Source: Candidatus Nanosyncoccus sp. (lineage in GTDB: Bacteria > Patescibacteriota > Saccharimonadia > Saccharimonadales > Saccharimonadaceae). Taken from it: a DNA stretch of 64,000 nucleotides. Within the stretch, counting starts at the first letter, position 1. Each line of letters begins with the position of its first letter. Position numbers and translations under genes: made by a program. Positions 1 to 64,000 of this stretch are shown one piece after another. The notes under the pieces were generated by a model. It worked only from the letters and a program-made list of their open reading frames with translations, was not told the origin of the DNA and did no database searches. The stretch spans positions 23,202-87,201 of the forward strand of contig JAZUNE010000007.1 of NCBI GenBank assembly GCA_045603985.1, read 5' to 3'.

Positions 1-171
1 GGAATCGTCCAACGTTCCTTTGAATCTTGAATCAACAAAATCTCAATATCTTTTTTATCTCTTGTAAAACGAAAAATAATCCCGCCCGACGTCGGTTCCC
101 GTACGATCGACTGAATCGCTACTGCCTTCTTCCGAAAAACGGCAGATTTTATTTTCGCAAAGGCCGATTCT

Positions 172-711
172 CTAATCGTTTCTTCCGGTATCGCTTCCGG
201 AACCTTTAACGTTCTCCTCGCTGTTGGTTCTTTCATTAGCTCCCGCGAGGGTTTTACTACTTGACTCATTTTTTTCTTCAACAATTCCGAGCTCCTTATA
301 TGCCGTTCCGAGCACCCCGTTAATAAATTTCGACGAGTTCTCACTTCCAAACGCTTTCGCGAGCTCTACGGCTTCATTAATAGCAACTTTCGGCGGTATC
401 GTATCTCGACACTCCGAAAGTTCATATAACCCCATTCTTAAGACGTTTCGATCGATTGCCGCAATTGAATTAATTGGCCACTCCGGCGCCATCGGCTGTA
501 AAGCCTTATCTAAAGTATCAAAATTTTCGACTACTTTGTGCGCTAAACTATAGACGAATTCCGTATCGCCTAAAGTTTTTTCATATGGCTCAATATTCTT
601 TGCAACAACTACGTCTAAATCGACTTCTGGGTCATTCGCGAGGGTTCTTAGCTCATATTCATATAAACTCTGCAGAACAATTACTCTACCTAAATGTCGA
701 TTACTAGCCAT
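172..711 (-). CDS. nusB: Transcription antitermination factor NusB
   Basis: 179-aa ORF with NusB-like helices ([12 protein letters not shown]..., ...SKFINGVLG). Carries a Ser/Glu-rich C-terminal tail. Confidence 0.85.
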
Positions 712-716
712 ATTTT

Positions 717-899
717 TTAATCTTCTTTTCTCTTTAATGCTTTTTTATTAGTTTTTACTTTAAGATTCGGTGTCTTTTTCTTAGTCTCGTAAGCTTTTAC
801 CGGAGAGACTTTATTTACTCTCCGCGCTAACGCGAGCCTAAGATGACTTCTCCGAAGCCCCGTTTTTCTCGGGCTACTTTGTTTCTTAGGTTCAGGCAT
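717..899 (-). CDS. rpmF: 50S ribosomal protein L32
   Basis: 60-aa basic ORF. The N-terminal [16 protein letters not shown] matches the L32 K..S..R.G.RRSH signature. Confidence 0.7.
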
Positions 900-1000
900 T
901 TTACTCCTTAAATTTTATCGATAATTTTACCCATTTTATCACCTTTTTCCTATTTTCGCAATATATTTACAAATATTATTTTAATGGTATAATATATTTA

Positions 1001-1528
1001 ATGAAAAATTCTATTGTTGACGCCTTAAAAACCGACGAAATCGTTACTATTCCTACTGAAACCGTTGAAGGCTATGCTGTTTCCCTTAATTCCGAAAAAG
1101 CAGTCCGTAAACTTATGAAATTAAAAGATCGCGATTTTAACTCTGGCAAAATTTTTACACTCGTTCCTGAAAGCATCCCGACTATTTCTAAATATGTTAC
1201 TGTGTCACCCGTAGCTAAAACCCTTATTAAGAAATTTGTTCCGGGCGAAATTACCTTAATCTTGCCAAAAAATCCTGATTTTCATCATTTTTATTATGAT
1301 CATTATAATACTATTGGTATTCGTATCCCGAACCACCCTCTTTTTTCAGAAATTTTACCAAAAACCGGTCCGCTCATTCTAACTTCCGCTAATCCGCGTG
1401 GCGGAATCCCTAGAACCCTAACTGGTCATAAGCCCTCAACCATCGTCGATTTAACCGGAAAAACCCCAAAAATCCTACGCCAAGGTAACCTAATCTTGAC
1501 AGAAAAAGATTTTTGTGATATAATGTAA
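1001..1528 (+). CDS. tsaC: L-threonylcarbamoyladenylate synthase (YrdC/TsaC domain)
   Basis: 175-aa ORF with YrdC-like motifs (PTETVEGYAV, LTSANPRG, PSTIVDLTG). The ATG lies 7 nt after TGGTATAAT (985-993), so the start is leaderless. Confidence 0.8.
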   Translation: MKNSIVDALKTDEIVTIPTETVEGYAVSLNSEKAVRKLMKLKDRDFNSGKIFTLVPESIPTISKYVTVSPVAKTLIKKFVPGEITLILPKNPDFHHFYYDHYNTIGIRIPNHPLFSEILPKTGPLILTSANPRGGIPRTLTGHKPSTIVDLTGKTPKILRQGNLILTEKDFCDIM

Positions 1529-1551
1529 CTACCGCGTTCTTTTTTGCGTTC

Positions 1552-1758
1552 TTACTTTTCTAAAGTCTTTAGGGCCTTTTTTATTGCCGGCCGATCAAAC
1601 CCAACAATTTTTTCTCCGTTAATTTCCGTAACCGGAACGACTTCAATTTCATCATTAAGAGTTGCATCTATCTCTTTGTATTCTACCCCTAAGTCATCTA
1701 GCCAATCCATCAAAGCGTGACAATACGCGCAGGTTGGTGTCGTATAAATTTTAATCAT
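1552..1758 (-). CDS. Glutaredoxin/NrdH-like small redoxin
   Basis: 68 aa with the N-terminal IKIYTTPTCAYCHALMDWL CxxC thioredoxin-fold signature. The start lies 6 nt after TGATATAAT. Confidence 0.7.
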   Translation of the reverse strand: MIKIYTTPTCAYCHALMDWLDDLGVEYKEIDATLNDEIEVVPVTEINGEKIVGFDRPAIKKALKTLEK

Positions 1759-1887
1759 ATTAACATTATATCACAAAGCCTACTTGTTTAAAACGCTTAC
1801 GCATGTTAAAATAAATTTAGTCATGGTCGATCCGGCCTAAGTGAGGTAGTTAAAAAGCTTGGCATTAAACTAAAAGAAAGGCCATTA

Positions 1888-4563
1888 ATGCTAAGGTTAC
1901 CTCAAAAATCTCTTCTAAAAACTCTAATTTTTAAAGTCGGATCTTTATCAATTTTAATTCTTCCTTGTTTTATTTTTGCCCTCTCTACTTCCGCTACCGA
2001 CGCCCTTAGGTTAACGATTAGTAGTAGTACCCTAGAATTAAACCTCATGCCCTTATCTTCAGACGGGGTATTCTCCTCTTCAGATAATTTAGACATTAGT
2101 GTAACTATGAATGTCATGGGTGGTTATACTTTAGGTATTAAAGGAGATAGTAGCTCTTCTAACCCTACTGCCCTAGTTAACACTACGGATAATAGTAAAT
2201 ATTTCTCTTCTATCTCTACTTCAGTCTCACCAGCTAACTATAAAGATAATACTTATGCTCTAGCTAATAATTTAAATAATACTTGGGGCTATCTACCAAG
2301 TAAATATAACTCTAACCTTAATACTAATTATCAACCAGCCCCTAGTTCTACAACTGGCGATATATTAGATACCGTTTCTAACTTTAGTGGTACGAATAAC
2401 TATACTATCTCCTTTGGTGCTAGAGCAAATAATACTACAACGATTGGCACATATGAAGGCACCTTCATTATTACAGCTGTCCCAACTATTACTTGTAACG
2501 CTAACGCTACAACCATTGGTGATGCAATCTGTATGCAAGATATGAACGACTCTGTTGCAACATCTATGGTAGAAGGAACGCAGTACCAACTTCTAGATAT
2601 TCGCGATAATAAGCTTTACTACATTGCGAAAATGAAAGATGGACGAGTTTGGATGACCCAGAACCTAGACCTAGACTTAATTAGTGACACTACCGCCGAC
2701 AACTATGTAGAATTAAATCATACTAATACCGATCTCGGTTGGACTACTAATGACACTACCGCTACTTGGGTACCAGCCAGTACTACATCCACCAATGCAG
2801 CGGATTGGGGTACTAATAATAACACCGCTCCAGCCTCCTATGATCCAGGTGACGCTTATTATTACTATGACAAAACTGCCGATATAACTACTGCTTACAA
2901 TAATACTACTGCTACAGCTGATTGTAATGCCGCTCATTCTGATGGTACTTGTGATCATTATCATGTGGGCAACTATTACAACTGGTCGGCAGCTGTAGCT
3001 ATGAACGATACTAGCTCTATTACTGATAATTATACTTCAGCTAATAATTCTATCTGTCCCGCTGGTTGGAGATTACCTGCCGGTAGGACTAGTACTACCT
3101 CCGGTAATCCAGGCTACTACTCTGAAATAAACTATACCTGGGTAAGTGAAGGCCTTGCTACTACCTACCAAGCTAACAATTTTGGCGCTACCTGGGGTGC
3201 TGATGGTTTTAAGAATATAAGAAGTAGTAATATGTATATGGTAGCTGCTGGTTATAAGAGCGATGAATCGTCCATAATTCACACTCCCCCCCGTGGCTTC
3301 TACTGGACTAGCACCAACACTACTAGCACTATGGCTTATGCCTCATATTATTATAATGACAATCTACATCCGGCTTATTCTAATAGCACTAATACCATTA
3401 AAGGCCGAGGCATGTCCGTCCGTTGTGCCGCTCGGCAATCTAATACCGGTTCTACTATAATTACCTTTGACGCCAACGAATCTACTACTACAACCGGTTC
3501 CTCTACCGGCTCTACCGCGAGTGCTACTATTACATCAAATACCTGGGGAACACTTACAACTAACGGTTACTCTATTTCTGGCTACTTCTTTACTGGTTGG
3601 AATACAGAATCTGATGGTAGCGGGACATCTTATGCTAATACTGCTCAATACTATGCTAAAGTCGGAACTGAAATTACTAATGTAACTCTTTATGCAATAT
3701 GGGAACGAATAATCGATATGACTACTGTCACGACCTCTGGCAATATTCCTAATAACTGCACAGACAATACCCCGGTAAGAAATCTACGACTCGTCTATGA
3801 CCCACGCGACAATGAGACCTACTGGATCGCGGAGCTTTGCGATGGAAAAATATGGATGTTGGATAACCTAAGGCTAGACCTAACTAAAGCCCTACCCAGC
3901 TATAGCGGTAGCGATAAGATTACCCTAACTACGTCTAATACTAATGCCAGCGGACAAGCTATTTCTTGTCTTACTACCGGCTCATATAACGGAGTAGCTT
4001 GCACAGGTCCCTATGCGACCTCCGCAGTAATTCAATCTACAAGTTGGGGAACTACCGGAACAGCCTATACTCAAGCAAAAATCAATAAAGACTATAGTGA
4101 AGATATTGCCCCAGTGACTTACGGTCAAGGCGACGGTAAAGTAGGTATATACTATAATTATTGTGCGGTTTCAGCCGGGTCATACTGTTACGCACAAAAT
4201 GCCGGAGTTGACATAACTAATAGTTGGCGTGATATAGAATCTGATATTTGTCCAGCCGGTTGGCGTTTGCCTACTGGCAATACTAATAGTGATGACAATA
4301 CTAGGATTACTGACTACGGAACTCTTTATGCGGCTTATAATAGCGATGCAACGATTGTTAGAAATACTCTCTCTACTCCTCTCTCCGGCTACTTCGTCAA
4401 TAACTCACAAAACACTCTTGGCGCACGCGGTTACCTCTGGTCTTCTACTTACAGCGATACTAACTTCATGTTTACTCTTAGTGTATATCCGTCCGACGTG
4501 TACCCATCTGGTACTAATTATCGGCACTACGGCTTTTCGGTTAGATGTGTCCTCGGTTCCTAA
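1888..4563 (+). CDS. Secreted protein with two FISUMP-type domains (Fibrobacter succinogenes major paralogous domain) and a Listeria-Bacteroides (Flg_new) repeat
   Basis: Signal-peptide-like N-terminus. The motif set D.RD..Y..A...G..WM..NL ... CPAGWRLP ... YW(S/T)S(T) ... G(M/F)SVRC occurs twice. GYFFTGWNTESDGSGTSY...TLYAIW lies between the two copies. Confidence 0.75.
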   Translation: MLRLPQKSLLKTLIFKVGSLSILILPCFIFALSTSATDALRLTISSSTLELNLMPLSSDGVFSSSDNLDISVTMNVMGGYTLGIKGDSSSSNPTALVNTTDNSKYFSSISTSVSPANYKDNTYALANNLNNTWGYLPSKYNSNLNTNYQPAPSSTTGDILDTVSNFSGTNNYTISFGARANNTTTIGTYEGTFIITAVPTITCNANATTIGDAICMQDMNDSVATSMVEGTQYQLLDIRDNKLYYIAKMKDGRVWMTQNLDLDLISDTTADNYVELNHTNTDLGWTTNDTTATWVPASTTSTNAADWGTNNNTAPASYDPGDAYYYYDKTADITTAYNNTTATADCNAAHSDGTCDHYHVGNYYNWSAAVAMNDTSSITDNYTSANNSICPAGWRLPAGRTSTTSGNPGYYSEINYTWVSEGLATTYQANNFGATWGADGFKNIRSSNMYMVAAGYKSDESSIIHTPPRGFYWTSTNTTSTMAYASYYYNDNLHPAYSNSTNTIKGRGMSVRCAARQSNTGSTIITFDANESTTTTGSSTGSTASATITSNTWGTLTTNGYSISGYFFTGWNTESDGSGTSYANTAQYYAKVGTEITNVTLYAIWERIIDMTTVTTSGNIPNNCTDNTPVRNLRLVYDPRDNETYWIAELCDGKIWMLDNLRLDLTKALPSYSGSDKITLTTSNTNASGQAISCLTTGSYNGVACTGPYATSAVIQSTSWGTTGTAYTQAKINKDYSEDIAPVTYGQGDGKVGIYYNYCAVSAGSYCYAQNAGVDITNSWRDIESDICPAGWRLPTGNTNSDDNTRITDYGTLYAAYNSDATIVRNTLSTPLSGYFVNNSQNTLGARGYLWSSTYSDTNFMFTLSVYPSDVYPSGTNYRHYGFSVRCVLGS

Positions 4564-4595
4564 AAATACTCTAAAAATATGGTATAATATATCGT

Positions 4596-6950
4596 ATGAA
4601 TAGATACGAACCGCTAAAAATTGAACAAAAATGGCAAAAAATTTGGGAAGAAGAGAAACCGTTTAAGGCAAAAGACGGCGAAGATAAACCAAAAATGTTT
4701 ATCGCCGAAATGTTTCCCTATCCTTCCGGCGCCGGCCTCCATGTCGGTCATGTCCGTAACTTTACTATTGTCGACGTTCTAACGCGGTTCTATTCTCAGC
4801 AAGGTCTAAATATCTTAAGACCCTTTGGTTATGATACTTTTGGTCTTCCCGCCGAAAACTATGCCATAAAAACCGGCACCGCCCCGCAAATAGTAACAAA
4901 AACTAATATTGATAATTTTAGAAAACAAGCAAAGCGTCTCGGTTATTTTATCGACTGGTCTCGCGAAATTAATACTTCCGACCCTGAATATTATAAATGG
5001 ACTCAATGGTGCTTTTTGCAACTTTATAAAAAAGGCTTGGCTTATCAAAAAGAATCTTATCAATGGTGGTGTCCCGAAGACCAAACCGTCCTTGCTAACG
5101 AACAAGTCGAAAACGGTAAATGTTGGCGCTGTGGAGCTGAAGTCGAAAAGAAAAAAATGAAGCAATGGTTCTTTAAAATTACCGAGTATGCTGATGAGCT
5201 CCTTTCCGAAATCGACGCTCTCGACTGGCCTGAGAAAATTAAAACTATGCAAAAAAACTGGATCGGTAAAAGTACCGGCGCTGAAATTGATTTTAAGATA
5301 ATAAACTCATCTAAAAAAATTAAGGTGTTTACTACCCGCCCCGATACTATTCTCGGAGCAACATTCTTAGTAGTAGCACCAGAATATCAAGGTTTAGAGT
5401 ACATCTTGGCAGATGATTGTAAAGAGGTGGTAAAAGAATATCAAGCAGCGGCTTTGAAGAAATCAGAGATTGAAAGACAGGAGAATAAAGAGAAGACGGG
5501 AGTGTTTACAGGGGCATACGCAGTAAACCCAGCGACGAAGGAAAAAATCCCGATTTATGTTGCTGATTACGTTTTAGCCGGTTACGGAACTGGAGCGATT
5601 ATGGCCGTTCCGGCCTATGACGAACGCGATCGTGAGTTTGCTGAAAAATTTAAGCTCCCAATTATCGAAGCTGAGTTAATTGACTACGACTTTTACGGAA
5701 CCCCTAAAACAATTTATAAAATGCGCGACTGGCTAATCTCTCGCCAACGTTACTGGGGCTGCCCGATTCCGATTGCTTACGATAAAAATGGCAATCCGCA
5801 TCCAATCCCCGAGGAACAATTACCTGTTCTTATCCCCGAAGTAGAAGATTATAAACCTGATAACTCTGGACACTCTGCTCTCGCAAAAGCGACCGACTGG
5901 CTAAAAGTGAAATTATATAATGAAGATACTGGTAAAATAGAGGAAATGACTCGCGAAACCGATACTTTAGATGGCTACGCTTGTTCAAGCTGGTATCTCT
6001 GGCGTTATGTTTCCCCTCATGACACTAAATCCGCTTGGAATCCCGAAGCGATTAAGTATTGGGCCCCGACCGATATTTATGTTGGCGCGGACCATGCTGT
6101 TGCTCATTTATTATATATTCGCTTTTGGTGTAAATTCTTTGCTGATGAAGGCTACCTTCCTTTCCGCGAACCAATCAAAAAGTTAATTTATCATGGCTAT
6201 ATCAACGCTCCCGACGGGAAAAAGATGAGTAAATCTAAGGGCAACGTCATCGACCCGCTTGACGTCATCAACGACGGCTACGGCGCCGATACTCTCCGTA
6301 CCTACGAAATGTTCATCGGCCCCGTCGAACTCGACGCTGCTTGGGACCCCCGCTCCGTAGGAGGAGTTTATAGATTCCTAAACCGTTGTTGGAATTTAGT
6401 GTTTGGGACGAACACCAATGTCCTTTCTCGGGGCATAAACGACAACGGGAGTTTACGAAGCGAGGAGCCCCGTAACGACGGGCGCGACGAAGCGTCCCGA
6501 GAAAGGAACATTGGTGTTCGACACAAGATTATCAAAAAAGTTACACAAGACATCTATAAATGCAACTTCAACACCGCTGTCGCAGCTCTTATGGAGTACG
6601 TAAACGAACTTTATAAAGTCGGCGCTTCCGAAGAAGACTTAATTGTTTTAGCAAAACTCTTAAAACCTTTCGCCCCACACCTCGCCTCCGAAATGCTTGA
6701 AAAATTAAATACAACCGACGAATGGCCAACTTGGGATGAAAAATATCTTATTTCCGATACTGTCGAAATCGTTGTTCAGGTTAACGGAAAACTTCGTGCA
6801 AAACTAACTGTAAATACCGAAGATCTCGATAACGAAGAAAAAATCATCACGCTCGCGAAAGAAGACGAAAAAATTAAAAAATATATTGAAAACGGCATAA
6901 AGAAAACTATTTTCGTTAAAAAAGCTAAACTACTTAATATAGTAATATAA
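4596..6950 (+). CDS. leuS: Leucine--tRNA ligase
   Basis: 784 aa with HIGH-type (PSGAGLHVGHVRN) and KMSKS (GKKMSKSKGN) motifs and LeuS-specific blocks. Leaderless start 7 nt after TATAAT (4583-4588). Confidence 0.97.
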   Translation: MNRYEPLKIEQKWQKIWEEEKPFKAKDGEDKPKMFIAEMFPYPSGAGLHVGHVRNFTIVDVLTRFYSQQGLNILRPFGYDTFGLPAENYAIKTGTAPQIVTKTNIDNFRKQAKRLGYFIDWSREINTSDPEYYKWTQWCFLQLYKKGLAYQKESYQWWCPEDQTVLANEQVENGKCWRCGAEVEKKKMKQWFFKITEYADELLSEIDALDWPEKIKTMQKNWIGKSTGAEIDFKIINSSKKIKVFTTRPDTILGATFLVVAPEYQGLEYILADDCKEVVKEYQAAALKKSEIERQENKEKTGVFTGAYAVNPATKEKIPIYVADYVLAGYGTGAIMAVPAYDERDREFAEKFKLPIIEAELIDYDFYGTPKTIYKMRDWLISRQRYWGCPIPIAYDKNGNPHPIPEEQLPVLIPEVEDYKPDNSGHSALAKATDWLKVKLYNEDTGKIEEMTRETDTLDGYACSSWYLWRYVSPHDTKSAWNPEAIKYWAPTDIYVGADHAVAHLLYIRFWCKFFADEGYLPFREPIKKLIYHGYINAPDGKKMSKSKGNVIDPLDVINDGYGADTLRTYEMFIGPVELDAAWDPRSVGGVYRFLNRCWNLVFGTNTNVLSRGINDNGSLRSEEPRNDGRDEASRERNIGVRHKIIKKVTQDIYKCNFNTAVAALMEYVNELYKVGASEEDLIVLAKLLKPFAPHLASEMLEKLNTTDEWPTWDEKYLISDTVEIVVQVNGKLRAKLTVNTEDLDNEEKIITLAKEDEKIKKYIENGIKKTIFVKKAKLLNIVI
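6409..6520. repeat. GC-rich palindromic mini-element (copy A), in frame inside leuS
   Basis: Terminal inverted repeats at 6409-6433 and 6496-6520 are 24/25 complementary. The core contains two tandem degenerate units (AACGAC..GGG..ACGAAGCG). Confidence 0.8.
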
Positions 6951-6951
6951 A

Positions 6952-7068
6952 GCAACCAGAATAACACCTTCTCGGCGACCTGCGCGACCAACGGGGAGCG
7001 CAAAGAGCAACTGAGCCATGTAACGACAGGCGCGAAGGAGCGTGCGCCGAAAGGTGTTATTTGGTTGC
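6952..7068. repeat. GC-rich palindromic mini-element (copy B), intergenic between leuS and the GT4 gene
   Basis: Inverted repeats at 6952-6977 and 7045-7068. The core shares GAGCC..GTAACGAC.GGCGCGA..AGCGT with copy A. Confidence 0.8.
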
Positions 7069-8280
7069 AACTTTATTATATATGTTAATAAATTTATCTA
7101 GCGTTTTTTCAAAATCGTGTTCTGAAGCGATTTCTTGAGACTTCTTTGAAAATTCTTTATAAAGTTTTACGTCCGATAATATTTTTATTATTGCCTCGCT
7201 AATTTCCTCAGCCGAACCCGGTTTACATAAAAATCCATTCTCTCCATCCCGACAAACTTCTCCTACCGCTCCTTTATCTACCGCAATTAAAGGTAGTCCG
7301 ACTGCCGCCGCTTCAATTAAAACAATCCCTTGCGTTTCTATTTCCGAAGCTGTTATAAAAACATCTCCGAGTTGATAAACTTTATAAAGTTCCGGCGGCG
7401 TAATCCGCCCTAAGAAATGGATGTCCGAACAACCTTTCGCTTTTTTCATTAATCGCGCCTTATCTACGCCATCCCCTACAATAATCAATTGTATTTCATT
7501 CATCTTTAGTTTTGCTTTCAAAAATGCTTCTATAACCGTTCCGACTTTTTTCTCCGGATCTAACCGCCCTAAGCTGAGTAAAGTTTTATATTTTTTATTT
7601 AATCCATATTTTTCATAAGTCTCAACCGAAGCGCGCCCTGGCTTAAAATTTGAAAGATCAACTCCGTTCGATACCGCCGCGACTGGAACCGAAAAATCTT
7701 CGCCTTTTCCAATTAGATTAAAAATCGCTTTTTCTGTCGGCATCGTTACAAAATCACTTTTACTCTGACGATTTCTAAAATAAGCTGAAAGAACTGCGTT
7801 AGCTCCTTTTTTTGCTAATTTTGGGAGATGAAAAGATTCCGTTAAAACCTCCGGTTGGTTATGTTCCGTTGTTACGACCGGAATTCCTCTTTTTTTCGCA
7901 TACGAGACAACCGACAGCCCAATCGGATCTGAAACCTGAACATGAACTAAATCCGGCTTAAAATCATCTAGGGCTTTTTTTATCTCTAATGCCGGAAAAA
8001 CCGATACTCTAAACCCATGTTTATACCATAATCGCGAAAAACCCTTCCGGCTTTTTGGCACAGGATGTATTTGGTCTGGGTAGACTTTCGCCTCAACCGA
8101 CTTCAAATAAACCGTCTTAACCCCGTCGACTACTCGCGTATAATTTTGCCCTGTTTGCGAAGGGCATAAAACTAAAACCTCTATCCCCCGCCTTACTAAC
8201 CCTACCGCAAGATTATGCGAAAAGACCGCTACTCCATTAATTTGCGGATAATATACTGCCGTCGCAATAACTACTTTCAT
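7057..8280 (-). CDS. Glycosyltransferase family 4 (GT-B fold)
   Basis: 407 aa. N-terminal MKVVIATAVYYPQINGVA and C-terminal E..GIVLIEAAAVGLP (EX7E-type) motifs. Confidence 0.8.
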   Translation of the reverse strand: MKVVIATAVYYPQINGVAVFSHNLAVGLVRRGIEVLVLCPSQTGQNYTRVVDGVKTVYLKSVEAKVYPDQIHPVPKSRKGFSRLWYKHGFRVSVFPALEIKKALDDFKPDLVHVQVSDPIGLSVVSYAKKRGIPVVTTEHNQPEVLTESFHLPKLAKKGANAVLSAYFRNRQSKSDFVTMPTEKAIFNLIGKGEDFSVPVAAVSNGVDLSNFKPGRASVETYEKYGLNKKYKTLLSLGRLDPEKKVGTVIEAFLKAKLKMNEIQLIIVGDGVDKARLMKKAKGCSDIHFLGRITPPELYKVYQLGDVFITASEIETQGIVLIEAAAVGLPLIAVDKGAVGEVCRDGENGFLCKPGSAEEISEAIIKILSDVKLYKEFSKKSQEIASEHDFEKTLDKFINIYNKVATK

Positions 8281-9467
8281 AAACTTTTCGCTTTATCTAA
8301 TTGCGGATCACGCATCGCGTTAATATCTTCGTACGTTCGCTCGACTTCAATATCAGGCGTAATTCCCGTTTTATTAATTGACCGTTCCTTCGGCGTATAC
8401 CATTCCGCTGTCGTAACCTTTAGAACTGTTCCGCCCGATAAATTAAATAATTGTTGGACAACCCCTTTTCCATAAGTCGTCTCTCCGATAATTGTTGCTT
8501 TTCCGTAATCCTGCAGAGCCCCCGCAACAATCTCCGATGCGCTCGCTGATGAACCGTTTACTAAAACTACCGTTTTCGTATCTTTAAGTAACGCCTTACC
8601 GGAAGAAGTCGAATTCGTCGAATCGCCAAAATGTTTCGATTTTTGAATTAGAACTGTATCATTATCAATCCATAAGCTTAATAAATCCTCTGCCGCCGAA
8701 ACATAACCCCCGCCGTTACCTCGTAAATCTAAAATTACCTTCTTAACCCCCTTACCCAAAAATTCCTTCGCGAACCCTTGTACCATTGTCCCCGTATCAT
8801 CATCAAATCGCGTTACCGTAATAATCGCCGTTGACCCATCATATTCAACATATGCCGAAACATTATTAATTGTTTCGCGCTTCATCGTAAAATCTAATTC
8901 TTTCCCATCTCGAACTACCGTTACCGTTACCTCGGAACCCGTCTCTCCTCGAACCTTTTTTGCAATTTCGTCTGTCGAAAGATTGTAAACTTCCTCTCCA
9001 TCAACTTTATATAAAATATCTCCCGCGAGAATTCCCGCCTTCCTCGCCGGATTATCCGGCAAAGTTCGGAGAACCCTTACATACCCATCTCTAAGCCCCA
9101 TTTCTACTCCAATCCCACTTCCAACATTCCCATGCAAATCATCGTAAAAATCCGACGTCTCTTCCGCATCCATATAAACCGTATAAACATCCCCAAGCGA
9201 CTCTACTAGCCCTTTCTTCGCTCCCTCTATTACCTCCGCCTCAGAAATCTCCCCGTTATAGGTACTAGAAAGCTTACTATAAACCTCATTTAAAGACGCC
9301 CAGTTTATCTCCGAGTTCGCTTCTATCCCTAAAAACGATGAAGCTCCCGGAAACCATGAATTTATACCTACCCCTAAAATTACCCCGAGAATTAACGTTA
9401 CCGCCGAAGCAATAATTAAATTCCCGAAACTAGTCTTTTTTTCTTTCCACTCTACATTTTTGCTCAT
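8277..9467 (-). CDS. ctpA: Carboxy-terminal processing protease (S41 family, PDZ domain)
   Basis: 396 aa with an N-terminal TM segment, a PDZ-like block (ARKAGILAGDILYKVDG) and S41 motifs (DLRGNGGG, VLVNGSSASASEI). The 4-nt overlap with the GT4 gene suggests translational coupling. Confidence 0.85.
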   Translation of the reverse strand: MSKNVEWKEKKTSFGNLIIASAVTLILGVILGVGINSWFPGASSFLGIEANSEINWASLNEVYSKLSSTYNGEISEAEVIEGAKKGLVESLGDVYTVYMDAEETSDFYDDLHGNVGSGIGVEMGLRDGYVRVLRTLPDNPARKAGILAGDILYKVDGEEVYNLSTDEIAKKVRGETGSEVTVTVVRDGKELDFTMKRETINNVSAYVEYDGSTAIITVTRFDDDTGTMVQGFAKEFLGKGVKKVILDLRGNGGGYVSAAEDLLSLWIDNDTVLIQKSKHFGDSTNSTSSGKALLKDTKTVVLVNGSSASASEIVAGALQDYGKATIIGETTYGKGVVQQLFNLSGGTVLKVTTAEWYTPKERSINKTGITPDIEVERTYEDINAMRDPQLDKAKSL

Positions 9468-9524
9468 GTATCTATTTTATCACAAAATCTAAGCTTCCCG
9501 CTTATATTTTCTATGATTCAATTT

Positions 9525-10706
9525 TTAAAAATGAATGAAATTATACTGCCAAACCTCACCCGCCGCAATCCTACGCGAGCCGAAATCCCCATACCGCGAA
9601 ATTCCCGAATATAAATACGTTGCGTAAGCATTATTATATTCCGTTACGTTAATCGAGCCGTCCGCATTTACGCTCTCAACCCAAAATACATGCCCATACG
9701 CCCCGCCATCTACCTGTCCAATCGTATTCGGCGCTGGATTTTTATCTACCGTATATCCTAATTCCCTTGCCCGGTCATCCCAAGAATACGCATTCCCCCA
9801 CGCCGGCGCTATCCCATAATATTCATACGCCTTCCACCCCGCATAACTTACACATTCACAAACATAACCCCCAATTTTATGCCATCCATAAACATCTTCC
9901 CAATAGGTAATATACTCATCTTGTCTCCCCGGGCAATCTGCTTGCCAAGGATAAGTATTTGCTCCAGTATAAGCGCTCCCGCGATAAAGTTCTGGGTGGG
10001 CCTCCTGCTCCGCCCGCTCCGCTTCGCGTTGCGCCGCCTGCGCCGCCTTTGCGACTTCCGCATAAGCCTCCGCATCATTTTCATATTTCGCTACTAAATT
10101 TTGTTGTTCCGCTCGTTTTGCGACTAACGATTCTTTTGCCGATTGCTGTTGCGCCAGTAGTCCTTCTACTTCCGCCTTGTCCGCTTCGAGTTGCTCCTTT
10201 GTCTGTTTTATTTCCATTGCCGAAAGACTAATTTGTTCTTTTACAACCTGTTCTCGCGCCGCCTTTTCTGCTAAATCCGAAATCGAGGTCGATCCCGCTA
10301 AGATTCGAATCGGCTCCGCGTCGGATTCAAAGTGCATATTTACTAAAAGTTCTGCTAGCGCCGCCTGTTGCTCACTTAATTTAATTTCTGTTATCTCAAT
10401 TTGCTTTTTTAAAGCCTTAACCTCGGCTTCAGTCTCTGCAATCTCCGCCTCTTTACCCGCAATCTCCGCCGAAAGTTCATTTACTTTTGCTTGAAACATA
10501 TTTGCCGAACTTGCCGCTTTTGCTGCCGCTTGCGTCGCCTGTTTTTCTTTTTCTACCGCCTCTAGACATGCCGGCGAATTTTGACATGCTCGCGAAATCG
10601 CCCTTACTTCTCTACTAGAAATATACATCCCAAAAATAGAGACCATCACTAAAACTATAGCTAAAATAACTGACAAAATTCCATTTTTATTTTTAAGTAT
10701 TACCAT
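9525..10706 (-). CDS. PcsB-like secreted peptidoglycan hydrolase (coiled coil plus C-terminal CHAP domain)
   Basis: 393 aa. After a TM/signal segment comes a long Ala/Glu/Lys/Gln coiled coil, then a CHAP-like region with Cys (CECVSYAGWK) and His (GHVFWVESV). It sits next to ftsEX. Confidence 0.75.
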   Translation of the reverse strand: MVILKNKNGILSVILAIVLVMVSIFGMYISSREVRAISRACQNSPACLEAVEKEKQATQAAAKAASSANMFQAKVNELSAEIAGKEAEIAETEAEVKALKKQIEITEIKLSEQQAALAELLVNMHFESDAEPIRILAGSTSISDLAEKAAREQVVKEQISLSAMEIKQTKEQLEADKAEVEGLLAQQQSAKESLVAKRAEQQNLVAKYENDAEAYAEVAKAAQAAQREAERAEQEAHPELYRGSAYTGANTYPWQADCPGRQDEYITYWEDVYGWHKIGGYVCECVSYAGWKAYEYYGIAPAWGNAYSWDDRARELGYTVDKNPAPNTIGQVDGGAYGHVFWVESVNADGSINVTEYNNAYATYLYSGISRYGDFGSRRIAAGEVWQYNFIHF

Positions 10707-10737
10707 AACTCCATTATGGCATAAACGTTTTTAAAAA

Positions 10738-11769
10738 TCAAGATTTATTGAGATACTTCGAAACTGCTAACCTTGCTGAAACTCTTCCGATAATTATACC
10801 TACTAAAATAAAAGCTAGAAAAACTAAAATTAATTGGTTTGATTCTAAAATATTATTAATTGAATCTACGTTGATTCCATAGTTAAAAAGTTTCGGCGAT
10901 AAAACTTTAAACCCAAAGTAGGAAACCGTCCCCGCAACTAATCCCGCAATTATCCCGCAAATCTCCGCCTCGACAAGAAACGGTCCTCGAATAAAACTCT
11001 TATCTGCTCCTACTAGCTTCATCATATAAATTTCCTCTCGCCTCGAGAAAATCGCCATCCGAATCGTCGAGAAAATAATTAAAACCGAAATTACAAGAAA
11101 TACTCCCGCAAGAATAATCCCACCCGTTCTCGCAATCCTAGCCCAGGACGTAATCGTCGCAATTTCCGCTCTATTAACATCATAAGTCGGCGCCTTTTCT
11201 TTATCCGTGTATGCTCTAAAAGTTTCGTTATTCTCAACTAACTCCTTTATACTATCAAGATTATCAACATTATAAACTTTTATTCGCATTGTCGATTGCA
11301 TTTTTCCAATCATTAGCTCCGTCATCTCTTCATCTAAAATCTCTAAAATCTCGTCGCTCTCCGCATTTTCGGCCAAAAACTTCTCGTACTCTTCCTTAGA
11401 AGTCGAAACTTCAACACTCTTTATATTCGAATCTTCTTTTATTATCTCGGTCAATTTTTCTAAATTCTCCGCTGTCGTTGTCGGTTTAAAATAAATTGTA
11501 ATATCAATTTTATCTTTCATCATCTCCGCAGTATTAGTTAAAATCACACTAGCTACTACCGTTATAAATAAAATAATTAAAGTAATCGCCATTACAACCG
11601 TCGCTGCTGTTGATAACCAAATATTCCTTCCAAACCCCTTCGTCCCATACTTAACAATTCGCGCCTTTTCCCGCATAATATTTCGCTTCCGCGTTCTCTG
11701 CATCGTCTTTAAGCTTTTTTTCGAAACATTCTTTAGTTTCTTTTCTTTTTTAGTTTTTTCCACCATCAT
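10738..11769 (-). CDS. ftsX: Cell-division ABC transporter permease FtsX
   Basis: 343 aa with a basic N-terminus, TM1, a large extracellular loop and three C-terminal TM segments. It overlaps ftsE by 4 nt. Confidence 0.85.
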   Translation of the reverse strand: MMVEKTKKEKKLKNVSKKSLKTMQRTRKRNIMREKARIVKYGTKGFGRNIWLSTAATVVMAITLIILFITVVASVILTNTAEMMKDKIDITIYFKPTTTAENLEKLTEIIKEDSNIKSVEVSTSKEEYEKFLAENAESDEILEILDEEMTELMIGKMQSTMRIKVYNVDNLDSIKELVENNETFRAYTDKEKAPTYDVNRAEIATITSWARIARTGGIILAGVFLVISVLIIFSTIRMAIFSRREEIYMMKLVGADKSFIRGPFLVEAEICGIIAGLVAGTVSYFGFKVLSPKLFNYGINVDSINNILESNQLILVFLAFILVGIIIGRVSARLAVSKYLNKS

Positions 11770-12530
11770 TGTATAATCCTTCTCCTTTGTCTTAAGGCAT
11801 GCCCCGGAACTTTCATCGGCGCTACTTTCGGAACCGGCGTTTCATCTAATTTATAAATACCGCCTGTTTTCTGATCATTTACAATCTTCCCATCTTTCAT
11901 CGTAATTACTCGCTTTTGTAGAGTATTTACAATATTCTCGTTATGCGTCGTAACAAGAATCGTCGTCCCGAAGTCATTAATTTTTTTAAGTAATTGAATT
12001 ATTTCCTCAGTCGTTAATTTATCAAGGTTCGCCGTCGGCTCATCTGCAATCAAAATTTTCGGCTGTCTAGCTACCGAACGCGCAATCGAAACTCTCTGTT
12101 GTTGCCCGCCCGAAAGTTGATCCGGAAATTTCTTCGCCTGATCTAATAAATCAACTAGCTCTAGTACTTTCGGAACCGTCTTTCGAATTTCCTTACCGCT
12201 CATCCCCGCAATCTCAAGCGCAAACGCAACATTTTCATAGACCGTTCTTCGCGGTAAAAGTTTGAAATCTTGGAAAACTACTCCAAGTCTTCGTCGATAA
12301 CCGGGAATATGTCGCTTTTTAACATAATCTAGATCAATCCCCCCGATAATTATCTTCCCCGAATCGGGCAACTCCTCTTTCGTAATCATCTTCATCAAAG
12401 TCGACTTTCCCGCCCCCGACTTACCGACTAAAAATACAAATTCATTCGGTTCGATATGTAAAGAAACCTCATCTAACGCCGGGCTCTCATCCCCCGGATA
12501 TCTTTTCGTCACCGCATCTAAAAGTATCAT
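11766..12530 (-). CDS. ftsE: Cell-division ATP-binding protein FtsE
   Basis: Walker A GKSGAGKST, ABC signature LSGGQQQR and Walker B ILIADEPT. Conserved FtsE order with ftsX. Confidence 0.9.
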   Translation of the reverse strand: MILLDAVTKRYPGDESPALDEVSLHIEPNEFVFLVGKSGAGKSTLMKMITKEELPDSGKIIIGGIDLDYVKKRHIPGYRRRLGVVFQDFKLLPRRTVYENVAFALEIAGMSGKEIRKTVPKVLELVDLLDQAKKFPDQLSGGQQQRVSIARSVARQPKILIADEPTANLDKLTTEEIIQLLKKINDFGTTILVTTHNENIVNTLQKRVITMKDGKIVNDQKTGGIYKLDETPVPKVAPMKVPGHALRQRRRIIQ

Positions 12531-12538
12531 AATTTATA

Positions 12539-14860
12539 TTATAACATAAGTTCAATATGAAAAGTCATATTTTTCGATTTTTGGCCCTCTGCCTGATAAA
12601 TTGTTCCCGGCGTAATTTTAACATTCGGATATTTTTCCTCTACCTCTTTTAAAGTCTCCGCATAGCTTTTTTCCGTCGTTACCGTAAGATCTTCGTAAGT
12701 CTTTTTCGCAAAATCAATTTGTTTTTTATGCGACATCTTTTCTATTACTAAATCTAAATCAATCTCGAACCCCGCAAGGTATGGCGCTAACTTAAACTCA
12801 TTCCTCACCGAATTTCTAAACTCACCAACCACTCCAATATATTCACCATCTACTAAAATCTCTGCCGAACGTTTTTTCTCAAACGGCCTCGTTTCAGCTT
12901 CTCCTCCCTTAATCGGCAAAAATTCTACTAAAACCCCAAATTCCTCTAATAATTTTGCCGCGTATTTTTTCGCTTTATAAAATGCCGTTTCTTTATTCTT
13001 TCGTTCCGCAACGATAAATCCAAGCGACATTTTTTCTACCGGTACCCCCTCCTCATTCATCCCCCACTCTTTTCGATAAACTTTATTCATTTCATAAATT
13101 GCAAACTTCTCAACCGGCAATTTTTCATTTAAATACGTTTTATCTAATAAACTCGGTACAATCGACTGTCTTATATATTGCAACTCCGGCGAAATCGAAT
13201 TAACAATTTTGTAAGAATTATCGATATCCAAATTTGCCTTCTTCAAAAGCCTCTCGCTTACAAACGAGTAAGTTAAGACTTCATTTGCTCCGAGACTTGC
13301 CATTAAATCCCTAATTTTTCGCTTCAACTCGAACATTTCGTTTTTCGAAGCCGTCCCGTGAAGCGGTAAAATCGGCTCAATATTATCATACCCTAAAAGC
13401 CTACCAACTTCCTCAATAACATCTTCCTTAATATGAATGTCCGTTCGCCACTTTGGCACTTCTATTATTAACATCTCATCATCGACGGGTCCTGCCGGCG
13501 CGACATTAAAACCAACATTCCCCAAAGTTCTTACAATTAAATCCTTATCATACTTAGTTCCTAATAAATTATTTATCTCGTCTACGCTTATCGAAATATT
13601 TATTTCTTTCATCTTTTCCGGATATTCATCTGCTACCCCAACAACTTTAAACCCTTGAGAGAGCATTTCCGCGCAAGCTTCCGCTACTATTAAAGTTTGT
13701 TCCGCTGGTTGCCCCTTCGTAAACCTAGTAATTGCCTCGCTAAAAACCCCGTGCGCCATTTGTGTTTTTCGTAAATTATAAAGACTAAACGTCGCCGACT
13801 CTAAAATTATGTTCCGTGTATTTTCATCAATTGCCGTTGCTTTTCCACCCATCGCTCCCGCGAGCGCAACCGGCTTATCGCCCGAACAAATTACAATATC
13901 ATTCTCATTTAACTCGATTTCTTTATCGTCGAGTAAAATTAACTTCTCACCCTTCTTCGCCAACCTTACCTGAATTTCCGCTTTTCCCAAGCCTCCAACC
14001 GCAACAAATTTGTCATAGTCAAACGCATGAAGCGGCTGCCCCGTAAGAAGCATCAAATAATTCGTCGTATCAACAATCGGCTCAATCGGCCTCATCCCCG
14101 ATTTACTAAGAATCGTATCTTCCCACGTCAAATACTTCTTCTTCATCTCCCCGTGCTTCTCCATCACCACCGCCGAGTATCTCTGGCAAATACCAGAATC
14201 TGCAACTTTAATGGTTAAGCCATTCGGAATTTGATTAAATTCAAGTCCCGCTGAAGAAAAATCAAATTCGAATGGCTTACCTAAAATTCCCGCAACCTCT
14301 CTTGCGAACCCAATGATACCGAAGCAATCCGGCCGATGCGTTAAAGATTTATTCTCAATCTCTAAAACTAAATCGTTCAAATCAAACACATCCGCAAGTA
14401 AATCTCCCGGTTTCGCAACTTCCGGATCAATCTCAACAATCCCCGAATGGTCATCACCAAAATCTAATTCATCCGCCCCCGCAAGCATCCCACAAGATTC
14501 ATACCCCTGCATCTTTCGTTTACCAATTACAAAAGGCGCATCTTCATTCGCCGAAGCCGGAACAATCGCCCCCGGCTTGATCCAAACCGCAAGCATCCCC
14601 TCTCTTACATTTGGCGCCCCACAGACCACCTGAACTAAACCGCCATCCCCCGTATTAACCTGACATAGCGTCAAATGTGTCTCCGGAATCTTCTCCGCTT
14701 TCTCAACCCTTACTATAACAATATTATCGTATTTATGTGTTTCGTCTATCACCCCCTCAACTTCAACTAATCTAGCCCCTATCAATCTAATTAAATCTTC
14801 ATCCGAAACCGTTTCCGGAATTTTTACATATTTCTTTAGCCAATTCAAACTAATCTTCAT
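12539..14860 (-). CDS. pheT: Phenylalanine--tRNA ligase beta subunit
   Basis: 773 aa. N-terminal MKISLNWLKKYV tRNA-binding domain, with B3/4 and B5 blocks. Lies downstream of pheS. Confidence 0.95.
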   Translation of the reverse strand: MKISLNWLKKYVKIPETVSDEDLIRLIGARLVEVEGVIDETHKYDNIVIVRVEKAEKIPETHLTLCQVNTGDGGLVQVVCGAPNVREGMLAVWIKPGAIVPASANEDAPFVIGKRKMQGYESCGMLAGADELDFGDDHSGIVEIDPEVAKPGDLLADVFDLNDLVLEIENKSLTHRPDCFGIIGFAREVAGILGKPFEFDFSSAGLEFNQIPNGLTIKVADSGICQRYSAVVMEKHGEMKKKYLTWEDTILSKSGMRPIEPIVDTTNYLMLLTGQPLHAFDYDKFVAVGGLGKAEIQVRLAKKGEKLILLDDKEIELNENDIVICSGDKPVALAGAMGGKATAIDENTRNIILESATFSLYNLRKTQMAHGVFSEAITRFTKGQPAEQTLIVAEACAEMLSQGFKVVGVADEYPEKMKEINISISVDEINNLLGTKYDKDLIVRTLGNVGFNVAPAGPVDDEMLIIEVPKWRTDIHIKEDVIEEVGRLLGYDNIEPILPLHGTASKNEMFELKRKIRDLMASLGANEVLTYSFVSERLLKKANLDIDNSYKIVNSISPELQYIRQSIVPSLLDKTYLNEKLPVEKFAIYEMNKVYRKEWGMNEEGVPVEKMSLGFIVAERKNKETAFYKAKKYAAKLLEEFGVLVEFLPIKGGEAETRPFEKKRSAEILVDGEYIGVVGEFRNSVRNEFKLAPYLAGFEIDLDLVIEKMSHKKQIDFAKKTYEDLTVTTEKSYAETLKEVEEKYPNVKITPGTIYQAEGQKSKNMTFHIELML

Positions 14861-14863
14861 AAA

Positions 14864-15820
14864 TTAAAACTCCCTTAAGAAATTAAGATTTCCGCTTTCA
14901 AAACATCTTACATCGTCTAACCCATACCTTAGCATTACTAGTCGATCGATTCCTCCACCCCAAGCAAACCCATGATATCGCGTCGAGTCAATCCCCGCCA
15001 TTTTTAATACATTCGGATGTATCATCCCGCAACCTAACATCTCTAAGTAGTCACCTTTCTTCCCCCCTAGACTCTTCGGTTTTTCAATCATAAACTCGAG
15101 AGACGGTTCCGTAAACGGGAAATACCCCGGCTGCGTCCGAATATTTAATTTCTGCTCATAATATTTTTCAAAAAATTCCCTTAAAATCCCAAGCATCTGC
15201 CCCATATTACAATCTTCCGAAACATAAACCCCCTCACATTGATAAAACGTATGCTCATGCGTTGCATCAACATCTTCGTTCCTAAAAACTCTTCCGGGAA
15301 CAACCACAGAAATCGCCTTCCCCTCGGCTAAGTTCTTCTTATATTTCTTTAGGACTCGATGTTGCATCGTCGACGTATGCGCCGGCGGAATTAAACCTTC
15401 TTCCGTTCGGAAAGTATCATACCCATCCCTAGCCGGATGCCCCTTTGCAAAATTCAAAGAGTCAAACATATGAAACTCATCGTCTAATTGCCTAGATTCT
15501 AAAACATCAAACCCCATCAACTGATAAATCTCAATTACCCGATCAAGCTCCGTCATCAAAGGATGTTTCGAGCCCATCTCGACCGGATAAAACTCAGGAC
15601 TCGCCTCATTTACTCCGCTCCATGCCGTTATATCAATCGGCTCTACTTCCATATCTAAAACAGCTTTTTCCGCCTCACTAATCTTTCTTAAAATTTCCTC
15701 TCGTTCCTTATTTATTTCCCGTCCAAATTCCGCCCGTTTCTCAACCGGCAATTCCCGAATCTTTGCCGCTTTTTTATTTAAGTTTTTTAACTCCTGTTTT
15801 AACTTTTCCAACTCTAACAT
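14864..15820 (-). CDS. pheS: Phenylalanine--tRNA ligase alpha subunit
   Basis: 318 aa with class II motifs (HPARD, FRNE..DATH, GFAWGGGIDRL). Confidence 0.95.
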   Translation of the reverse strand: MLELEKLKQELKNLNKKAAKIRELPVEKRAEFGREINKEREEILRKISEAEKAVLDMEVEPIDITAWSGVNEASPEFYPVEMGSKHPLMTELDRVIEIYQLMGFDVLESRQLDDEFHMFDSLNFAKGHPARDGYDTFRTEEGLIPPAHTSTMQHRVLKKYKKNLAEGKAISVVVPGRVFRNEDVDATHEHTFYQCEGVYVSEDCNMGQMLGILREFFEKYYEQKLNIRTQPGYFPFTEPSLEFMIEKPKSLGGKKGDYLEMLGCGMIHPNVLKMAGIDSTRYHGFAWGGGIDRLVMLRYGLDDVRCFESGNLNFLREF

Positions 15821-15843
15821 ATTATCTAATATTATACTCCTAT

Positions 15844-15872
15844 TTGACTTTTTTGCAAAAGTATGATATAAT
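15844..15872 (+). promoter_or_regulatory. Consensus sigma70-type promoter TTGACT-N17-TATAAT (with TG extension) pointing antisense into the 880-aa gene
   Basis: TTGACT at 15844-15849, a 17-nt spacer and TGaTATAAT ending at 15872. It overlaps back to back with the pheS promoter (TTGCAA-N16-TATAAT on the minus strand). Confidence 0.5.
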
Positions 15873-15888
15873 GAAAGTATAAACGGTT

Positions 15889-18531
15889 TTAGACCGTATA
15901 ATTTCTATTTCTTTCGTCCCTATACTCACTCCTCTTTGACCAAATTCCATATAGATTTTCTTTTACTTTTTCGTCTTGCTCAACGAAAAAGCTCTTTTCT
16001 CTCTCCATCCTTATATCACCAAACGCAAATCTATCACTCGCATCATACCTTGCAATAAAGTTTAAATATGAAGCATAATTTAACGCTATTTCGGCCTCCT
16101 CCTTACTCATCCCAGATCTGCGTGCAATCACGCCAGCCGCCGAATCATCTCGCGGATGTTCCGCATAATACTCTTCCCGAATCCGCGAAACCGCAGTTTG
16201 TTTCTCACTCAATAATGAGTAAACCGTATTGTAAAGTATATATCCAGAATATTTCTCAACTTTACCATACCAATCAGCACTATTTTCACTACTTAGCGTA
16301 TATTTTAACCCAGTTGCAGCATTTTTATCAACCGCAAGACATTTTCTATAAACACCAAAAAGACTTGCGAGACTATTTATTAACCTGGCTATAAATGATT
16401 CTCCTTTTAGATTGTCACAAACCTCTGCACTCATCACTCCTACCGTCGGCTCCCTCTCAACCCCATTTTCTACGTATTCTTTAAATTCTTTTTCGTTCTC
16501 AATATCCCCCCATTCTGCTCCTGTTCGATACATATACTTAGTCGTTATTGTATTGTGTGAAGTACAATATATATCTCCCTCTACACCTAACGAATTTACG
16601 GTCGTACAAATATCTCCCGATAGGGTAGTATAGCTAGTGTCTTCTCCTTCCGCCGTCACCCCGTTAGTTAAGTTTTTTATTGAGCTACTAGTTGCCCCAG
16701 TCATAGCCGTAAGCATCGGAGTTATTGAGTTATTATTAGGAGAAAAGGTTGCATTAGCAATCATTGCATTCGCAAAGGTAGAAACAATACTCCCTAAAAA
16801 TGTATTCGGCGAAGAAATATCAAACGGACTTAAAGTCGCCCGCTCCGCTTCCGCCTGGCGCGCTAAAACTTTTTCGACTTCCTTATGGTATGCCGAAATC
16901 GTATCCGCATCAGACGGTGCCGCCCCTAATACTTTTTGATTTATTTTATTTGATAAGAACGACCCCCCCGCAACCGCCCTATTTCCTCCAATAACACTCA
17001 AAAACACTTCTGAGTTACTTACCCCAGTTGCTATTTCGATACTGTCCCTCGCAGCATTTAACGTTTCTAAATTCGGCCGTGCATTAGATTTTAGCCCAGT
17101 TAAAGTATCCGCACTACTAGAATCACTCGATGATACAATCGTATTTTTTATAGCGTCAGTATTTCCAGTCCCCGTTACCATTGCTATTCTATCCCTCGAA
17201 AAGTTATTCGCTTCTTCTTTCGAGAAATTACCCTCCGAAACTGCCGCCACAAAATTGCTTGTTTCTAGAATCGATTTTTCTTGCGTTACTAATTGTCTAG
17301 TGTTTACATCAACATAGCTAACCTTCGTCTTCTCATACAGACTATTCATCACCTGATTTACCGGGCCATTATCGCCAATCCGCGCTCGCTGGATCGGCTC
17401 CTCAATTGCCATAAACGCCTTCGCTGCCCGATATGGCTCGCCCGAAGAAATCGCCGAATTTAGTAACTGTCCCGCCCTATTTGTCGCATCCGAGACGTCT
17501 TTCCGCCTAACTCCATTCTCGTCATCTTCCGCTAATTCATTTATGACGCTACTTGAAACAGAATATTGAAAATGACTACCTTTAATCGGCTCACCCTCCT
17601 CATCTAACTCAGTTTCTTCATCTACCCCATTAACCGTCAACGCCGACTCTCCATCGTCTAACATTTTATTTAAAATCTCGTAATAGCTTTCGGTATCCTT
17701 TTCATTATCTCCCGTACTCTCCCAATTCATAAATGTCGACCTAGAAAGCCCCATATCTTTATAAACTTGATCAACCTCGCTACTATAATAATAGCGCGCC
17801 GAAATATCAACTGCTTCAGAATAATCTGCATACATCACCGGATCAGACTCAACCGTCGCAACAAATTCACTCGCCTTTATTACTCTATCATTATATAAAA
17901 CCGCTAACTCTCCGTCTTCGATGTTAACTTGATAATTACCGATCGCCGCAATCTCTCCTAAGTTTTCAATATCCGCAATATAAACATTTGTTGGAATAAA
18001 ATCCCCTTTCGCCGTTACTTGCCCAACCGTGATTCCGTTGTCCGCTAAGTCGTTCGCATATCCATTCGGCACCTCTCCCTCCGCTAACATTTCCGCCGTT
18101 ACATATTCGGCTTGTTCTTCTAAAATTGCAACCGTATCAGTAAAACCTAAAGATTTTTGTAAATTATAGTCTATCTGCCCAATCATTAATAATGGCGAAG
18201 CAACCGCAACTACTATTACAATTAATATAATAATCAAAAATATAATAATAATTGCTGGAGACAACTTACCTATATTTAATTTTGAACCTTTTTTATCCGG
18301 TAAAACTTTCCCAGACCCCGAAAACAATTTTTCCCCACCCGATTCCTCATTTGCCTTGGTTTCATTTAGGCTACTCTCCGGGCGATAAAAGTCCCCACCT
18401 TCTTCACTCTTCCCTGCCGCCGCTTTTTCCGCCGCCTTTAGTTCATCCGTCGTCGCCAAAAACTCCGGACGAATATTTTCTTTTCCAGTTTTCGCCTCAC
18501 GCTTAGCCTTCTTTTTAGGGTCATCATCCAT
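15889..18531 (-). CDS. Hypothetical single-pass membrane protein with a large extracytoplasmic domain (880 aa)
   Basis: Lys/Glu-rich cytoplasmic N-terminus, one strong TM (IIIIFLIIILIVIVVAVA), then about 760 aa with no motif I recognise. The long uninterrupted ORF in operon context supports coding. Confidence 0.6.
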   Translation of the reverse strand: MDDDPKKKAKREAKTGKENIRPEFLATTDELKAAEKAAAGKSEEGGDFYRPESSLNETKANEESGGEKLFSGSGKVLPDKKGSKLNIGKLSPAIIIIFLIIILIVIVVAVASPLLMIGQIDYNLQKSLGFTDTVAILEEQAEYVTAEMLAEGEVPNGYANDLADNGITVGQVTAKGDFIPTNVYIADIENLGEIAAIGNYQVNIEDGELAVLYNDRVIKASEFVATVESDPVMYADYSEAVDISARYYYSSEVDQVYKDMGLSRSTFMNWESTGDNEKDTESYYEILNKMLDDGESALTVNGVDEETELDEEGEPIKGSHFQYSVSSSVINELAEDDENGVRRKDVSDATNRAGQLLNSAISSGEPYRAAKAFMAIEEPIQRARIGDNGPVNQVMNSLYEKTKVSYVDVNTRQLVTQEKSILETSNFVAAVSEGNFSKEEANNFSRDRIAMVTGTGNTDAIKNTIVSSSDSSSADTLTGLKSNARPNLETLNAARDSIEIATGVSNSEVFLSVIGGNRAVAGGSFLSNKINQKVLGAAPSDADTISAYHKEVEKVLARQAEAERATLSPFDISSPNTFLGSIVSTFANAMIANATFSPNNNSITPMLTAMTGATSSSIKNLTNGVTAEGEDTSYTTLSGDICTTVNSLGVEGDIYCTSHNTITTKYMYRTGAEWGDIENEKEFKEYVENGVEREPTVGVMSAEVCDNLKGESFIARLINSLASLFGVYRKCLAVDKNAATGLKYTLSSENSADWYGKVEKYSGYILYNTVYSLLSEKQTAVSRIREEYYAEHPRDDSAAGVIARRSGMSKEEAEIALNYASYLNFIARYDASDRFAFGDIRMEREKSFFVEQDEKVKENLYGIWSKRSEYRDERNRNYTV

Positions 18532-18563
18532 AACTATAATTATATATTACTTATGCCCAAAAA

Positions 18564-18800
18564 TCAAAAGAATATTATTGATAATAACGACAGAACCGCT
18601 AGAACTATTAATACGATCCACATCCAACTAAATTTACCAGTCTTCTTCAAATCTTTCATGTATTCCGCATCTTCCGCAAGATCTAATTCATTATCCCCTG
18701 AATTGTCCGCACTTTCTAATGCCCGCGCTCTTAAATCCGCACTAATTCGTCGCGACAATTCGTCATTTTGATTATTCTCTTTATTTACAATTACACCCAT
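18564..18800 (-). CDS. Small C-terminally anchored membrane protein
   Basis: The first ATG of the tracked ORF (18833) lies inside the TATAAT box. The second ATG (18800) has an AGGA SD. There is a C-terminal TM (WMWIVLIVLAVLSLLSIIFF). Confidence 0.5.
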   Translation of the reverse strand: MGVIVNKENNQNDELSRRISADLRARALESADNSGDNELDLAEDAEYMKDLKKTGKFSWMWIVLIVLAVLSLLSIIFF

Positions 18801-18889
18801 CTTTTTTCCTAAATAAATTGTTAACTTTTTCATTATATCACATAAAATTTATGATATAATAATATAAATATCATTTAAAGGAGGAAAAA

Positions 18890-19819
18890 ATGGCGACTAA
18901 AAAGTCGAAATCGTCGAACAAGTCTAAAGACAAGTCGACTAAACAAGGAACTTCTGCAAAGACCGTAAAAAAGGCCGAACTCGAGGCTCCTAAAAATAAA
19001 GTGGTGGAAGAAAAAGTAACAAAAAAAGAAACAAAGAAAGAATCTTGCTTTAAAGGCTTCTTTGCCCGTAAATACGAAGAAAAAGAAAGTATTCTTACCG
19101 TCTTCAAAAATCATAAATTCTACGGCGCTTTGCTTGGCGAAATCGTTGGAACAATGCTAATCGCTCTACTCCTATTATCCCTTTCGTTAATGGGTATTGC
19201 GAACATCGCCATGTACGCATTCGCTATTATTGCGGTTCTAATTGCCGTTTATGCATTTTCTGGTGCTTGTCTAAATCCGCTCGTAGCTGTTGGCATGATG
19301 GCTTCTCGCCGTATGTCAGTTATTCGCGGTATTATGTATATTATCGCAGAAGTACTCGGCGCTTGGCTCGGTTGGCTAATCTTTAATGCCTTCCACCTCG
19401 CCGGCGGAGAAACTGCCTACGATGTTCCGGCTATGTCCGCTATCGCCGAAAATGGTTTTTGGCTAGTAACTATGGTTGAGCTACTTGGGGCGATTATTAT
19501 TGCCTTCTTCTATGCTCGTGCTCTTAAATATAAGCGTAGTGTCTTTACTTTTGCGGCAGTTGTCGCTGGCGGTATTGCGCTCGCTGTAGTTGTTGGATAT
19601 GTTGCGTCCGCTGCCTTCCTCGGGTTAAATAATAACTTCGTCTTTAACCCAGCTGTAGCTATGATGCTTCAAATTTTCCCGACCGCTGGCGAAAGTTTTG
19701 GCGAAATCCTCGGCGGTATCTGCCAGGCCTTATCAATCTACGCAATCTTCCCAATGATTGGTGGTGTAGTTGGCTTCTACCTATCCGATTTTATTGGTAA
19801 ACTTTCTAGCGAAGAATAA
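18890..19819 (+). CDS. MIP/aquaporin-family channel with a Lys-rich N-terminal extension
   Basis: Two half-repeats with SGACLNPLVAVG (NPL) and FVFNPAVAMM (NPA), and six hydrophobic segments. The first 70 aa or so are Lys/Glu-rich. A strong SD (AAAGGAGG) precedes the ATG. Confidence 0.7.
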   Translation: MATKKSKSSNKSKDKSTKQGTSAKTVKKAELEAPKNKVVEEKVTKKETKKESCFKGFFARKYEEKESILTVFKNHKFYGALLGEIVGTMLIALLLLSLSLMGIANIAMYAFAIIAVLIAVYAFSGACLNPLVAVGMMASRRMSVIRGIMYIIAEVLGAWLGWLIFNAFHLAGGETAYDVPAMSAIAENGFWLVTMVELLGAIIIAFFYARALKYKRSVFTFAAVVAGGIALAVVVGYVASAAFLGLNNNFVFNPAVAMMLQIFPTAGESFGEILGGICQALSIYAIFPMIGGVVGFYLSDFIGKLSSEE

Positions 19820-19832
19820 TAAAATCTAAAAT

Positions 19833-19868
19833 AAAAAATACCGCTCGGCGTTCGAAGCGGTATTTTTT
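19833..19868. terminator. Bidirectional intrinsic terminator between the MIP gene and metG
   Basis: Hairpin ATACCGCT/AGCGGTAT flanked by an A-run and a T-run. Confidence 0.8.
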
Positions 19869-19869
19869 A

Positions 19870-21288
19870 CTAGTCTTTCGGGAATAATGGTTTTTTAGGC
19901 GGTTCTATCTCTCCGTTAAAAATTTCACCAATTTTCCCCGCCGTCTCCGGCAAAAACGGACTCAACATATAACTTACATTTAATAATTCTAGAATCAAAC
20001 CAGTTAAACATTTCTCAAGCTTCTCTATCTCTCCGTTTTTTGCTAAACTCCAAGGTTTTTCTTCATCAATTTTTCGATTTAGTCCCTGTACTTTTTCCCA
20101 TACGAAGTCAAACGCTTCCGAATATTTATAATTCTCCATTAATTTTTTATACTCATCTGTTATTTTTGCAACATTTGTTTCATTTTTAATTTTAATACTA
20201 TTTTTACTCGCAAGCGTTGCTAATCTTTGTACTAAATTCCCTAAATCATTCGCAAGTTCATTATTATATGCGTTCTCAAATTTTTCCCACGTAAAATCTG
20301 AATCATTAAAAGTATCGATGTGACGAAGGAAATAATACCGAAACACATCTGTGCCGTGTTTAATTACTACATCCATTGGATCAACTACATTTCCGATCGA
20401 TTTAGACATCTTCTGCCCATTGGCCAATATAAAACCATGCGAAACCATCGTCTTCGGTAAAGGAAGTCCTAAACCAATCAGCATCGCCGGCCAAATAATT
20501 GCATGAAATCTTAAAATATCTTTCCCAACAAATTGCGCCTTCGCCGGCCACCATTCCTCAATTTCTTTTTCCGGATATCCTAAAACTGTTAAATAATTAG
20601 ATAGAGCGTCAATCCAAACATACATTACTTGCATCTCATCTCCCGGAACCGGTATTCCCCAAGTTAACTGCGATGTCGGTCTAGAAATCGACACATCCGG
20701 CGTTTCTCTAAGTAATTTCAGCATCTCTTTTTTACGAAACTCCGGCAATATTAACATCTTATCATTCTCGATCGCTCTAATAATCTCGTCCTTAAAATCC
20801 GCAATCCGAAAATAATAATTCTCTTCTTTTAATTTCTCGTATGGTCTTTGATGATCTGGACAGATTCCATTATTTTCCTCATATTCCTTATCCGTAATAA
20901 ATCTTTCGCACCCCGTACAATACCACCCCTCATAATTCGCCTTATAAATATGATCCGACAACTTTTGCCAAATTTCCTGGCACCTTCGTTCGTGATTTTT
21001 ATCAGTCGTCCTTACAAAATCCGTATATTCTACGTTTAACTTCTTTATAAAATCTTTAAATTTTTCAGCGTTTCTATCTACATATTCTTTAACTGGTAAA
21101 CCAAGCCCCTCCGCTTTTTGCGCAATCTTACTACCGTGCTCATCCGTCCCCGCTTGCAACCTAACTTCATCTCCAATTAATTTATGATATCTCGCACAAA
21201 CATCCGCCAAACAATAATCCATCGCATGTCCAATATGCGGGTTCCCATTCATGTACGGAATCGCCGTAGTAATATAAACTTTATTCAT
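19870..21288 (-). CDS. metG: Methionine--tRNA ligase (short form)
   Basis: 472 aa with HIGH (NPHIGHAMDY), KMSKS (QKMSKSIGN) and a CxxC...CP zinc knuckle. Confidence 0.95.
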   Translation of the reverse strand: MNKVYITTAIPYMNGNPHIGHAMDYCLADVCARYHKLIGDEVRLQAGTDEHGSKIAQKAEGLGLPVKEYVDRNAEKFKDFIKKLNVEYTDFVRTTDKNHERRCQEIWQKLSDHIYKANYEGWYCTGCERFITDKEYEENNGICPDHQRPYEKLKEENYYFRIADFKDEIIRAIENDKMLILPEFRKKEMLKLLRETPDVSISRPTSQLTWGIPVPGDEMQVMYVWIDALSNYLTVLGYPEKEIEEWWPAKAQFVGKDILRFHAIIWPAMLIGLGLPLPKTMVSHGFILANGQKMSKSIGNVVDPMDVVIKHGTDVFRYYFLRHIDTFNDSDFTWEKFENAYNNELANDLGNLVQRLATLASKNSIKIKNETNVAKITDEYKKLMENYKYSEAFDFVWEKVQGLNRKIDEEKPWSLAKNGEIEKLEKCLTGLILELLNVSYMLSPFLPETAGKIGEIFNGEIEPPKKPLFPKD

Positions 21289-21297
21289 AGATACATT

Positions 21298-22152
21298 TTA
21301 CAATGTATTTTCGGTTTCGTCAATCTCGGTTACAGTAGTTGTATCCGTTGTAGACCCAGCCCCACTTGTACTTTCTTCAGTCTCATCCGGTTCAACAATC
21401 TCTACATCTTCCTCAATCAGTTCATCCTCCGAGTCATCTACCGTTGTATTAGTAGAAGGAGTTGTTGAATTAGGTGTTGTCTGGACCTGCGTCGATGAAC
21501 TCGATGAGTTTGACGAGTTTGAGCTACTAGATCCTGTCCCATTTCCATCCATCAATTGCATAATTAATACTGCCGCAAGCGCAACTACTACCATCACCGC
21601 TACAACAATTAATAAAATTAGAGTGCTTTTACTTGTTTTCTTTTTCGCCGGCTTCATGGTTTCGCTTGTTGGATTAACTTCCGGTTGCGTCGCCGGGTCT
21701 GTGAACGAAACGCTCGGAGTTGATGAAGAGCTCGTCTTAAAAGGATCTTCAGCCGGCATCTCTGACATCGGACTAGTCGGACCAGAAACCGCTGAGCCAA
21801 TCGAACCCGGAGCCGGTTCCGCCGCTTTCATTGGCGCCTTTAACTCTTCCTCGATCGGATCCGGAGCCGGAGCCGGTTCTGGAACCATAATCGGATCAGT
21901 CGCCGCTACACCTATTCCATCGGGACGAAAAACTGGATTAGAAGGCTGCGCCCCGCCTGGCGTTACTACTGGATTAATCGGATTCGCCGTCGGAGTAGGT
22001 ACTACAGGAGCTGGAGCTGGCGATACTGCTGGCTCCGGAGTAGCCGGAGCTGGCGCAACCGGAGTCGCTTCAACCGGATTAGCCGGCGTAGGCGTAGGTG
22101 CCGGATTCGGCGTTGGATTTGGTGTTGGTGTTGGATTAATCGTTGGATCCAT
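21298..22152 (-). CDS. Pro/Thr/Ser-rich low-complexity membrane protein
   Basis: 284 aa. N-terminal PTPxP repeats, one central TM (LILLIVVAVMVVVALAAVLIM) and a Ser/Thr/Glu-rich C-terminus. Lies in an operon with metG. Confidence 0.5.
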   Translation of the reverse strand: MDPTINPTPTPNPTPNPAPTPTPANPVEATPVAPAPATPEPAVSPAPAPVVPTPTANPINPVVTPGGAQPSNPVFRPDGIGVAATDPIMVPEPAPAPDPIEEELKAPMKAAEPAPGSIGSAVSGPTSPMSEMPAEDPFKTSSSSTPSVSFTDPATQPEVNPTSETMKPAKKKTSKSTLILLIVVAVMVVVALAAVLIMQLMDGNGTGSSSSNSSNSSSSSTQVQTTPNSTTPSTNTTVDDSEDELIEEDVEIVEPDETEESTSGAGSTTDTTTVTEIDETENTL

Positions 22153-22269
22153 TTTTCTTCCTTTATTTATAAATTAAGTTCTAGATTCTTTATTTTATTT
22201 TAACGCTTATCCTATTTTTTCGCAAGCCCGATATTTAATTTTTAAAAAGCTTATGCTATAATTATATAT

Positions 22270-23184
22270 ATGGATAATAATAAGATTATGATTGTTGGAA
22301 CCGGTAATGTTGGTGCGTCAATCGCCTTTTCTATCATGAACCAACGTACCGCTGTTAATGAAATCATTTTAACTGACATAATTGCAAAAGATGCCGAAGG
22401 CGAAGCGATGGACCTTCGTGATGCTCTCGCCGTCGCCCCTAGCTATGTAAAAATTAAAAACGGAACTTACGCCGATGCGAAAGACTGCGACGTTGTCGTA
22501 ATTACTGCTGGCGCCGCCCAAAAACCCGGCGAAACCCGCATGGAGCTCCTAAAGAAAAATGTTAATATCCTAAAGGGTATGGTTGAACAAATTATGGCTT
22601 CCGGTTTTAACGGTATTTTTCTCGTTGTGACTAATCCGATGGACGTTCTAACTTACTATACAATGAAATTTTCTGGTCTTCCCGCCGAAAAAGTAATTGG
22701 TTCTGGGACCGTTCTTGATTCCGCTCGTCTTAGAACCCGAATTGCCGACTATCTAAATGTTAATCCGAAATCTGTCCACGCTTATCAAATCGGCGAACAT
22801 GGCGATACCGAATTAACTCTATGGTCCCTTGCCGATATTGGCGGACAAAAAGTAACTGATTTTCTTGCTAAAGACCTTCGTAACGGAATCTCCGATTTTG
22901 TTAAAAACGAAGCTTACGACATTATAGAGAAAAAAGGCGCGACTTACTACGGAATTGCAACTTGTGTTGTCGATATTTTAAATTGTATCTTTAATGACGA
23001 ACTTCGCGTCCTCCCCGTCTCTTCCTATGATCATTTTTCCGACACCTCTTTCGGGTTTCCCTCCGTCGTCGGTCGCTCCGGTATTATCCGTCGCCTTGAC
23101 CTAAAACTCTCCGAACATGAAGGCGTCGAACTCCAAAAGTCAATTAATACCCTCAAAAAGGCTATCTCTTCCGTAAAAATCTAA
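22270..23184 (+). CDS. ldh: L-lactate dehydrogenase
   Basis: IVGTGNVGAS NAD fold. AGAAQKPGETR carries the LDH-type Gln rather than the MDH-type Arg. GEHGDT is present. Leaderless start 7 nt after TGCTATAAT. Confidence 0.9.
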   Translation: MDNNKIMIVGTGNVGASIAFSIMNQRTAVNEIILTDIIAKDAEGEAMDLRDALAVAPSYVKIKNGTYADAKDCDVVVITAGAAQKPGETRMELLKKNVNILKGMVEQIMASGFNGIFLVVTNPMDVLTYYTMKFSGLPAEKVIGSGTVLDSARLRTRIADYLNVNPKSVHAYQIGEHGDTELTLWSLADIGGQKVTDFLAKDLRNGISDFVKNEAYDIIEKKGATYYGIATCVVDILNCIFNDELRVLPVSSYDHFSDTSFGFPSVVGRSGIIRRLDLKLSEHEGVELQKSINTLKKAISSVKI

Positions 23185-23201
23185 AAACTAATTTTTAGAT
23201 T

Positions 23202-24692
23202 TTACAGGAGCGATTGCATATAAAGCATTAATTCTTCTTTTATAAAATCGTCCGTTACTTTCTCAAGCTCAACCATAAACTTCGGCGCCTGCCTCTTTAA
23301 TCGCTCCTGTCGATATTCCTCATATCGAGCCATTTCTTCTTCCGCTAATGTTTCCGGAAAATTTCGCCCCTTGTAATGAAGCAAAAGCTCCGGCAACCTC
23401 GGGTCATGAAACTCCGGATGAAAATCCGCTAGCTTGTTCACTTCTGCATTCCTTACCGCTGAAACCTTAACCCTGTCAGTATCGTCTAAAAACCCCTCAT
23501 ATAACGCCGTTTCCGGCTCAACTGCCGGCGGAAATTCCGGCCGATTTTCATATCCACTTCGCATCTGCTCCGCAAATTCCGGATGAGATAATAGTGCCTC
23601 TAAGTTCCTCTGCACTATCTCTTTCGTTAATCCAATCTTCCCCCAACCGCCATTACTTTCTAGCACACTTATCGGCGCCACGGCCGGACATTTATTGAAG
23701 CATAATTCTTTTACAATTGGGAAATATGATGAATGTGTGGCTAAAATCTGCTTTTTCTGAGACTTATTCTGATTTGAATTTTCAACACGTATATTCCTGA
23801 CGTGCCCGAGAGGTTCGTCCCGAAGGGACGGTTCTCCCGGTGCACCAGCGTATGACGTGCTTGAAAATTCAAGTCCTGTCGAAGAAAAAGCAGATTTAGC
23901 CATTAATTCATCAAAATTATATCTTAAATCATATATTAATATATTCCCATTCCGCGAGCTCGTAAGCGGAAAAGCTACGGTGGTTTTATTAAATTCCGAC
24001 GAATATCTCCCTGAAGCATAAACAAACGGCTTTTTATTATCTAGATTAACTAACTTCTTCACTTCTTTTTTATCCCGCATTTTATATAAATATTCGAACA
24101 GTTTCGGTTGCTTCTCTTTTACCATTTTCGCAACCGCAATCGTCGCATAAACATCCGAAAGCGCATCGTGCGCATGTTCATGTGAGAGTCCGTTTAATTT
24201 AGTTAATAATTCTAGCCGATTTGTCGCTTTCCCGTCTTCCGTAACCGGCCACTCTATCCCCTCCGGTCTAAGCGCCCGTGTTAACCTAACTACGTCTAGC
24301 ATGTCCCATCTCGACCGCCCCTCTTTCCACTCCCACTCATACGGATCATAAAAATTCCGCCATAAACAAGCCCGCATAAACTCATCATCAAATCTCACCG
24401 TATTATATCCAACCGCAACCGTCTCCGGTACAAAAATCTCCTCCGAAATATACCGACAAAATTCCGCCTCTTTTATCCCGTCCCTTAAGGTATCCTGCGG
24501 AGTAATCCCCGTTACATTAATTGCTGAAGGACTTGGCAAAGCGTCATCCGTCATTTTTACTAAAATATTTACCGGCTCCCCAATCGGCTCTAAATCTAAG
24601 CTTGTCCTCTGCCCCGCAAATTGCATAACCCGATCCACTCTCGGATTAAGCCCGCTCGTCTCTAAATCATAAAAGAAAAAACTTTTCCCCAT
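23202..24692 (-). CDS. sbcB: Exodeoxyribonuclease I
   Basis: N-terminal FFFYDLETSGLNP...QFAG DEDD exonuclease motif and the H..HDALSDV motif. 496 aa, including a 33-aa palindromic-element insert. Confidence 0.85.
   Translation of the reverse strand: MGKSFFFYDLETSGLNPRVDRVMQFAGQRTSLDLEPIGEPVNILVKMTDDALPSPSAINVTGITPQDTLRDGIKEAEFCRYISEEIFVPETVAVGYNTVRFDDEFMRACLWRNFYDPYEWEWKEGRSRWDMLDVVRLTRALRPEGIEWPVTEDGKATNRLELLTKLNGLSHEHAHDALSDVYATIAVAKMVKEKQPKLFEYLYKMRDKKEVKKLVNLDNKKPFVYASGRYSSEFNKTTVAFPLTSSRNGNILIYDLRYNFDELMAKSAFSSTGLEFSSTSYAGAPGEPSLRDEPLGHVRNIRVENSNQNKSQKKQILATHSSYFPIVKELCFNKCPAVAPISVLESNGGWGKIGLTKEIVQRNLEALLSHPEFAEQMRSGYENRPEFPPAVEPETALYEGFLDDTDRVKVSAVRNAEVNKLADFHPEFHDPRLPELLLHYKGRNFPETLAEEEMARYEEYRQERLKRQAPKFMVELEKVTDDFIKEELMLYMQSLL
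23774..23872. repeat. GC-rich palindromic mini-element (copy C), in frame inside sbcB
   Basis: Arms at 23774-23790 and 23855-23872 (TTGAATTTTCAA(G)CACGT) are 17/18 complementary. There is an inner CGTCCC-GAA-GGGACG hairpin. The length is 99 bp, or 33 codons. Confidence 0.75.
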
Positions 24693-24722
24693 ATATTCTC
24701 ATTATAACATAAAAAATCCCCC

Positions 24723-25250
24723 TCATTTCTGAGAAGGATTTTCATCATCGTTGTACCAAATCTCACTAAGATAACGAGGAGCAAAACCGTCCTCATTTAT
24801 CTCACCAAAGGTATATACCTCAATCGGAGACTGGATATCTGCCTTTTGCTCCTCGCGACGAACGAACTCTGCACTTGCTTCCTCGCTAAGATACTCTCTC
24901 TGAGTAGCCGAAGCGCGAGCTACAGCTATCATAAGAAAGAAAAACACAGCTACGCCGACAATTACGCAAATGATAAACGACCACATCCCCAGGCTAGTTC
25001 CCCCGGTAATCCACATCAGCTCATTTAGAACGAGCGACCGACCACCAAAGTTCCAAGCCAAAAGAACATAAATAATCGCCATCACGCCCGCAACTACAGC
25101 ATACGTCCGTTCGCTAACTCTGTGCTCAAGAAGAAGCGTCCGCCAATTGATACAATACATCCTGCGTCCCAGGATATTCATCAAAGCGATCATCGCTCCA
25201 AGAAGAGCAAGAAACCATACTACAACGATAATAGTTCCAATTTTCATCAT
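24723..25250 (-). CDS. Hypothetical polytopic membrane protein
   Basis: 175 aa with four hydrophobic segments. SD AGGAGGAAAAAATG. No recognisable family. Confidence 0.5.
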   Translation of the reverse strand: MMKIGTIIVVVWFLALLGAMIALMNILGRRMYCINWRTLLLEHRVSERTYAVVAGVMAIIYVLLAWNFGGRSLVLNELMWITGGTSLGMWSFIICVIVGVAVFFFLMIAVARASATQREYLSEEASAEFVRREEQKADIQSPIEVYTFGEINEDGFAPRYLSEIWYNDDENPSQK

Positions 25251-25405
25251 TTTTTCCTCCTTTTTTTATTAGGGGAAACCCCCCGTAAAACGACGAAATG
25301 GATATTTAATTTACTAGACTTCGGTATTCTTTTTACCTCCATCTTGCCCCCATTATATCACACTTAAGCTAAAATGTCAATACTAAAACAATATTTATCT
25401 GTTTT

Positions 25406-25445
25406 AATCAAAAAACGAGCCTTTTTCCCTTGGCTCGTTTTTACT
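25406..25445 (-). terminator. Intrinsic terminator after the FKBP gene
   Basis: ACGAGCC/GGCTCGT stem followed by a T-run on the minus strand. Confidence 0.75.
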
Positions 25446-25450
25446 CGAAT

Positions 25451-26164
25451 TTAAAGCGAATTGTAGTCTATCCCGTAATAAGCGTATTGTAATCTCATAT
25501 ACGCTTCATCTAACTCTTCCGCAAGCTTCTCTAGCGAATCTTCCCTCGCTACCGCCATTACGATAAACCGAAGCGGTTTATTATATCCGCCACAGATTTC
25601 CATCGAATCCCCATAAGCCAACTCCCCCGGAATCGTAATCCGCCGAATTCCGCCAACTTTCATCCCCTCTACTCCTAAATTCCACCCTTCAATCATCCCA
25701 AGTGACGGATCTAAAATTTTCGCAAATGCCGTCGGATTATCATTATCATCAAACGACGAATCAAAAACCGACTCATCCGCACAATATCCAACATAATAAG
25801 CTAGATAATTCGAACCATCAGTATTCACCGTTTCGCCAGAACCGGCTTTTAATTCTTTTATTTGTAATCCATTTTCATTCGCCGAAGTCTCGTTAAAAGC
25901 CTTGACCTCAGATTTATAAGCGATAAATTCCGAAAAATCATCTTTTGTCTCTTCCGAAAATTCCGCTACTTTCGCATTATAAGCTTCTTCGTATTCCGCT
26001 ATCTTTGCCTCATCAACTTCTGCCTCACCAGTCGAACTAGAAGACTTACTCCCGTTTATAACAATCGCCGCATAGCTCGCGATAATCGAACCGAGCATTA
26101 AAACCGCAATTAAAATAATAAAAAACCTCTGTTTCCCACTCGTCTTTAATTCTTTCTCTTCCAT
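25451..26164 (-). CDS. Membrane-anchored FKBP-type peptidyl-prolyl cis-trans isomerase
   Basis: C-terminal FKBP block (GMKVGGIRRITIPGELAYG) and an N-terminal TM. The tracked start at 26185 lies inside the rplO terminator and the TGGTATAAT box, so the start is moved to M8 (26164). Confidence 0.75.
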   Translation of the reverse strand: MEEKELKTSGKQRFFIILIAVLMLGSIIASYAAIVINGSKSSSSTGEAEVDEAKIAEYEEAYNAKVAEFSEETKDDFSEFIAYKSEVKAFNETSANENGLQIKELKAGSGETVNTDGSNYLAYYVGYCADESVFDSSFDDNDNPTAFAKILDPSLGMIEGWNLGVEGMKVGGIRRITIPGELAYGDSMEICGGYNKPLRFIVMAVAREDSLEKLAEELDEAYMRLQYAYYGIDYNSL

Positions 26165-26183
26165 AATAGATAAATTATACCAC

Positions 26184-26213
26184 AAAAAATACCCCCATAG
26201 GGGGGTATTTTTT
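26184..26213 (-). terminator. Intrinsic terminator after rplO
   Basis: ATACCCCC-ATA-GGGGGGTAT hairpin followed by a T-run on the minus strand. Confidence 0.8.
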
Positions 26214-26670
26214 AGTCTTTTTTAGGTTTCTTTAAGATTTCGACTTTTTTAAACGAACCGCCAACTTTTTTAATCGCTTCGACCGCCGACTTCGACACAA
26301 ATTGCGTTTCTAAGTCGATTTTCTTCGTTAATTCTCCCCGCGTAATAACTTTAACCTTTACAAACGGCGAAGAGATTAAGGACGCTTCAGCTAACTTATA
26401 GTTATCAACTTTCCCCGAAAGTTCGTTTAATCTATCAGTATAAACTACCTCGGCCTTCGGATGAAAACTCTTAAAACCTTTTAACTTCGGGACTGCTTGC
26501 ATAATTGCACGTTGTCCGCCCATAAACCCAGCCGGCATCTTCCGATGACCAGTACGGGATTTTTGCCCCTTTGTCCCACGCCCAGCAGTTTTACCTTGAC
26601 CCGCCGAAATCCCCCGACCTTTTCTCGACGGACGCGTATTTTTCTCTACTACTAAATCATTGTATTTCAT
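26212..26670 (-). CDS. rplO: 50S ribosomal protein L15
   Basis: GRGISAGQGKTAGRGTKGQKSR signature, in the canonical position after rpsE. Confidence 0.95.
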   Translation of the reverse strand: MKYNDLVVEKNTRPSRKGRGISAGQGKTAGRGTKGQKSRTGHRKMPAGFMGGQRAIMQAVPKLKGFKSFHPKAEVVYTDRLNELSGKVDNYKLAEASLISSPFVKVKVITRGELTKKIDLETQFVSKSAVEAIKKVGGSFKKVEILKKPKKD

Positions 26671-27413
26671 TACTTAGTCTCCTTTTTCGTAGTAGCTTTC
26701 TTCGCTACCGGCTTTTTCGATTCAGCCTTTTTCGTCTCAACCTTCTTTCCCACTTTCACTTCAGCCTTCGGAGCCTTTTTCGGAGCTTTTTCTTCCGGTT
26801 TCGAAATCTTAGTCATAACCCATTCTTTTCGCGGAGTCTGTTGTCTTAGGCCCTCAATAACCGCATAAGCGATATTGACCTTATTAGTCGAACCAAGCGA
26901 TTTCGAAATCAAATTCTTTACCCCAGTAAGACCCATAATCGAACGTACCGTTCCGCCTGCGATAATCCCAGTACCCGGCGCTGCTGGCTTCATTAAGACA
27001 TCCGCGCCAGTCACCTTAGTTTGAGTTTCATGACAAATCGTTTCACCGTCCATATTAAAGGTAATCATCGACTTTTTTGCCTTAGAAGTCGCCTTCGCGA
27101 CCGCGGTCGTTACATCGTTGCCCTTAGCGACCCCGATACCAACTTTATTTTTATGATTTCCAATCGCGACTAATGCTTTAAATCTCATTCGGCGTCCCCC
27201 CGCAACCGTCCTCGAAACACGATCTACTGCGATTGTAATCTCATCAAACTCCTTCGGACCCGCATCCGCCTTTACACGGTCGCGCCGATTTCGTCGGTCC
27301 ATTTTCCTTCCGGAAATATCCCGCGTTACTTTCGTTTCCGCCGTTTTATCGTCCATTTTAAGAGTACCGGACTTATTAATTACTCTAGGAGCTTTTTTCT
27401 CATTTTCTGGCAT
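26670..27413 (-). CDS. rpsE: 30S ribosomal protein S5 (with N- and C-terminal extensions)
   Basis: S5 core (VDRVSRTVAGGRRMRFKALVAIGN...GTGIIAGG). The start is set at MPENEKK (27413), 1 nt after the rplR stop. Long Lys-rich C-terminal tail. Confidence 0.93.
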   Translation of the reverse strand: MPENEKKAPRVINKSGTLKMDDKTAETKVTRDISGRKMDRRNRRDRVKADAGPKEFDEITIAVDRVSRTVAGGRRMRFKALVAIGNHKNKVGIGVAKGNDVTTAVAKATSKAKKSMITFNMDGETICHETQTKVTGADVLMKPAAPGTGIIAGGTVRSIMGLTGVKNLISKSLGSTNKVNIAYAVIEGLRQQTPRKEWVMTKISKPEEKAPKKAPKAEVKVGKKVETKKAESKKPVAKKATTKKETK

Positions 27414-27414
27414 A

Positions 27415-27744
27415 TTAGAACTCCAATCCTTCCTTCCGAGCCGCCTCGGCAAGCGCCGACATTCGCCCAGCATATAATTTAGAACCTCGGTCAAAAACTA
27501 CTTTCGAAATTTTTGCCGATTTAGCTTTCTTTGCGATTTCTGTTCCGATTTTTTCCGCTTTTTCCATCTTCGATCCCGTCATCTTACTTCCAACCGTCGT
27601 CGCATAAGCAAGCGTTGTCTTCTTATCGTCATCAATGATTTGTGCCGTAATATTTAAGTTCGAAAAATGAACTGAAAGTCTCGGCCGTTCGCTCGTACCA
27701 TAAATCTTAGCTCGGGTACGTTTTGCTCTCATATTCTTATTCAT
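27415..27744 (-). CDS. rplR: 50S ribosomal protein L18
   Basis: RKRTRAKI...RPRLSV...FDRG...YAGR signature and operon position. Confidence 0.95.
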   Translation of the reverse strand: MNKNMRAKRTRAKIYGTSERPRLSVHFSNLNITAQIIDDDKKTTLAYATTVGSKMTGSKMEKAEKIGTEIAKKAKSAKISKVVFDRGSKLYAGRMSALAEAARKEGLEF

Positions 27745-28280
27745 TATTTCTTACCCGCCTTTCCTGCTTTACGAAGAATAACTTCGTCGACATACTTAAT
27801 ACCTTTACCCTTATAAGGCTCAGGTTTCTTGAGAGCACGGATTTCTGCAGCAACTTGACCAACTTTTTGTTTGTCAATCCCAGATACCGTGATTTCCATT
27901 TTATTAGTAGTAAGCGTTACCCCTTCCGGCGCTTTATATTTTACCGGGTGAGAGAACCCTAAAGCCATCTCAATTTCCTGACCTCCGCCAGAAAGTCTAA
28001 ATCCGACCCCATTAATCTCTAATTTTTTCTCAAACCCCTTAGTTACGCCTAAAACCGCGTTATTTAAAAGCGCGCGTTGTAGACCATGCCAGGCTCGAGA
28101 TTTCGGTTCGTCATCCTTACGGGTAACGATAATTTGCGCCCCTTCAACCTTCGTTTCAGTCCGAGGTTGCACCGGTACAATGAGTTGACCCTTCGGGCCT
28201 ACGACAGTAATTTCGCTGTCGCCGACCGTGATTGTCACTCCCGCCGGAATATCGATGGGCTGTTTTCCGATACGACTCAT
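27744..28280 (-). CDS. rplF: 50S ribosomal protein L6
   Basis: MSRIGKQPI..P.GV signature. Has its own promoter (TGATATAAT at 28315-28323, minus strand) and an SD. Confidence 0.95.
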   Translation of the reverse strand: MSRIGKQPIDIPAGVTITVGDSEITVVGPKGQLIVPVQPRTETKVEGAQIIVTRKDDEPKSRAWHGLQRALLNNAVLGVTKGFEKKLEINGVGFRLSGGGQEIEMALGFSHPVKYKAPEGVTLTTNKMEITVSGIDKQKVGQVAAEIRALKKPEPYKGKGIKYVDEVILRKAGKAGKK

Positions 28281-28344
28281 ATCTTTTCCTCTTTAAATTA
28301 ATATTATCTAACTAATTATATCACGAAACTCTAGAAGTTTCAAG

Positions 28345-28375
28345 AGAAAATCCCCCGTTTTAAGGAGGATTTTCA
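28345..28375 (-). terminator. Intrinsic terminator after the 633-aa surface-protein gene
   Basis: AATCCTCC/GGGGGATT stem followed by a T-rich tract on the minus strand. Confidence 0.65.
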
Positions 28376-28451
28376 CGCTATCTTTATATTATAGCACACT
28401 TTTTTATTTTTGTCAATATTATCTCTATTTTGATGTATGACCAACCCGGAA

Positions 28452-30353
28452 TTATTTCCTTCTAATTAGATAAGCGAAGCTCGTAGCCGAAACAATCAAG
28501 CCGACTGCAATTGCCGCAACAATCGCCGCGCTCATAGCAGAACTACCTTCTCTCGTCATCGTACCAGTATCTGGGCTTGCGGTTGCTTCTTCAGTTTCGT
28601 TTACCCCCACTATCGCATATGTAGATAAGTGGCTTGTCTCAAATGATAGATAATAACCTTCTTCATCCGGATCACTTAAATAAGCTTCTACCCGTTCTTT
28701 TTCTACACCGTCTTCGAAATAAACTGCGTAGAGTTTATCGTAGGCCGCAAGCTTAGTATGAGTTTCTTCGTCAATATCAATATACACAACCAATGCATTA
28801 TCTTTTACTTCAATCACCTCACCATCGCGATCAAACATATCAATATCAATCGCACCAATCAATTCACCACCCTTGTTTTCATCCAAGCTTAACCCCTCTG
28901 TGTCAACTTCGATTGCCGAAAGTGTCGCCTTTCTGTCTGCGATCAGCTTTTTTCCGAATTCTACTGCAGCAGATACATGGCCTTCTTCTTCACCACCATC
29001 CTCGACCCAATAGTTTTCGTAGTCAATTTTCTTCGGAGCAATATAGTTTACTTCTTCATCATTCTCATCAATAAAAGTATCGATTTCGTCAGCCGGATCT
29101 AAAGTGTTTGGGTCAAGTACTTTGAATGCATTTTCCTCAAAGTCTAGCGCCGAAACATAGCCATCTGCTATATATTTTTCATCTAGGTCTTTGTTGTATG
29201 TTCCACCAGTTACGAATCCAGTCACATCTTCACTTGACACAATCGGATCACCATTAGTTGCATTAAATGTACCTCCAGTAATCGATAGCTCAACTTTCGC
29301 AACATCCTCCTCACTGTTATTCTGAGGGTTGCTTTCACCAAAAACTACAGGAGCTGTAAAATTACCACTATTTACGGTTGCTGAAATTGCTTGCTTGGTC
29401 GTATGTTGAGCAACCGCAATAGCCACACCGCTAGCAGTAGAACCGTTACCGTTTGGATTAAATACATATTCAGCATCCGCTGGCACACTAATAGTTGCAC
29501 CATTCACGTTCAGCGTACCGGCACGCACTTCAACGCCACATTTTGCCGCATTAATAGTAATCTCCTCGCCAAGCGTTGTCAAACCGTTTGCTTGTGGCGC
29601 ATACACACCTAAATCACCAGAATTAATCGTACCAGCATTCAAAGTCAATTTTGCATTAGTACCTTCGTTGCTACCACTAGTTGAACCATTTCCGGAAACA
29701 CCGATTGAACCGTCCGCAGTTGCACTTACAGTACCTCCGTTCATTTCAAACTCCGCGTCCTTAAACACCGAAACACCCCACGTGTCACCAGTGACCGAAC
29801 CGTCATTCATCACAAACTTTGCACCGTTGCTAACGACTACTGCAACTGCCGTATCGCTACCGCCATTAATAGTACCGCCGTCCATCGTGAACAAGCCAGT
29901 GTCGTAATAAATAAACGCAGCTTGTCCCGCAGTCTCAATAGTCCCACTCTTCAACGTAGTATTATTATAAACATAAAGAGGCGCATAAATACCGCCCGTC
30001 TCAACAATTTTACCATTCTCGCCGGCATAAATAGTCAAATTACCTTCAGAGTTTATGATCGACCAACCATCGCTAGTCAACGTATAATTATTCAGATAAA
30101 GATTCATGTCAGCACCAGTTCGAAGGTCAGTCGTTAGATCAAACGATCCGCCCATCAAAACTGTAGACTTGTGTGATGTAAAAGCATCACTAAGTTCCGC
30201 GGTGCTCGTCACGACGGCGCAATTCTCAATCCCCTCACAAGAGTCGAGCACTCCGATCTCGCCAGCCGCGAACGAGCTTACTGGCACCAAAATCCCCGAC
30301 CCAAACACTAGCGCCGCCGCCGACAAAGCAGAAGCTATTCTATATTTAGTCAT
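28452..30353 (-). CDS. Cell-surface protein with parallel beta-helix-like repeats and a C-terminal sorting-signal-like anchor
   Basis: Signal peptide, then repeated G.(T/I).(N/G)G.. turns (GGTINGGSD, NDGSVTGDT, NGGTVSATADG, NAGTINSGD, NGATISV). The C-terminus has SPDTG, a hydrophobic stretch and RRK. Confidence 0.7.
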   Translation of the reverse strand: MTKYRIASALSAAALVFGSGILVPVSSFAAGEIGVLDSCEGIENCAVVTSTAELSDAFTSHKSTVLMGGSFDLTTDLRTGADMNLYLNNYTLTSDGWSIINSEGNLTIYAGENGKIVETGGIYAPLYVYNNTTLKSGTIETAGQAAFIYYDTGLFTMDGGTINGGSDTAVAVVVSNGAKFVMNDGSVTGDTWGVSVFKDAEFEMNGGTVSATADGSIGVSGNGSTSGSNEGTNAKLTLNAGTINSGDLGVYAPQANGLTTLGEEITINAAKCGVEVRAGTLNVNGATISVPADAEYVFNPNGNGSTASGVAIAVAQHTTKQAISATVNSGNFTAPVVFGESNPQNNSEEDVAKVELSITGGTFNATNGDPIVSSEDVTGFVTGGTYNKDLDEKYIADGYVSALDFEENAFKVLDPNTLDPADEIDTFIDENDEEVNYIAPKKIDYENYWVEDGGEEEGHVSAAVEFGKKLIADRKATLSAIEVDTEGLSLDENKGGELIGAIDIDMFDRDGEVIEVKDNALVVYIDIDEETHTKLAAYDKLYAVYFEDGVEKERVEAYLSDPDEEGYYLSFETSHLSTYAIVGVNETEEATASPDTGTMTREGSSAMSAAIVAAIAVGLIVSATSFAYLIRRK

Positions 30354-30461
30354 TTTTCTCTCTCACCTCCTTATATATTATACTTATGATTATAGACCGC
30401 CACTTTTTTAAAGTCAAGCATTTTTAAGTTAATTTTAAACTCATTTTCGCACTTGGCAAAA

Positions 30462-30503
30462 ACAAAAATACCACTATATATTATATAGTGGTATTTTTTT
30501 AAA
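30462..30503 (-). terminator. Intrinsic terminator after the 1579-aa adhesin gene
   Basis: 14-bp perfect stem AATACCACTATATA/TATATAGTGGTATT followed by a T-run. Confidence 0.85.
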
Positions 30504-30511
30504 AATTATTT

Positions 30512-33500
30512 CTACTGCTCCCGCTTCGTAAATATAAACGCCATTCCTACTAGAGATATTCCAATCATCATAGCGACAGATATAGCCATATTCACACTCG
30601 CCGAATTCTCGCTATCGGTTTTTATCAATTTAGTTAATTTGCCCGTCTCCGGCGTCATCGGCAATCCACCATAACCCTCATCTTCCTCCGGCTCATGCAT
30701 ATTAACGAAAATCGTAGTACGCCTACCGCTAATCTCATCAATTTGTTCGTATCCTTCTATCTCCAGCGGTTCTTCAGCATAATATTCAATTTCTTCAGCA
30801 TTTTCATCCGCAACCGGCAAATTCTCAAATGTCCACTCCCAAACGTCACTAGTCTCCAAATCTTCTCCCCAATCTTCCTCAGTCTCATTTTCCGCCGACA
30901 AGTCCTTAGTCTCTATCGTCTCGCCATTCGCCAACAGATTGATTGCTAATTTTGTTGGACGAGAACCGTCCTTATTATGCTCGTCTTGCCAAACCTTTAC
31001 TACTCTATATGTAGTTTTATTTACTTCATATTCGTTCGTAATCTCAAACACTACTTCGTCATCCCTATCAACTTCTTTCTGAATATCATCATCACCCGAT
31101 ACCGTCAAAGTAAAGTTCTCCACTTCGGCATTCTTTTCCGAAACCGTATATACACCAGTTGGCACTTCACCTTCTACCGTACAGATAATCTCATAATCAC
31201 CAGATACAGTACAACCTTCTCCAATCTTCAAAACCATCTCACCTTTATCGCCAAAATCCTCTGGGCCAGTAATTGTAAACTCCAAATCTTTCAATACCTC
31301 AGCCTTCAAGCCAACTGTGGTCTTTTTAATCGTGAACGATTTTGCCATACTTCTAGTCCATGTGTTCGTAATATCGTTGCCCAAAATCACCTTCTCCCAC
31401 TTCCCGTTTTCAATCTCAGCATCTTCACGGTAAATCACTATCACACTTTCACCCTCATCAAACGTAGTCTCACCAATTTTGGATTCTTGCACCGTATAGA
31501 TAATCGGCTCACCGTTTTTATACTTATAAAGCTTCTTAAAAGTATACTTCCATTCAGTGGCCGCCGAAATAACAACTGGCTCACCTAGCCTCGTACCATT
31601 AGCGTATAACTCAACCGTAACAGTAATTGGTCTGACTAATTCATTACCTTCACCATCCCAAATCTTCTGCACTGTCAATTCACCAGTATCATCATACAAT
31701 GCTGGCTCATGAAAATTAGTAATTACTCCATTCTCATCAACTGTTACAGTATAATTATCATCACCAGTAAACTCAATGCAAGAAATCGCTTCACCACTAC
31801 CACTACACGACGATGCCTCTACAACTTCGTAAGTAATTTCTTCACCGTTTATAGTCTCTTTCGGCAAATGCGTAAACTTATAATTATCCTTATTCACAAG
31901 CGCCAATTTTTCGTATGCTACATATTTGCCACTATTATTCTTTACTGCTACATAATAATTCGCATAATTCTTACGCAAACCATCACGATCCTCATCATCA
32001 TCCCAAACCTTAGCAGCAGTAATATCGATATAGGAAATCGGCTCATTTTCAACCGTAAATGTACGACTCTTAATATCATATTCATATCCATCTACCTGCG
32101 AAGTGCTAAATGAAAAGACGTATTCATAAAAGTTCTTAAGATTAATAAGATCAACAGTATTAAGTTTCTTAATTTTAGTAATATTGATATTTGGTTCAGT
32201 AGAAACTAGTCTATAACCTTCTGGCGCACCAGTCTCCTTTAGAGTGTACTCACCAGCATCCAAATTGCTAAAAGTAGCTTCACCATCAGCGTTAGTAGTT
32301 GCTGTAAAAGTAGTACCGTTCTTGAGCTTAAGTTCAAAGGTTGCGCCTTCGAGAGGTTCTTCGGTCAAAGCATCAATCTTTTGAATATTAAGGCTGGTTA
32401 AACCAGTAACGCTTTCAGTAGCTGGTGTCCAAGTATTTTGAAGAATATAATCTTCAAGAGTCATGACCTTCCATCTTCCCACAACGGCATACTGACCATT
32501 ATTCTCTTCAGAATCATATTTAAAGAAAACCTCTAGTTCATCATCATAGGTAGCACCTTCAATGGCACTTTCCTTGATCGAATAAACAATCTCTTCACCA
32601 TTATCATATTTCGGAAGGTCAATAAATGAACCCTTCCAATCAGTATCAGCAGTAACTTCTTCGGTTTCACCGGTAGAAACTACTTTACCATCAGCGCCTT
32701 TTTTGAAAAGTTCAATAGTGATACTGCCAGGAAGATTCTCACCACTTAACACGTCGCCATCCGCATCATACCAAGTCTTCTCAAAGTCTACTCTGGTTTT
32801 TTCATCAAGGAATTTATTAGTAACAGTGACGGATGAAGCAGTATTACCGGAAACCACATAATAACCGTCTTCTGTTTGAGTGGCATCAATCGGGTCACTA
32901 ACGCCGTATGCTTCTTCATAAACGATAACCGGATTTGTATCGTATCCATTTTTCTCGGTTTCTTCAACATAATACTGCACGCCAGAATCAACGTTAACAA
33001 TACGAATAGTATCACCAACATAAATTGTTTCGTTTATTTTACCATTACCGTATATATGTTCACTGCGACTATATTTGATATTCCCTTCATCATCATATAC
33101 GATATTATCTTCATATTCTGGGTTTTTCTCACCATAGTAAATACGATAGTCATATGCATATGGATTACCATCGGCATCTACTAGATGGATAGTAACGTCA
33201 AACGAGTCATTAGTATCAATCTCGTTGCCATTTTTATCGACGACTTTCTTCTGGATGTTAATACCACCTTTCAATGTATTAGTAGCAGAAACAGAATCCA
33301 TCGCCTTGAATTCTTCGATACCAGTAATATTATCAGAAGCATCGCGAGTAAAGAACACATTTGTTAGTTCATTATCAACTATCATTGGATGATAAACATA
33401 GTTTGTTAATTCGAAGTGACCATTAATATCCTCTTCCTCAAAGTAGTAGTCGTGACCAGTTTCAAGAATAATATAAGTCTTACCACCAAAAGAATATTCA

Positions 33501-35251
33501 GTATGACCGGCTTTCAAAAGATTATAATTTGGAGAATCGTTACTAATCATTATGCCCGGCGCAACAGAGATATAATCATTTAGCTTCCAATCATTATCTT
33601 CAGTAAGATGAATATCTTGTTCGTATGGGCTGTTGTCTTTGTAAAAGTTTAGAACAACCTCACCGTTAACTTCCTCACGCTGTGATGGATCCAAATCATC
33701 TTCCCACTTTTTCTCAAGGGTTAGCTTCCTAGTGTCAAGAGGCATCGGTCCATCGTTTTCTATATTAATAGTAGTTGGGTCAGAAACAGTAGTAGTTGGC
33801 ACACCATTTACAGTCACGGTCTCAACAGTTGAATATGTAAGCGTTGGCCATTTAGTATTAGTTTGCAAACTATAGCTATCTCCATCTTTTACAATAGATG
33901 CTTTTTGCGCATCAGTTAAGCTATCATATGAAATTCTGCCGTTATTAAGATCAGCGAGTAAATCATAAGCTTCCTGAGATGGCCAAACGGTAAATGAGAC
34001 AGTCGCAGTTTCGCCATCTTTAAGAGTAGTATCGCCAAGATCCCAAACTACGGTTTTAACACCATCAATAGTTTTGATCTCAGCTTCTGGCGCATCAGCC
34101 CAAGCAACACCGCCCTTAGTATAAACAAAGTTGTCTGGATTGCCGCTTACGGCAGCAGTAGTAAGCGCAGTAATCCCATCAGTAAACTTAATATTAGTAA
34201 GAGAAAGAGCATTAGTGATTTGATCGACAATTTGCTGGAAAGCTTCTTCCAAAGCGTCTTGATCGGAAGCATCGTAATATTTGTCAGAACCGGCGAGGTT
34301 TTGCATAACAGTTGCATTACCAAATGCGCCGACTGTATATAATGTAGTATTGCTTGATGCGGCAATCTCGTCGGCTACGGCTTTAGCAGCATTAAAATTC
34401 CAATTGTTTGGATCAGAATTACCAGAACCCCATTTATTAGCAGTACTATTCCAGCCACCATTACTTGACGGAGTATTATAATTTGCGCCCATTTGCGAAT
34501 CGCGGAAGGTTGGATCACCATCGGAAACGAAAATTACATAATTGGTTTCATCTGGTTGAGAACTAATACGATTATCAACCAAAGTTTTAGCGGCAGAAAG
34601 AGCAGTCTCCCAGTTAGTCCCACCTTGCGCACTATTTGGTACACTATATCCATTTACCGCATTATTTAAAGTTGTTTCACTGGTACTCCAATCGGTAGTA
34701 CCCCTAACACTAGTAGCAAAGTTTACGAGAGAAATTTCGACGGTGTCGCTATCGGCGCCTTCAAGGTTATTATTAGCGAGAAGAGTCGAAATAAGATTAG
34801 TAGTTGCGTTTTGAGCAACAGTGAGACGATTAGATGTACATCTATAATGATCGCCATTATATTCAGTTCCACCCGTTCCATAACGCCAAGCACGATTTTG
34901 ACGATATAAAGGAATGTAGTCACTCCCTACAAGACCGTATTGACCGGTACTATTATTATTATAATTATTATTAAGCGTACAATCTGTACCGTATTCCATT
35001 GAATTCGATGTATCAAACACGACAACAACATTAGCCTTTGAGACTGAAGTCTCAGAATTCTGCTTGCCAGTTACACTTAAAGTAATGTTATAAGTCCCGT
35101 CACCATTCGGTGTCACAGTTTTTGAATTTATTGGGACTTCGCCAGCCGAATTCTCCCCTTCCGCATAGGCATTAAAAAAAGTCATTGGCATAGAACCAAA
35201 AACCATTACTATCGCCGCGAAAATATTAAATATTTTGCGTTTTAATCTCAT
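30512..35251 (-). CDS. Giant vWA/CnaB/SpaA-domain adhesin (Gram-positive tip-pilin or MSCRAMM-like)
   Basis: Signal peptide, then a vWA MIDAS motif (VVVVFDTSNSM, ...VSDGDPT). At least five CnaB-type repeats (KKWEDD, KTWYDADGD, KVWDDDEDRDG, KIWDGEGN, KVWQDEHNKDGSRP). One SpaA-type domain (GATFELK...NADGEATFSNLDAGEYTLKETGAPEGY). The C-terminus has LPMTPETG, a TM and basic residues. Confidence 0.85.
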   Translation of the reverse strand: MRLKRKIFNIFAAIVMVFGSMPMTFFNAYAEGENSAGEVPINSKTVTPNGDGTYNITLSVTGKQNSETSVSKANVVVVFDTSNSMEYGTDCTLNNNYNNNSTGQYGLVGSDYIPLYRQNRAWRYGTGGTEYNGDHYRCTSNRLTVAQNATTNLISTLLANNNLEGADSDTVEISLVNFATSVRGTTDWSTSETTLNNAVNGYSVPNSAQGGTNWETALSAAKTLVDNRISSQPDETNYVIFVSDGDPTFRDSQMGANYNTPSSNGGWNSTANKWGSGNSDPNNWNFNAAKAVADEIAASSNTTLYTVGAFGNATVMQNLAGSDKYYDASDQDALEEAFQQIVDQITNALSLTNIKFTDGITALTTAAVSGNPDNFVYTKGGVAWADAPEAEIKTIDGVKTVVWDLGDTTLKDGETATVSFTVWPSQEAYDLLADLNNGRISYDSLTDAQKASIVKDGDSYSLQTNTKWPTLTYSTVETVTVNGVPTTTVSDPTTINIENDGPMPLDTRKLTLEKKWEDDLDPSQREEVNGEVVLNFYKDNSPYEQDIHLTEDNDWKLNDYISVAPGIMISNDSPNYNLLKAGHTEYSFGGKTYIILETGHDYYFEEEDINGHFELTNYVYHPMIVDNELTNVFFTRDASDNITGIEEFKAMDSVSATNTLKGGINIQKKVVDKNGNEIDTNDSFDVTIHLVDADGNPYAYDYRIYYGEKNPEYEDNIVYDDEGNIKYSRSEHIYGNGKINETIYVGDTIRIVNVDSGVQYYVEETEKNGYDTNPVIVYEEAYGVSDPIDATQTEDGYYVVSGNTASSVTVTNKFLDEKTRVDFEKTWYDADGDVLSGENLPGSITIELFKKGADGKVVSTGETEEVTADTDWKGSFIDLPKYDNGEEIVYSIKESAIEGATYDDELEVFFKYDSEENNGQYAVVGRWKVMTLEDYILQNTWTPATESVTGLTSLNIQKIDALTEEPLEGATFELKLKNGTTFTATTNADGEATFSNLDAGEYTLKETGAPEGYRLVSTEPNINITKIKKLNTVDLINLKNFYEYVFSFSTSQVDGYEYDIKSRTFTVENEPISYIDITAAKVWDDDEDRDGLRKNYANYYVAVKNNSGKYVAYEKLALVNKDNYKFTHLPKETINGEEITYEVVEASSCSGSGEAISCIEFTGDDNYTVTVDENGVITNFHEPALYDDTGELTVQKIWDGEGNELVRPITVTVELYANGTRLGEPVVISAATEWKYTFKKLYKYKNGEPIIYTVQESKIGETTFDEGESVIVIYREDAEIENGKWEKVILGNDITNTWTRSMAKSFTIKKTTVGLKAEVLKDLEFTITGPEDFGDKGEMVLKIGEGCTVSGDYEIICTVEGEVPTGVYTVSEKNAEVENFTLTVSGDDDIQKEVDRDDEVVFEITNEYEVNKTTYRVVKVWQDEHNKDGSRPTKLAINLLANGETIETKDLSAENETEEDWGEDLETSDVWEWTFENLPVADENAEEIEYYAEEPLEIEGYEQIDEISGRRTTIFVNMHEPEEDEGYGGLPMTPETGKLTKLIKTDSENSASVNMAISVAMMIGISLVGMAFIFTKREQ

Positions 35252-35333
35252 TTTATATACTCCTTCGCTAGTATTTTGCCGCCATTATATCACGCCCGCC
35301 AACTAGGAGCAACGATAAGCATTTTCAAAATTA

Positions 35334-35364
35334 CAAAAAAATAACCCCGTAGGGTTATTTTTTC
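35334..35364 (-). terminator. Intrinsic terminator after rpsH
   Basis: ATAACCC-loop-GGGTTAT hairpin followed by a T-run on the minus strand. Confidence 0.8.
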
Positions 35365-35369
35365 GCATT

Positions 35370-35771
35370 TTACCAAACTTTCACTAAAATTTCGCCACCT
35401 AATCGATTTTTCTTCGCTTCACGTCCAGTCATCAAACCTTTAGAAGTAGATACAATAATCATTCCTCGCCCAGATTTTACCGTCGGCAAATCATCTGCCG
35501 ACGAATAAACTCTTCGACCCGGTTTTGAAACTTTAGAAATTTCGTTTATCTTCGCGTTAGTTCCGGCTTCGTTAATGATAACTTTTAACATCCCTCTCGG
35601 ATTTCCATCAATTATTTCAAAATCATCAACGTACCCATTCTTTTTTAAGACTTCAATAACCTGAACTTTAAGCTTAGAAGTAGGAACGAAGATTTCATTT
35701 TTAGAAGCACTTATCGCATTACGAATACGCGTTAAGAGATCTGCAATTTGATCAGTAGATTGTAATGACAT
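35370..35771 (-). CDS. rpsH: 30S ribosomal protein S8
   Basis: DQIADLLTRIRNA signature and a C-terminal GGEILVKVW. Confidence 0.95.
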   Translation of the reverse strand: MSLQSTDQIADLLTRIRNAISASKNEIFVPTSKLKVQVIEVLKKNGYVDDFEIIDGNPRGMLKVIINEAGTNAKINEISKVSKPGRRVYSSADDLPTVKSGRGMIIVSTSKGLMTGREAKKNRLGGEILVKVW

Positions 35772-35786
35772 ATTTTCTCCTTTCTC

Positions 35787-36056
35787 CTACCAACTACTCT
35801 TAGTTACTCCAGGAATCTCGCCCTTCGAAGCTTTTTCCCGAAAATTAATACGACTAAGTCCAAACCGACGCATATATCCCCGCGGACGACCATCTAAAAG
35901 ATCGCGGTTTTTAAGTCGCGTCGGCGAAGCGTTACGCGGAAGTTTCTGTAAACCTTCTAAGTCTCCCGCCGCTTTTAATTCAGCACGTTTAGCCTTATAT
36001 TTTTCATTCATTTTGCGCCGTTTTTCATCTCGGAGTACTGCAGACTTTTTAGCCAT
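35787..36056 (-). CDS. rpsN: 30S ribosomal protein S14 (long, non-zinc type)
   Basis: MAKKS...[26 protein letters not shown]...W. The start is set at 36056, 1 nt after the rplE stop. Confidence 0.92.
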
Positions 36057-36057
36057 C

Positions 36058-36669
36058 TTACTTGTCTCCTTTCTCAAACGGCATACCGAAGAGTTCTAAC
36101 AATTTTAGACTTCCTTCCTTTGAACCATTTTTAATAATAAATGTTATTTCTAAACCGTGTAAGACGCTTGCATCTTCGAAAGTAATTTCCGGAAATACAG
36201 TTTGTTCCTTTAATCCTAAATTATAATTACCTTGAGCGTCAAATGCCTGCCTAGAAACTCCATGAAAGTCGCGTACATGCGGTAAAGCGATATTAATTAA
36301 CCGATCAACAAATTCATACATCTTGTCATTTCGAAGTGTAGTAAGATATCCAACCGGCGCACCCATTCCTTTTCGAATTTTAAAGGTCGCGATTGATTTC
36401 TTTGCTAATCTCGAAGTTGCCGCCTGGCCAGTAATTTTCGCAAGCGTAAGTTCTACTGTTTCAGTAAATCTTTTATCTTCGCGTTTCTTACCAACTCCTG
36501 AAGAAACAACAACTTTTTTAAGTTCTGGAACTTGATTTATATTTTTTAAACCTAGTTCCTTTTTAAGTTTCGCCTTTAGCTCCGTATTATAGAGAGCTTT
36601 GAGGCGTGGTTGTGCTAATGTCTCAGCTTTTTTCGCCGTAGCCTTAGCAGCCGTTTTCTTTTCCGCCAT
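36058..36669 (-). CDS. rplE: 50S ribosomal protein L5
   Basis: L5 blocks ([32 protein letters not shown]) with an Ala/Lys-rich N-terminal extension. Confidence 0.95.
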
Positions 36670-36956
36670 TATTTAGCTCCTTTCTTTGCTTTAGCGTTTT
36701 TCTTATCATTTTTCTTCTCGGACTTATATTCCGCCGACTCAATTAATTTCAAATTCGAGAAATCAATCCCTACATGAATAGTTTTCTTCCCGCCCGCTGG
36801 ATTATATTGCGTTTTTTTCATGTGTCGCTCAACTAATCCAATTCCTTCAAGGCAAGCTTTCCTATTCGTTCGGTCAATTCCTACAATCTTAGCCTCAGCT
36901 CCCTTATGATTACCAGAAATTACTAAGACTTTATCATTTATCTTCAAACTTTTCAT
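36669..36956 (-). CDS. rplX: 50S ribosomal protein L24
   Basis: KOW motif (INDKVLVISGNHKG) and operon position. Lys-rich tail. Confidence 0.93.
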   Translation of the reverse strand: MKSLKINDKVLVISGNHKGAEAKIVGIDRTNRKACLEGIGLVERHMKKTQYNPAGGKKTIHVGIDFSNLKLIESAEYKSEKKNDKKNAKAKKGAK

Positions 36957-36957
36957 C

Positions 36958-37326
36958 TTATAGTACCTCCGGTGCTAAGCTTATAATCTTCGTAAAACCT
37001 TTGTCGCGAAGCTCCCGCGGAATCGGTCCGAAAACCCGCGTCCCTTTAGGAGTTTTATCATCGTTTACGAGTACTGCTGCATTTTCATCAAACCGGATTG
37101 TTGAACCATCTGGTCGTCGAATCGGCGCTACCGTTCTTACGATAACCGCGCGAACTACCGCTTTTTTCTTCACGTTCCCAGTCGGAGAAGCCTCTTTAAC
37201 TGAACAAGTTACTATATCACCAACCCGCGCATATCTTGCCCTAGTTCCCCCAAGTACCCGAATTACTCCGAGCTCTTTCGCACCCGAATTATCCGCTACT
37301 TTTAATCTAGTTTCTTGCTGTATCAT
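36958..37326 (-). CDS. rplN: 50S ribosomal protein L14
   Basis: [17 protein letters not shown] signature. Confidence 0.97.
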
Positions 37327-37697
37327 TATTCTTCCTCCCCTTTAGATTCTTCCACTTTCTCAGCTTCTAGATCCCTTGCTTCTTTCGCAGCCTTATCCGC
37401 GCCAACCTTCTCCGGAAGTTCTACCTTATTTACGTCTTCCTTTAATTCAACCGTTCCGCGTGCCTTCTCAATAATCTTAACTAAAGTATAAGCTTTAGTC
37501 TTCGAAATCGGACGACTCATCATTATCTCAACCCGATCCCCAACCTTAGCTTCATTTTTCTCATCATGAGCTGTATATTTACGGGTTTTCGTATATTGTT
37601 TACGATAAAGTGGATGAGTTTCCCGACTTACAATCGAAACGGTAATGGTCTTATCGCGCTTATCGGAAGTCACAGTTCCTACTAAAGTGTGTGCCAT
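37326..37697 (-). CDS. rpsQ: 30S ribosomal protein S17 (C-terminally extended)
   Basis: [14 protein letters not shown]...HPLYRK..K..KY.AHDE...GD.V signature with an acidic tail of about 40 aa. Confidence 0.93.
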
Positions 37698-37698
37698 C

Positions 37699-38118
37699 TT
37701 AAAACTCCTCTTTCTTAATTATTTTACATTTTACAGGTAATTTATGTGAAGCAAGTCTTAAAGCTTCTCGTGCCTGTTCCTCGGTTACGTCTGCAATTTC
37801 AAACATTACAGTTCCCGCTTTTACTTTTGCAACGTAAAACTGCGGCTCACCTTTACCGGAACCCATTTTTACATCTAGCGGCTTCTTCGTTACCGGCGTA
37901 TGCGGGAAAATTCGAATCCAAATCTTACCACCACGTTTAATATAACGCGTAATAGCCTGACGGGCTGCCTCAATTTGACGCGAGGTAATTCGTTCGTTGT
38001 CAAGCGACATTAAACCAAAATCACCAAAAGCTACCGTATTGCAACGCGTCGCAACGCCTTCGTTTTTACCTTTACGAACTTTGCGGTGTGCTAATTTCTT
38101 AGGAATTAAAATTGCCAT
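37699..38118 (-). CDS. rplP: 50S ribosomal protein L16
   Basis: FGDFGL..L....IT.RQIEAAR.AITR..KRGGK.WIR.FP signature. Confidence 0.96.
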
Positions 38119-38120
38119 AA

Positions 38121-38747
38121 TTACTTCTCCCCCTTATAAATCCAGACCTTTACTCCTACGATACCAGCAATTGTCGGTGCATGATGACAATAAAAGTCAA
38201 TGTCCGCTCTTAGGGTATGTAGCGGGACCGAACCTTCGATAAACTTTTCTCGACGGCTCATTTCAGCCCCATTTAATCGTCCAGCAACTTCAATCCGGAC
38301 TCCTTTCGCCCCTGCGTTCATAGTTGATTGTAAAGCCATTTTTACTGCTCGGCGGAAATTCATCCGTTTACCGAGTTGAAAACCGATATTTTCCGCTACC
38401 AACTTAGCGTTTAATTCCGGTTTCTTAACTTCTTCGACATTAATGCGAATTGGCCCATCAACAATTTTCTCAATTTGCTTTTTTAGTTCATTGATGCCCG
38501 CTCCCTGCTTACCAATTACCGCTCCAGCTTTCGCTGTTAAAATTGTAATTGTCGTAAGGTTAGCAGAACGCTCAATGTTAATCCGCGCAATCGTCGGACG
38601 ACTCTTAAATCGTTCCTCGATCGTCTTGCGAATTTCATCGTCCTCAACAAGCCAACGTCGAAAATCGCTCTTGCGGGTAAACCACTTCGACGACCAGTCT
38701 TTGCTGACTTGGAGACGGTAAGAGATGGGATTAACCTTCTGACCCAT
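38121..38747 (-). CDS. rpsC: 30S ribosomal protein S3
   Basis: MGQKVNP...R, a KH domain and [10 protein letters not shown]. Confidence 0.96.
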
Positions 38748-38748
38748 A

Positions 38749-39201
38749 TTACTTGTTCTCCTTTTTCGCTTTTACCTCTGTTTTTTCGGAATTTTCATCC
38801 GCGCTTGCTTTAGCGGATTTTTCTCCTTTAGAGGCGTTCTTTTTAACTTTCTCTTCGCCGGCGACCTCGACGAATATATTACTACTAATCTTCTCGTAAG
38901 GAAGCGCTCGGCCTCTCGACGCCGGAACATACCGACGCATCCTCGTCCCGCTCGTTACAAAAATTCTTGCAATTCGTACGGTCTTCGGATCAATCGAAAC
39001 TTTCGAATTATTAAGTAAATTCGCGTTTGCTGATTCTACGGCCTTTAAAACTGCTCGTGCCGCTCTTCGCGGAGTATGCTCTAGAATTACTACCGCATCT
39101 GCAACATAGCGATCCCGAACTAGACTCGCAACAATACTAGTCTTTCTCGGCTGAGAATCAATTCCTTTTTCATATGCATGTGCAAAATAAGTTTCCGCCA
39201 T
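38749..39201 (-). CDS. rplV: 50S ribosomal protein L22 (C-terminally extended)
   Basis: PRK......VR...V..A..IL, with a Lys/Glu-rich tail, in operon position. Confidence 0.93.
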   Translation of the reverse strand: MAETYFAHAYEKGIDSQPRKTSIVASLVRDRYVADAVVILEHTPRRAARAVLKAVESANANLLNNSKVSIDPKTVRIARIFVTSGTRMRRYVPASRGRALPYEKISSNIFVEVAGEEKVKKNASKGEKSAKASADENSEKTEVKAKKENK

Positions 39202-39204
39202 AAT

Positions 39205-39495
39205 TTATTTCCCTTTCGCCGCCGCAGCTTCTGCAGCTTTCTTGCCACCATGGCGTTTAAATTTACGAGTCGGCGCAAATTCCCCGAGCTTATGACCAAC
39301 CATATTTTCCGAAATAAAAACCGGGACATGAACCTTACCGTTATGTACGGCAATCGTTCGCCCAACCATCTCCGGAGAGATTGTCGATTGGCGCGCCCAA
39401 GTTTTAATTACGGTGCGGTCTTCGCTGGAAAGTGCGGCAACTTTTTTCGCGAGTTTATAGTCCACAAACGGACCTTTCTTTAGACTCCTCGACAT
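39205..39495 (-). CDS. rpsS: 30S ribosomal protein S19
   Basis: [12 protein letters not shown]...[23 protein letters not shown] signature. Confidence 0.97.
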
Positions 39496-40331
39496 TATTT
39501 CCTCTTTCCTTCGTGGCGACTGCGCACGATCATTTTATTAGTTTTCTTATTATGACGAGTACGATATCCGAGGGTAAGCTGACCCCAAGGCGTCCTTGGC
39601 GCTTTACCAGACCCGTGACGACCACCATCACCACCACCGTGCGGGTGATCCGTTGCATTCATTACAACACCTCTTACGGTCGGACGGATACCTTTTCGAC
39701 GACGTCGACCCGCCGCCCCGATTTTCACATTCTGATGCTGAACGTTAGAAACCGTTCCAATCGAAGCTTCGCAAGAACTTAGAACCTTCCGAACTTCACC
39801 CGAAGGCATCTTCAAAGTCGCATAACCATCTTCTTTTGCCATTAACTGTGCACTCGCTCCCGCTGCTCGCACCATTTGCGCCCCCTTACCCGGCGTTAGC
39901 TCAATTGCATAAACAAATGTACCAACTGGGATATTCTCAAGCGGCATCCTACTACTATCTTCAACTTCAATCTCTTTACCGGACTTGAAAGTTGTTCCTT
40001 TAGTCATTTTCGTATCCGCGAGTACATAGTAATAAACACCATTTTCATCTTTTACCCGAGCAATTCGTGCTGAACGATTCGGATCATACTCAATTTCTTC
40101 AACCGTAAAAGTCAAATCAGCTGGTAATTTATAGGTTACAATTCGGTAATGTCGCTTTACCCCGCCTCCGCGATGTCTTACCGTAATTCGACCCTGATTA
40201 TTTTTACCGGCTTGCTGTTTCTTCGCCGCAAGAAGCGACTTCATCGGCTTCTTCGTCGTAATCTGGTCATAATCTTCTGTCGTCTTTTGACGTTGTGCCG
40301 GCGTAATTGGGCGATATGCTTTAATTGCCAT
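39495..40331 (-). CDS. rplB: 50S ribosomal protein L2
   Basis: GRNN.GRIT.RHRGGG.KR.YR and HPHGGG.G signatures. Confidence 0.97.
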
Positions 40332-40717
40332 TATTTATTCTCCTTCCCTGCATTCTTGTCCGCCTTAGCTTTTTTATCAGCTTTAGCTTCCTTTGCGCTG
40401 GTTTCTTTCTCAGGCTCATCAAAAACTTTAATCGAGTCACCTTTCTTTAATCTTACATAAGCAAGCTTCTTATCTTGACGATGAGTAATGCCAGGATAAG
40501 CATGTTTACCTTTGCTAAATTTCGTCTTTTTTCCGTTGCGAATCAAAGTCCGAACATCAGTAACCGTTACATTAAATTCCTTTTCAACCATCTTAGCAAT
40601 TTCTTGCTTACCCATAGTTCTTTTAACCGGAAAAACGTAAATTCGGTTTGTCTGTTCAAGATAACTTTTTTCCGTCGCTCTCGGCTCTAATATATTTAAT
40701 TGTACTTTTTCCGCCAT
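40331..40717 (-). CDS. rplW: 50S ribosomal protein L23 (C-terminally extended)
   Basis: L23 core in operon position, with a Lys/Ala-rich tail. Confidence 0.92.
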   Translation of the reverse strand: MAEKVQLNILEPRATEKSYLEQTNRIYVFPVKRTMGKQEIAKMVEKEFNVTVTDVRTLIRNGKKTKFSKGKHAYPGITHRQDKKLAYVRLKKGDSIKVFDEPEKETSAKEAKADKKAKADKNAGKENK

Positions 40718-40718
40718 C

Positions 40719-41318
40719 TTACTTCTCCTCTCCCATTAACCATTTTTCCGTAGCCTTGAGCCCCGCCTCTGAAAAGACAATTGCATCCGCATTCATAATA
40801 TCGAATACATTAAGATAAGTAGCACGAACTAACTTTACATTTGGAAGATTATTCGTCGAGCGAAAAACTTCCGGAGTCTTTTCGTTCGCAACTGCAAGCA
40901 CATTCTTTTCTTCAAGTTTCATTTCCTTCAAAACTTTAACTGCATCTTTAGTTTTTCCGGTTAATTTAATCTCCTTGTCTAGTACGAATACCGCTTTTTC
41001 TGCGTTTTTCATCGAAAGTGCCTGTCTAACGGCTAATAATTTCGAACTCTTCGCAATTTTCTTCGTAAAGTTTTCATTACCAGTTCGCCCAAATGCAACA
41101 CCACCATGTCGCCAAATCGGGTTTCTCGTCGAGCCAAATCGCGCTCGCCCCGTTCCCTTTTGTCTCCATGGTTTCTTTCCGCCCCCTCTAACTTCACCCC
41201 GCTTTAAAGTCTTAGCGTGCGAACTTCGGGAATTTGCTAGATATGCATCATAGGCCAATTTAACTAATTCATGATTTTCTACAGTTAAACCGAAAACATC
41301 TTTATTTAACGTTGCCAT
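40719..41318 (-). CDS. rplD: 50S ribosomal protein L4
   Basis: RGGGKKPWRQKGTGRAR.GS.R.P.W..GG.AFG signature. Confidence 0.96.
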   Translation of the reverse strand: MATLNKDVFGLTVENHELVKLAYDAYLANSRSSHAKTLKRGEVRGGGKKPWRQKGTGRARFGSTRNPIWRHGGVAFGRTGNENFTKKIAKSSKLLAVRQALSMKNAEKAVFVLDKEIKLTGKTKDAVKVLKEMKLEEKNVLAVANEKTPEVFRSTNNLPNVKLVRATYLNVFDIMNADAIVFSEAGLKATEKWLMGEEK

Positions 41319-41319
41319 A

Positions 41320-41943
41320 TTACTCCTTTCCCTCCAAGCTTACAATTCCTTTACGAGGGCCCGGGACTGCACCTTTAAGACCGATTAAATTATTTTCCGC
41401 GTCAAGATATGCAACTACTAGATTTTTCACTGTAACTTTATCATGTCCCATTCTTCCAGGCATTTTCTTACCCTTCCAAACCTTTTGTGGATACATCGAA
41501 CCAATCGAACCAACTTTTCGAATGTCGCCTTTAAAACCATGCGTATTACGCGATTCATTAAAATTCCAGCGCTTTACTGTACCAGCATAACCTTTACCCT
41601 TAGAAGTTCCGGTTACCGTAACCTTATCGCCTAGTTTGAAACTTTCGACCGTTAGGCTATCCCCTAGTTTCATACCTTCAGGAATTTCCTCAACTCGAAA
41701 TTCCTTCAAAATTTTAGGATTTGTATTTTCACCAGCCTTTTTAACGTGACCGGAAACCGACTTGCTCAGATTCTTACCCTGACCGTAGCCCACTTGCACA
41801 GCATTATAACCATCGCTCTCGATAGTTTTTATCTGAGTCACTGTGCACGGACCGGCTTGAAGAATAGTTACTGGAGTAACTATGCCATCTTCACCGATAA
41901 TCTGGGTCATACCAACTTTGGTGCCGAGAATGACTTGCATCAC
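41320..41943 (-). CDS. rplC: 50S ribosomal protein L3
   Basis: GTKVGMTQI...G..V.VT.....C.VTQ.K and GKGYAG..KRWNF signatures. Confidence 0.96.
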   Translation of the reverse strand: MMQVILGTKVGMTQIIGEDGIVTPVTILQAGPCTVTQIKTIESDGYNAVQVGYGQGKNLSKSVSGHVKKAGENTNPKILKEFRVEEIPEGMKLGDSLTVESFKLGDKVTVTGTSKGKGYAGTVKRWNFNESRNTHGFKGDIRKVGSIGSMYPQKVWKGKKMPGRMGHDKVTVKNLVVAYLDAENNLIGLKGAVPGPRKGIVSLEGKE

Positions 41944-42114
41944 TTACCTTTCCTTTATTTTATTTAACTTCTGCGTCCCTTTAAGACGCTACTCGCATAT
42001 TTTGCCTCTGTACACCAAGCAAAATACACTATTAAAACTAGACTTTTAGTCGGTTTCCTTAGGTTTAAACCCTCAGACCTCTCCTTATGTCTAGGTATCT
42101 ATCTCATTATATCA
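41944..42114 (-). promoter_or_regulatory. rplC-operon promoter (TGATATAAT) plus a structured 5' leader of about 155 nt
   Basis: Minus-strand TATAAT at 42111-42106 with a TG extension. The leader contains hairpins TATTTTGC..GCAAAATA and GCGTC..GACGC. SD AAAGGAAAGG precedes the ATG. Confidence 0.55.
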
Positions 42115-42173
42115 CAAAAACTTTATCCTGTGAACCCCTATTTTTTAGAAAAACATTCTATCTTCTTATTATA

Positions 42174-43244
42174 TCATATCTCTAAGAAATTGTCAATAAA
42201 ACCGTCTATTTTACCGTCTAAGACTGCTTCTGGATCGGTTTCTTCATATCCCGTCCTAGTATCTTTTACTAATCTATACGGCTGTAAAATATAATTCCGT
42301 ATTTGTTGGCCCCAACCAGCCGACTCCCCCGCTCTAAGTTCCGACAAATTTTCCGCATGTTGTTCCATCTGCATCTGTGCCAATTTCCCGCGTAAAATTT
42401 CCATCGCTTTTTCTTTATTTTGATGCTGGCTCCGCTCATTTTGAATTGCAACGACTGTATTTGTCGGAAGATGAGTAATTCTTACTGCTGAATCAGTCGT
42501 ATTAACCCCCTGCCCTCCATGTCCCCCACTATGATAAACGTCAATCCTTAAATCCTTCTCGTCAATCTCTACCGCCGACTCTACTGGAATCACCGGCAAA
42601 ATTTCAACTAACGCAAAAGACGTCTGCCGTTTCTGATCTGCATTAAACGGCGACAATCTTACTAACCGGTGAACTCCATGCTCCGATTTTAATAGGCCGT
42701 AAGCATTATTTCCTAAAACCTCATAAACCGCTGTTTTAATCCCCGCCTCTTCACCCTCTACTCGTTCCAAACAAGAAACTTTAAATTTCTTTCTTTCAAA
42801 AAACCGTAGATACATTCTTTCAAGCATCCCCGCCCAGTCCATCGCCTCCGTTCCACCCGCCCCCGACGTAATCCGAATTACAACATCATTTTTATCGTAT
42901 TGTCCCGTTAATCTTAGCGATTTTTTTAATTCTACTAGCTGTTTTTCCATCGCCTCAATTTGTTCTAAAAATTCCTCCCTCATACTATCGTCCGAAATCG
43001 CTATCAATTCCTTTAAATCCATAATTTGGGTTTTTAATAGTTCCCATGGCTGGACTTCATCATTTAGCCTAGAAAGTTCCTGATTTTTTTCTGTCGCAAT
43101 TTTTACATCTCGCCAAATTTCCGGTTCCGCGACCTCTCGCTCTAGCTCCGCCACCTTTTTCACCTTTTCCGTTACCCCTACTTTTTCGTACGCCCTCAAA
43201 AATTCCCCCTCTAAATTTTCTAATTTTTTCTCCAAATCCTGCAT
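42174..43244 (-). CDS. prfB: Peptide chain release factor 2 (no programmed frameshift)
   Basis: SPF tripeptide (RLSPFN) and GGQ (SGGHGGQGVN). The 356-aa ORF is continuous through the region where the +1 frameshift site occurs in many bacteria. Confidence 0.95.
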   Translation of the reverse strand: MQDLEKKLENLEGEFLRAYEKVGVTEKVKKVAELEREVAEPEIWRDVKIATEKNQELSRLNDEVQPWELLKTQIMDLKELIAISDDSMREEFLEQIEAMEKQLVELKKSLRLTGQYDKNDVVIRITSGAGGTEAMDWAGMLERMYLRFFERKKFKVSCLERVEGEEAGIKTAVYEVLGNNAYGLLKSEHGVHRLVRLSPFNADQKRQTSFALVEILPVIPVESAVEIDEKDLRIDVYHSGGHGGQGVNTTDSAVRITHLPTNTVVAIQNERSQHQNKEKAMEILRGKLAQMQMEQHAENLSELRAGESAGWGQQIRNYILQPYRLVKDTRTGYEETDPEAVLDGKIDGFIDNFLEI

Positions 43245-43252
43245 TTATTTCA

Positions 43253-43762
43253 TTATATCATATTCGTTAGTGCATACATCGTAATCCCCGCCGCTACCGA
43301 TACATTAAACGATTCTTTCTGTCCTTTCATTGGTATCTCTATAAATAAATCTATTGTTTCATATAAACTAGAATCTATTCCGTGAACCTCTTCCCCTAAA
43401 ATTAAGACAACTTTCTTCCCAAGCTTTTCTTTTAAAACTGAGTCATTTAACTTATATAATTTAGTTGTATCAATATTATTTTCCAACCCTACTATTAAAT
43501 AACCTTCCTTTTTAAGTCGTTCTAGCTCCTTTTTTATCTCATCACACGCATGAATATCTAGCATATTTTCCGCCCCGAGTGCCGTCTTATTAATCTCGTG
43601 GTCTAATTTTTCACGCAAATGCGGTAATAAATTGACGTCATGCACCCTCGGCGTATATCCCGACAAAATCACTTTATTTATCCCAAATCCCTCCGCCGTC
43701 CGAAGAATCGCCCCTACATTATATGTCGATCGTATATTATCAAGCACCAAAACTAGTTCCAT
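43253..43762 (-). CDS. SpoU/TrmH-family RNA 2'-O-methyltransferase
   Basis: NVGAILRTAEGFG, LILGEE..G and SLNVSVAAGI-like (FNVSVAAGITMY) motifs. Confidence 0.8.
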   Translation of the reverse strand: MELVLVLDNIRSTYNVGAILRTAEGFGINKVILSGYTPRVHDVNLLPHLREKLDHEINKTALGAENMLDIHACDEIKKELERLKKEGYLIVGLENNIDTTKLYKLNDSVLKEKLGKKVVLILGEEVHGIDSSLYETIDLFIEIPMKGQKESFNVSVAAGITMYALTNMI

Positions 43763-43817
43763 GTCAATTATTATAACACACTTGCCCCAAAGGTAAAATT
43801 ATAGTATCATTATACTC

Positions 43818-44747
43818 ATGAATATCTGGGAGCAATTAGAGAAACCATTTTTAATATTGGCGCCGATGGAAGGTGTTACCGATGTCGTATTTCGTCAAGT
43901 TGTCGCAAAGGCCGGTCGACCAGATTTATTTTTTACGGAATTTACCAACGTATCATCTTACGCCTCGGAAAAAGGTCGTAGAAATGCTCTAGAACGCCTA
44001 GAAATCGCTCCTACCGACTCCCCTATCATCGCTCAGATTTGGGGCAAAAATCCGGAGCATTTTTCGGAAACTTGTCAGGCGCTTTCATCGCTCGGTTTTT
44101 CGGGCGTAGATCTTAATTTTGGCTGTCCAGATAAACATGTCAACAAAGCTGGCGGCGGAGCGGCAATGATTAAAACCCCGGAACTAGCTGTCGAATGTTT
44201 CAAAAATGCCAAAAAAAGCACCAATTTACCAGTATCCATCAAAACTAGGCTAGGTTGGTCTGATGTCAACGAGTACCAAGAATGGCTACCAGTTCTCTTC
44301 AAAGAACACCCCTCAGCCCTCACCATCCATCTCCGTACTCGAAAAGAAATGAGCAAAGTGCCCACGCATTACGAACTAATCCCGGCAATTCTAAAAATGC
44401 GAGACGAGCTTTCATCCGAGACAAAATTAATCATTAACGGCGATATTAAAGATAAAAAAATGGCACTCGAACTTCATAAAAAGTATCCCGAAATAGACGG
44501 TTTTATGATTGGTCGAGGCGTCTTCCAAAACCCTTACTGTTTTACGGACCATCAACCAACCAAGGAAGATTTAATGAAACTTCTAAAATTACATCTCAAT
44601 CTCTATAAATATGACAAATATGAGCCTCTGAAGCATTTTTATAAAATTTATATTAATAATTTTCCGGGAGCGGCAGATTTAAGAGCAAAGTTGATGGAAA
44701 CGCATTCAATAGAAGAGGCACGAACAGTATTAAGAAACATGATATAA
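43818..44747 (+). CDS. dus: tRNA-dihydrouridine synthase
   Basis: LAPMEGVTDVVFRQ, DLNFGCP and IINGDI motifs. Confidence 0.85.
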   Translation: MNIWEQLEKPFLILAPMEGVTDVVFRQVVAKAGRPDLFFTEFTNVSSYASEKGRRNALERLEIAPTDSPIIAQIWGKNPEHFSETCQALSSLGFSGVDLNFGCPDKHVNKAGGGAAMIKTPELAVECFKNAKKSTNLPVSIKTRLGWSDVNEYQEWLPVLFKEHPSALTIHLRTRKEMSKVPTHYELIPAILKMRDELSSETKLIINGDIKDKKMALELHKKYPEIDGFMIGRGVFQNPYCFTDHQPTKEDLMKLLKLHLNLYKYDKYEPLKHFYKIYINNFPGAADLRAKLMETHSIEEARTVLRNMI

Positions 44748-44759
44748 TAGAAGTGCTCA

Positions 44760-45169
44760 TGCTATACTTCGGTCACTGGCAATGAGAAAAGTTTCAAGGT
44801 CCCCGGTATTGTCATTTATGCCTCGGACTATGAGCCAATAAAACAGAGGCTCACATAAATGACTCTAATAATTTAATTAAAGGAGTCTTTTATGAAAAAC
44901 TTTAACAAAAATAAAACAGAACAAGTCGAAGTTATGGCGCTCTTCGGGTACGAAATGACGCCTTGCCAACCGCTGACTTTTCGGCGAAGAGGCGAGAGCG
45001 AGACCGAAGTGTCAGAGTTGCTCCGAACGCAAATTCGCTTTGCGGGTGGGGTAGCGATGCACATTTTCGACGTTCTGGTTGGTCGGGAACAAATGACGCT
45101 CGAATTCAATTCGCGCGATCTTTCCTGGCACCTCACACAATAGGAAACGGCCCTTCGGGGCCATTTTCT
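44760..45169 (+). other. GC-rich, hairpin-rich island containing an SD-led 83-aa ORF (44892-45143) and ending in an intrinsic terminator; coding versus structured RNA is unresolved
   Basis: TGCTATACT -10-like box at 44760-44768. Nested hairpins at 44813-44865. AAAGGAG lies 6 nt before the ATG at 44892. Three long ORFs overlap on both strands, so the island is stop-codon-poor. An 18-nt direct repeat sits at 44944-44961 and 45083-45099. Terminator GGCCC-TTCG-GGGCC plus T-tract at 45149-45169. Confidence 0.35.
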
Positions 45170-45186
45170 ATGCTATAATAATTATT

Positions 45187-46416
45187 ATGAAAATCGCAAT
45201 TTTAGGCTACGGTAAAGAGGGAAAATCCGTCGAGAAATATTTCAAAAAACATTACGATGATTTAGAATGTGATATTTTTGAAAACTTTACTTATGACGAA
45301 ATAAAACAAAAAGATTTTTCGTCCTATGATTTTATTTTTCGTAGCCCCTCTGTTCCTCCCTTAAATCTAGAAAACGAATCCAGCGTTACTAAATATTTTT
45401 TCAATCACTGTCCCTGCCCTATTATCGGCGTAACCGCTACTAAAGGAAAAGGAACTACCTGTTCATTTATTAAATCTCTTCTCGACGCCGAAAACTATAA
45501 TGCCTATCTTGTTGGGAACATCGGCGTTCCTGCTATCGATATCCTAGATGAACTAACCAAAAATTCAGTTGTCGTCTATGAACTATCTAGTTTTCAACTT
45601 TGGGATCTTAAAAAATCTCCTTCTGTCGCCGTTCTTGGCCATCTAGAACCTGACCATTTAAATGTCCATAAAGACTATACTGATTATTTAAATGCAAAAG
45701 AGCATATTACTAAGTTTCAGACCGAAAACGATTGCCTAATTTATAATAAAAATAATCCTGAAGCTACTAAAATCGCTAAAGATTCCAAAGCTAAAAAAAT
45801 CCCTTATCCTTTTAGTGTTCCCGGAGAGATTGAAAATTCTATCGCTCTCCCTGGCGAGCATAATTTAAATAATGCTGTAGCCGCTATCTCCGCTGTCGCT
45901 TCTTATAAAAATATTTCACCAGACGAATATATAAAAAAATATAAAAACGAAATTATAACAGGTTTAAGAAATTTCCATGGCCTTCCCCATCGTCTCGAAT
46001 TTATTCGCGAACTAAAGAATGTTAAATACTATGACGATAATTTCTCAACTAACCCTTCCTCTACCCGCGTCGCAGTAAACGCTTTTCCGAATGATAATAT
46101 TGTTATTATCCTCGGTGGTCGCGATAAAACCGACAACGAAGATTTACCCGAAATTTACGATATTCTTCAGTCTCCCCAAGTTAAAAAAATTGTCCTCATC
46201 GGCGAATCTGGCCACGCCCTCGCCGAAAAGTATTCCGACCCGCGTTTTATTTTAGCCGAATCTCTCGAAGAAGCTGTTAAAACCGCAAAGACCAAGGCCG
46301 AAAAAATCGCCCCCTCTATCCTTCTTATGTCCCCAGCCGCCGCTTCTTTCGATATGTTTGAAAATGTCTACGACCGCGGAGAAAAGTTTAAAAATTTAAT
46401 CTCGTTTCTAAACTAG
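45187..46416 (+). CDS. murD: UDP-N-acetylmuramoyl-L-alanine--D-glutamate ligase
   Basis: N-terminal ILGYGKEG Rossmann-like motif, Mur ligase P-loop GVTATKGKGTT and a C-terminal domain. Leaderless start 7 nt after TGCTATAAT. Confidence 0.8.
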   Translation: MKIAILGYGKEGKSVEKYFKKHYDDLECDIFENFTYDEIKQKDFSSYDFIFRSPSVPPLNLENESSVTKYFFNHCPCPIIGVTATKGKGTTCSFIKSLLDAENYNAYLVGNIGVPAIDILDELTKNSVVVYELSSFQLWDLKKSPSVAVLGHLEPDHLNVHKDYTDYLNAKEHITKFQTENDCLIYNKNNPEATKIAKDSKAKKIPYPFSVPGEIENSIALPGEHNLNNAVAAISAVASYKNISPDEYIKKYKNEIITGLRNFHGLPHRLEFIRELKNVKYYDDNFSTNPSSTRVAVNAFPNDNIVIILGGRDKTDNEDLPEIYDILQSPQVKKIVLIGESGHALAEKYSDPRFILAESLEEAVKTAKTKAEKIAPSILLMSPAAASFDMFENVYDRGEKFKNLISFLN

Positions 46417-47659
46417 AAATAAACGCTTTTTCTGTCGACGAAACCGCCGCAAATCCTTTAATCCCGCTCCCCGCGAATTCTCGCGCAAGCTCTACCATCT
46501 TATATTTATCAATCCCCTTAATCAAATTCGGCATATTATCATATTTTACGATGGTTTCATTCGTAAAATAATTTTCCGCATAATAGTCCGCAATCTGACC
46601 AACCGTCTGCGCGCCCATCTGGAATCGTCCTAAAGCGTACGACTTAGCCGCTAAGAAGTCCATATCTAAAATCTCGCCGTTTAAAGTTTTCATTAATTCA
46701 GTTTGTATCAATCCAAATAATTCTTCTGCATTCTCAATATTAACTTCCCCATCAAAATCCCAATATGTATTGTGCGCATTAGACGCAACTGACGATCCCA
46801 TTCCATAAACTAACCCCCGTTTCCGCGCCGCTCCAAAAATCTTCGAATTCGTCGTCCCGTTTAAAATGTGGTTCAAACAGTTCATCGCAAAAACCTCATC
46901 CGGCTCTAGATGCCTCGGGGTTACTAACGAAAAGCCAAAAGTAATGTTCGATGCATCTTTCCGCCGAATCGAAACCGCCTCAGAAGAGTATAAATCCGTA
47001 AATGGAATCTCAAATTTTTCCCCCTCCTTTAATTCCCAGCTATCGAGCATTTTTCTAATTTTATGTTTTCGCCCCCGAATCTTTCCCGCAATAATAAATA
47101 ACATATTCTTCGCCGTATGCGTCCTTCGATAATGCTCCCTTATATCTTTTAATTCAATATTTGGTAAAGTTTTTATCCGTTCCGCTAAATCTAAAACATC
47201 TTCCCCTACTGCCTGTTGTACCCTCGGCCATAAAAGCCGATAATAATCATTCATATACCCGGTTAATTCCGATTTAACATTCGCTTTTTCACTCTTTAAC
47301 TCTTCCTCGTTAAATTTCGGCTCAACGATCGAAACTCTCTGCAACTCCATAATCCTTTCCCACTCAAAATCCGCACATTCCGTCTCGTAGCAAACCGAAA
47401 TATCCGACGTCCAAGCATTATGATAGGCCCCGTTTTTCGTAAATTCCGCCTCAAACGCCTGTTCATCCTTATACTTCGCATTCGCCCCAAAAGCTAAATG
47501 CTCTACAACATGCGGTATCTCATAAACATCTTTATTTTTCGCATACATCATTCCCGCCCGGAATTGTATCCGCGTCGACATTACGCTCGCTCCCGGAATA
47601 TCAATAAGCAACCCCTTTGCCCCGTTTTTTAGTGTAATCTCCTCTACTGAATGCTTCAT
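46388..47659 (-). CDS. M16 (pitrilysin/insulinase) family zinc peptidase
   Basis: Inverted zinc motif HVVEH (HxxEH) near the N-terminus. 423 aa, the typical M16 two-domain size. Confidence 0.75.
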   Translation of the reverse strand: MKHSVEEITLKNGAKGLLIDIPGASVMSTRIQFRAGMMYAKNKDVYEIPHVVEHLAFGANAKYKDEQAFEAEFTKNGAYHNAWTSDISVCYETECADFEWERIMELQRVSIVEPKFNEEELKSEKANVKSELTGYMNDYYRLLWPRVQQAVGEDVLDLAERIKTLPNIELKDIREHYRRTHTAKNMLFIIAGKIRGRKHKIRKMLDSWELKEGEKFEIPFTDLYSSEAVSIRRKDASNITFGFSLVTPRHLEPDEVFAMNCLNHILNGTTNSKIFGAARKRGLVYGMGSSVASNAHNTYWDFDGEVNIENAEELFGLIQTELMKTLNGEILDMDFLAAKSYALGRFQMGAQTVGQIADYYAENYFTNETIVKYDNMPNLIKGIDKYKMVELAREFAGSGIKGFAAVSSTEKAFISSLETRLNF

Positions 47660-47663
47660 AATC

Positions 47664-47692
47664 TTGACTTTTTGTATTACTTATGCTATAAT
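47664..47692 (+). promoter_or_regulatory. Consensus promoter TTGACT-N17-TATAAT (TG-extended) pointing antisense into the secA 3' end
   Basis: TTGACT at 47664-47669, a 17-nt spacer and TGCTATAAT ending at 47692. It lies in the 46-nt gap between two minus-strand genes. Confidence 0.5.
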
Positions 47693-47705
47693 AGAAATAT
47701 CGGAT

Positions 47706-50507
47706 TTATTTCCGCTTCGATTTTGATTTTTTCTTCTTCGAACCGGATTTCTTTTTCTTCAACGTCGGCCTCTTTACGGACGGTCCTCTCGATTTAGACG
47801 ACGATCTAGACGATTTTCTAAATTCATCATCAAGATTTTTCTCGCCTTTCGAAATCTCGTTTACCCCTTTTTCGGTCTGGCTTTCCGCCATCTTCGTAAG
47901 CTCTGACTCATATTCTTCACCATCCGTCACCTTATCTTTCGCCGCCTCCGAAGGCGTAATCGAAAGCAAAATCTTCAAAACTTCTTCTCTTAAATTCCTC
48001 TGTAAGCCATCAAATAACTTCTGCGACTCGCTTCGATATTCAACTAACGGATCCCTTTGCCCAACCGAGCGCCAATGAATCCCCTCGCGAAGATGTTGCA
48101 TATTTTCGAGGTGTTGCATCCATAGCATATCAAGCACCTTTAGATATACTTCCCGCTCAACTTTTCGCATCGTTTCCGCTCCAAATTCCTCTTCCTTTCT
48201 CTTATATGCCTCTTCAACCGCCTCTAGTGCTATTTTCTCACGCTCCTTCTCTTTTCGCTTCAATCCAATCTCATGAACCAAATCATCATCGAAATCAAAT
48301 ACCGCCTTAAATTCAGCATCAAAATTCTTATTTACTCGCGAAGAGAATTCCGTCAACATCTTCACTTCTTCTTTTATCAATCTCTTAATTTCCGGATAAA
48401 TTTCTTCGCCTTCAAGAATCTTCCTTCGCATCATATAGACAACTTTACGATGTCGATTAATTACGTTATCATATTGAACGACATTCTTTCGCGAATCAAA
48501 GTTAAATCCTTCGATTCGTTTCTGCGCCGCCTCTAGAGTTCTTGAAATCGCCTTTGTCTGAATCGGTGTATCTTCGTCTACTCCAAGCCTCGTCATTAAC
48601 ATTTTTACTCGGTCACCTTGGAAAATTCGCATTAAATCGTCCTCACAAGAAACGAAAAATTGCGTTGTTCCCGGATCACCTTGTCGCCCGCCTCGTCCGC
48701 GAAGCTGATTGTCTACCCGTCTTGAATCATGTCTTTCCGACCCAATAACTACTAACCCTCCAAGCTCCCTTACTCCCTCACCAAGCTTAATATCCGTTCC
48801 TCGCCCCGCCATGTTCGTCGCAAGCGTAATTGCTCCTTTTTCGCCAGCCTTCTCAATAATCGCCGCTTCCCGCTCATTGTTTTTCGCATTCAAAATCTCG
48901 TATGGTAAACCAAACTGGTCTAAATAGCGCGCAATTTCCTCGTTATTTGCAATCGATCCCGAACCAACTAGAACTGGCTGGCCCTTTTCATGATATTTCT
49001 GAATTTCTTCCGCAATTGCCTTTAACTTTCCCGCCTTTGTCTTATAAATTAAATCGTCTTTATCGACCCTAGTAATCGGTTTATTCGGCGGAATTTGGAT
49101 TACATCGAGCGCATAAATTTGTTGGAACTCTTCCGCCTCGGTAAATGCCGTTCCTGTCATACCAGATAATTTTTTATAAAGCCTAAAGAAATTCTGGAAC
49201 GAAATTGTTGCAAGCGTCATCGACTCCTGCTTTACGACTACCCCCTCTTTTGCTTCAATTGCCTGGTGTAAACCTTCATTATATCGTCGACCTTGCATTA
49301 ACCGCCCTGTATGCTCGTCGACAATAATTACTTCCCCCGAATTCGTTACTACATAATCCTTATCTCGTTTAAAAATAATTTCTGCCCGAATTGCTTGCTC
49401 AAGATGATAAACTAGAGGCGTATTTTTCGTCGAATATAAATTATCTACTCCTAGAATATTCTGGACTTTTTCAATTCCTTTATCAGTCAAAGTTACTGAG
49501 CGTCTTTTCTCGTCAAATATATAATCTTCTGGAACTAATCTTGAAGCAACTTTTGCAAACTGGTAATATTGCTCCGGATTATCCCCCGCCGGCGCTGAAA
49601 TTATAAGCGGAGTCCGCGCTTCATCGATTAAAATCGAATCTACTTCATCTACAATCGCAAAATTGAGCTCTCTTTGCCGGAGATACTGTACCTCGCTCGT
49701 CATATTATCTCTTAGATAATCAAACCCAAATTCATTATTCGTTCCATAGGTAATATCCGCCGCATAAGCTTCTTTTCGCGTCGCCGGTCGAAGGTGCCTA
49801 AATCTCTCGTCAGCATGTTCTTCATTCTCGTATTCCGAATCATAAACAAACGAAGCATTATTAATAATTACCCCAACACTCATGCCGAGAAAATCATAAA
49901 TTGGACCATTCCATCCCGCATCACGTTGCGCTAAATAATCGTTCACAGTTACAACATGTACCCCTCGTCCCGTTAAACCATTTAGATAAGCCGGGAGCAT
50001 TGCAACTAAAGTCTTACCTTCCCCCGTCTTCATTTCCGCTACCCCCCCCTCATGTAAAACCATTCCCCCAACCAATTGAACGTCGTAAGGACGTAAACCC
50101 AAAATTCGCCTTGAAGCTTCTCTAGCTACCGCAAAAACCTCCGGTAAAAGTTCGTTTAATATCTTTGTATCGTCAACTGGCGGGCGTTTCTTGCCAGTTT
50201 TATTTATTCCTTGTTCCGCCCGTGCTGTCTTTAAGGCTTTGTCAATTTTTCTCTTAAAAATTTCCGTCTGTCCAGCCAGCTCTTCGTCGCTCATCTTCTC
50301 ATATTTCGGCTCTAGTTTAGAAATCTCTTGGGCTCTTTTCCATAATCTTTTTAGAACCCTTTTTTGAGCATCACCAAACACCCCTTGCAAAAATTTTGTC
50401 AATGCAGTCTTATCCGCCAATTTATCTGACGGTTTTTTCTCTTTCTTTATTCTAACTCTCTTATCTTTCACGGCCTTCTCATTAGCCTGATCGGTTTTCT
50501 TCGCCAT
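47706..50507 (-). CDS. secA: Preprotein translocase ATPase SecA
   Basis: 933 aa with the DEAD-like motor (MKTGEGKTLVA, DEVDSILIDEARTPLIIS, TNMAGRGTDI). Lys-rich C-terminal tail. SD GGAGG. Confidence 0.97.
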   Translation of the reverse strand: MAKKTDQANEKAVKDKRVRIKKEKKPSDKLADKTALTKFLQGVFGDAQKRVLKRLWKRAQEISKLEPKYEKMSDEELAGQTEIFKRKIDKALKTARAEQGINKTGKKRPPVDDTKILNELLPEVFAVAREASRRILGLRPYDVQLVGGMVLHEGGVAEMKTGEGKTLVAMLPAYLNGLTGRGVHVVTVNDYLAQRDAGWNGPIYDFLGMSVGVIINNASFVYDSEYENEEHADERFRHLRPATRKEAYAADITYGTNNEFGFDYLRDNMTSEVQYLRQRELNFAIVDEVDSILIDEARTPLIISAPAGDNPEQYYQFAKVASRLVPEDYIFDEKRRSVTLTDKGIEKVQNILGVDNLYSTKNTPLVYHLEQAIRAEIIFKRDKDYVVTNSGEVIIVDEHTGRLMQGRRYNEGLHQAIEAKEGVVVKQESMTLATISFQNFFRLYKKLSGMTGTAFTEAEEFQQIYALDVIQIPPNKPITRVDKDDLIYKTKAGKLKAIAEEIQKYHEKGQPVLVGSGSIANNEEIARYLDQFGLPYEILNAKNNEREAAIIEKAGEKGAITLATNMAGRGTDIKLGEGVRELGGLVVIGSERHDSRRVDNQLRGRGGRQGDPGTTQFFVSCEDDLMRIFQGDRVKMLMTRLGVDEDTPIQTKAISRTLEAAQKRIEGFNFDSRKNVVQYDNVINRHRKVVYMMRRKILEGEEIYPEIKRLIKEEVKMLTEFSSRVNKNFDAEFKAVFDFDDDLVHEIGLKRKEKEREKIALEAVEEAYKRKEEEFGAETMRKVEREVYLKVLDMLWMQHLENMQHLREGIHWRSVGQRDPLVEYRSESQKLFDGLQRNLREEVLKILLSITPSEAAKDKVTDGEEYESELTKMAESQTEKGVNEISKGEKNLDDEFRKSSRSSSKSRGPSVKRPTLKKKKSGSKKKKSKSKRK

Positions 50508-50546
50508 AAGCCTCCAAACAGAATTATTTCCCCCTATTTTATCATA

Positions 50547-50909
50547 TTATTTCCTTCTTAGGAAGAGATTCTTTAAACTTCTCTTCTGACGATGTGGCTG
50601 AACCTCTAGTTTATAACGCCGAATCTGTCCCGTCAATTTTGCCTCTACTAGATCCACCCCCGCAAATACATTAGAACACTCATCTTTCGCCGCAATTACT
50701 TTACCGCCAGTTAATTCCATCGCCGCCGAAATTTCATATTTATCTGTTTTCCCTTTCCCGATTTCCGTAACTACAACCTTACAAATTACGTCTTTTTTCG
50801 AACCTCTCGGTAAGTACCGGTCTAATTTGCCAATCCTTTTCTCAACATACTTTTTAAACGGCTCTTCTATTTTATAACCATTCCCATTAACTTCAATTTT
50901 TTCAATCAT
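50547..50909 (-). CDS. hpf: Ribosome hibernation promoting factor (short HPF/RaiA family)
   Basis: 120 aa. The N-terminus (I.V.G.......P.KKYVEKRIGKLDRY) is typical of the S30AE family. Confidence 0.8.
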   Translation of the reverse strand: MIEKIEVNGNGYKIEEPFKKYVEKRIGKLDRYLPRGSKKDVICKVVVTEIGKGKTDKYEISAAMELTGGKVIAAKDECSNVFAGVDLVEAKLTGQIRRYKLEVQPHRQKRSLKNLFLRRK

Positions 50910-50924
50910 TTTTTCCTCCTTTTT

Positions 50925-52169
50925 TTAAATCTCTTCTTTTCCATTCATAAATGGTCGCAAAACTTCCGGTACTTTCATTTTCCCGCCTTCGGTTGCATAA
51001 TTTTCAATCAATACGACTAACGCCCTCGCTAACGGAATCGCCGTTCCGTTCAAAGTATGTACAAATTCAACCGTCCCATCTTTTCGTCGAACCCGGACAT
51101 TTACCGCTCGCGCCTGAAAATCGGTACAGTTACTACAACTTGTAATTTCTTGATATTTTTGATTTACCGGCGACCAATATTCCATATCATATTTCTTCGC
51201 TGCTGGCGCTCCAAGATCACCCGCCGCAATATTTATTACATGATAAGGAATTCCGAGTCCTTGCCAAATCTCCTCTTCAATCGCTAAAATCTTTTCATGC
51301 ATTTCCTTCGACTTCTCTGGCAAACAAAATACATACATCTCTAATTTATTAAACTGATGTACCCTAAATAACCCTCGAGTATATTTTCCATACGTCCCCG
51401 CCTCTTTTCTAAAGCACGCCGAATATCCAGCATAAAGAAGCGGTAATTTATCCTCATCAATAATCTCATCCATATGGTACCCGGTGAGCGGCATTTCCGC
51501 CGTCGCAATCATCGCTAAGTCTTCTCCCTCTATATAATACTCATCCGACTGCTCCGAACTCCGCGGGTTAAACCCACACCCCTCTAAAACCCGACTTGAG
51601 ACCATATCCGGAACCGTCATATAAGTAAATCCGTGCTCCAGAACTTTCGAAAGACCGTATTGCAACAAAGCATTTTCAAGTAAAGCTAATTCATTTTTAA
51701 GATAGTAAAATTTCGCCCCGGCAACTTTCGCTCCCCTTTCAAAATCTACCCAATCTCGACTCGTCGCATAATCTAAATGATCTACCCCTTTTTCATGATT
51801 CTTCCCCCATTTTTTTACCTCAACCGAACATTCTTCTCCCCCAAGCGGAACATCTTCAAAAATCACATTCGGTATCTGTTTTAATATCTCCGCTACCCTA
51901 CTCTCCGCTTTAGCTAGCGCCTGTTCTTTTTCCGATAGTTCTTCTTTTATCTGCTTTCCCTCTGCAATCAAATCGCTAGAAGGTTTTCCACCCTTCATTT
52001 TCTTTGCTATCTCATTTCGCCTCTGTCTTAACTCTTCTACTTCTGCCAATTCTTTTTTTCGTTCATCATCCAAATCTAATAGTTCTCGTACATTAACCTT
52101 ATATCCTTTTTCCCTCGCCGACTTCTCAACTAATTTTAAATTTTCTCGAATAAACTTCACATCTAACAT
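50925..52169 (-). CDS. serS: Serine--tRNA ligase
   Basis: MLDVKFIREN, an N-terminal coiled coil and class II motifs (FRKEAG, GTAIPLAR). Confidence 0.95.
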   Translation of the reverse strand: MLDVKFIRENLKLVEKSAREKGYKVNVRELLDLDDERKKELAEVEELRQRRNEIAKKMKGGKPSSDLIAEGKQIKEELSEKEQALAKAESRVAEILKQIPNVIFEDVPLGGEECSVEVKKWGKNHEKGVDHLDYATSRDWVDFERGAKVAGAKFYYLKNELALLENALLQYGLSKVLEHGFTYMTVPDMVSSRVLEGCGFNPRSSEQSDEYYIEGEDLAMIATAEMPLTGYHMDEIIDEDKLPLLYAGYSACFRKEAGTYGKYTRGLFRVHQFNKLEMYVFCLPEKSKEMHEKILAIEEEIWQGLGIPYHVINIAAGDLGAPAAKKYDMEYWSPVNQKYQEITSCSNCTDFQARAVNVRVRRKDGTVEFVHTLNGTAIPLARALVVLIENYATEGGKMKVPEVLRPFMNGKEEI

Positions 52170-52202
52170 ATTATCCCCATTATATCACTATTTTATCTAA
52201 AA

Positions 52203-53003
52203 TCAAAAACTCTTGTTTAGCTCTTTATATAGCTGTTCCCAATCTTTTAGCCCTAGGTCCCCTGGCCGTACATCTAGTGAAATTGATAGTTCCTTAAAAA
52301 TCTTCTTGAGTTCTTCCTTTGATTTTAACTCCCCTAAATTATGTATTATTTTTTTTCTTGGCGCCTTAAAGCCAAGCTTAATTATTTTAAATACTTCTTC
52401 AGACACTATCGGCTTTTTCAATAATTCAAAAACTACTACTTGTGAATCTACCTTTGGCGGCGGCGTAAATTCTTCTCTTAAAACTACTGGCCCCTCTAAA
52501 ACCTTCGCTCGATTTTTTACAAATAATGATAGCATCGTCTCTTTTTTGCTCAAAATTCGCTCCGCTACTTCTTTTTGCATCAAAAGTACTACTCGCTCCG
52601 GTAAAACCGACGCCGTCAATACTTTTTCAATAATCGGCGATGTAATATAATATGGAATATTTCCTACTACTACATACGGTTCACTAATACTAGAAAAATC
52701 AAACCCTAAAATATCTCCATTTACAACTTCTAGGTTTTTACCCGGAAACGACTTTGGAAGATTTTCCGCTAATCGCTCATCATATTCTACCGCAACTACT
52801 CTTTCAAATCGTTTTAAAAGAGATGATGTTAAAAATCCTAATCCAGGTCCAATCTCTAAACAAATCGGCAATTTCCTAGACTTTACTCCTGTTTTTTCGG
52901 TAAAATCATCGGCGCTCCCTTCGACTGCCAAACTTGCAATTTCGTCAAGTATAGCTCGATTTTTGAGCCAATGCTGACCCAAAGATTTTTTAGTACCAAC
53001 CAT
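52203..53003 (-). CDS. rsmA: 16S rRNA (adenine1518/1519-N6)-dimethyltransferase
   Basis: KSLGQHWL, EIGPGLG and VVGNIPYYITSPI motifs. The start is set at MVGTKK (53003). The longer tracked ORF overlaps the upstream gene. Confidence 0.9.
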   Translation of the reverse strand: MVGTKKSLGQHWLKNRAILDEIASLAVEGSADDFTEKTGVKSRKLPICLEIGPGLGFLTSSLLKRFERVVAVEYDERLAENLPKSFPGKNLEVVNGDILGFDFSSISEPYVVVGNIPYYITSPIIEKVLTASVLPERVVLLMQKEVAERILSKKETMLSLFVKNRAKVLEGPVVLREEFTPPPKVDSQVVVFELLKKPIVSEEVFKIIKLGFKAPRKKIIHNLGELKSKEELKKIFKELSISLDVRPGDLGLKDWEQLYKELNKSF

Positions 53004-54030
53004 GGTTATACCACCACTCCAACGCCTGCGACCATCCCCCATACCGTCCCGTTACATACGAAGCCATCCATCTAATCTGCGTCACCGGGTTTGTTTCCCA
53101 ATCCGCCCCGTATGTTGCCATTTTCGAACCCGGTAAAGCCTGCGGAATTCCATAAGCCCCCGAATATGCATTCCTCGCATCTACCCGACAGCCACTTTCA
53201 TGATAAATTAAGTCAATCGCCGCCGAAAGATCCGCCTCCGAAACCCCCGCCGCTCGCGCCCAATCCGCACAAGTTGCCGCTTCCGGCGGAACCGACTTCT
53301 TAACACCTACTGCTACAATTCGGTTTACCGGCTCTCTTACAACTTCCTCGCTAACTATCTCGCGCGAAACCTCTTCATTGTCTATATATTGTACATTATA
53401 ATATACTCGTTTCATCCCCGTCTCACCCAACTGTCGCACCTCTGATGTTCCCGAAGCTAAATTCGCATCTCGTACCGTCTCCTCCGCATATGGAATTTCT
53501 ACCTCTTCCGTAATTGTCCGCCCACCATTTCGCGATATTTCATACATTTCCGCCACCCCAGTTTCAAGAAAATTCATATTTGGCACTAAAGAAATTTCAT
53601 CCCCATCATAAATAGTTAATCCTGCCTCTTTCATAATCGTCCGCCCGTCATAACTCGCCGTCATCAAATATTTCTCATTTAATCCATCCTTTACTATTAC
53701 CGGTCGCGCCCTATAGATATTAATAAAGAAATTATCCGCATTAATCTCGGTTTCCATCCCTGGGTCTACAATATCTCCCTCATTTATCAAAATTTCCGCT
53801 CGCTCTAAGGCCTCTTCTACTGTTTTTGCCTCCGTCCGTACAGTTAACTTTTCCCCTTCATCATAAAAAGTTACAAATTTAGCCCCGTCCGTCTCATAGG
53901 TTATTCCTTCATCATCACTTTCCGCATAAGTATTTCTAGACAGAACGCTAAAACCTACCCCTATAAGTGCAACAAAAACCACCGCCAACAAGACGAATAG
54001 AACCCTATCGAACTTTCGTACCAGTTCCAT
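52990..54030 (-). CDS. RpfB/YabE-like wall hydrolase (DUF348-like repeats, G5 domain, C-terminal transglycosylase-like domain)
   Basis: TM, then two VTxxxDGxxxxVxT-type repeats, then a G5-like block (TEEVEIPYAEETVRDANLASGTSEVRQLGETGMKRVYYNV). The C-terminus has IYHESGCRVDARN..SGAYGIPQALP. The first ATG (54039) overlaps the TATAAT box, so the start is set at the second ATG (54030), 7 nt after it. Confidence 0.7.
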   Translation of the reverse strand: MELVRKFDRVLFVLLAVVFVALIGVGFSVLSRNTYAESDDEGITYETDGAKFVTFYDEGEKLTVRTEAKTVEEALERAEILINEGDIVDPGMETEINADNFFINIYRARPVIVKDGLNEKYLMTASYDGRTIMKEAGLTIYDGDEISLVPNMNFLETGVAEMYEISRNGGRTITEEVEIPYAEETVRDANLASGTSEVRQLGETGMKRVYYNVQYIDNEEVSREIVSEEVVREPVNRIVAVGVKKSVPPEAATCADWARAAGVSEADLSAAIDLIYHESGCRVDARNAYSGAYGIPQALPGSKMATYGADWETNPVTQIRWMASYVTGRYGGWSQALEWWYNHGWY

Positions 54031-54065
54031 AAAATACATTATACCATATTCAAAATAAAAACTAA

Positions 54066-54231
54066 AATATAAAAGCTCCCACGAGGTGGAGCTCTTAAAA
54101 TCTTTCTAGGTGGGAACCAAGCAATCTAGCCAAAACGACTCTACACTCTCCACCCTACTTTTTCTATCATTCCGATAGTCTGCACACTTCCCAGCTCAGG
54201 CTTCTTTCAACGTCGGATCAAGTCTGAACCT
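54066..54231 (-). ncRNA. Candidate small RNA or independent leader (about 166 nt), family unknown
   Basis: Minus-strand promoter with TTGACA (54265-54260), a 16-nt spacer and TGcTAAAAT (-10 at 54243-54238). Terminator AGCTCCAC-CTC-GTGGGAGCT plus TTTTATATTTT (54093-54062). Internal hairpin CTATC-GGAAT-GATAG. GGTGGAG is complementary to the terminator 5' arm. Confidence 0.45.
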
Positions 54232-54356
54232 ACCTTCATTTTAGCATAGCCACAATCATTGTCAACCTTGTTTTTTAAAATTCTTTATGGTTTAATATTT
54301 TTATCTTTTCATGTATTTTAACAGAGGTATAATCCAAAAAACCGAACACATAAATC

Positions 54357-54385
54357 TTGACTTTTTATTTCATCTGTGATATAAT
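54357..54385 (+). promoter_or_regulatory. Consensus promoter TTGACT-N17-TATAAT upstream of rarA
   Basis: TTGACT at 54357-54362, a 17-nt spacer and TGATATAAT ending at 54385. A second TATAAT (54429-54434) lies 6 nt before the rarA ATG. Confidence 0.6.
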
Positions 54386-54440
54386 ATAAATATATACCTC
54401 CTTTCTTGTTATAAAAAGCTATATATTATATAATATATCT

Positions 54441-55625
54441 ATGAATAGAGTTCCTCTCGCTGAACGTATGCGACCGACTAAACTTTCCGAAGTTCTAGGT
54501 CAGGATGATATTATTGGCGACGGTAAAATCTTGACTGAAATTGTTAAAAAAGGTGAACCAGTCAATCTTATTTTTTGGGGCCCTCCTGGGACTGGGAAAA
54601 CTACCCTCGCTCGTATCTTAGCTAAAGAGTTTAATGCTGACTTTGTCGAAATCTCTGCTGTTACCGCTGGTAAAAAGGACGTTGAAGAAGTCGTCGCTCG
54701 TGCAAAAATTAATTGGAATTTAAAAACCCGTACAATCCTATTTGTCGACGAAATTCACCGTTTTAATAAAGCCCAACAAGACGCTTTCCTCCCACATGTC
54801 GAATCTGGTCTTATTACTTTAATCGGCGCGACAACTGAAAATCCAAGTTTCGAAGTTATCTCTCCCCTCCTTTCCCGTTCTCGTGTTATTATTGTTAAGC
54901 CTCTTGGTAAACCTGCTATTTTAGAAGTATTAAACCGCGCCTGTAAAGCCGAAAAAGCTTCAAAACGCGTTACTAAAGCCGCCCTTGATTTAATTGCAGA
55001 ACTCTCCGGCGGCGATGCAAGAAGCGCCCTCGGCGATCTTGAACTATCCCTCTCGCTTTCAAACAAAGTCGACGAAAAAGTCGTGATTGAGGCTGCTGGT
55101 AAAAAAATGCCTGGCTACGACAAAAAAGGCGACAAACATTATGATACTATCTCCGCTTTTATAAAATCCATGCGCGGCTCCGACGTTGACGCCGCGCTTT
55201 ATTACCTCGCCCGCATGGTTGAATCTGGAGAGGACCCTAAATTTATCGCTCGTCGTATGGTTATCTTTGCTTCTGAAGATATTGGTCTCGCCGGTAACGG
55301 GGCCCTTAGTCTAGCAACCGCCTGTTTTCAGGCCGTCGAACGTGTCGGCATGCCCGAATCCGGACTTATTTTAGCCCATACTTGTATTGCTTTATCTAAA
55401 TCTAAAAAGAACCGTGATTCTGCTGATGCGTGGTACAAGGCCCTTGATCTTGCCCGGAAAGCCCCAAACGAACCCGTCCCAATCTGGCTTAGGAACGCTC
55501 CGACTAAACTTATGAAAGACCTAGGTTTCGGTAAAGGCCAAAAATGGGAATCCGGCTTCCATCTTGATAAAAATTATCTTCCAGACAGTATTAAAAACGA
55601 AATAATTTTCAGATCAACTTTCTAA
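54441..55625 (+). CDS. rarA: Replication-associated recombination protein A (MgsA/RarA AAA+ ATPase)
   Basis: PLAERMRP, Walker A GPPGTGKTT, Walker B FVDEIHRFNK and the C-terminal MgsA block (HYD.ISAFIKSMRGSD.DAALYYLARM). Confidence 0.9.
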   Translation: MNRVPLAERMRPTKLSEVLGQDDIIGDGKILTEIVKKGEPVNLIFWGPPGTGKTTLARILAKEFNADFVEISAVTAGKKDVEEVVARAKINWNLKTRTILFVDEIHRFNKAQQDAFLPHVESGLITLIGATTENPSFEVISPLLSRSRVIIVKPLGKPAILEVLNRACKAEKASKRVTKAALDLIAELSGGDARSALGDLELSLSLSNKVDEKVVIEAAGKKMPGYDKKGDKHYDTISAFIKSMRGSDVDAALYYLARMVESGEDPKFIARRMVIFASEDIGLAGNGALSLATACFQAVERVGMPESGLILAHTCIALSKSKKNRDSADAWYKALDLARKAPNEPVPIWLRNAPTKLMKDLGFGKGQKWESGFHLDKNYLPDSIKNEIIFRSTF

Positions 55626-56303
55626 TCCTGCCTGGAAATACATTAAGACATATTCCCAACCCCAGGAAAGGTCAAATCCCGAACTTGTATAGCTATTTAA
55701 CTTAAAATATGGCATTCCATTAGCTAGCTTAGCTGACTTTTCCGCATTCGCTTTAATCTCCTCTAATGGCTCATCATTTTTTACACAGTTTTCGAACTCT
55801 TCTGAGAGCCCTACTTCCTTCCCAATCTCTATCCAATAATCCTTTCCTAACTTCGACATACTCGCTACCGCCGACTTACCTGCTGATTTAAAATAATCAT
55901 TCCATACCGTCGTAACCGCTAAATTATAGTAGTCCCAAAATTTCCCTTGCGACTTCGCACAATACGTCGCAACTGCTGAATATCTTGAGTTAATCGGGTT
56001 CGTTTCTCCGTATTCATACAAAAAATCCGATAACCTTACTTCTAACAAAATATCGTTTTCCTCAATATATTTTTGGAATTCTTCTTCATGTTCAACAATT
56101 GCATTTTCAAACGCAATACAATACGGACAGACTAAATCTGAATATATTATAAAATAATTCTTCGCCTCTAGATTTCCTATCGTCATTTCTGTATCCCAAA
56201 CTCTCTCCGCATTTGACGGCTTACTATTCATACTTGCTACAATTGCCGCAATTAAAACTCCGACTATTAAAACTATTCCAACAATTCTAAGCGCCTTTTT
56301 CAT
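55614..56303 (-). CDS. Membrane-anchored DsbA-like thiol:disulfide oxidoreductase
   Basis: N-terminal TM and thioredoxin-fold CxxC (IIYSDLVCPYCIAFE). About 230 aa, typical of the DsbA/Thioredoxin_4 family. Confidence 0.65.
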   Translation of the reverse strand: MKKALRIVGIVLIVGVLIAAIVASMNSKPSNAERVWDTEMTIGNLEAKNYFIIYSDLVCPYCIAFENAIVEHEEEFQKYIEENDILLEVRLSDFLYEYGETNPINSRYSAVATYCAKSQGKFWDYYNLAVTTVWNDYFKSAGKSAVASMSKLGKDYWIEIGKEVGLSEEFENCVKNDEPLEEIKANAEKSAKLANGMPYFKLNSYTSSGFDLSWGWEYVLMYFQAGLES

Positions 56304-56922
56304 GCTCCTCCTTTTCTCTTTTTCGCTTAGCTATTTTAGCTAAATATTTTTCATTAATTATTATAACATAGGCTTCCTCTCCCAGTCGCTTTAAAGCTAA
56401 AATCGCAACAATAATCGCAAGCCAAGTTACAATCGTAGAAATAGCGCCCGTAACCGCTAGTCCTCCCGTAGAAAATAAAACTCCGATTAGTGGCGTAAGA
56501 AGCGTCGTCCCGCAAGTCGGACATCCTGCCCCTAAAGCAATCAAACCCGTAATAATTCCTGCTTTTTCCAAATTCCCTGCATTTTGTTCTTTTTTCTTAT
56601 TCCATAAAAACACAATCAAACCAATTAAAATGCCTTGTAATATAGATATTGCAAAAATCGGTAACCAATCTAAAAAGACCTGTCCTATCCCAAAAATCGC
56701 CAAAAAACTATCCCCAACAATTCTTAGACCATCCGGAAACCCCAAAGCCCCCATTAATTCAAATTTTGAAAATCCCCCCGCAAGCATATTCATCAAAAAA
56801 CCAAAAAACAAAAAACTCGGTATAAAACCATACCAAAACCGTCGCTCTCTCGTTACGAGCAAAACTCCTCTCGAAGCCAGCACAAACTCATCAACCCACT
56901 TCCTCCAATTCATAATAGCCAT
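56287..56922 (-). CDS. Uncharacterised polytopic membrane protein with an intramembrane CPTC motif
   Basis: 211 aa with about five hydrophobic segments. A single CxxC (GAGCPTCGTTLL) lies at a TM boundary. It overlaps the dsbA-like gene by 17 nt. Confidence 0.5.
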   Translation of the reverse strand: MAIMNWRKWVDEFVLASRGVLLVTRERRFWYGFIPSFLFFGFLMNMLAGGFSKFELMGALGFPDGLRIVGDSFLAIFGIGQVFLDWLPIFAISILQGILIGLIVFLWNKKKEQNAGNLEKAGIITGLIALGAGCPTCGTTLLTPLIGVLFSTGGLAVTGAISTIVTWLAIIVAILALKRLGEEAYVIIINEKYLAKIAKRKREKEEHEKGA

Positions 56923-56953
56923 TATATCATAATGCCAATTCTTTAGTCGAAAA

Positions 56954-58252
56954 TTAAAGCGCTAGTTTATCTGTCTTCCCAGTCTCAAAATCTTTTACTT
57001 CTAATTTTTCGCTTTGCGTCTCCACCTCTCCGATTACTACGCCATATCGCGCCAACTTTGCTGCATACGACATCTTATCCCCAAGCTTTCTTTCGGATAA
57101 TACAACCGTTACCTTATTATTCTTCTCCCTTAATTCATTCGCGACTTTAAACGCATATTCACATTCATTTTCTGAAACCGGAATAACCGCATAATCAATT
57201 AATTTTTCTTCTGTTTCTTCTAATAATTCATTCTCATTTAAAACATAGAATAGCCGCGTTAACCCTATTGACCCTCCGACTCCTGGCAATTTTTGTTCTG
57301 TAAAATATCCCGCCAAATTTTCATACCGGCCCCCTCCACAAACCGAACCAATCTCTCGATATTGCGGTAAAATAAATTCAAACACCGTTCCTGTATAATA
57401 ATCTAAACCTCGGATAATTTTCATATCTGCCGAAATTTCATTTTTTAACCCAACCCCTTCTATTAACCCCATTACCCGATCTAGCTCGTCAACCCCCTCA
57501 TTAAACTCTTTATTATCAATCCCAAGATTAGCCAAATTTTTTATTACGAACGAACGCTCCCCATGTAAATTCATAAACGCAATTATTTTTCTCACATTCT
57601 CTTCGTCTAAACCAATTTCCTCTAAATTTAATTTCGTCTTCTCTGGCGAAACTTTTTCCGAATGGTCAATAATACTATATATATCCCGCGCTTTTTCTTC
57701 TAATCCTAAACTATTTAGTAGACCCGCTAAAATCTTTCGGTTATTTATCCTCGCTAAAACTGGCGTTTTTAAATTAAATTTCTCAAAAGTTTTAATTAAC
57801 GTTATAATTACGTCCGCATCATAGGAAATTGCCAAATTTCCTCGTCCAATAATATCAATATCACATTGATAAAACTCTCTAAATCTACCTTTCTGCGCTC
57901 TTTCACCTCTAAAATCTAAACCGATTTGCGAAACCTTGAAAGGAAAAATTAAATCATTTTCATGTTCAACTACATATCTCGCAAGCGGAACCGTATGGTC
58001 AAACCGCAACGCTTGATCCGCACTTTTCGAATCCTCCGCGGTCTTTATAACTTTATAGATTTGTTTTTCCGTCTCACCGCCCGCTTTTGCTAAAAGAATA
58101 TCCGTCCGTTCAATCGTTGGTGTTTCTACTTCTAAATATCCGTGTTTTTTATAGACCTCCGCAATTTTTGTTTTTAGATTATTAAAAACTGCCTGTTTCG
58201 CAGGTAAAAGTTCCTGCATTCCCGAAATTGGCGAAGTATTTACTTTTTTCAT
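56954..58252 (-). CDS. hisS: Histidine--tRNA ligase
   Basis: Class II motifs (GMQELLP, FRGERAQKGRFREFYQCD, GGGRYENL) and an anticodon-binding C-terminus. The start is set at MKKVNT (58252), 7 nt after TGATATAAT. Confidence 0.93.
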   Translation of the reverse strand: MKKVNTSPISGMQELLPAKQAVFNNLKTKIAEVYKKHGYLEVETPTIERTDILLAKAGGETEKQIYKVIKTAEDSKSADQALRFDHTVPLARYVVEHENDLIFPFKVSQIGLDFRGERAQKGRFREFYQCDIDIIGRGNLAISYDADVIITLIKTFEKFNLKTPVLARINNRKILAGLLNSLGLEEKARDIYSIIDHSEKVSPEKTKLNLEEIGLDEENVRKIIAFMNLHGERSFVIKNLANLGIDNKEFNEGVDELDRVMGLIEGVGLKNEISADMKIIRGLDYYTGTVFEFILPQYREIGSVCGGGRYENLAGYFTEQKLPGVGGSIGLTRLFYVLNENELLEETEEKLIDYAVIPVSENECEYAFKVANELREKNNKVTVVLSERKLGDKMSYAAKLARYGVVIGEVETQSEKLEVKDFETGKTDKLAL

Positions 58253-58259
58253 ACTTTTA

Positions 58260-58283
58260 ATTATATCACAAGTGTGGTATAAT
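58260..58283. promoter_or_regulatory. Back-to-back divergent extended -10 promoters (hisS on minus, tRNA cluster on plus)
   Basis: ATTATATCA (the reverse complement of TGATATAAT) at 58260-58268 and TGGTATAAT at 58275-58283. Confidence 0.65.
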
Positions 58284-58292
58284 AAACACATT

Positions 58293-58368
58293 GGTTCTGT
58301 AGCTCAGTTGGTAGAGCAGAGGCCTGAAGAGCCTTGTGTCGCTGGTTCAAGTCCAGCCGGAACCACCA
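58293..58368 (+). tRNA. tRNA-Phe (GAA), CCA encoded
   Basis: Manual cloverleaf: acceptor GGTTCTG/CGGAACC, D-arm GCTC/GAGC, anticodon loop CTGAAGA, T-arm GCTGG-TTCAAGT-CCAGC, then A plus CCA. Confidence 0.95.
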
Positions 58369-58388
58369 TTAAAAAATAGCGACTTTAT

Positions 58389-58465
58389 GGGCCGGTAGCT
58401 CAGCTGGTTAGAGCACGGGCCTTTTAAGCCCGGTGTCGAGGGTTCGAGCCCCTCCCGGCTCACCA
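58389..58465 (+). tRNA. tRNA-Lys (UUU), CCA encoded
   Basis: Acceptor GGGCCGG/CCGGCTC, anticodon stem CGGGC/GCCCG with loop CTTTTAA, T-arm GAGGG-TTCGAGC-CCCTC. Confidence 0.95.
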
Positions 58466-58482
58466 TATCGTCGCTTTGCCTC

Positions 58483-58559
58483 GGGCGGTTAGCTCAGTTG
58501 GCTAGAGCGTTTCTTTGACGTAGAAAAGGTCAGAGGTTCGAATCCTCTATCGCCCACCA
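58483..58559 (+). tRNA. tRNA-Val (GAC), CCA encoded
   Basis: Acceptor GGGCGGT/ATCGCCC, anticodon stem TTTCT/AGAAA with loop TTGACGT, T-arm AGAGG-TTCGAAT-CCTCT. Confidence 0.93.
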
Positions 58560-58589
58560 AAAAATCTCCTCTTTCGAGGAGACTTTTTG
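58560..58589. terminator. Bidirectional terminator after the tRNA cluster
   Basis: TCTCCTC-TTTC-GAGGAGA hairpin flanked by an A-run and a T-run. Confidence 0.8.
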
Positions 58590-58597
58590 TAGGAAAT

Positions 58598-59026
58598 TTA
58601 TTTCTTCTTTGTATTTTCGGCGATATCGCGTGTGTTGCGCCAAATCATAATAAACATCATTGTCGCTTCATAAATAATCCGAATAATAACTGGACCAAGT
58701 ACAAGCGTTAATATAAACATCAAGAACCCGTATCCGCCGAGCGCGATAAACGAAAATGAGTAAAGCACAATAAAGATAGTCGCAATATAATAAAATACCT
58801 TCAAGATTGGCTCAATCCACATAACTTTAAAGGCAAGAAAATCCTTTAGCCATTTCCAGAACTTCCCCTTTGGCTCAGTTTTCGCTTTCACAAATAAGAA
58901 ATAAACTAGAATACCGCCAACAATCGCCAAAATCGCCGCGATAATGCTCCAAATACCAAAGCCTTCCAAGCCACTACTGCCATAAGAACTATAGGCATAA
59001 CTTGGGTTAGTTAATGTTGTATACAT
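58598..59026 (-). CDS. Small polytopic membrane protein (DUF4282-like)
   Basis: 142 aa with three or four TM segments. The FKVMWIEPILKVFYYIATIF pattern resembles DUF4282, but the family assignment is weak. Confidence 0.4.
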   Translation of the reverse strand: MYTTLTNPSYAYSSYGSSGLEGFGIWSIIAAILAIVGGILVYFLFVKAKTEPKGKFWKWLKDFLAFKVMWIEPILKVFYYIATIFIVLYSFSFIALGGYGFLMFILTLVLGPVIIRIIYEATMMFIMIWRNTRDIAENTKKK

Positions 59027-59097
59027 TGTATAACTCCTTTATTTACTATACCTTAATTCTAGCATAAAAAATTTAAAATTGTAAAGTAATTTTATCA

Positions 59098-60876
59098 TCA
59101 TTTTTCTTCTAAAAATGCCCCGCTTTGTCTCGACCACAATTTTTCATATTCTCCGCCTTGAGCCAATAATTTTTTGTGCGTACCTTGTTCTACAATTCTT
59201 CCATCATCTAATACTACAATCTCGTCTAGCCCGGCAATCGTAGATAATCTATGGGCAACAACAATAGAAGTTCTTCCCTGCATCAAATTAGATAGAGCCC
59301 CCTGTATTAAAGCTTCCGACTCCGAATCTAAAGCCGAAGTCGCTTCGTCTAAAACTAAAATTGGCGCATCTTTTAATATTGCCCGCGCAATTGCAACCCT
59401 CTGCCTCTGTCCACCAGACAATTTTACGCCCCGCTCCCCCACCATCGTGTCATATCCATCCGGCAATTCCGTGATAAACTCATCCGCATTAGCAAGCCGC
59501 GCCGCCTCATGCACCTCTTCAATCGTAGCCCCCGGCTTCCCGTACGCAATATTCTCAAACACACTCCGATGAAATAGTGATGACTCTTGTGGTACATATG
59601 CAATCGCCTCGCGCAAACTCTGTTGCGTCACATCCCGTATATCTTGCCCATCTATATAAATTGCCCCGCCCGTCACATCCGCAAATCTCAATAATAACTT
59701 CGTTAATGTTGTCTTACCAGACCCGCTCACCCCTACTAGCCCGACACTCTGCCCCGGCTTAATTTTCAAAGTAAAATCATTAAATAACGCTGTTTTTTGT
59801 TCATCATGCTGAAAAGAAATATGCGAAAAATCAATCTCCGCTTGTGATATCTTTAATGGTTTATCCGTTTTATCGTCAATAATATATGGCATGTCTAATA
59901 TCTCTACCATCTCCTTCGCATTACCAAACGACCGATTTATAGCTCTTAAAATATGGTTAATTGTCCAAACATTAGACAGAAGCGAATTTGATAAAGAATA
60001 TAAAAATACCATATTTGCTATTGTTAACCCAAACAGATCATGCCCCATTACAATTAATATTAATAATCCAGCAAAAGTTATCATATTTACCACGTTCATC
60101 GATAAATTTCGCCCAAACGACACTTTGGCTACATTAAAAGTCGCCTCTTTTGTTCGTTTCGTCGCTCTCTCAAATCTCGTTTCTTCTAATTTTTCCCGCG
60201 CATATGATTTTACTGAAAGCTCATTCGTAATTGCATCCGCAAGTTGACCCGTCTGTTTATTATCAGCCTCAGCTAACGCTTCGTCCACATATCGCGTCTT
60301 ATAATAAGTTAAAATCGCTACTGCCATATAAATTATTGCATATATGGCTAAGATTCCAGCAAATGGGACACATACCATCGCCGTTACTACAATCGAATAG
60401 ATAACTGTCAGCGCTAAAGGATAAATATCCCAAATAAAATTAGATTTTAAATCAATAAAAGCATTTGGTAATTTATTTGCTTGCGACGTTAAGGAGCCTG
60501 AAAATCGATTTGAATGAAATGTCATTGATTGATTTATTACTGCCCTAAATGCAAGTTGTGATAAATATTCTCCACACTTTGCATCTAAAGACCAATCTAA
60601 CCAATCAATCGCTCGAATTATTGCTAAGTTGTTTACGCCCGCTGATAAAATTGTTAACAATAATATACTCGTATAATTTTGCAACTCAAAATCTCCGCTC
60701 GATAGTTTCCCAATAATTTCCGACGTCCCATACGGAACCACTACGTTAGAAATAAAAATCCAAACCGGCACCAAAATTAACGCTAAAATCGTCCGTATTT
60801 TGTACCGCATCAGCGCTTTCCAAAAATAATATAGCGTCCGCTTTATATTGCCAAGTTTCTTTTTATTTTTACCCAT
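59098..60876 (-). CDS. ABC exporter, fused permease/ATPase (MsbA/type I exporter-like)
   Basis: 592 aa with a six-TM N-terminal domain. Walker A GVSGSGKTT, signature LSGGQRQR, Walker B LVLDEATSALD. Confidence 0.9.
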   Translation of the reverse strand: MGKNKKKLGNIKRTLYYFWKALMRYKIRTILALILVPVWIFISNVVVPYGTSEIIGKLSSGDFELQNYTSILLLTILSAGVNNLAIIRAIDWLDWSLDAKCGEYLSQLAFRAVINQSMTFHSNRFSGSLTSQANKLPNAFIDLKSNFIWDIYPLALTVIYSIVVTAMVCVPFAGILAIYAIIYMAVAILTYYKTRYVDEALAEADNKQTGQLADAITNELSVKSYAREKLEETRFERATKRTKEATFNVAKVSFGRNLSMNVVNMITFAGLLILIVMGHDLFGLTIANMVFLYSLSNSLLSNVWTINHILRAINRSFGNAKEMVEILDMPYIIDDKTDKPLKISQAEIDFSHISFQHDEQKTALFNDFTLKIKPGQSVGLVGVSGSGKTTLTKLLLRFADVTGGAIYIDGQDIRDVTQQSLREAIAYVPQESSLFHRSVFENIAYGKPGATIEEVHEAARLANADEFITELPDGYDTMVGERGVKLSGGQRQRVAIARAILKDAPILVLDEATSALDSESEALIQGALSNLMQGRTSIVVAHRLSTIAGLDEIVVLDDGRIVEQGTHKKLLAQGGEYEKLWSRQSGAFLEEK

Positions 60877-60897
60877 ATATGTTATTATATAATATAT

Positions 60898-62241
60898 ATG
60901 GGTAAATTAGAAGATATCGTAAGCTTATGTAAGCGTCGTGGTTTTATTTTTCCGGGTAGCGACGTTTACGGCGGAATGTCCGGGACTTGGGACTTTGGGC
61001 CCTTAGGTGTTATATTGAAAAAGAAAATCATGGATGAATGGTGGAAGTTTTTTGTTGAAGACCGTGACGAAATTTATGGTATTGATGCCGCTATTATTAT
61101 GAATCCGAAAACCTGGATTGCTTCTGGACACACTGCTACCTTCGCCGATCCTCTCGTCGAATGTAAAGAATGTAAATCTCGTTTCCGTGCCGATAAAATT
61201 GCCGACGGGATTTCTGAATCCGTTACGACCGAAGAATTTTTAAATACTCATACTAAATGTCCAAATTGCGGAAAAGAAAATTGGGGGCCGATTCGTAAAT
61301 TTAATATGATGTTTATGACCCATGTTGGCGCTGTTTTGCCCGATGATGATAAAGAAACTAGTGAAAAGAATATTGCCTATCTTCGACCCGAAACCGCCCA
61401 AGGTATTTTTACGAACTATAAAAATGTTGTTGACACCTTTTATCCAAACTTGCCTTTCGGACTAGCTCAACAAGGTAAGGCTTTCCGCAATGAAATTAGT
61501 CCTCGAGACTTTATCCTTCGCGATCGTGAATGTTCCCAAATGGAAATTGAATATTTTGTCGAACCTGAATCTTGGGAAGAAAATTTTGAGAAAATGCGAA
61601 AATTACAACATGAATTCCTAGAAAATATTATCGGACTTAAACCCGAAAATATTCACGAACTCGAAGTCGGAGAAGAAGATCGTGCGCATTATTCTAAACG
61701 CACTATTGATTTTATGTTTGACTACCCTAACGGCGAAGAAGAATTAATGGGGCTTGCTTATCGTACCGATTTTGATTTAAAAAACATCGAACGCGAATCC
61801 GGAAAGTCTATGGAATATCGCGACAAAGTAACAAATAAAACCTTTGTCCCTCACGTCATCGAACCATCCATCGGCGTCGAACGACTCTTCCTTGCTGTTA
61901 TGGCCACCGCCTTTAGCGAAGACGAGATAAATGACGAAAAACGTATCGTCCTTAAACTCCCCGAAAACTTAGCTCCTTACCGCTTCTGCGTTTCTCCATT
62001 ACTTAAAAATAAACCCGAGCTAGTAGAAAAAGCTAGAGCCGTCTATAAAAAACTCCGCGAAAAATATGGTAATATAACTTGGGATGATTCCGGAAATATC
62101 GGAAAGCGTTATCGAAAACAAGACGAAATCGGTACCCCTAAATGTATCGTTATCGATTTCGAAACCTTAGAAAATGATACGGTTACAATCCGCGACCGCG
62201 ATACAACTAAGCAAATCCGCAGAGGTATTGCTGAACTATAA
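60898..62241 (+). CDS. glyQS: Glycine--tRNA ligase (homodimeric GlyQS type)
   Basis: RRGFIFPGSDVYGG, FRNEISPR and the anticodon-binding C-terminus (YRKQDEIGTP). Confidence 0.95.
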   Translation: MGKLEDIVSLCKRRGFIFPGSDVYGGMSGTWDFGPLGVILKKKIMDEWWKFFVEDRDEIYGIDAAIIMNPKTWIASGHTATFADPLVECKECKSRFRADKIADGISESVTTEEFLNTHTKCPNCGKENWGPIRKFNMMFMTHVGAVLPDDDKETSEKNIAYLRPETAQGIFTNYKNVVDTFYPNLPFGLAQQGKAFRNEISPRDFILRDRECSQMEIEYFVEPESWEENFEKMRKLQHEFLENIIGLKPENIHELEVGEEDRAHYSKRTIDFMFDYPNGEEELMGLAYRTDFDLKNIERESGKSMEYRDKVTNKTFVPHVIEPSIGVERLFLAVMATAFSEDEINDEKRIVLKLPENLAPYRFCVSPLLKNKPELVEKARAVYKKLREKYGNITWDDSGNIGKRYRKQDEIGTPKCIVIDFETLENDTVTIRDRDTTKQIRRGIAEL

Positions 62242-62281
62242 TCCTTATGTTAATATAATAATATAAAAGGAGAAAAACATA

Positions 62282-62827
62282 ATGGCTAAAAAAGCTAAAA
62301 ATAATAATTTGATCATCGGCATCTGCGCCGCCGCTGTCCTAATTATAGTTATAATAGTCGCTATAGTTCTGGCAACTAGGGGAGGTAATGGATTTGGCGG
62401 GCTCAACGATTCCTATTTTGTCTCAGACGGAACTAAATATGTCTTGACTCTAGATGCAGAAGAAATTGCAACTGAAAGTGAAGAATATTCTCCAATAAAA
62501 ACCCATATGGTTTATTTCTACTCCGGAGACGAAATTACAGATATGAAAATTTATTATGAATTCGCCAACGAAGAAACTGCAAAATCTGCTCTAAACTATT
62601 ATAAAGAGTCGCTTGGGAGTGGAGAATATAAAGATATTAGTACTAACGGAAAATATGTCGTTATTACCGCTAACGAATCCGATTACGAAGGCATTACCGC
62701 CTCAGACGTCCAGCAACAAATCGAATTCATGGAAATGTTAAAGAACATGGATTATAGTGAAGACGAAGAAGACATTGAAGTCATTGACGCAACTGATGAA
62801 GAAGACGAGATCTTAGAAGAAGAATAA
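62282..62827 (+). CDS. Hypothetical N-terminally anchored protein with an acidic C-terminal tail
   Basis: 181 aa with one TM (LIIGICAAAVLIIVIIVAIVLA), SD AAAGGAG and an Asp/Glu-rich C-terminus. Confidence 0.5.
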   Translation: MAKKAKNNNLIIGICAAAVLIIVIIVAIVLATRGGNGFGGLNDSYFVSDGTKYVLTLDAEEIATESEEYSPIKTHMVYFYSGDEITDMKIYYEFANEETAKSALNYYKESLGSGEYKDISTNGKYVVITANESDYEGITASDVQQQIEFMEMLKNMDYSEDEEDIEVIDATDEEDEILEEE

Positions 62828-62837
62828 AAATACAATT

Positions 62838-62870
62838 AAAAAAATATCCCCTAAAAGGGGATATTTTTTA
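62838..62870. terminator. Bidirectional terminator between the hypothetical gene and ppa
   Basis: ATATCCCC-TAAAA-GGGGATAT hairpin flanked by an A-run and a T-run. Confidence 0.8.
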
Positions 62871-62879
62871 AACTTCCTG

Positions 62880-63521
62880 TTATTTTGAAGCTTCCTTAAT
62901 TGCCTTCTTCGCCGCATCAATCGTTTCCGAAACTGTATTTTTTGCCTTTTCTACAGCGCCCTCTACACCTTTTTTAATTTTAGCTTCCGGATGAGCCTCT
63001 AAATAACGTTCAATTGAAGCTTTAATAATTTTTTTCGCTGATTTAATATCTTCAAACGCTTTAACTTCTGTAGTTCCCGGTTTTTTTAAATCTTTATAAT
63101 GATTAAAATGATATTCAATCTGCTTCAAAGTTTGCGCCGGCAAATCTTCTAATTTATTATATGCATCTCCATTATTCCGATCATCTTCCGGTACGCAAAT
63201 AATTTTATCGTCAACTTCCCCACCATCTACGAATCTCATCACCCCTAAAATTTTTGCCTTCATCCAAATTCCCGTTGTTAAAGGCTGATCAGTTATCATT
63301 AATACGTCAAGCTCATCACCATCTTCGTCCAAAGTCTGCGGAATAAAACCATAGTTGCACGGTTTTGCAAAAGCCATTGGCTCTACCCGGTCAAGCATAA
63401 AACAAGCGTGTTCCCTATCCCATTCAATTTTATGATTTGATCCAGTCGGAATTTCAATCACGACATTAAGTTCACCTTTTTCATAGTCCCCCGGCGTCAA
63501 AACTTTATTAAAATCGGCCAT
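62880..63521 (-). CDS. ppa: Inorganic pyrophosphatase (family I) with a C-terminal helical extension
   Basis: VVIEIPTGSNHKIEWD, DGDELDVL and VDGGEVDDKII motifs. An extra Lys/Ala/Glu-rich C-terminus of about 45 aa. Confidence 0.9.
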   Translation of the reverse strand: MADFNKVLTPGDYEKGELNVVIEIPTGSNHKIEWDREHACFMLDRVEPMAFAKPCNYGFIPQTLDEDGDELDVLMITDQPLTTGIWMKAKILGVMRFVDGGEVDDKIICVPEDDRNNGDAYNKLEDLPAQTLKQIEYHFNHYKDLKKPGTTEVKAFEDIKSAKKIIKASIERYLEAHPEAKIKKGVEGAVEKAKNTVSETIDAAKKAIKEASK

Positions 63522-63573
63522 AATATCTCCTATTTACTTTTTTATAATTATACCATAAGATTAAAATTTTTCC

Positions 63574-64000
63574 TTAACTATCTACTTTTGCTACCGCCTT
63601 CGCAATCCTTAAACTCAAATTGACCCAATCACTTTCCATTTTTACCCTTCTTATAATATTAAGATCATTTGTTAATATTAACCTTAATACTTTTATTTCG
63701 TTCACACCATATTCTCCTTTTTCGTTTTCATAAAAAGCCGCCTCAAAATCATCCCAACTATATCTTTTTTCTTCCTCTAATTTTTTCCCGTTGACATCTC
63801 TATATAAGTTTATTTCCTCACCCATCGCTCGCACTAAATTTATTAAAAACCACGCCTCAATTAGCTCTAAATTTCCCCCATTATTTAGTCCTCTTAAACT
63901 TTCGTCAACAACTCTAAAATATTCCGGATTATCCGAGCTATCGGCCGCCAGACTGGTTTTTTTCAAAATCATTGCCGCAAGTTCCATCCGACTAAAATCT
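63574..64000 (-). CDS. recO: DNA repair protein RecO, C-terminal part (ORF runs off the window edge)
   Basis: The helical C-terminal region (LELIEAWFLINLVRAMGEEINLY) resembles the RecO C-domain. The frame stays open to position 64000. Confidence 0.45.
   Translation of the reverse strand, partial: DFSRMELAAMILKKTSLAADSSDNPEYFRVVDESLRGLNNGGNLELIEAWFLINLVRAMGEEINLYRDVNGKKLEEEKRYSWDDFEAAFYENEKGEYGVNEIKVLRLILTNDLNIIRRVKMESDWVNLSLRIAKAVAKVDS

Follow-up and report, generated by a model that had tools for sequence, protein, structure and literature searches.

A hairpin insertion in leuS and a probable family of small selfish palindromic elements in Nanosyncoccus-type Saccharibacteria

Hairpin elements in leuS, at its terminator and in sbcB

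The 64-kb stretch of Candidatus Nanosyncoccus DNA that was analysed (the window) contains leuS (4596..6950, plus strand), an open reading frame encoding a leucyl-tRNA synthetase of 784 aa that, among PDB entries, best matches the LeuRS of T. thermophilus (1h3n, E = 1.6e-187). A glycosyltransferase-like (GT) gene (7057..8280, minus strand) converges on it, and sbcB (23202..24692, minus strand) encodes exodeoxyribonuclease I (496 aa; Pfam RNase_T and Exonuc_X-T_C). A sliding-window scan of minimum free energy (MFE) placed the strongest outlier of the whole window inside leuS, where an earlier note on this DNA had described a palindromic element. The 131-nt segment with this hairpin folds at -64.1 kcal/mol, compared with -35.6 +/- 3.5 for dinucleotide shuffles (z = -8.1), and none of 200 shuffles equalled it. 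The other clear hairpin-element outliers were at 6941-7070 and 23771-23900. Weaker MFE outliers were seen at 44961-45090 (intergenic, GC-rich) and 60851-60980 (a short hairpin, AT-rich). Searching the whole window with Rfam 15 gave only three tRNAs above the gathering threshold; the best sub-threshold match in 6380-7100 was a plant miRNA precursor (24.8 bits, with a gathering score of 100), a generic hairpin similarity.

The leuS hairpin, copy 1 (6409..6520, plus strand), is a complete element of family A, a 112-nt imperfect palindrome delimited by its arms, its fold and comparison with orthologues. The arms, 6409-6433 (CGAACACCAATGTCCTTTCTCGGGG) and 6496-6520 (CCCGAGAAAGGAACATTGGTGTTCG), the contrast in GC content (0.59, against a window mean of 0.41) and the frame of leuS, open through the whole element, were all found as the note had given them. 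Its two related core units proved to be two hairpins. Hairpin 1 (hp1, 6436..6455) has a variable stem and the loop CGACAACGGG, with the conserved loop sequence GACrACGGGA. Hairpin 2 (hp2, 6465..6487), recognised by its recurrence and covariation, carries the family signature GAGCCCCGTAACGACGGGCGCGA and reads EPRNDGR in the leuS frame. The core is bordered by semi-conserved inner terminal repeats, on the left at 6422..6434 (CCTTTCTCGGGGC), where the consensus yCTTyTCGrGGrGC adjoins the core in most copies, and on the right at 6494..6506 (GTCCCGAGAAAGG), defined by comparison of copies.

The outermost parts of the arms have a different origin. The right outer arm (6507..6520, AACATTGGTGTTCG) encodes N-I-G-V-R of LeuS, and alignment with alleles that lack the element identified it as host sequence: the empty alleles have AACGTTGTCATTCG, AATATTATTATCCG and similar sequences at this position (L008, L039, L017, L006), and the N-x-x-[IV]-R block is found in filled and empty alleles alike. 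The left outer arm (6409..6422), which encodes TNTNV, is the reverse complement of 6507-6520 and thus an inverted duplicate of host codons; it has no counterpart in empty alleles. The note's estimate of about 37 added residues was therefore too high, the net gain over empty orthologues being 72-84 nt, or 24-28 codons. Structure prediction, which the note had proposed, gave an AlphaFold2 model in which residues 607-632, placed between helices 588-603 and 630-654, reach only pLDDT < 50. In this model the insert appears to be an extra low-order surface loop when translated.

A second element starts one nucleotide past the leuS stop codon. Copy 2 (6952..7068, plus strand; fold z = -6.5) is intergenic and slightly decayed, and is a true member of the family of copy 1, as the note had supposed: the cores are 79% identical over 42 nt, and copy 2 matches the core motif exactly. 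Its hairpin 2 (7013..7035, GAGCCATGTAACGACAGGCGCGA) differs from the consensus by one compensated pair and one mismatch. Both arms contain sequence found in the leuS/GT intrinsic terminator of relatives. At the same position L008 has AATAACCCCC-TTAA-AGGGGTTATT and L023 has AATAATCCCC-TTAA-GGGGATTATT, each followed by a T-run. The left arm segment AATAACACC (6960..6968) is orthologous to the left stem of this terminator, and, within the right arm (7053..7068), GGTGTTATT (7053-7061) is orthologous to its right stem. An outward extension of the right arm, TTGGTTGC (7061-7068), pairs with GCAACCAG (6952-6959) and on the minus strand encodes the C-terminus of the GT (...ATK*), so that the last three codons and the stop of the GT gene lie inside copy 2. 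Judged from the relatives' sequences, copy 2 occupies the apex of a terminator hairpin that was already present.

The third element (23744..23897; fold z = -8.0) is a nested hairpin in frame in sbcB. Its outer inverted repeat (23744-23763 and 23878-23897) bears the TIR-like sequence TTTTTCTGAG, and its inner hairpin (23771-23875) is of another family, family F. The note had offered 23774-23872 as a possible relative of the leuS element; the two have no sequence similarity, but this element too is an in-frame insert. The length of sbcB homologues ranges from 427 to 519 aa. The site is empty in P0024, P0036 and P0076, holds the same insert in P0003-P0009 and holds other families in P0016 and P0092, and a second DNA copy of the element is present at L115:4582-4672. 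The sbcB insert therefore shows the same behaviour as the leuS inserts described below.

Insertion polymorphism in leuS

Presence or absence of the element at exactly this leuS site, a comparison that the note had suggested, was scored in 80 orthologous loci from Nanosyncoccus and other Saccharibacteria with 71-83% identity. The length of leuS varies from 2247 to 2580 nt across the 80 species. The linker that holds copy 1 (site 2) is empty in about 43 of the 80, as defined by a distance of 93-123 nt from VYRFLNR to KKVT. The empty alleles include those of L006 and L008, which are 81-82% identical at the amino-acid level, and of Ca. Nanosyncoccus alces (L023). In the remaining alleles, about 37 of 80, site 2 is filled by at least six distinct and unrelated hairpin families, in both orientations. 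Orthologue comparison revealed a further hot spot (site 1; 5295..5318, plus strand) in the loop that leads into the editing domain, flanked by GAEIDF and KIKVFTTRPDT; the window's leuS has nothing inserted there, but about 27 of the 80 relatives have a full insert or a short remnant. Peptides of the same types are found at the two hot spots, also as reverse-strand readings, and in all 80 alleles one frame is open through the whole insert. The leuS hairpin is thus an insertion. Short palindromes are present in some of the 'empty' alleles (L057, L021) and may be excision footprints, so that at some sites the change may be a loss rather than a gain.

The LeuRS of E. coli and that of T. thermophilus each carry a native segment of about 30 aa where the insert lies, and the insert is aligned to it by HMMER. 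This alignment would suit an ancestral, LeuS-specific insertion at a variable linker, with the inverted repeat incidental. However, the site is empty in relatives at 81-82% identity, the same DNA core lies just past the leuS stop in copy 2 and in many other genes, and the fold energy is extreme (z = -8). As the insert is absent from close relatives and its DNA core recurs in unrelated genes, the native segment is not the element, and the outcome that the note had named as refuting its reading did not arise. The presence/absence pattern and the multi-gene distribution refute an ancestral origin, to which we assign virtually no chance of being correct.

A probably mobile core with host-derived arms

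The note had also called for a search for additional copies. The core, consisting of the hairpin GAGCCCCGTnAnGACGGGCGCGA and a second hairpin, was found in at least 120 metagenome contigs. Among the matches listed there were 111 non-redundant copies, and 94 of these (85%) lie inside long ORFs (>= 150 aa) belonging to 34 housekeeping gene families. The hosts include class I aaRS, MnmA, Obg, TatD, RecX, MiaA, FemAB and ArgRS, and further PheT, TruB, Dus, FtsJ, PolA, GatA, FtsK and others. The 85% figure holds for the hairpin-2 family and not necessarily for every family: hairpin elements in the few kb around leuS, from families outside the core-motif sampling, are mostly intergenic. That scan of leuS-flanking loci detected ungapped palindromes and missed bulged copies, and is therefore an undercount. 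An assembly artefact was ruled out, as the architecture recurs across independent MAGs and metagenomes. The core was absent from a viral contig collection, and the window shows no autonomous partner; nor did the analysis bring up a transposase or another enzyme that could mobilise the elements.

The elements are about 90-190 nt long (median 122 nt), with a median stem of 23 bp; among the matches listed, 96% of copies have a stem of at least 10 bp. The conserved mobile core accounts for about 65-75 nt. Within it, hp1 combines a conserved loop with many different complementary stems (96 different stem/loop combinations), and hp2 is nearly invariant, with a covarying closing base pair (CG 24, UA 7, GC 6, UG 3). 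When 44 diverse copies were aligned with MAFFT, RNAalifold picked out hp2 with its covarying closing pair and nothing else. The variable stems cannot be aligned by sequence, and conservation of structure was therefore judged copy by copy and in a set of four orthologous copies. The inner repeat (yCTTyTCGrGG / CCyCGArrAAGr) is semi-conserved, and the outermost 10-25 bp change from copy to copy; searched for alone in the window, the inner repeat (CCTTYCTCGG) occurs at chance level. More than half of the cores among the matches listed (70 of 127) have a counterpart in an unrelated gene with an identity of 90% or more, which suggests that the family has spread recently. The stems of these 70 copies are the longest (24.5 versus 18 bp). 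Gradual growth of the arms with age was considered and is unsupported, since the youngest-looking cores already carry the longest stems.

The GC-rich core is free of stop codons in five of its six frames, and the peptides that it encodes are hydrophilic, rich in Ser, Arg, Pro and Glu, with a hydrophobic content of 30% compared with 43% for the host proteins. The 94 intragenic copies among the matches listed use these five frames 37, 28, 16, 6 and 7 times. The sixth frame, which meets TAA or TGA within the invariant hairpin, is used by none of the 94 (P ~4e-8 under uniform frame use). Because the stop-bearing frame is never used and the other five are, the insert is probably translated. Alternatively, the insert might be removed before or during translation, by RNA-level excision via the paired arms or by ribosomal bypassing of the kind seen with the 'byp' elements of Magnusiomyces mitochondria, leaving the protein unaltered. 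Precedents have been described: long perfect stems trigger inverted-repeat-dependent excision of transposons from animal mRNAs (PMC12779559), and a yeast mitochondrion bypasses GC-rich palindromic inserts (PMC6649704). Removal of either kind would put no constraint on internal stops, whereas an open frame is kept in 80/80 LeuS alleles and, among the matches listed, in 94/111 copies elsewhere, and the avoidance of the stop-bearing frame is complete. We consider removal very unlikely.

Outside the core, the outer stem arms (10-25 bp) differ in each host context, one being host sequence and the other its inverted copy. Among filled alleles whose stem is clear, 31 of 36 at site 2 have a 3' arm with its end in the NxxIRHKTI block, and 12 of 20 at site 1 have a 5' arm with its start in the GAEI[DE]F codons. 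On this comparison the outer arms are made at least partly of host flanking sequence. Of the 26 stem pairs in the four orthologous copies, 13 vary, 8 of these through compensatory double substitutions, and identity is 0.73-0.75 in the arms, 0.69-0.70 in the host flanks and 0.90 in the core. In these copies the arms diverge about as much as the host flanks and stay paired via compensatory change. A direct target-site duplication was not found: the best flanking direct repeat averaged 1.69 nt, compared with 1.48 +/- 0.12 for shuffled pairings, and the sequences flanking the core are inverted repeats rather than direct ones. A classical cut-and-paste or copy-paste MITE mechanism is therefore unsupported.

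Host-derived, concerted arms are the product expected from arm-to-arm template switching (PMC6649704, PMC13100816, PMC8604942), and the palindromes might have been made locally in this way without any mobile element, as proposed for Nematomorpha mitochondria. The core contradicts this, since the same sequence at many loci cannot arise locally: an identical 23-nt hairpin with the same flanking architecture is present in at least 120 contigs and 34 unrelated gene families, and the 70 of 127 near-identical cores among the matches listed are shared between unrelated genes. Purely local formation is accordingly extremely unlikely; for the arms, template switching is part of the best explanation.

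The first count of stem mismatches on the element plus strand gave 53 G.T and 17 A.C. A strand-specific single-stranded intermediate was considered on this basis and dropped, because folding of the opposite strand gave 37 versus 26 (p = 0.2). No excess of G.U was found on the mRNA sense strand. This last result bears on whether the hairpins are functional cis-elements that benefit the host rather than selfish DNA, such as mRNA structures (RNase III sites, ribosome pauses) that adjust the translation or decay of housekeeping genes, or DNA structures to which a host protein binds. The core is conserved above neighbouring host codons (0.90 versus about 0.70), which could reflect a function for the host; the arms remain paired through compensatory changes, the conserved hp1 loop on variable stems is typical of a protein-recognised hairpin, and the host genes encode chiefly RNA and translation enzymes. 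Against a host function, presence or absence differs between close relatives at one site, and many alleles are empty or decayed. One site accepts unrelated families in either orientation to transcription, which a sense-strand RNA function would not tolerate, and the sense strand lacks a strand-specific G-U signature. The same core also occurs in 34 unrelated gene families (among the matches listed) and at intergenic terminators. We therefore regard a role as host cis-elements as unlikely.

Relation to known elements, mechanism and significance

In our judgement the leuS hairpin is probably a copy of a family of small, non-autonomous, selfish palindromic elements of Nanosyncoccus-type Saccharibacteria. 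Apparently, no such family resembling the Rickettsia palindromic elements (RPEs) has been described in CPR so far. The note's comparison with RPEs is borne out as to behaviour, and RPEs are treated here as an analogue only. Like RPEs, the elements are short (about 100-150 bp) repeated palindromes of a reduced-genome, host-dependent bacterium, in frame in many unrelated housekeeping genes and apparently translated as a tolerated extra peptide (PMC10969869). The hosts, however, are Saccharibacteria/CPR, and the likeness is one of behaviour. About half of the RPEs of R. conorii are in ORFs (PMC10969869), as against some 85% of hairpin-2-family copies, with five frames used. RPE repeat identity has been described to decay with time after insertion (PMC6649704), whereas the stems described here are locus-specific and host-derived, with arms kept paired by compensatory change. 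Several families, moreover, occupy the same hot spots repeatedly.

Classical MITEs (Correia, ERIC/RU, Nezha, QMITE and others) are likewise small, non-autonomous elements present in many copies, which have terminal inverted repeats and form a stable hairpin, and MITEs occasionally form in-frame fusions with host ORFs (PMC10969869, PMC2759123). In the present elements the outermost stem sequence varies from copy to copy, and insertion is predominantly intragenic and leaves no target-site duplication. The combination of host-derived arms, compensatory pairing and lack of a direct target-site duplication sets them apart from RPEs and classical MITEs alike. Coding palindromes of Nematomorpha mitochondria are also long inverted repeats in coding genes whose complementary arms are maintained; both arms overlap coding sequence, and template switching or arm conversion has been proposed (PMC6649704). 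They lack a shared mobile core or dispersed family, whereas here a conserved two-hairpin core common to many genes and species sits at the apex.

The position of copy 2 at the apex of a pre-existing hairpin recalls insertion sequences that target palindromes such as REP sequences (PMC1525189). Insertions recur and nest at old hairpin sites, which suggests that palindromes attract insertion, and from a few cases we infer that hairpin apices may be targeted. Palindrome-targeting insertion sequences are autonomous, with transposases and defined target motifs, in contrast to the non-coding core of about 70 nt. REP/REPIN-RAYT systems also consist of hairpin-forming repeats of about 100 nt with conserved hairpins, which in both cases a single-strand-specific enzyme would recognise in trans (PMC3333891, PMC2817692). 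REPINs, however, are extragenic and conserved over their full length, with GTAG or CGTC heads, whereas the elements described here are intragenic with untagged, locus-specific ends. Introns, inteins and bypass inserts differ in that an open frame is maintained here, none of the 94 intragenic copies among the matches listed being in the stop-bearing frame.

We suggest that a putative trans-acting factor recognises the conserved hairpins and mobilises the core, which would insert at a hairpin apex or create one. Fold-back DNA synthesis, of the snap-back or template-switch kind, would then complete or lengthen the stem by copying one flank in inverted form. Arm-to-arm templating of a like kind, or selection for pairing, may later keep the arms complementary. 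Copies would be retained in surface loops and linkers that tolerate them, and would there be translated as an additional loop of low order; survival inside genes would be favoured by such positions, by five stop-free frames and by hydrophilic peptides. Repeated gain and loss would leave partial remnants, and so change the loop lengths of housekeeping proteins. The missing extra arm copy at the terminator apex of copy 2 is not explained by the fold-back model on its own.

More tentatively, and at somewhat less than even confidence, these elements may represent a new class of mobile DNA specialised for protein-coding genes. A putative enzyme would recognise the two-hairpin core of about 70 nt and enter at hairpin apices or nicks, and insertion by fold-back would itself copy 10-25 nt of host flank inverted, so that each stem is built from the host gene and no direct target duplication arises. 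Such a class might be an ongoing and major source of variation in loop length and linkers among the housekeeping proteins of Saccharibacteria.

To our knowledge, in-frame selfish DNA in essential genes has until now been a curiosity, chiefly of Rickettsia. A rich and apparently active counterpart in CPR indicates that it recurs in host-dependent genomes whose reduction was independent. This counterpart also provides a much larger natural data set, which spans dozens of species, offers several hot spots in each gene and includes alleles that are filled, empty or decayed, and is usable for studying the tolerance of proteins to random loops, the gain and loss of inserts and the seeding of new protein segments. 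Host-derived, co-evolving stems and the lack of a target-site duplication point outside the standard transposition mechanisms, to fold-back or template-switch synthesis, or to targeting of hairpin apices, as candidates. In CPR MAGs the inserts make marker proteins (aaRS, Obg, MnmA and others) longer and more variable in length, with consequences for alignments, phylogenomics and structure prediction, and they put long dsRNA-forming stems into essential mRNAs.

Structure of the leuS element

The arms reported earlier for the hairpin element in leuS (copy 1, window 6409-6520), a near-perfect inverted repeat at 6409-6433 and 6496-6520, were found as claimed, their pairing interrupted by one bulge. 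The 131-nt copy 1 segment, taken as single-stranded, folds at -64.1 kcal/mol, compared with -35.6 +/- 3.5 for dinucleotide shuffles (z = -8.1; 0 of 200 were as stable), and the opposite strand folds with nearly equal stability. In a GC-corrected MFE scan along the window (sliding 130-nt segments), copy 1 ranked first. Two more sites, 6941-7070 and 23771-23900, stood out clearly as hairpin elements, and there were two weaker outliers, one a GC-rich stretch between genes and the other an AT-rich hairpin resembling a terminator. The contrast in composition with the host also held, with a GC content of 0.59 in copy 1 against a window average of 0.41. The two tandem degenerate units of the earlier note correspond to two core hairpins, hairpin 1 (6436-6455) and hairpin 2 (6465-6487), both with the motif CGAC(N)ACGGG. 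No Rfam family matched the copy 1 element.

The leuS frame had been said to read straight through the element, and a 784-aa ORF (4596..6950) is indeed open across copy 1, with a predicted insert peptide that includes SEEPRNDGRDEASR. The proposal that the insert lengthens a linker agrees with an AlphaFold2 model of the window LeuS (53 homologues, mean pLDDT 74.6), in which the insert is predicted as a loop joining helix 588-603 (RFLNR...) to helix 630-654 (...KKVT...), with pLDDT <50 at residues 607-632.

Several other features of the window were recorded. Just 5' of leuS is an 891-aa ORF (1888-4563), rich in Thr, Ser and Asn, with a signal-peptide-like N-terminus and repeated internal segments each ending ...GFSVRC; it probably encodes a surface protein. 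A gap of about 440 nt (44750-45186) between a Dus-like ORF (43818-44747) and a MurD-like ORF (45187-46416) contains a segment, 44961-45090, with a strong fold (-54.5 kcal/mol) and a GC content of 0.57. This segment had no Rfam match, permissive thresholds included; it may be a structured RNA that lacks annotation, or else an element in decay. Apart from three clustered tRNA genes (58293-58556), nothing in the window matched Rfam at the gathering threshold. At 14216-14279 the 16-nt arms of an inverted repeat, TAAGCCATTCGGAATT / AAATTCGAATGGCTTA, are separated by 32 nt.

Filled and empty alleles

A one-genome-per-species scan yielded 80 LeuS loci with 71-83% protein identity and gene lengths of 2247-2580 nt; every one is from Candidatus Saccharibacteria / Ca. 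Nanosyncoccus, and most are of ruminant-gut origin. (L numbers denote these related leuS loci, or metagenome contigs.) The protein alignment has two insertion hot spots. The window has no insert at site 1, which comes after window residue 239 in a loop flanked by GAEIDF and KITVFTTRPDT; about 27 of the 80 loci are filled there, short remnants included. Site 2, after residue 611, is the position of copy 1 and is filled in 37 of the 80 loci as well as in the window; empty alleles have 93-123 nt between VYRFLNR and KKVT, whereas filled alleles have 147-366 nt and nearly all form a long hairpin. The view of copy 1 as an insertion was borne out by presence and absence among orthologues, as site 2 is empty in L006 and L008 (81-82% identity to the window protein). 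It is also empty in Ca. N. alces (L023).

At least six sequence families are represented among the LeuS inserts, in either orientation, the peptide SSRPSLRGSS being the window element read from the reverse strand. Sites 1 and 2 have insert families in common. An insert that is an ancestral feature of LeuS is ruled out by the empty near relatives and by the several hairpin families in both orientations. The LeuRS of T. thermophilus and E. coli have a native segment of about 30 residues at the site 2 linker, unrelated to the insert. Arms-only remnants and partial deletions are frequent (L010, L033, L063, L014, L031 and L039). Some 'empty' alleles may be footprints, which makes their polarity uncertain; the arms-only alleles L021, L057 and L063 are candidate excision footprints. 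Gain and loss have been repeated at permissive loops. Separately, a 39-aa conserved segment (...CY.GEG..VNSG.F.G...) after window residue 359 (alignment columns 478-517) is present in five of the more distant orthologues (L074-L080) and absent from the others; it resembles a normal domain segment restricted to a lineage, not an insert of the hairpin kind.

An in-frame insert in sbcB, which encodes exonuclease I (ExoI; Pfam RNase_T and Exonuc_X-T_C), forms the third hairpin (23744-23897). ExoI homologues (P numbers; 427-519 aa) have one hot spot, between YDLRYNL and FPIVKELC. It is empty in P0024, P0036 and P0076, holds the window insert type in P0003-P0009 and a copy of the hairpin-2 family (copies found by their hairpin 2 signature; SPVTTGA frame) in P0016 and P0092, and is reduced to an arms-only remnant, another candidate excision footprint, in P0002, the closest relative. 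The window copy is nested, with an outer inverted repeat containing the TIR-like TTTTTCTGAG around an unrelated inner hairpin, a type with a second DNA copy at L115:4582-4672. In P0008 (519 aa) an extra insert, VDQSSAGRRLDTKRKRFVHSAPTA, is nested in the sbcB hairpin insert (alignment columns ~315-340). The elements can therefore insert into one another.

Distribution and anatomy of the hairpin-2 family

The stretch at 6952-7068, proposed earlier as a related copy, does share its core with copy 1, and we refer to it as copy 2. Further copies were found well beyond leuS: the exact 23-nt pattern GAGCCCCGTRAMGACGGGCGCGA matched in at least 120 metagenome contigs. The evidence is computational throughout and comes from MAGs and metagenome contigs. 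Among the matches listed, 111 non-redundant copies had enough flank, and 94 of these (85%), all chosen by the exact 23-nt motif, were intragenic, that is, within an open frame of 150 codons or more that extends at least 20 codons on both sides of the copy. With the insert masked, the host ORFs among the matches listed formed 34 families. The commonest hosts were class I aminoacyl-tRNA synthetases (14 copies), MnmA (9), and Obg, TatD and a methylase-like protein (8 each); others were RecX, MiaA, FemAB, ArgRS, PheT, TruB, Dus, FtsJ, a pseudouridine synthase, PolA, GatA, FtsK and an EF-Tu-type GTPase. MnmA has two hot spots, with alleles filled at one and empty at the other. The conserved core has spread among unrelated genes.

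Among the matches listed, the 94 in-ORF copies were read in the frames EPRNDGR (37), SPVTTGA (28), SRPSLRGS (16), RARRYGA (7) and APVVTGL (6). The sixth frame, in which the invariant hairpin contains a stop codon (CCG TAA / CCG TGA), was used by 0 of the 94 listed copies, an outcome with a probability of ~4e-8 under uniform use. The open frames are under selection. If the insert were excised from the mRNA or bypassed by the ribosome, no selection against internal stops would be expected, yet the stop-bearing frame is unused; translation by read-through is therefore the simplest reading of the sequences. Ser, Arg, Pro and Glu are over-represented in the predicted insert peptides, which are 30% hydrophobic compared with 43% in host proteins.

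The layout was read from all copies listed in register on hairpin 2, which is invariant. Hairpin 1 has many stems, differing yet self-complementary, under a conserved loop, GACrACGGGA or GACGG. Around these is a semi-conserved inner repeat (yCTTyTCGrGG ... CCyCGArrAAGr), and beyond it the stem is unique to each host context. Median main-stem length is 23 bp, with at least 10 bp in 96% of copies, and the whole hairpin has a median length of 122 nt. No direct target-site duplication was found around the hairpins.

Host sequence makes up at least part of the outer arms. In copy 1 the right outer arm, AACATTGGTGTTCG, codes N-I-G-V-R and aligns with AACGTTGTCATTCG, AATATTATTATCCG and similar stretches of empty alleles; the left outer arm repeats it in inverted form. 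At site 2 the 3' arm ends within the conserved NxxIRHKTI codons in 31 of 36 filled alleles with a clear stem. At site 1 the 5' arm starts within the universally conserved GAEI[DE]F codons in 12 of 20 such alleles, and the 3' arm ends no more than 3 codons from VFTTRPDT in 14 of 20. A site 1 clade (L021, L022, L034, L046, L057, L063, L064 and L073) has common host-derived arms, ATAGAGTTT (I-E-F) and AAACTCTAT (N-S-I). Other species have P-K-I at the N-S-I position, so one side has been rewritten to complement the other. The central cores in this clade are of three families, with a stump in L063 and no core in L021, a pattern suggesting that the arms persist while cores are replaced or insert repeatedly between them.

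Copy 2 occupies the apex of a pre-existing hairpin. In L008 and L023 the space separating leuS from the convergent glycosyltransferase gene contains an intrinsic terminator, AATAACCCCC-TTAA-AGGGGTTATT and then a T-run; the glycosyltransferase stop codon is within its right arm. The copy 2 arms AATAACACC (6960-6968) and GGTGTTATT (7053-7061) are orthologous to this stem, and the copy 2 core takes the position of the loop. The stem is extended outwards by GCAACCAG / TTGGTTGC, which codes the last glycosyltransferase residues, ATK*. Intergenic copies flanked by A-runs and T-runs occur in metagenome contigs L101, L195 and L117.

Other hairpin families within a few kb of leuS are mostly intergenic, unlike the hairpin-2 family. 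L042 has two intergenic copies (5386-5502 and 6223-6337) of a separate family, unrelated to hairpin-2, with 26-bp arms and an AT-rich core, GGCCTCCAAAAT..AAAGCCC.AA.GGG.ATTGAC; one lies directly 3' of the leuS stop codon. Another intergenic family, with core ..GCCGCCGTAGGGGCGAAGC.., occurs in different species (L048:5298-5427, L069:2814-2948 and L071:2814-2948), at the same position in opposite orientations in the last two. A short GC-rich element with core CTTCCTCGGCTGTCGTCGCTCGCAAACTCGC.. is present as adjacent tandem copies at L065:1545-1635 and L065:1649-1725.

Arm evolution and a possible mechanism

Four orthologous copies were compared (window, L002, L003 and L005). Among 26 stem pairs 13 vary, with 8 compensatory double changes, 1 one-sided change that keeps pairing, and 4 broken in some sequence. 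Pairwise identity is 0.73-0.75 in the arms, 0.69-0.70 in host flank codons and 0.90 in the core; the arms diverge at the rate of flanking host codons. The stems, partly host sequence, evolve in concert. For 70 of 127 copies, an unrelated host gene contains a copy whose core is at least 90% identical, and these 70 have the longest stems (median 24.5 bp, compared with 18 bp in the most diverged copies; Spearman 0.24, p = 0.006). It follows that copies have long host-derived arms from an early stage and that these arms later decay, rather than growing slowly with age.

The RPE-like behaviour claimed earlier matches the in-frame insertions of Rickettsia palindromic elements (RPEs) across many housekeeping genes of a reduced genome (PMC10969869); given the host, membership of the RPE family seems unlikely. 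Unlike in RPEs and classical MITEs, the outer stems here are locus-specific, host-derived and maintained by compensatory change, there is no direct target duplication, the hairpin-2 family is very highly intragenic, and the hot spots are recurrent and occupied by several families. We did not find such elements described in literature on Saccharibacteria, Patescibacteria or CPR, of which coverage was incomplete, so that an earlier description is possible.

A putative trans-acting factor might recognise the conserved hairpins, with a hairpin apex or a nick as the insertion point; apex targeting has a precedent in palindrome-targeting IS elements (PMC1525189). DNA synthesis by fold-back (snap-back or template switch) could then copy one flank in inverted form and so make or extend the stem. 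Template switching between arms homogenises and expands inverted-repeat arms (PMC8604942, PMC13100816), and has been proposed for coding palindromes of Nematomorpha (PMC6649704). Arm-to-arm templating of this kind, or selection for pairing, may afterwards keep the arms complementary.

Follow-up and report, generated by a model that had tools for sequence, protein, structure and literature searches.

Rickettsia palindromic elements (RPEs) are palindromic repeats of approximately 100-170 bp that form several families and often lie in frame in housekeeping ORFs (PMC10969869, PMC3733652). Intragenic REPs tagged with CGTC or GTAG are concentrated in genes of DNA synthesis and repair (uvrABCD, recBCD, polA and the genes of error-prone polymerases) and, likewise, in genes for tRNA synthetases and for tRNA modification (Di Nocera et al. 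2013, PMC3733652). In the searchable literature on Saccharibacteria, Patescibacteria and the Candidate Phyla Radiation, no description of palindromic, MITE or in-frame elements was found.

A GC-rich palindrome inside sbcB, the gene of exonuclease I (ExoI), was studied in a 64-kb stretch of DNA (the window) from Candidatus Nanosyncoccus (Saccharibacteria). It is very probably one in-frame copy of an RPE-like family of non-autonomous, hairpin-shaped mobile (selfish) DNA of Saccharibacteria. As in RPEs, a palindrome of approximately 100-170 bp that folds into a long hairpin, dispersed copies and in-frame, fold-compatible insertion were all found. The likeness, especially to the RPE-1 type of approximately 150 bp, covers size, the existence of several families, dispersal in unrelated genes, in-frame sites compatible with the protein fold, the lack of a known transposase and a host-dependent bacterial host with a small genome. 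In contrast to RPEs, the element belongs to another phylum, within the Candidate Phyla Radiation, and it is likened to them by description and not by sequence. Moreover, its sub-families with differing arms have a common 72-nt core with invariant internal loops, and at the loops of sbcB, pheT and leuS different Saccharibacteria families have accumulated, with nested insertions. The RPE phenomenon, that is, selfish in-frame palindromes in essential genes, would thus be extended to the Candidate Phyla Radiation.

With the CGTC/GTAG REPs, the element has in common a spectrum of host genes rich in replication and repair functions. Its core also contains a conserved CGTC, or TGTC as a variant, and no transposase is known for it, just as CGTC REPs lack a dedicated one. 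However, REP units have 20-40 nt with one stem of 8-9 bp, a loop of 4-5 nt and a CCA tail, and in CGTC-tagged REPs an unpaired CGTC or TGTC tag stands at one end of this short stem-loop, whereas the Saccharibacteria element is a compound hairpin of approximately 165 nt with three helices, inside which the CGTC motifs lie and are in part paired. An enrichment of intragenic palindromes in repair genes, so far unexplained, recurs in an unrelated phylum, which makes the old question of how and why such elements move more tractable.

The palindrome and its host protein

The following features of the sbcB locus are referred to below (strand given where one was assigned).

23202-24692, minus strand: sbcB (exonuclease I), host gene, 496 aa, frame intact on either side of the insert (ORF, Pfam, PDB, Foldseek)
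23717-23925: entire hairpin formed locally, its outermost arms being particular to the sbcB locus (folding)
23738-23902, minus strand: proposed mobile unit (Family A element), approximately 165 nt, codons A265-A318 (A2 alignment, consensus hairpin, BLAST matches to L043 pheT and L030 pheT)
23774-23872: inner 99-nt palindrome, with the limits of the preliminary description (arm matching and folding)
23816-23830: tip hairpin CGTCCC-GAA-GGGACG, variable in sequence between copies with pairing retained (pairs 57:70, 58:69, 59:68)

The palindrome was present where the preliminary description had placed it. The arms 23774-23790 and 23855-23872, given there as complementary, are so with the exception of one extra G, and the predicted tip was found at its position. 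The stretch from 23774 to 23872 comprises 99 nt, and the sbcB frame passes through it and encodes LEFSSTSYAGAPGEPSLRDEPLGHVRNIRVENS. Local GC content is 0.57 at the palindrome vs 0.41 for the window. For a 119-nt stretch, the folding energy was -50.9 kcal/mol (z = -7.0) when the sense strand was folded and -55.9 kcal/mol (z = -8.1) for the plus strand, and none of 200 shuffled sequences matched either value. Two further nested arm pairs surround the inner palindrome, the outer one (23744-23763/23878-23897) being 90% complementary and the outermost one (23722-23745/23895-23918) 79%. The full hairpin, at approximately 23717-23925, reached -101.3 kcal/mol (z = -12.3). Folding of the palindrome is therefore far beyond chance, with z from -7 to -12.

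The size of 99 bp, or 33 codons, which had been proposed for the unit was too small. The part common to other copies corresponds to 23738-23902 (alignment A2 plus consensus hairpin, columns 24-194), so that the actual unit is approximately 162-165 nt, or 54-55 codons (A265-A318). The whole unit is an imperfect palindrome, and terminal inverted repeats are thus present. According to an early idea, the 5' arm was native sbcB sequence and the 3' arm an inverted copy of it; this was revised after copies in pheT were compared, as the pair GCTGAxCCTGCTTTTTC...GAAAAAGCAGGxTxCAGC occurs in them and is part of the element. Specificity to the locus is confined to the outermost arms (GAACGGGT.../...ACCCGTTC in sbcB, AAATTT.../...AAATTT in pheT).

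The claim that a palindromic element lies in frame in exonuclease I was borne out by the open frame and by Pfam matches on both sides. RNase_T covers residues 7-187 of SbcB, and the ExoI C-terminal family is broken into two stretches. ExoI structures in the PDB matched SbcB at E = 1e-92 to 1e-107, and in Foldseek the SbcB model matched 4js4/1fxx (E. coli ExoI) with a TM score of 0.82. The insert site is a loop in the SH3-like region. Judging from the open reading frames, the insert is a multiple of three and free of stops, and hence gives a read-through segment of approximately 55 residues. Residues 267-323 are predicted by AlphaFold to be disordered (pLDDT approximately 26-28) between ordered flanks. 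The position of the insert is thus predicted to be compatible with the protein fold, with the surrounding ExoI fold left intact. One example of a peptide predicted from the insert is SAFSSTGLEFSSTSYAGAPGEPSLR.

Dispersed copies and the conserved core

Two features are needed here.

14216-14279, minus strand: pheT remnant of a Family A copy after deletion, FDFSSAGLEFNQ, within a local palindrome (repeat D16; 25 of 25 nt identical to the L002 sbcB element); full copies occupy this site in L030 and L043
23787-23858, minus strand: 72-nt core of the sbcB element, ACGTCATAC...AGAACCG-tip-CGAACCT...CGTCAGGAATATACGT, with invariant internal loops and covarying stems (alignment A3, 61 copies)

The pheT copies of two related genomes, L043 and L030, found by BLAST, are 77-85% identical to the sbcB element across 138-171 nt, and across different genes and genomes the unit of approximately 165 nt is 77-94% identical. 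A DNA pattern scan of metagenomes yielded 62 copies in 61 loci, in both orientations. The scan pattern imposed GTCATAC, AGAACCG and CGAACCT, so that the invariance of these strings in those copies is built in; the 3' GGAATATAC and CGTC lay outside the pattern, and copies found by BLAST have the same invariants. The host organisms are Saccharibacteria, and the element ranges over more than 20 unrelated genes plus intergenic DNA. In-frame hosts confirmed by Pfam, with domains flanking the insert on both sides, were PolA, TopA, UvrA, UvrC, UvrD (four cases), RecG, RecJ, DnaX, Fpg and DinB, and further a DEAD/ResIII helicase, LepA, Der, MnmA (two cases) and YchF; replication and repair proteins made up 14 of these 19. 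Every copy within an ORF leaves the frame open and has a length divisible by three. Such inserts can mislead homology-based annotation, structure prediction and marker-gene phylogenies.

One topA gene (L136) contains two copies with sharp boundaries, which give a unit of approximately 170 nt. No target-site duplication was visible at these two copies, the only sharp-ended pair. No transposase was adjacent to an intergenic copy in L130, whose neighbours are uppS and an rseP-like gene. In sbcB-centred loci totalling 1.5 Mb, a covariance model detected 10 copies; in the 64-kb window it detected one, at 23766-23884, with 115.6 bits. Copy number is low in the Nanosyncoccus clade, and recent activity there is not supported.

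The core is part of a compound hairpin of three helices and two conserved internal loops, TCATAC/AGGAATATAC and AAC/AAC. It also contains two CGTC motifs: one on the 5' side, with a TGTC variant, and an invariant one preceding AGGAATATAC. In 61 copies, 96.1% of the stem cells were paired, vs 77.1% after shuffling (reached in 0 of 500 trials), and pairing dropped to 34-42% when partners were slid. Changes on both sides of a pair were counted in 327 cells vs 94 expected; several pairs occurred in each of the four Watson-Crick types and were never broken. The core is conserved, and the stems and outer arms covary. Wobble pairs gave mixed evidence on the functional strand: the G.T at 48:79 (top strand) is conserved, whereas, read on the opposite strand, the C.A mismatches of the CATAC/ATATA loop would become G.T pairs. 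Strand specificity was therefore not argued from them. Compensatory changes could also result from template-switch correction of quasipalindromes instead of selection.

An RNA structure acting in cis in the sbcB mRNA and maintained by selection for its regulatory effect on sbcB, be it as an RNase III site, as a stabiliser or as a translation brake, would be consistent with the very stable fold, the strong covariation, the conservation of unpaired nucleotides and of the G.U at pair 48:79, and the sense orientation of about three quarters of the intra-ORF copies. However, the element also occurs antisense, in intergenic DNA and in genes unrelated to sbcB. Its orientation follows the G-rich strand even when antisense to the host gene: of 62 copies, 54 had the top strand of the element on the G-rich strand, among them 8 of the 10 antisense-hosted ones, and the window agreed with this, GC skew being a mere proxy for replication direction. 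A search of the window against Rfam gave only tRNAs at gathering score and nothing relevant at E <= 10 around the element. Regulation of sbcB is therefore an improbable explanation, and a side effect of the hairpin on mRNA stability or translation is possible.

Variation and proposed history of the element at the sbcB site

In 120 SbcB orthologues and approximately 88 loci, the loop is 9-93 aa long. It has 69 aa in SbcB of the window, approximately 12-15 aa in the state lacking an insert and only approximately 30 residues in solved ExoI structures. The element is absent from most Saccharibacteria SbcB orthologues, in agreement with the lineage specificity that had been anticipated, and the peptide was never encountered without the inverted repeat, which would have counted against that description. 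Such inserts explain much of the variation in protein length in Saccharibacteria (427-519 aa in SbcB, 933-1004 aa in UvrA).

Every copy forms one long hairpin, of -84 to -112 kcal/mol. In some orthologues the reading frame through the element is shifted; L003/P0013 carries 2 extra nt in the tip and 1 extra nt within the 3' arm, which changes the peptide and leaves the hairpin unchanged. In one lineage a second palindrome is nested within the element. In another SbcB an antisense copy occupies the identical loop, and in further orthologues several unrelated palindromes do so. A series of decay was also seen, L001 retaining both termini only and L008 the 5' terminus only.

A functional, lineage-specific protein insert in SbcB, for example an interaction loop, with incidental palindromy of the DNA, would account for the open frame in all carriers and for the peptide AGLEFSSTSYAG...RNIRVENSN, which is repeated in several orthologues. 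This reading is already largely refuted and has very little probability left, as the same DNA is found in unrelated genes and both orientations, the frame-shifted carriers have another peptide with the hairpin kept, the stems are compensated at the nucleotide level, the segment is predicted to be disordered, and it is mostly deleted in the closest relatives. Considering the excess of pairing, the compensatory cells and the frame-shifted orthologues, it may be concluded that the conserved entity is the nucleic acid and not the peptide. Searches with the 53-aa peptide returned just 4 short ORFs from an index of 5.8 billion proteins, a result bounded by the word index and no census, and 22 matches among 1.84 billion representatives, a set likewise not suited to a census; the DNA pattern scan told much more than either.

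The locus-specific outermost arms, which look as if the palindrome had grown into its flank, and the unrelated palindromes in the same loop would fit a palindrome that formed where it lies, without mobility, through template switching or through fold-back repair of a fragile loop. Extended arms, compensatory changes and deletions in the centre may have come about in this way; it does not explain the origin of a unit that recurs between different genes and genomes at the identity given above, with a core common to 62 sites in many genes. Because of these dispersed copies, in-place origin is refuted as the sole explanation, and it is highly improbable. Equally hard to credit is an intein, intron or translational-bypass element removed before the mature protein, suggested by in-frame insertion into a housekeeping gene and by a GC-rich hairpin in an AT-rich gene, as in mitochondrial bypass elements, since the 54-57 aa are below intein size (at least approximately 130 aa), there are no conserved peptide blocks and frame variants encode different peptides, neither an intron nor a ribozyme family matched, and open intra-ORF copies in multiples of three would be needless if bypassed or spliced.

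In the SH3-like region, the unit of approximately 165 nt occupies a loop that is permissive and hypervariable. On the mobile-element reading, it would have been inserted there before the divergence of a Candidatus Nanosyncoccus species clade and inherited vertically thereafter. Later, compensatory changes would have arisen in the stems, internal frame shifts would have been restored to +3 overall in some lineages, a second palindrome would have nested in one lineage, and central parts would have been deleted in the closest relatives. The in-frame state would reflect selection, with gene-breaking copies in needed genes being lost. Movement probably proceeded via a single-stranded hairpin form, and a putative trans-acting enzyme would recognise the invariant loops of the core (TCATAC/AGGAATATAC, AAC/AAC) and the CGTC tags. 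Orientation would follow the G-rich strand as the lagging-strand template, and not the strand of the host gene.

The proposed recognition of imperfect hairpins, the lack of an obvious target-site duplication at the L136 copies and an orientation biased to one replication strand, for which IS608 is the comparison, are likenesses to the single-strand transposition of IS200/IS605 and its miniature derivatives (REP/RAYT, PATE). However, elements of that type carry a distinct hairpin at the left end and another at the right end, whereas one long palindrome is present here. MITEs (Correia/NEMIS, ERIC, RUP, Nezha) are similarly short and non-autonomous, with inverted-repeat ends and hairpin folding, and are occasionally in frame. 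In contrast to them, the Saccharibacteria element has no target-site duplication visible at the L136 copies and no known parent insertion sequence, none having been noticed in 1.9 Mb of loci, is GC-rich in an AT-rich genome, is wholly palindromic and is conserved at its centre, not at its termini. The family is informative in that it combines a sharp core, covariation, strand bias, insertion hot spots, nesting and a decay series. It is a rather doubtful further suggestion that the 72-nt core is the recognition module of an undescribed single-strand, fork-coupled transposition system of Saccharibacteria, or a functional RNA, and that the preference for repair genes, seen also in RPE/REP-type elements, is due to targeting, or to selection for an effect on repair capacity, beyond tolerance.

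Other palindrome families at the same sites

Two further palindromes of the window lie at leuS.

6402-6520, plus strand: palindrome belonging to another family, inserted in frame in leuS (repeat/fold analysis, locus comparison); L142 has a Family A copy at the same LeuS site
6950-7070, plus strand: palindromic element just past the leuS stop codon, intergenic, copy B of the preliminary description (repeat/fold analysis)

It had been suggested that the sbcB palindrome is related to these elements or belongs to a parallel family. No kinship in sequence could be detected: BLAST gave no cross-match, shared 7-8-mers were at the level expected by chance, and homology with the two leuS elements was dropped for lack of a BLAST match. 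The wording of a parallel element family was right, since in another organism, L142, an sbcB-type copy occupies this very site in LeuS, and a leuS-type core was found in a topA gene that also bears two sbcB-type copies. The sbcB, pheT and leuS sites host other palindrome families too.

Extent and core of the palindrome in sbcB

The preliminary description placed an in-frame palindrome of 99 nt in the exonuclease I (ExoI) gene sbcB. Its arms, 23774-23790 and 23855-23872, were confirmed to be complementary, one extra G excepted, and the GC-rich core was found to form the proposed hairpin, with the tip CGTCCC-GAA-GGGACG. The 99 nt were indeed in frame, within a minus-strand ORF of 496 aa, and encode the peptide LEFSSTSYAGAPGEPSLRDEPLGHVRNIRVENS. 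The boundaries had to be corrected, since two further nested arm pairs were located outside them. The stretch common to the sbcB and pheT copies (codons A265-A318 of sbcB) was designated the Family A unit; arms beyond it were locus-specific.

Features of the window
23202-24692, minus strand: sbcB host ORF, 496 aa
23717-23925 (approximate): full local hairpin with nested arms, from folding
23738-23902: Family A unit, ~165 nt, stretch shared by sbcB and pheT copies
23774-23872: inner 99-nt palindrome of the preliminary description
23787-23858: 72-nt conserved core, from the alignment of 61 copies
23816-23830: tip hairpin CGTCCC-GAA-GGGACG
6402-6520: leuS-type palindrome, in frame in leuS
6950-7070: leuS-type palindrome, immediately downstream of leuS (both leuS-type palindromes GC-rich)

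The GC content was 0.57 at the palindrome versus 0.41 in the window. For a 119-nt stretch, the folding energy was -50.9 kcal/mol (z = -7.0) for the sense strand and -55.9 kcal/mol (z = -8.1) for the + strand, and in each case 0/200 shuffles folded as well. The full local hairpin reached -101.3 kcal/mol (z = -12.3).

The 72-nt core, defined by aligning 61 Family A copies, consisted of ACGTCATAC, a stem, AGAACCG, a variable tip hairpin, CGAACCT, a stem and CGTCAGGAATATACGT. In these copies, 96.1% of the stem cells were paired, compared with 77.1% in shuffles (0/500 reached the observed value) and 34-42% in slid controls, and 327 cells were altered on both sides versus 94 expected. In three stem pairs, each of the four Watson-Crick types was represented and no more than one cell was broken. 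The unpaired loops TCATAC, AGGAATATAC and AAC/AAC were invariant in the 61 copies, part of this invariance, that of GTCATAC, AGAACCG and CGAACCT, being imposed by the search pattern. That pattern included neither GGAATATAC nor the 3' CGTC, and copies found by BLAST carried identical invariants. Invariance of these loops is an argument for a specific, putative factor that recognises them. Sub-families shared the core and differed in their outer arms, with the peptides SAGLEFSSTSY, SDPSVSETSY and SADLPKKMSY. Inspection of the consensus core showed three of three sense frames and two of three antisense frames to be open.

Several carriers among the SbcB orthologues (P0010, P0012, P0013 and others) had ...GPPAEPPASQANLSGSSGIYVPEFSNH in place of ...APGEPSLRDEPLGHVRNIRVENSN. 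In the DNA of one comparison locus, L003, 2 nt were added at the tip and 1 nt in the 3' arm (+3 overall); these indels shift the frame of the middle, which accounts for the differing peptide in some carriers, and the hairpin is retained. Two-sided changes were found among the copies both in the arms (TTGAATTTTCAAGCACGT/ACGTGTTGAAAATTCAA versus TTGAAAAATCAGGAACGT/ACGTCCCTGATTTTTCAA) and at the tip (CGTCCC/GGGACG versus CGCCTGC/GCAGGCG). Judged from these sequences, the conserved entity is the hairpin, not the peptide. Compensatory changes of this kind can arise by selection for the hairpin, on which mobility or DNA stability may depend, or by template-switch correction between the arms.

The exonuclease I loop as an insertion site

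The window ORF matched the Pfam family RNase_T at residues 7-187, and its match to the ExoI C-terminal Pfam family was broken into two stretches by the insert. Solved ExoI structures were matched in two blocks (query 4-262 and 327-466; E = 1e-92 to 1e-107). In an AlphaFold model from 32 orthologues, residues 267-323 had a pLDDT of ~26-28 and no secondary structure between ordered flanks; superposition of the model on E. coli ExoI gave a TM of 0.82. The catalytic motifs were invariant in the orthologue alignment. On the basis of the pLDDT values, the structure matches and these motifs, the insert protrudes from an otherwise normal ExoI as a segment predicted to be disordered.

The source organism is a ruminant-gut Saccharibacterium of the Candidatus Nanosyncoccus group; the closest species representative was 90% identical and carried this insert too. 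Among the best 120 SbcB hits and 88 fetched loci, the loop between YDLR and (V/I)KELC varied from 9 to 93 residues. Loops of up to 30 residues folded weakly (0 to -19 kcal/mol), except for a remnant in L001 (-33), and most loops of at least 32 residues were long GC-rich hairpins (-43 to -109 kcal/mol). These hairpins belonged to several unrelated sequence families, labelled A to E, that of the window being A; B, C and D were checked at the DNA level in L005, L007 and L006, respectively. In L088 (9661-9813), the loop was filled by an AT-rich tandem repeat (QSQSKLP, three times) with no palindrome; thus, other kinds of expansion are also tolerated there.

The window's two closest relatives lacked the element centre. 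L001 retained both unit termini and L008 only the 5' terminus, as if an ancestral copy had undergone central deletions. In the SbcB gene of L004, a second GC-rich palindrome (1275-1375, peptide DQSSAGRRLDTKRKRFVHSAPTAV; 83.5% identical to L098:609-687) was nested in the 3' half of the Family A core. Therefore, insertion of elements into elements is possible.

Copies in pheT and other genes

When all inserts were compared by BLAST with 1.54 Mb of loci, full Family A copies were found in pheT of L043 (11441-11611) and L030 (17911-18065), 77-85% identical over 138-171 nt, in frame and in the same gene-relative orientation as in sbcB. At the same site, the window pheT contained a deletion remnant (14237-14268, FDFSSAGLEFNQ), which matched the L002 sbcB element at 25/25 nt and lay within a local palindrome, 14216-14279 (AAGCCATTCGAATTTGATT...AATCAAATTCCGAATGGCTT). 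A second hot spot of insertion is the pheT loop following GFAREVAGILG, which has 30-35 aa without and 64-73 aa with an insert. The non-Family A sbcB insert of L025 was 94.5% identical to an L043 pheT segment, and the HTQGRSA(K/E)LTVL family occurred in both genes. Family A is low-copy in Nanosyncoccus: with a covariance model, the 1.5 Mb of sbcB-centred loci yielded 10 copies, 8 of them in sbcB and 2 in pheT, and the 64-kb window yielded one.

A metagenome scan with a pattern from the conserved Family A positions yielded 62 copies in 61 loci: ~30 sense within long ORFs, ~10 antisense and the remainder in short ORFs or intergenic. Hosts named by Pfam were PolA, TopA (a single gene with two copies), UvrA, UvrC, UvrD/PcrA (four), RecG, RecJ, DnaX, Fpg, a Y-family polymerase, a DEAD/ResIII helicase, LepA, Der, MnmA (two) and YchF. 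BLAST to the window proteins added Dus, a LeuS fragment (L142) and an SbcB of 68% identity whose copy, in the same loop, was antisense. The UvrA host is annotated by NCBI as Candidatus Saccharibacteria; among its relatives, insert-free proteins had 933-937 aa and insert-bearing ones up to 1004 aa.

The two copies in topA of L136 had sharp ends ~170 nt apart and were palindromic along their full length; no obvious target-site duplication was seen at either. This topoisomerase I gene (7898-10759) also held one leuS-type copy (...TEPRNDGREGVVREG...), giving three palindromic inserts.

The preliminary description had suggested kinship between the sbcB and leuS elements. No homology was detectable, and what stood was the notion of parallel families: Family A and the leuS-type palindromes use common sites, the L142 copy lying at the LeuS position of the window's leuS element. 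Most of the catalytic domain was seemingly absent from the L142 LeuS-like ORF (321-1307), which may represent a pseudogene or result from faulty assembly and is to be treated cautiously as a host. The in-frame leuS-type palindrome of the window encodes ...SLRSEEPRNDGRDEASRER..., and its core was found in topA (L136:8763-8785, 23/23 nt) and, at 84% over 37 nt, in L098.

Relation to known elements and strand orientation

The best-supported reading is that Family A is a non-autonomous palindromic mobile element resembling Rickettsia palindromic elements (RPEs), and the earlier interpretation was largely right. A copy would have entered the permissive sbcB loop in an ancestor of the Nanosyncoccus clade and would then have been read through as a disordered loop, surviving because its length was a multiple of three and it had no stop codon. 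The closest parallel is that of RPEs, for which in-frame integration into numerous unrelated genes has been described (PMC10969869). A second parallel is provided by intragenic GTAG/CGTC-tagged REPs, which are concentrated in uvrABCD, recBCD, polA, error-prone polymerase and tRNA synthetase/modification genes (Di Nocera et al. 2013, PMC3733652); Family A hosts are concentrated in the same kinds of genes. RPE termini are CGTC (or TGTC), and CGTC REPs have no dedicated transposase (PMC3733652). In the Family A core, CGTC/TGTC is present on the 5' side and the CGTC on the 3' side is invariant; the core was kept outside the REP superfamily because its compound architecture is unlike a REP unit. 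No Rfam match to Family A was obtained, and the literature searched contained no description of elements like these from Saccharibacteria or the Candidate Phyla Radiation. The family is of interest because it comes from a new phylum, has a conserved core that is unusually well defined, uses insertion hot spots and shows, once more, a preference for DNA-repair genes.

The GC skew of the window + strand was uniformly and strongly negative (-0.07 to -0.38 per 4 kb) and still slightly negative (-0.03) across leuS, which is coded on that strand. Therefore, the minus strand is G-rich, the whole window lies on one replichore and the element top strand (sbcB sense) is on the G-rich strand. The top strand was also on the contig's G-rich strand in 54 of the 62 metagenome copies, including 8 of the 10 that were antisense to the host gene. 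Normally, it is the leading-strand sequence, i.e., the lagging-strand template, that is G-rich. These counts, from short contigs with GC skew as a proxy for replication direction, are only suggestive of an orientation set by replication rather than transcription, as has been reported for IS200/IS605 elements.

Two other window regions folded strongly. The intergenic stretch 44936-45105, between dus-like and Mur-ligase-like genes (-44 to -50 kcal/mol per 120 nt), was 80% identical over 169 nt to L025:211-378; since it had no Rfam match, it may be an undescribed small RNA. Region 21298-22177, a Pro/Thr/Ala-rich low-complexity ORF (284 aa) overlapped by a long antisense ORF, was among the window's strongest folds (-42 to -52 kcal/mol per 120 nt, GC ~0.6) and formed no single palindrome.

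Follow-up and report, generated by a model that had tools for sequence, protein, structure and literature searches.

Putative surface-structure genes of variable content between rpsH and rplF in the spc operon of Candidatus Nanosyncoccus

Introduction

Among the hypervariable surface loci of bacteria that lie between conserved genes are the pneumococcal cps locus between dexB and aliA and the O-antigen clusters between galF and gnd, and the contents of both are exchanged by homologous recombination. The S10-spc-alpha cluster of ribosomal-protein genes is the textbook case of a gene order frozen by selection. Saccharibacteria are tiny bacteria that live attached to other bacteria as episymbionts.

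The S10-spc-alpha cluster can nevertheless be broken up by “invasion-separation”, as reported for single lineages of Gammaproteobacteria and Bacilli in which the concatenation or gene content of the cluster has been altered (Brandis 2021, PMC8046335). Saccharibacteria, for their part, are naturally competent and require multiple adhesins for epibiotic growth (PMC10633639).

Here we describe a locus between rpsH and rplF, two genes of the spc operon, in a window of 64 kb (the whole stretch of DNA analysed) from Candidatus Nanosyncoccus, and in related species. Like the cps and O-antigen loci it has a fixed address, conserved flanks, gene sets that differ between close relatives, mosaic alleles and no integrase, and many Nanosyncoccus slots resemble the pneumococcal cps locus in holding genes for LCP, CpsB, a CpsC/D-like kinase, glycosyltransferases and a flippase-like protein. 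It differs from them in being flanked by genes that both belong to a single ribosomal-protein operon, in having cargo that often consists of protein adhesins instead of glycan genes, and in that signs of exchange are seen only between species, the two sampled species being clonal. As in invasion-separation, foreign genes lie between conserved genes of the translational cluster while the two halves stay in place (PMC8046335), but the site found here is inside the spc operon, is genus-wide, and has been reused repeatedly with changing cargo. Candidatus Nanosyncoccus corresponds to Saccharibacteria group G3, and its metagenome-assembled genomes (MAGs) come mostly from the ruminant gut.

Results

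Layout of the locus

In the window, rpsH and rplF are 7.1 kb apart, and the space between them is taken up by two co-oriented genes, each with a promoter and a terminator of its own. The features are, in the direction of transcription:

35370-35771, minus strand: rpsH (S8), closing the upstream ribosomal-protein unit (Pfam Ribosomal_S8, 6.6e-41)
35334-35364, minus strand: terminator hairpin after rpsH, AAAAAATAACCC-tac-GGGGTTATTTTTTT (arms 35328-35347/35352-35371)
35252-35325, minus strand: promoter and 5'UTR block of the 1579-aa gene, GCTTATCG-TTGCTC-17-TGaTATAAT-GGCGGCAA...AGCGAAGGAG
30512-35251, minus strand: gene of the 1579-aa putative surface protein (ORF and domain matches)
30464-30498, minus strand: terminator of the 1579-aa gene (17-bp palindrome without mismatch, then a T run)
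30389-30417, minus strand: promoter of the 633-aa gene, TTGACT-17-TATAAT (11/12 matches), followed by the Shine-Dalgarno sequence (SD) AAGGAGGTGA
28452-30353, minus strand: gene of the 633-aa putative surface protein (ORF, predicted fold, sorting signal)
28388-28416, minus strand: promoter P1, TTGACA-17-TGcTATAAT, a perfect sigma-70 match (12/12, with TG)
28345-28375, minus strand: terminator hairpin of the 633-aa gene (core 28352-28369; weaker, 5 pairs, then a T run)
28315-28343, minus strand: P2, the rplF promoter, TTGAAA-17-TGaTATAAT (11/12)
27744-28280, minus strand: rplF (L6), opening the downstream unit (Pfam Ribosomal_L6, 1.8e-33)
26184-27744, minus strand: downstream unit beyond rplF, with rplR (27415-27744), rpsE (26670-27494) and rplO (26212-26670)
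26184-26213: bidirectional terminator at the end of the rplO unit

A preliminary description of this DNA, made from the sequence alone, had rpsH and rplF split by genes for 1579-aa and 633-aa proteins on the same strand. The ORFs, coordinates and Pfam identities agree with this, and the split of the spc operon is real, as it is seen both in the window and in relatives. The reading frame of rplF opens with 60 nt (28221-28280) in which synonymous sites are ultra-conserved.

Promoters and terminators

Scanning the region gave 43 promoter-like sites against 29.2 +/- 5.2 in shuffled sequences, and the three top-scoring ones are all on the coding strand and all in intergenic spacers. An extended -10 promoter together with a strong SD had been attributed to each cargo gene. 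This is correct for the 1579-aa gene (TATAAT at 35289-35284, SD AAGGAG), whereas the 633-aa gene has the SD but a promoter that is not of the extended -10 type. The promoter/5'UTR block of the adhesins with a von Willebrand factor A (VWA) domain is well conserved, with a mean pairwise identity of 0.685 over 20 species, compared with 0.504 for positions 91-1500 of the coding sequence and 0.750 for rpsH. Hairpins were found at all three junctions where terminators had been placed, the one at 28352-28369 being weaker, and the putative break-up of the operon into separate transcription units is consistent with these promoter and terminator signals. The hairpin after rpsH has a homologue in most occupied loci and is missing from three (L020, L037 and L070) with spacers of 53-71 bp. 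In the terminator of the 633-aa gene, whose T tract overlaps the -35 element of P2, 7 of the 9 predicted pairs show two-sided compensatory changes in at least one sequence of an 18-sequence alignment.

A P2-equivalent promoter is present in 36/36 loci in which rplF was reached, whatever the state of the junction, and its extended -10 type is kept even where the spacer measures 53-71 bp. Since species without cargo also have it, the rplF promoter is not a consequence of the insertion in the window, contrary to the earlier view that rplF had gained it in this way. Nor does the anatomy favor the idea that the cargo benefits from the most highly expressed locus of the chromosome, as the rpsH terminator and separate promoters insulate it. 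With a terminator at the end of rpsH and a separate consensus promoter for rplF-rplR-rpsE-rplO, ribosomal expression would survive the split.

P1 lies between the stop codon and the terminator hairpin of the 633-aa gene; it is a fourth promoter in the region and was absent from the preliminary description. The module of P1 and hairpin is repeated at cassette borders in ~19 loci, and in L001 and L081 it stands at both ends of the junction. We do not read P1 as an att-like site, since the exact 29-mer is just ~3-fold enriched (12 in junctions vs 8 outside) and the general form TTGACA-N12-TGTGnTATAAT is the promoter consensus of the genus, with 235 matches. The AT-rich palindrome of the terminator at 30464-30498 has 11 of its 12 matches inside junctions; being of low complexity, it was treated as a terminator type common to junctions and not as a recombination site. 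An Rfam search in E-value mode over 27000-37000 gave no match.

The 1579-aa protein

The larger protein consists, in order, of a signal peptide, a VWA domain with a metal-ion-dependent adhesion site (MIDAS), DUF7601, SpaA, four Cna_B domains and a sorting signal. Scores are above the respective cut-offs for VWA_2 (37.6 bits, cut-off 27), VWA (30.7 bits, cut-off 23.8), Cna_B (156 bits over 4 stretches) and SpaA (74 bits), and the Cna B-repeat of S. aureus (1d2p) is matched at E 3.8e-32. The MIDAS motif DxSxS reads DTSNS at residues 80-84, the SpaA E-box YTLKETGAPEGY is found at residue 1002, and the sorting signal TPETG (1533-1537) is followed by a membrane helix and KREQ. Homologues of the VWA head occur in LPXTG proteins of Firmicutes and Coriobacteriia (Pseudoramibacter, Sharpea, Atopobiaceae), with 31-39% identity over >90% of the head.

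With its signal peptide, intact MIDAS, SpaA/Cna_B stalk, E-box and tail of PxTG, helix and basic residues, the protein is built like the sortase-anchored VWA/Cna_B adhesins of Gram-positive bacteria (GBS104, SpaC and pneumococcal RrgA, as well as the Cna B-repeats of S. aureus). Unlike these it carries [T/A]PxTG in place of LPxTG, and is encoded in a Saccharibacterium, inside the spc operon. Neither a pilin-like gene nor a class C sortase gene was seen near it, in the window junction or in the cargo families examined, which suggests that it is probably a stand-alone stalked adhesin rather than a pilus tip.

The 633-aa protein

No Pfam or NCBIfam match was obtained for the 633-aa protein. It is predicted to contain a signal peptide, a right-handed beta-helix (residues ~45-400) and two beta-sandwich (Ig-like) domains (~400-585), and ends with the sorting signal SPDTG (593-597), a membrane helix and RRK. 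The AlphaFold2 model is a confident one (pLDDT 87, pTM 0.77). It was compared with known structures by Foldseek, and the top matches were all beta-helix glycan-active or adhesin proteins, with probabilities up to 0.96; those listed include tailspikes, pectate lyase, chondroitinase B, the L. reuteri SRRP and AlgG. These matches are weak (E >=2e-3, TM-scores 0.2-0.47), and since none reaches E <= 0.001 they support the fold class alone. Residues ~45-400 appear by prediction to share their fold class with pectate lyase, chondroitinase B, the part of the L. reuteri SRRP that mediates binding (5nxk) and the tailspikes of HK620 and Phi92 (gp150), with TM-scores to the target of 0.35-0.47. The 633-aa protein differs from these in having no sequence similarity to them, an apparent wall anchor and two C-terminal beta-sandwich domains. 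In an otherwise variable family, the polar residues E275, R277, Y296, Q316-H317-T318-T319, Q344 and E375 are nearly invariant. The protein probably binds a glycan, and possibly cuts one.

Export and wall attachment

Both proteins begin with a basic and then a hydrophobic stretch (MRLKRKIFNIFAAIVMVFGS... and MTKYRIASALSAAALVFGSG...), signal peptides being called here by a heuristic. Together with the wall-anchor-type C-termini of both, this bears out the claim that the cargo is secreted or anchored. Among the loci of relatives, 59 cargo ORFs combine a signal-type N-terminus with a [T/A]P[E/D/N]TG-type motif that precedes a hydrophobic helix and a basic tail. In these 59 proteins, 35-53 residues separate the motif from the C-terminus, and the residue before its proline is T in 29, A in 27, S in 2, R in 1 and L in 0. 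It is a variant motif, and canonical LPXTG is found in neither window protein (TPETG, SPDTG).

There was no sortase gene among the ORFs scanned in the 64-kb window, and a tblastn search with S. aureus SrtA over ~1.6 Mb of loci returned chance matches alone; the window ORF under one such match encodes an rRNA dimethylase. A sortase family has been reported for over half of CPR genomes (PMC6744442). As no sortase turned up in the window or the loci and the motif is without the canonical Leu, the anchoring is a prediction: a sortase recognising [T/A]P[E/D/N]TG would probably link both proteins to the wall.

The junction in related species

We assessed the rpsH-rplF junction in the 80 closest species-level loci. 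The gap ranges from 53 bp to >10 kb, measuring <200 bp in 4 loci, 423-538 bp in 3, 1.9-4.6 kb in 10 and 5-9.7 kb in 18, and in another 26 the junction is not yet closed at 10 kb. Nearly all of the cargo ORFs (223/244) are co-oriented with the operon. The contents differ by species and include anchored proteins in various combinations, an amidase module, or entire cps-like clusters for polysaccharides; GT2, GT1/GT4, TupA ATP-grasp, CapD-like, DegT and Amidase_2 genes were also met. Among the polysaccharide clusters, a cps-type set (LCP/CpsA, CpsB, Wzz/tyrosine-kinase, glycosyltransferases, flippase-like) was found in six loci and not in the window itself. In L091, genes for LCP, Wzz/kinase, CpsB, UDP-glucose dehydrogenase, an epimerase, an acyltransferase and a GT2 stand directly upstream of rplF, the same set is met 8-10 kb after rpsH in L033, L069, L075 and L027, and in L078 it stands between rpsH and rplF in a closed junction of 3.3 kb. 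For junctions >10 kb, continuity from rpsH to rplF was bridged by homologous gene order across genomes and not by one contig; L075 and L091 belong to different genomes and do not overlap, so the bridge between them is one of gene-order homology. The family of ~570 aa adjoining rpsH in some loci consists of secreted proteins and not of transposases.

Cargo at the junction therefore varies among relatives from 0 to >10 kb. A single insertion of a two-gene cassette does not account for this, as the junction is occupied in most of the 80 species and the contents are very different, and the arrangement is ancient and clade-wide, yet not fixed.

Composition and signs of mobility

The cargo genes have a GC content of 0.389 and 0.441, compared with 0.406 for the window, and the same sign of GC skew as their neighbours; their composition is native. 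The reported absence of integrase, transposase and direct repeats agrees with our gene and repeat searches, which found no integrase, transposase or recombinase in the window junction or the cargo families examined, and no direct repeats flanking the cargo in the window. The nearest tRNA genes (58293-58559) are ~23 kb from the junction.

Exchange, deletion and clonality

Cargo similarity is largely uncoupled from ribosomal-protein similarity, the Spearman correlation being 0.20 in the family of large adhesins and 0.30 in that of the 633-aa protein. A mosaic is seen between L012 and L016, which have ribosomal proteins that are 99.2% identical and flanking DNA that is 88.8% identical. Their adhesin genes can be aligned only in 230 bp at the start and 1.9 kb at the end (85-87% at the gene ends), with an internal stretch of 3.4 kb without detectable similarity, and the adhesin heads fall into different deep clades of a neighbour-joining tree (the ribosomal and head trees were both built in this way, and carry no support values). 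L081 has a 633-aa protein 88% identical to that of the window, with flanks at 82-84%, and two unrelated genes in place of the large adhesin gene, and L074 matches L048 apart from one additional 633-type gene. Between the window and L016, the adhesin DNA (79.8%) has diverged like the flanks (79.2%), which looks like vertical descent.

Remnants were found in three loci: a signal peptide and anchor fragment in L068, an 80-aa fusion of signal peptide and anchor in L076, and, in L004, what is left of P1 fused to the terminator of rpsH. The empty and short junctions look like secondary deletions. In two species represented by many contigs (24 and 19), both the architecture and the cargo DNA are identical within the species. 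There is consequently no sign of ongoing strain-level switching, and phase variation or rapid switching was rejected for these populations. Horizontal exchange of cargo is suggested by these comparisons between species only.

Discussion

Our results favor the hypothesis that Candidatus Nanosyncoccus has, nested in the spc operon between rpsH and rplF, an old surface-structure locus that is common to the genus and variable between species, and the contents of which change by gene or segment replacement and by deletion, most likely through homologous recombination. We consider this a likely explanation. The window would represent one state of the locus, with two separately transcribed genes for wall-anchored surface proteins: one with a VWA/MIDAS head on a stalk of DUF7601, SpaA and Cna_B, the other with Ig-like domains behind a predicted beta-helix of the pectate-lyase/tailspike/SRRP fold class. 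Both proteins would be exported by way of their signal peptides and then attached to the wall by sortase. Turnover would proceed on a species-level time scale, by replacement of whole genes, replacement of segments such as the adhesin heads, and deletion. Homologous recombination would most likely act at conserved borders. Candidates for these are the ribosomal genes, the region of promoter and signal peptide in the adhesin gene, its stalk and anchor, and the promoter-terminator modules that recur in the locus.

The preliminary description came close to a different picture, in which a foreign cassette of two adhesin genes was inserted once and recently, by a mobile element or illegitimate recombination. 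The split operon, cargo genes with their own promoters and terminators, and the relatives of the VWA head in Firmicutes and Coriobacteriia (31-39% identity) would fit such an event. We nonetheless regard it as very improbable, because homologous, diverged genes occupy the junction in most of the 80 related species, and because the window and L016 differ as much in the adhesin as in the flanking ribosomal genes. In addition, the cargo is native in GC and GC skew, neither an integrase or transposase nor direct repeats were found at the junction, the nearest tRNA genes are distant from it, and cargo-free species also have the rplF promoter. Still less credible is an artefact of assembly or binning, in which the contig would be chimeric at the terminator hairpins. 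The data are indeed MAGs, and hairpins and variable regions do break assemblies (L090, for example, begins 27 bp before rplF). However, the same split is present in dozens of independent assemblies, which excludes mis-assembly; continuity from rpsH through cargo to rplF is seen across different studies and assemblers, the sequence is identical in the 24 and 19 contigs of two species, and the downstream order L6-L18-S5-L15-FKBP-ExoI-LDH is conserved throughout. An ancient locus could also diversify in place, by fast point mutation under diversifying selection, duplication and loss, and without horizontal or inter-allelic exchange. That cargo and flanks differ to the same degree between the window and L016 is compatible with this, as are the clonal populations within species, the near-monophyly of the Nanosyncoccus heads and the deletion scars, which speak for loss. 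It seems unlikely all the same, since the uneven divergence between L012 and L016, with a dissimilar 3.4-kb core between gene ends and flanks at 85-87% and 88.8% and heads from different deep clades, is something that mutation alone could not bring about at synonymous sites, and since entirely different genes fill the slot in L081 and cargo and flank similarity correlate poorly.

A further question is what the anchored proteins would do. Host attachment by the window proteins is plausible, and its variable set of surface genes makes the junction a strong candidate for the locus that governs attachment to the host and the range of hosts. The proteins might instead serve mainly other ends: the beta-helix protein could be a glycan depolymerase for feeding or for penetration of the host envelope, and the locus, with the cps-like clusters, could encode a variable protective coat against phages or animal immunity. 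This could draw on a fold class common to tailspike depolymerases and lyases, the conserved polar cluster in the variable 633-aa family, and the capsule-type genes and amidase module in the same slot of other species. On the other hand, VWA/MIDAS combined with Cna_B is what adhesins such as RrgA and Cna typically show, no catalytic motif can be assigned in the beta-helix protein, and its structure is matched equally well by the L. reuteri SRRP adhesin. We find a mainly non-attachment role rather unlikely. We would extend the hypothesis of a variable surface-structure locus only tentatively to that of a host-range or serotype locus, at which natural transformation exchanges heads, beta-helix proteins and capsule clusters between species. 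Universal homology arms would be provided by the highly conserved ribosomal genes and the ultra-conserved 60 nt at the start of rplF. Recombination would in that case have recruited the operon as its scaffold, the downstream half having evolved independent promoter/operator control.

In a genus with tiny genomes, two neighbouring genes of the spc operon are thus separated by cargo that changes in content and ranges from 0 to >10 kb, and the separate promoter kept by the downstream half shows how such an operon can open harmlessly. The locus gathers the genes that are likeliest to contact the host bacterium or the animal, namely those for putatively wall-anchored adhesins, a tailspike-like beta-helix protein and capsule-type clusters. 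As the cargo differs sharply between close species, it offers concrete candidates for host specificity, and a junction with universal flanking genes provides a simple marker for typing Saccharibacteria in metagenomes. Paralogues of the 633-aa family also occur outside the junction in some genomes, for instance after groES/groEL in L082.

The split ribosomal cluster in the window

In the window, the rpsH-rplF gap of the spc ribosomal operon holds exactly two long ORFs, both co-oriented with the minus-strand ribosomal cluster. ORF calls and Pfam identities thus agree with the preliminary description, in which S8 and L6 are split by two large same-strand genes. The features are:

35370-35771, minus strand, rpsH (Pfam)
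30512-35251, minus strand, cargo ORF of the 1579-aa protein (ORF call)
28452-30353, minus strand, cargo ORF of the 633-aa protein (ORF call)
28416-28388, minus strand, P1, a fourth and perfect promoter between the 633-aa gene stop codon and its terminator
28343-28315, minus strand, P2, rplF's own promoter, downstream of the 633-aa gene terminator
27744-28280, minus strand, rplF (Pfam)

Promoter-like sites precede each gene of the junction region, and the best three matches (11-12 of 12 positions, 12-kb scan) all fall in intergenic spacers on the coding strand. Each cargo gene was said to carry an extended -10 promoter; the promoters are there, but the 633-aa gene has a near-consensus -35/-10 that lacks the TG extension. 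All three terminator hairpins described at the junctions were found, and a search of the window junction confirmed the reported lack of mobility genes, as no integrase, transposase or flanking repeat was detected. The closest tRNA genes are 23 kb off. GC content and GC skew of the cargo are both native (GC 0.389 and 0.441 vs 0.406).

Contents of the junction in related species

We scanned for S8 proteins in one genome per species and took the 80 closest loci, all of them Candidatus Nanosyncoccus or unnamed Saccharibacteria and most of them MAGs from the ruminant gut (S8 identity 76-88%). With S8 and L6 located in these 80 loci, the rpsH-rplF spacer was 53-155 bp in four, 423-538 bp in three, 1.9-4.6 kb in ten and 5-9.7 kb in 18, and it was open 10 kb past rpsH in 26; the other loci end too early for assessment. 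The proposed comparison of synteny and cargo in relatives therefore has a clear outcome, as cargo varies strongly across the 80 loci. A single two-gene insertion, as first claimed, is not borne out, since most relatives' junctions are occupied and their contents differ.

Among 244 cargo ORFs, 223 are co-oriented with the operon, and 59 combine a signal-type N-terminus with a [T/A]P[E/D/N]TG-helix-basic C-terminus. Clustering placed relatives of the 1579-aa protein in ~29 loci and of the 633-aa protein in ~24, frequently in that order; the 633-aa family also shares its C-terminal '...SDKFSTYAVAY' module with several other large anchored-protein families. Other slot states are a three-gene module containing an amidase, and long runs of GT2, GT1/GT4, TupA-like ATP-grasp, CapD-like and DegT genes. 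These glycosyltransferase-type slots also hold a multi-span membrane protein, flippase-like by eye and without a Pfam match. In the L6-anchored locus L091, a cps-type set (LCP, Wzz/kinase, CpsB, UDP-glucose dehydrogenase, epimerase, acyltransferase, GT2) abuts rplF upstream; such genes recur 8-10 kb past rpsH in L033, L069, L075 and L027, and within the closed 3.3-kb junction of L078. No one fetched sequence spans a long junction. Since the same cps genes lie upstream of rplF and downstream of rpsH, however, the long junctions, bridged across loci, are very probably continuous from rpsH to rplF, with an estimated length of at least 13-15 kb.

Large secreted proteins with a 'GFSVRCV'-type C-terminus, like Fib_succ_major by eye (family F6), are encoded directly past rpsH on either strand in L028, L029, L045, L060, L062 and L071, and at window 1888-4563, distant from the junction. 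They had no Pfam match here, and related L082 and L085 genes have a faint precomputed match only. Homopolymeric G tracts of 6-13 nt and short repeats of the GGGTT type occur in spacer and promoter regions just downstream of rpsH (L024, L025, L027, L030, L033, L043/L044); in L033 a G13 run lies between an adhesin-type -10 and the following gene. Such features could reflect phase variation by strand slippage or be poly-G artefacts of Illumina sequencing.

Independence of the downstream ribosomal unit

In 36/36 loci reaching rplF, an extended -10 consensus promoter precedes the rplF start codon by 20-36 nt, even where the spacer is cargo-free (L020, L037 and L070); a gain of this promoter with the insertion, as claimed, is thus not visible. 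A terminator directly 3' of rpsH is present in most occupied loci and absent in cargo-free ones. From these two sequence signals together, rplF-rplR-rpsE-rplO appears to be an independent unit throughout the genus, which would explain why cargo is tolerated in the slot. Cargo-free states may be secondary.

The first 60 nt of rplF (window 28221-28280, 20 codons) show an interspecies DNA identity of 0.961, against 0.74-0.82 for the remainder of the gene (31 loci), and the fraction of identical codons at identical residues is 0.909 there vs 0.43-0.69 elsewhere. Comparable synonymous conservation was not seen in rpsH. This ultra-conserved 5' end fits the independence of the downstream unit. It could serve the new unit at the RNA level, as an operator or in initiation, or be a product of recombination-border homogenisation.

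Age and turnover of the cargo

The rpsH-rplF locus is ancient and variable, neither recent nor fixed. The same two genes as a fixed ancient arrangement, named beforehand as the finding that would speak against an insertion, were not found; the slot is ancient, yet its contents change. Occupied junctions are interspersed with cargo-free and short ones in a neighbour-joining tree built from 976 residues of ribosomal proteins. The short junctions are deletion scars: L068 retains a signal peptide ORF of 37 aa, with homology to a full-length L051 cargo protein, plus a C-terminal anchor fragment, L076 a signal peptide fused to an anchor (80 aa), and L004 the rpsH terminator joined to a P1 -10 remnant, followed by the hairpin and P2.

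Cargo and ribosomal similarity are almost uncoupled (Spearman 0.20 for the large adhesin family, 0.30 for the 633-aa family). L012 and L016 have 99.2% identical ribosomal proteins and 88.8% identical flanking DNA (9 kb); their adhesin genes are alignable over the first ~230 bp and last 1.9 kb only, with VWA heads from two different deep clades. Ribosomal proteins of L006 and L018 are 98.7% identical, their 633-type proteins 41%. L081 shares with the window an 88% identical 633-type protein (flanks 82-84%) and carries a 1042-aa VWA protein and an unrelated 1576-aa protein in place of the large gene, and L074 equals L048 with one additional 633-type gene. Between the window and L016, adhesin DNA (79.8%) and flanks (79.2%) have the same divergence, which does not point to exchange. 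Within two species (24 and 19 contigs) there was no variation in architecture or cargo DNA, the sequences being identical throughout. Overall, cargo appears to turn over on a speciation time scale and not by rapid switching.

Conserved borders and a proposed route of exchange

The VWA adhesin promoter/5'UTR follows the pattern GCTTATCG-TTGmCC-17-TGaTATAAT-GGCGGCAA-...-AGCGAAGGAG. Its identity across 20 species (0.685) is near that of rpsH (0.750); the coding sequence that follows (0.504) cannot be aligned. A second module, P1 plus hairpin, lies 3' of cargo-gene or rpsH stop codons at cassette borders in ~19 loci, among them the window (28345-28416) and L001, L003, L010, L013, L034, L048, L055, L056, L059, L060, L064, L067, L072, L074, L081 and L085, and compensatory changes in 7 pairs keep its 9-bp hairpin paired. 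The P1 sequence itself is only modestly enriched in junctions, its consensus promoter form being common genome-wide. We propose that the VWA promoter/5'UTR, the P1 module and the conserved stalk and anchor ends could act as homology arms for segment swaps. Saccharibacteria are naturally competent (PMC10633639), so a recombination route of cargo replacement is available. Taken as a whole, the locus would work in the manner of capsule and O-antigen loci, which are hypervariable, placed between conserved genes and replaced by recombination. What is new is the address inside the spc operon, common to a genus and filled by adhesins, capsule-type clusters or nothing. None of the literature searched describes an rpsH-rplF surface-gene locus; the nearest concept there is 'invasion-separation', by which the ribosomal operon cluster is broken up (PMC8046335).

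P1 points directly into the terminator hairpin ~20 nt downstream, with a predicted RNA of ~45 nt; possible readings of the module, which had no Rfam match, are a small RNA, an attenuator and a mere relic. An AT-rich terminator palindrome, ACCACTATATA-w-TATATAGTGGT, sometimes preceded by a conserved TTGACCGCTTTACGCTAAAATA stretch, has 11 of 12 matches inside junctions (window 30464-30498; directly after rpsH in L027, L051, L063 and L068; also L026 and L053).

The cargo proteins

The 1579-aa protein combines a signal peptide with a VWA domain whose MIDAS motif is intact (DTSNS, residues 80-84), DUF7601, a SpaA domain bearing E-box YTLKETGAPEGY, four Cna_B repeats, and a C-terminus of TPETG, hydrophobic helix and basic tail. 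The 633-aa protein ends in SPDTG, helix and RRK. These features uphold the claim of secreted or anchored products, and sorting-type C-termini occur within the window on these two proteins only. Among solved structures, the 1579-aa protein is related by sequence to the B-repeats of the S. aureus collagen adhesin and weakly to pneumococcal RrgA. By domains it groups with, and would function like, sortase-anchored VWA/Cna_B adhesins, but it carries the variant [T/A]PxTG instead of canonical LPXTG, and it lacks the pilus operon of sortase-assembled pili. No sortase gene was found in the sequence searched. Host attachment is a plausible candidate role for the window's surface proteins.

A search with head residues 31-660 gave few relatives (n=144). 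Top matches were Saccharibacteria (41-47% identity). VWA proteins of Firmicutes from gut, rumen and mouth (Pseudoramibacter, Sharpea, Chordicoccus) and of Coriobacteriia (Atopobiaceae, Parafannyhessea) followed at 31-39% over >90% of the query, and several of these VWA proteins have an LPXTG-type C-terminus. The two Nanosyncoccus head clades differ from each other as much as from these, and an LPETG-anchored group adjoins one of them in a neighbour-joining tree without support values. Of the transfer from Gram-positive bacteria suggested earlier, an old exchange of heads is plausible; a recent one is not indicated.

The 633-aa protein had no match in Pfam or NCBIfam. Its family is large (1062 matches), all named members being Candidatus Saccharibacteria 'hypothetical protein'. 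A confident AlphaFold2 model (pLDDT 87, pTM 0.77; 44-sequence alignment) has a long beta-rich region, then two beta-sandwich domains, with disordered signal and anchor ends. In a Foldseek search of the PDB, every match was a right-handed beta-helix protein with a glycan-binding or glycan-cutting function; among them were phage tailspikes, pectate lyase, chondroitinase B, AlgG, an alginate lyase and the L. reuteri SRRP adhesin. The scores were weak throughout, none with E-value <= 0.001, and we therefore take from the model the fold class alone, a predicted right-handed beta-helix.

A 732-aa paralogue follows groES/groEL in another Saccharibacterium (L082-L084, 10001-12199), so the 633-aa family is not confined to the junction; such outside copies could be gene-conversion donors.

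Other features of the ribosomal cluster

A bidirectional terminator (window 26184-26213) closes the spc-type unit at rplO, and no rpmD (L30), secY, adk, map, infA or rpmJ comes next. FKBP-type isomerase (25451-26185), exonuclease I (23202-24692) and L-lactate dehydrogenase (22270-23184) follow, an order from rplO that is the same in L085, L088 and L091. In L092/L093, from one species, a gene of 387 aa that faintly matches a reverse transcriptase (RVT_1; 16400-17563) sits between the FKBP-side genes and exonuclease I. Window S5 (26670-27494) has 274 aa with a TTG start as listed, ~100 residues above usual, and its Pfam domains begin at residue 84; S5 genes called elsewhere have 274 aa (L085/L086) or 246-257 aa (L088, L089, L092). 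Most loci have a conserved leader ~60-100 nt upstream of the start of rplC (L3), first gene of the upstream ribosomal unit, and downstream of a promoter (window ~42100-42165; ~3400-3800 in locus coordinates). This leader, with the pattern GGGGTTGGCAAG...TGTGATATAAT...CTAGACATAAGGAGAGGTCC, is a possible r-protein leader or autoregulatory RNA.
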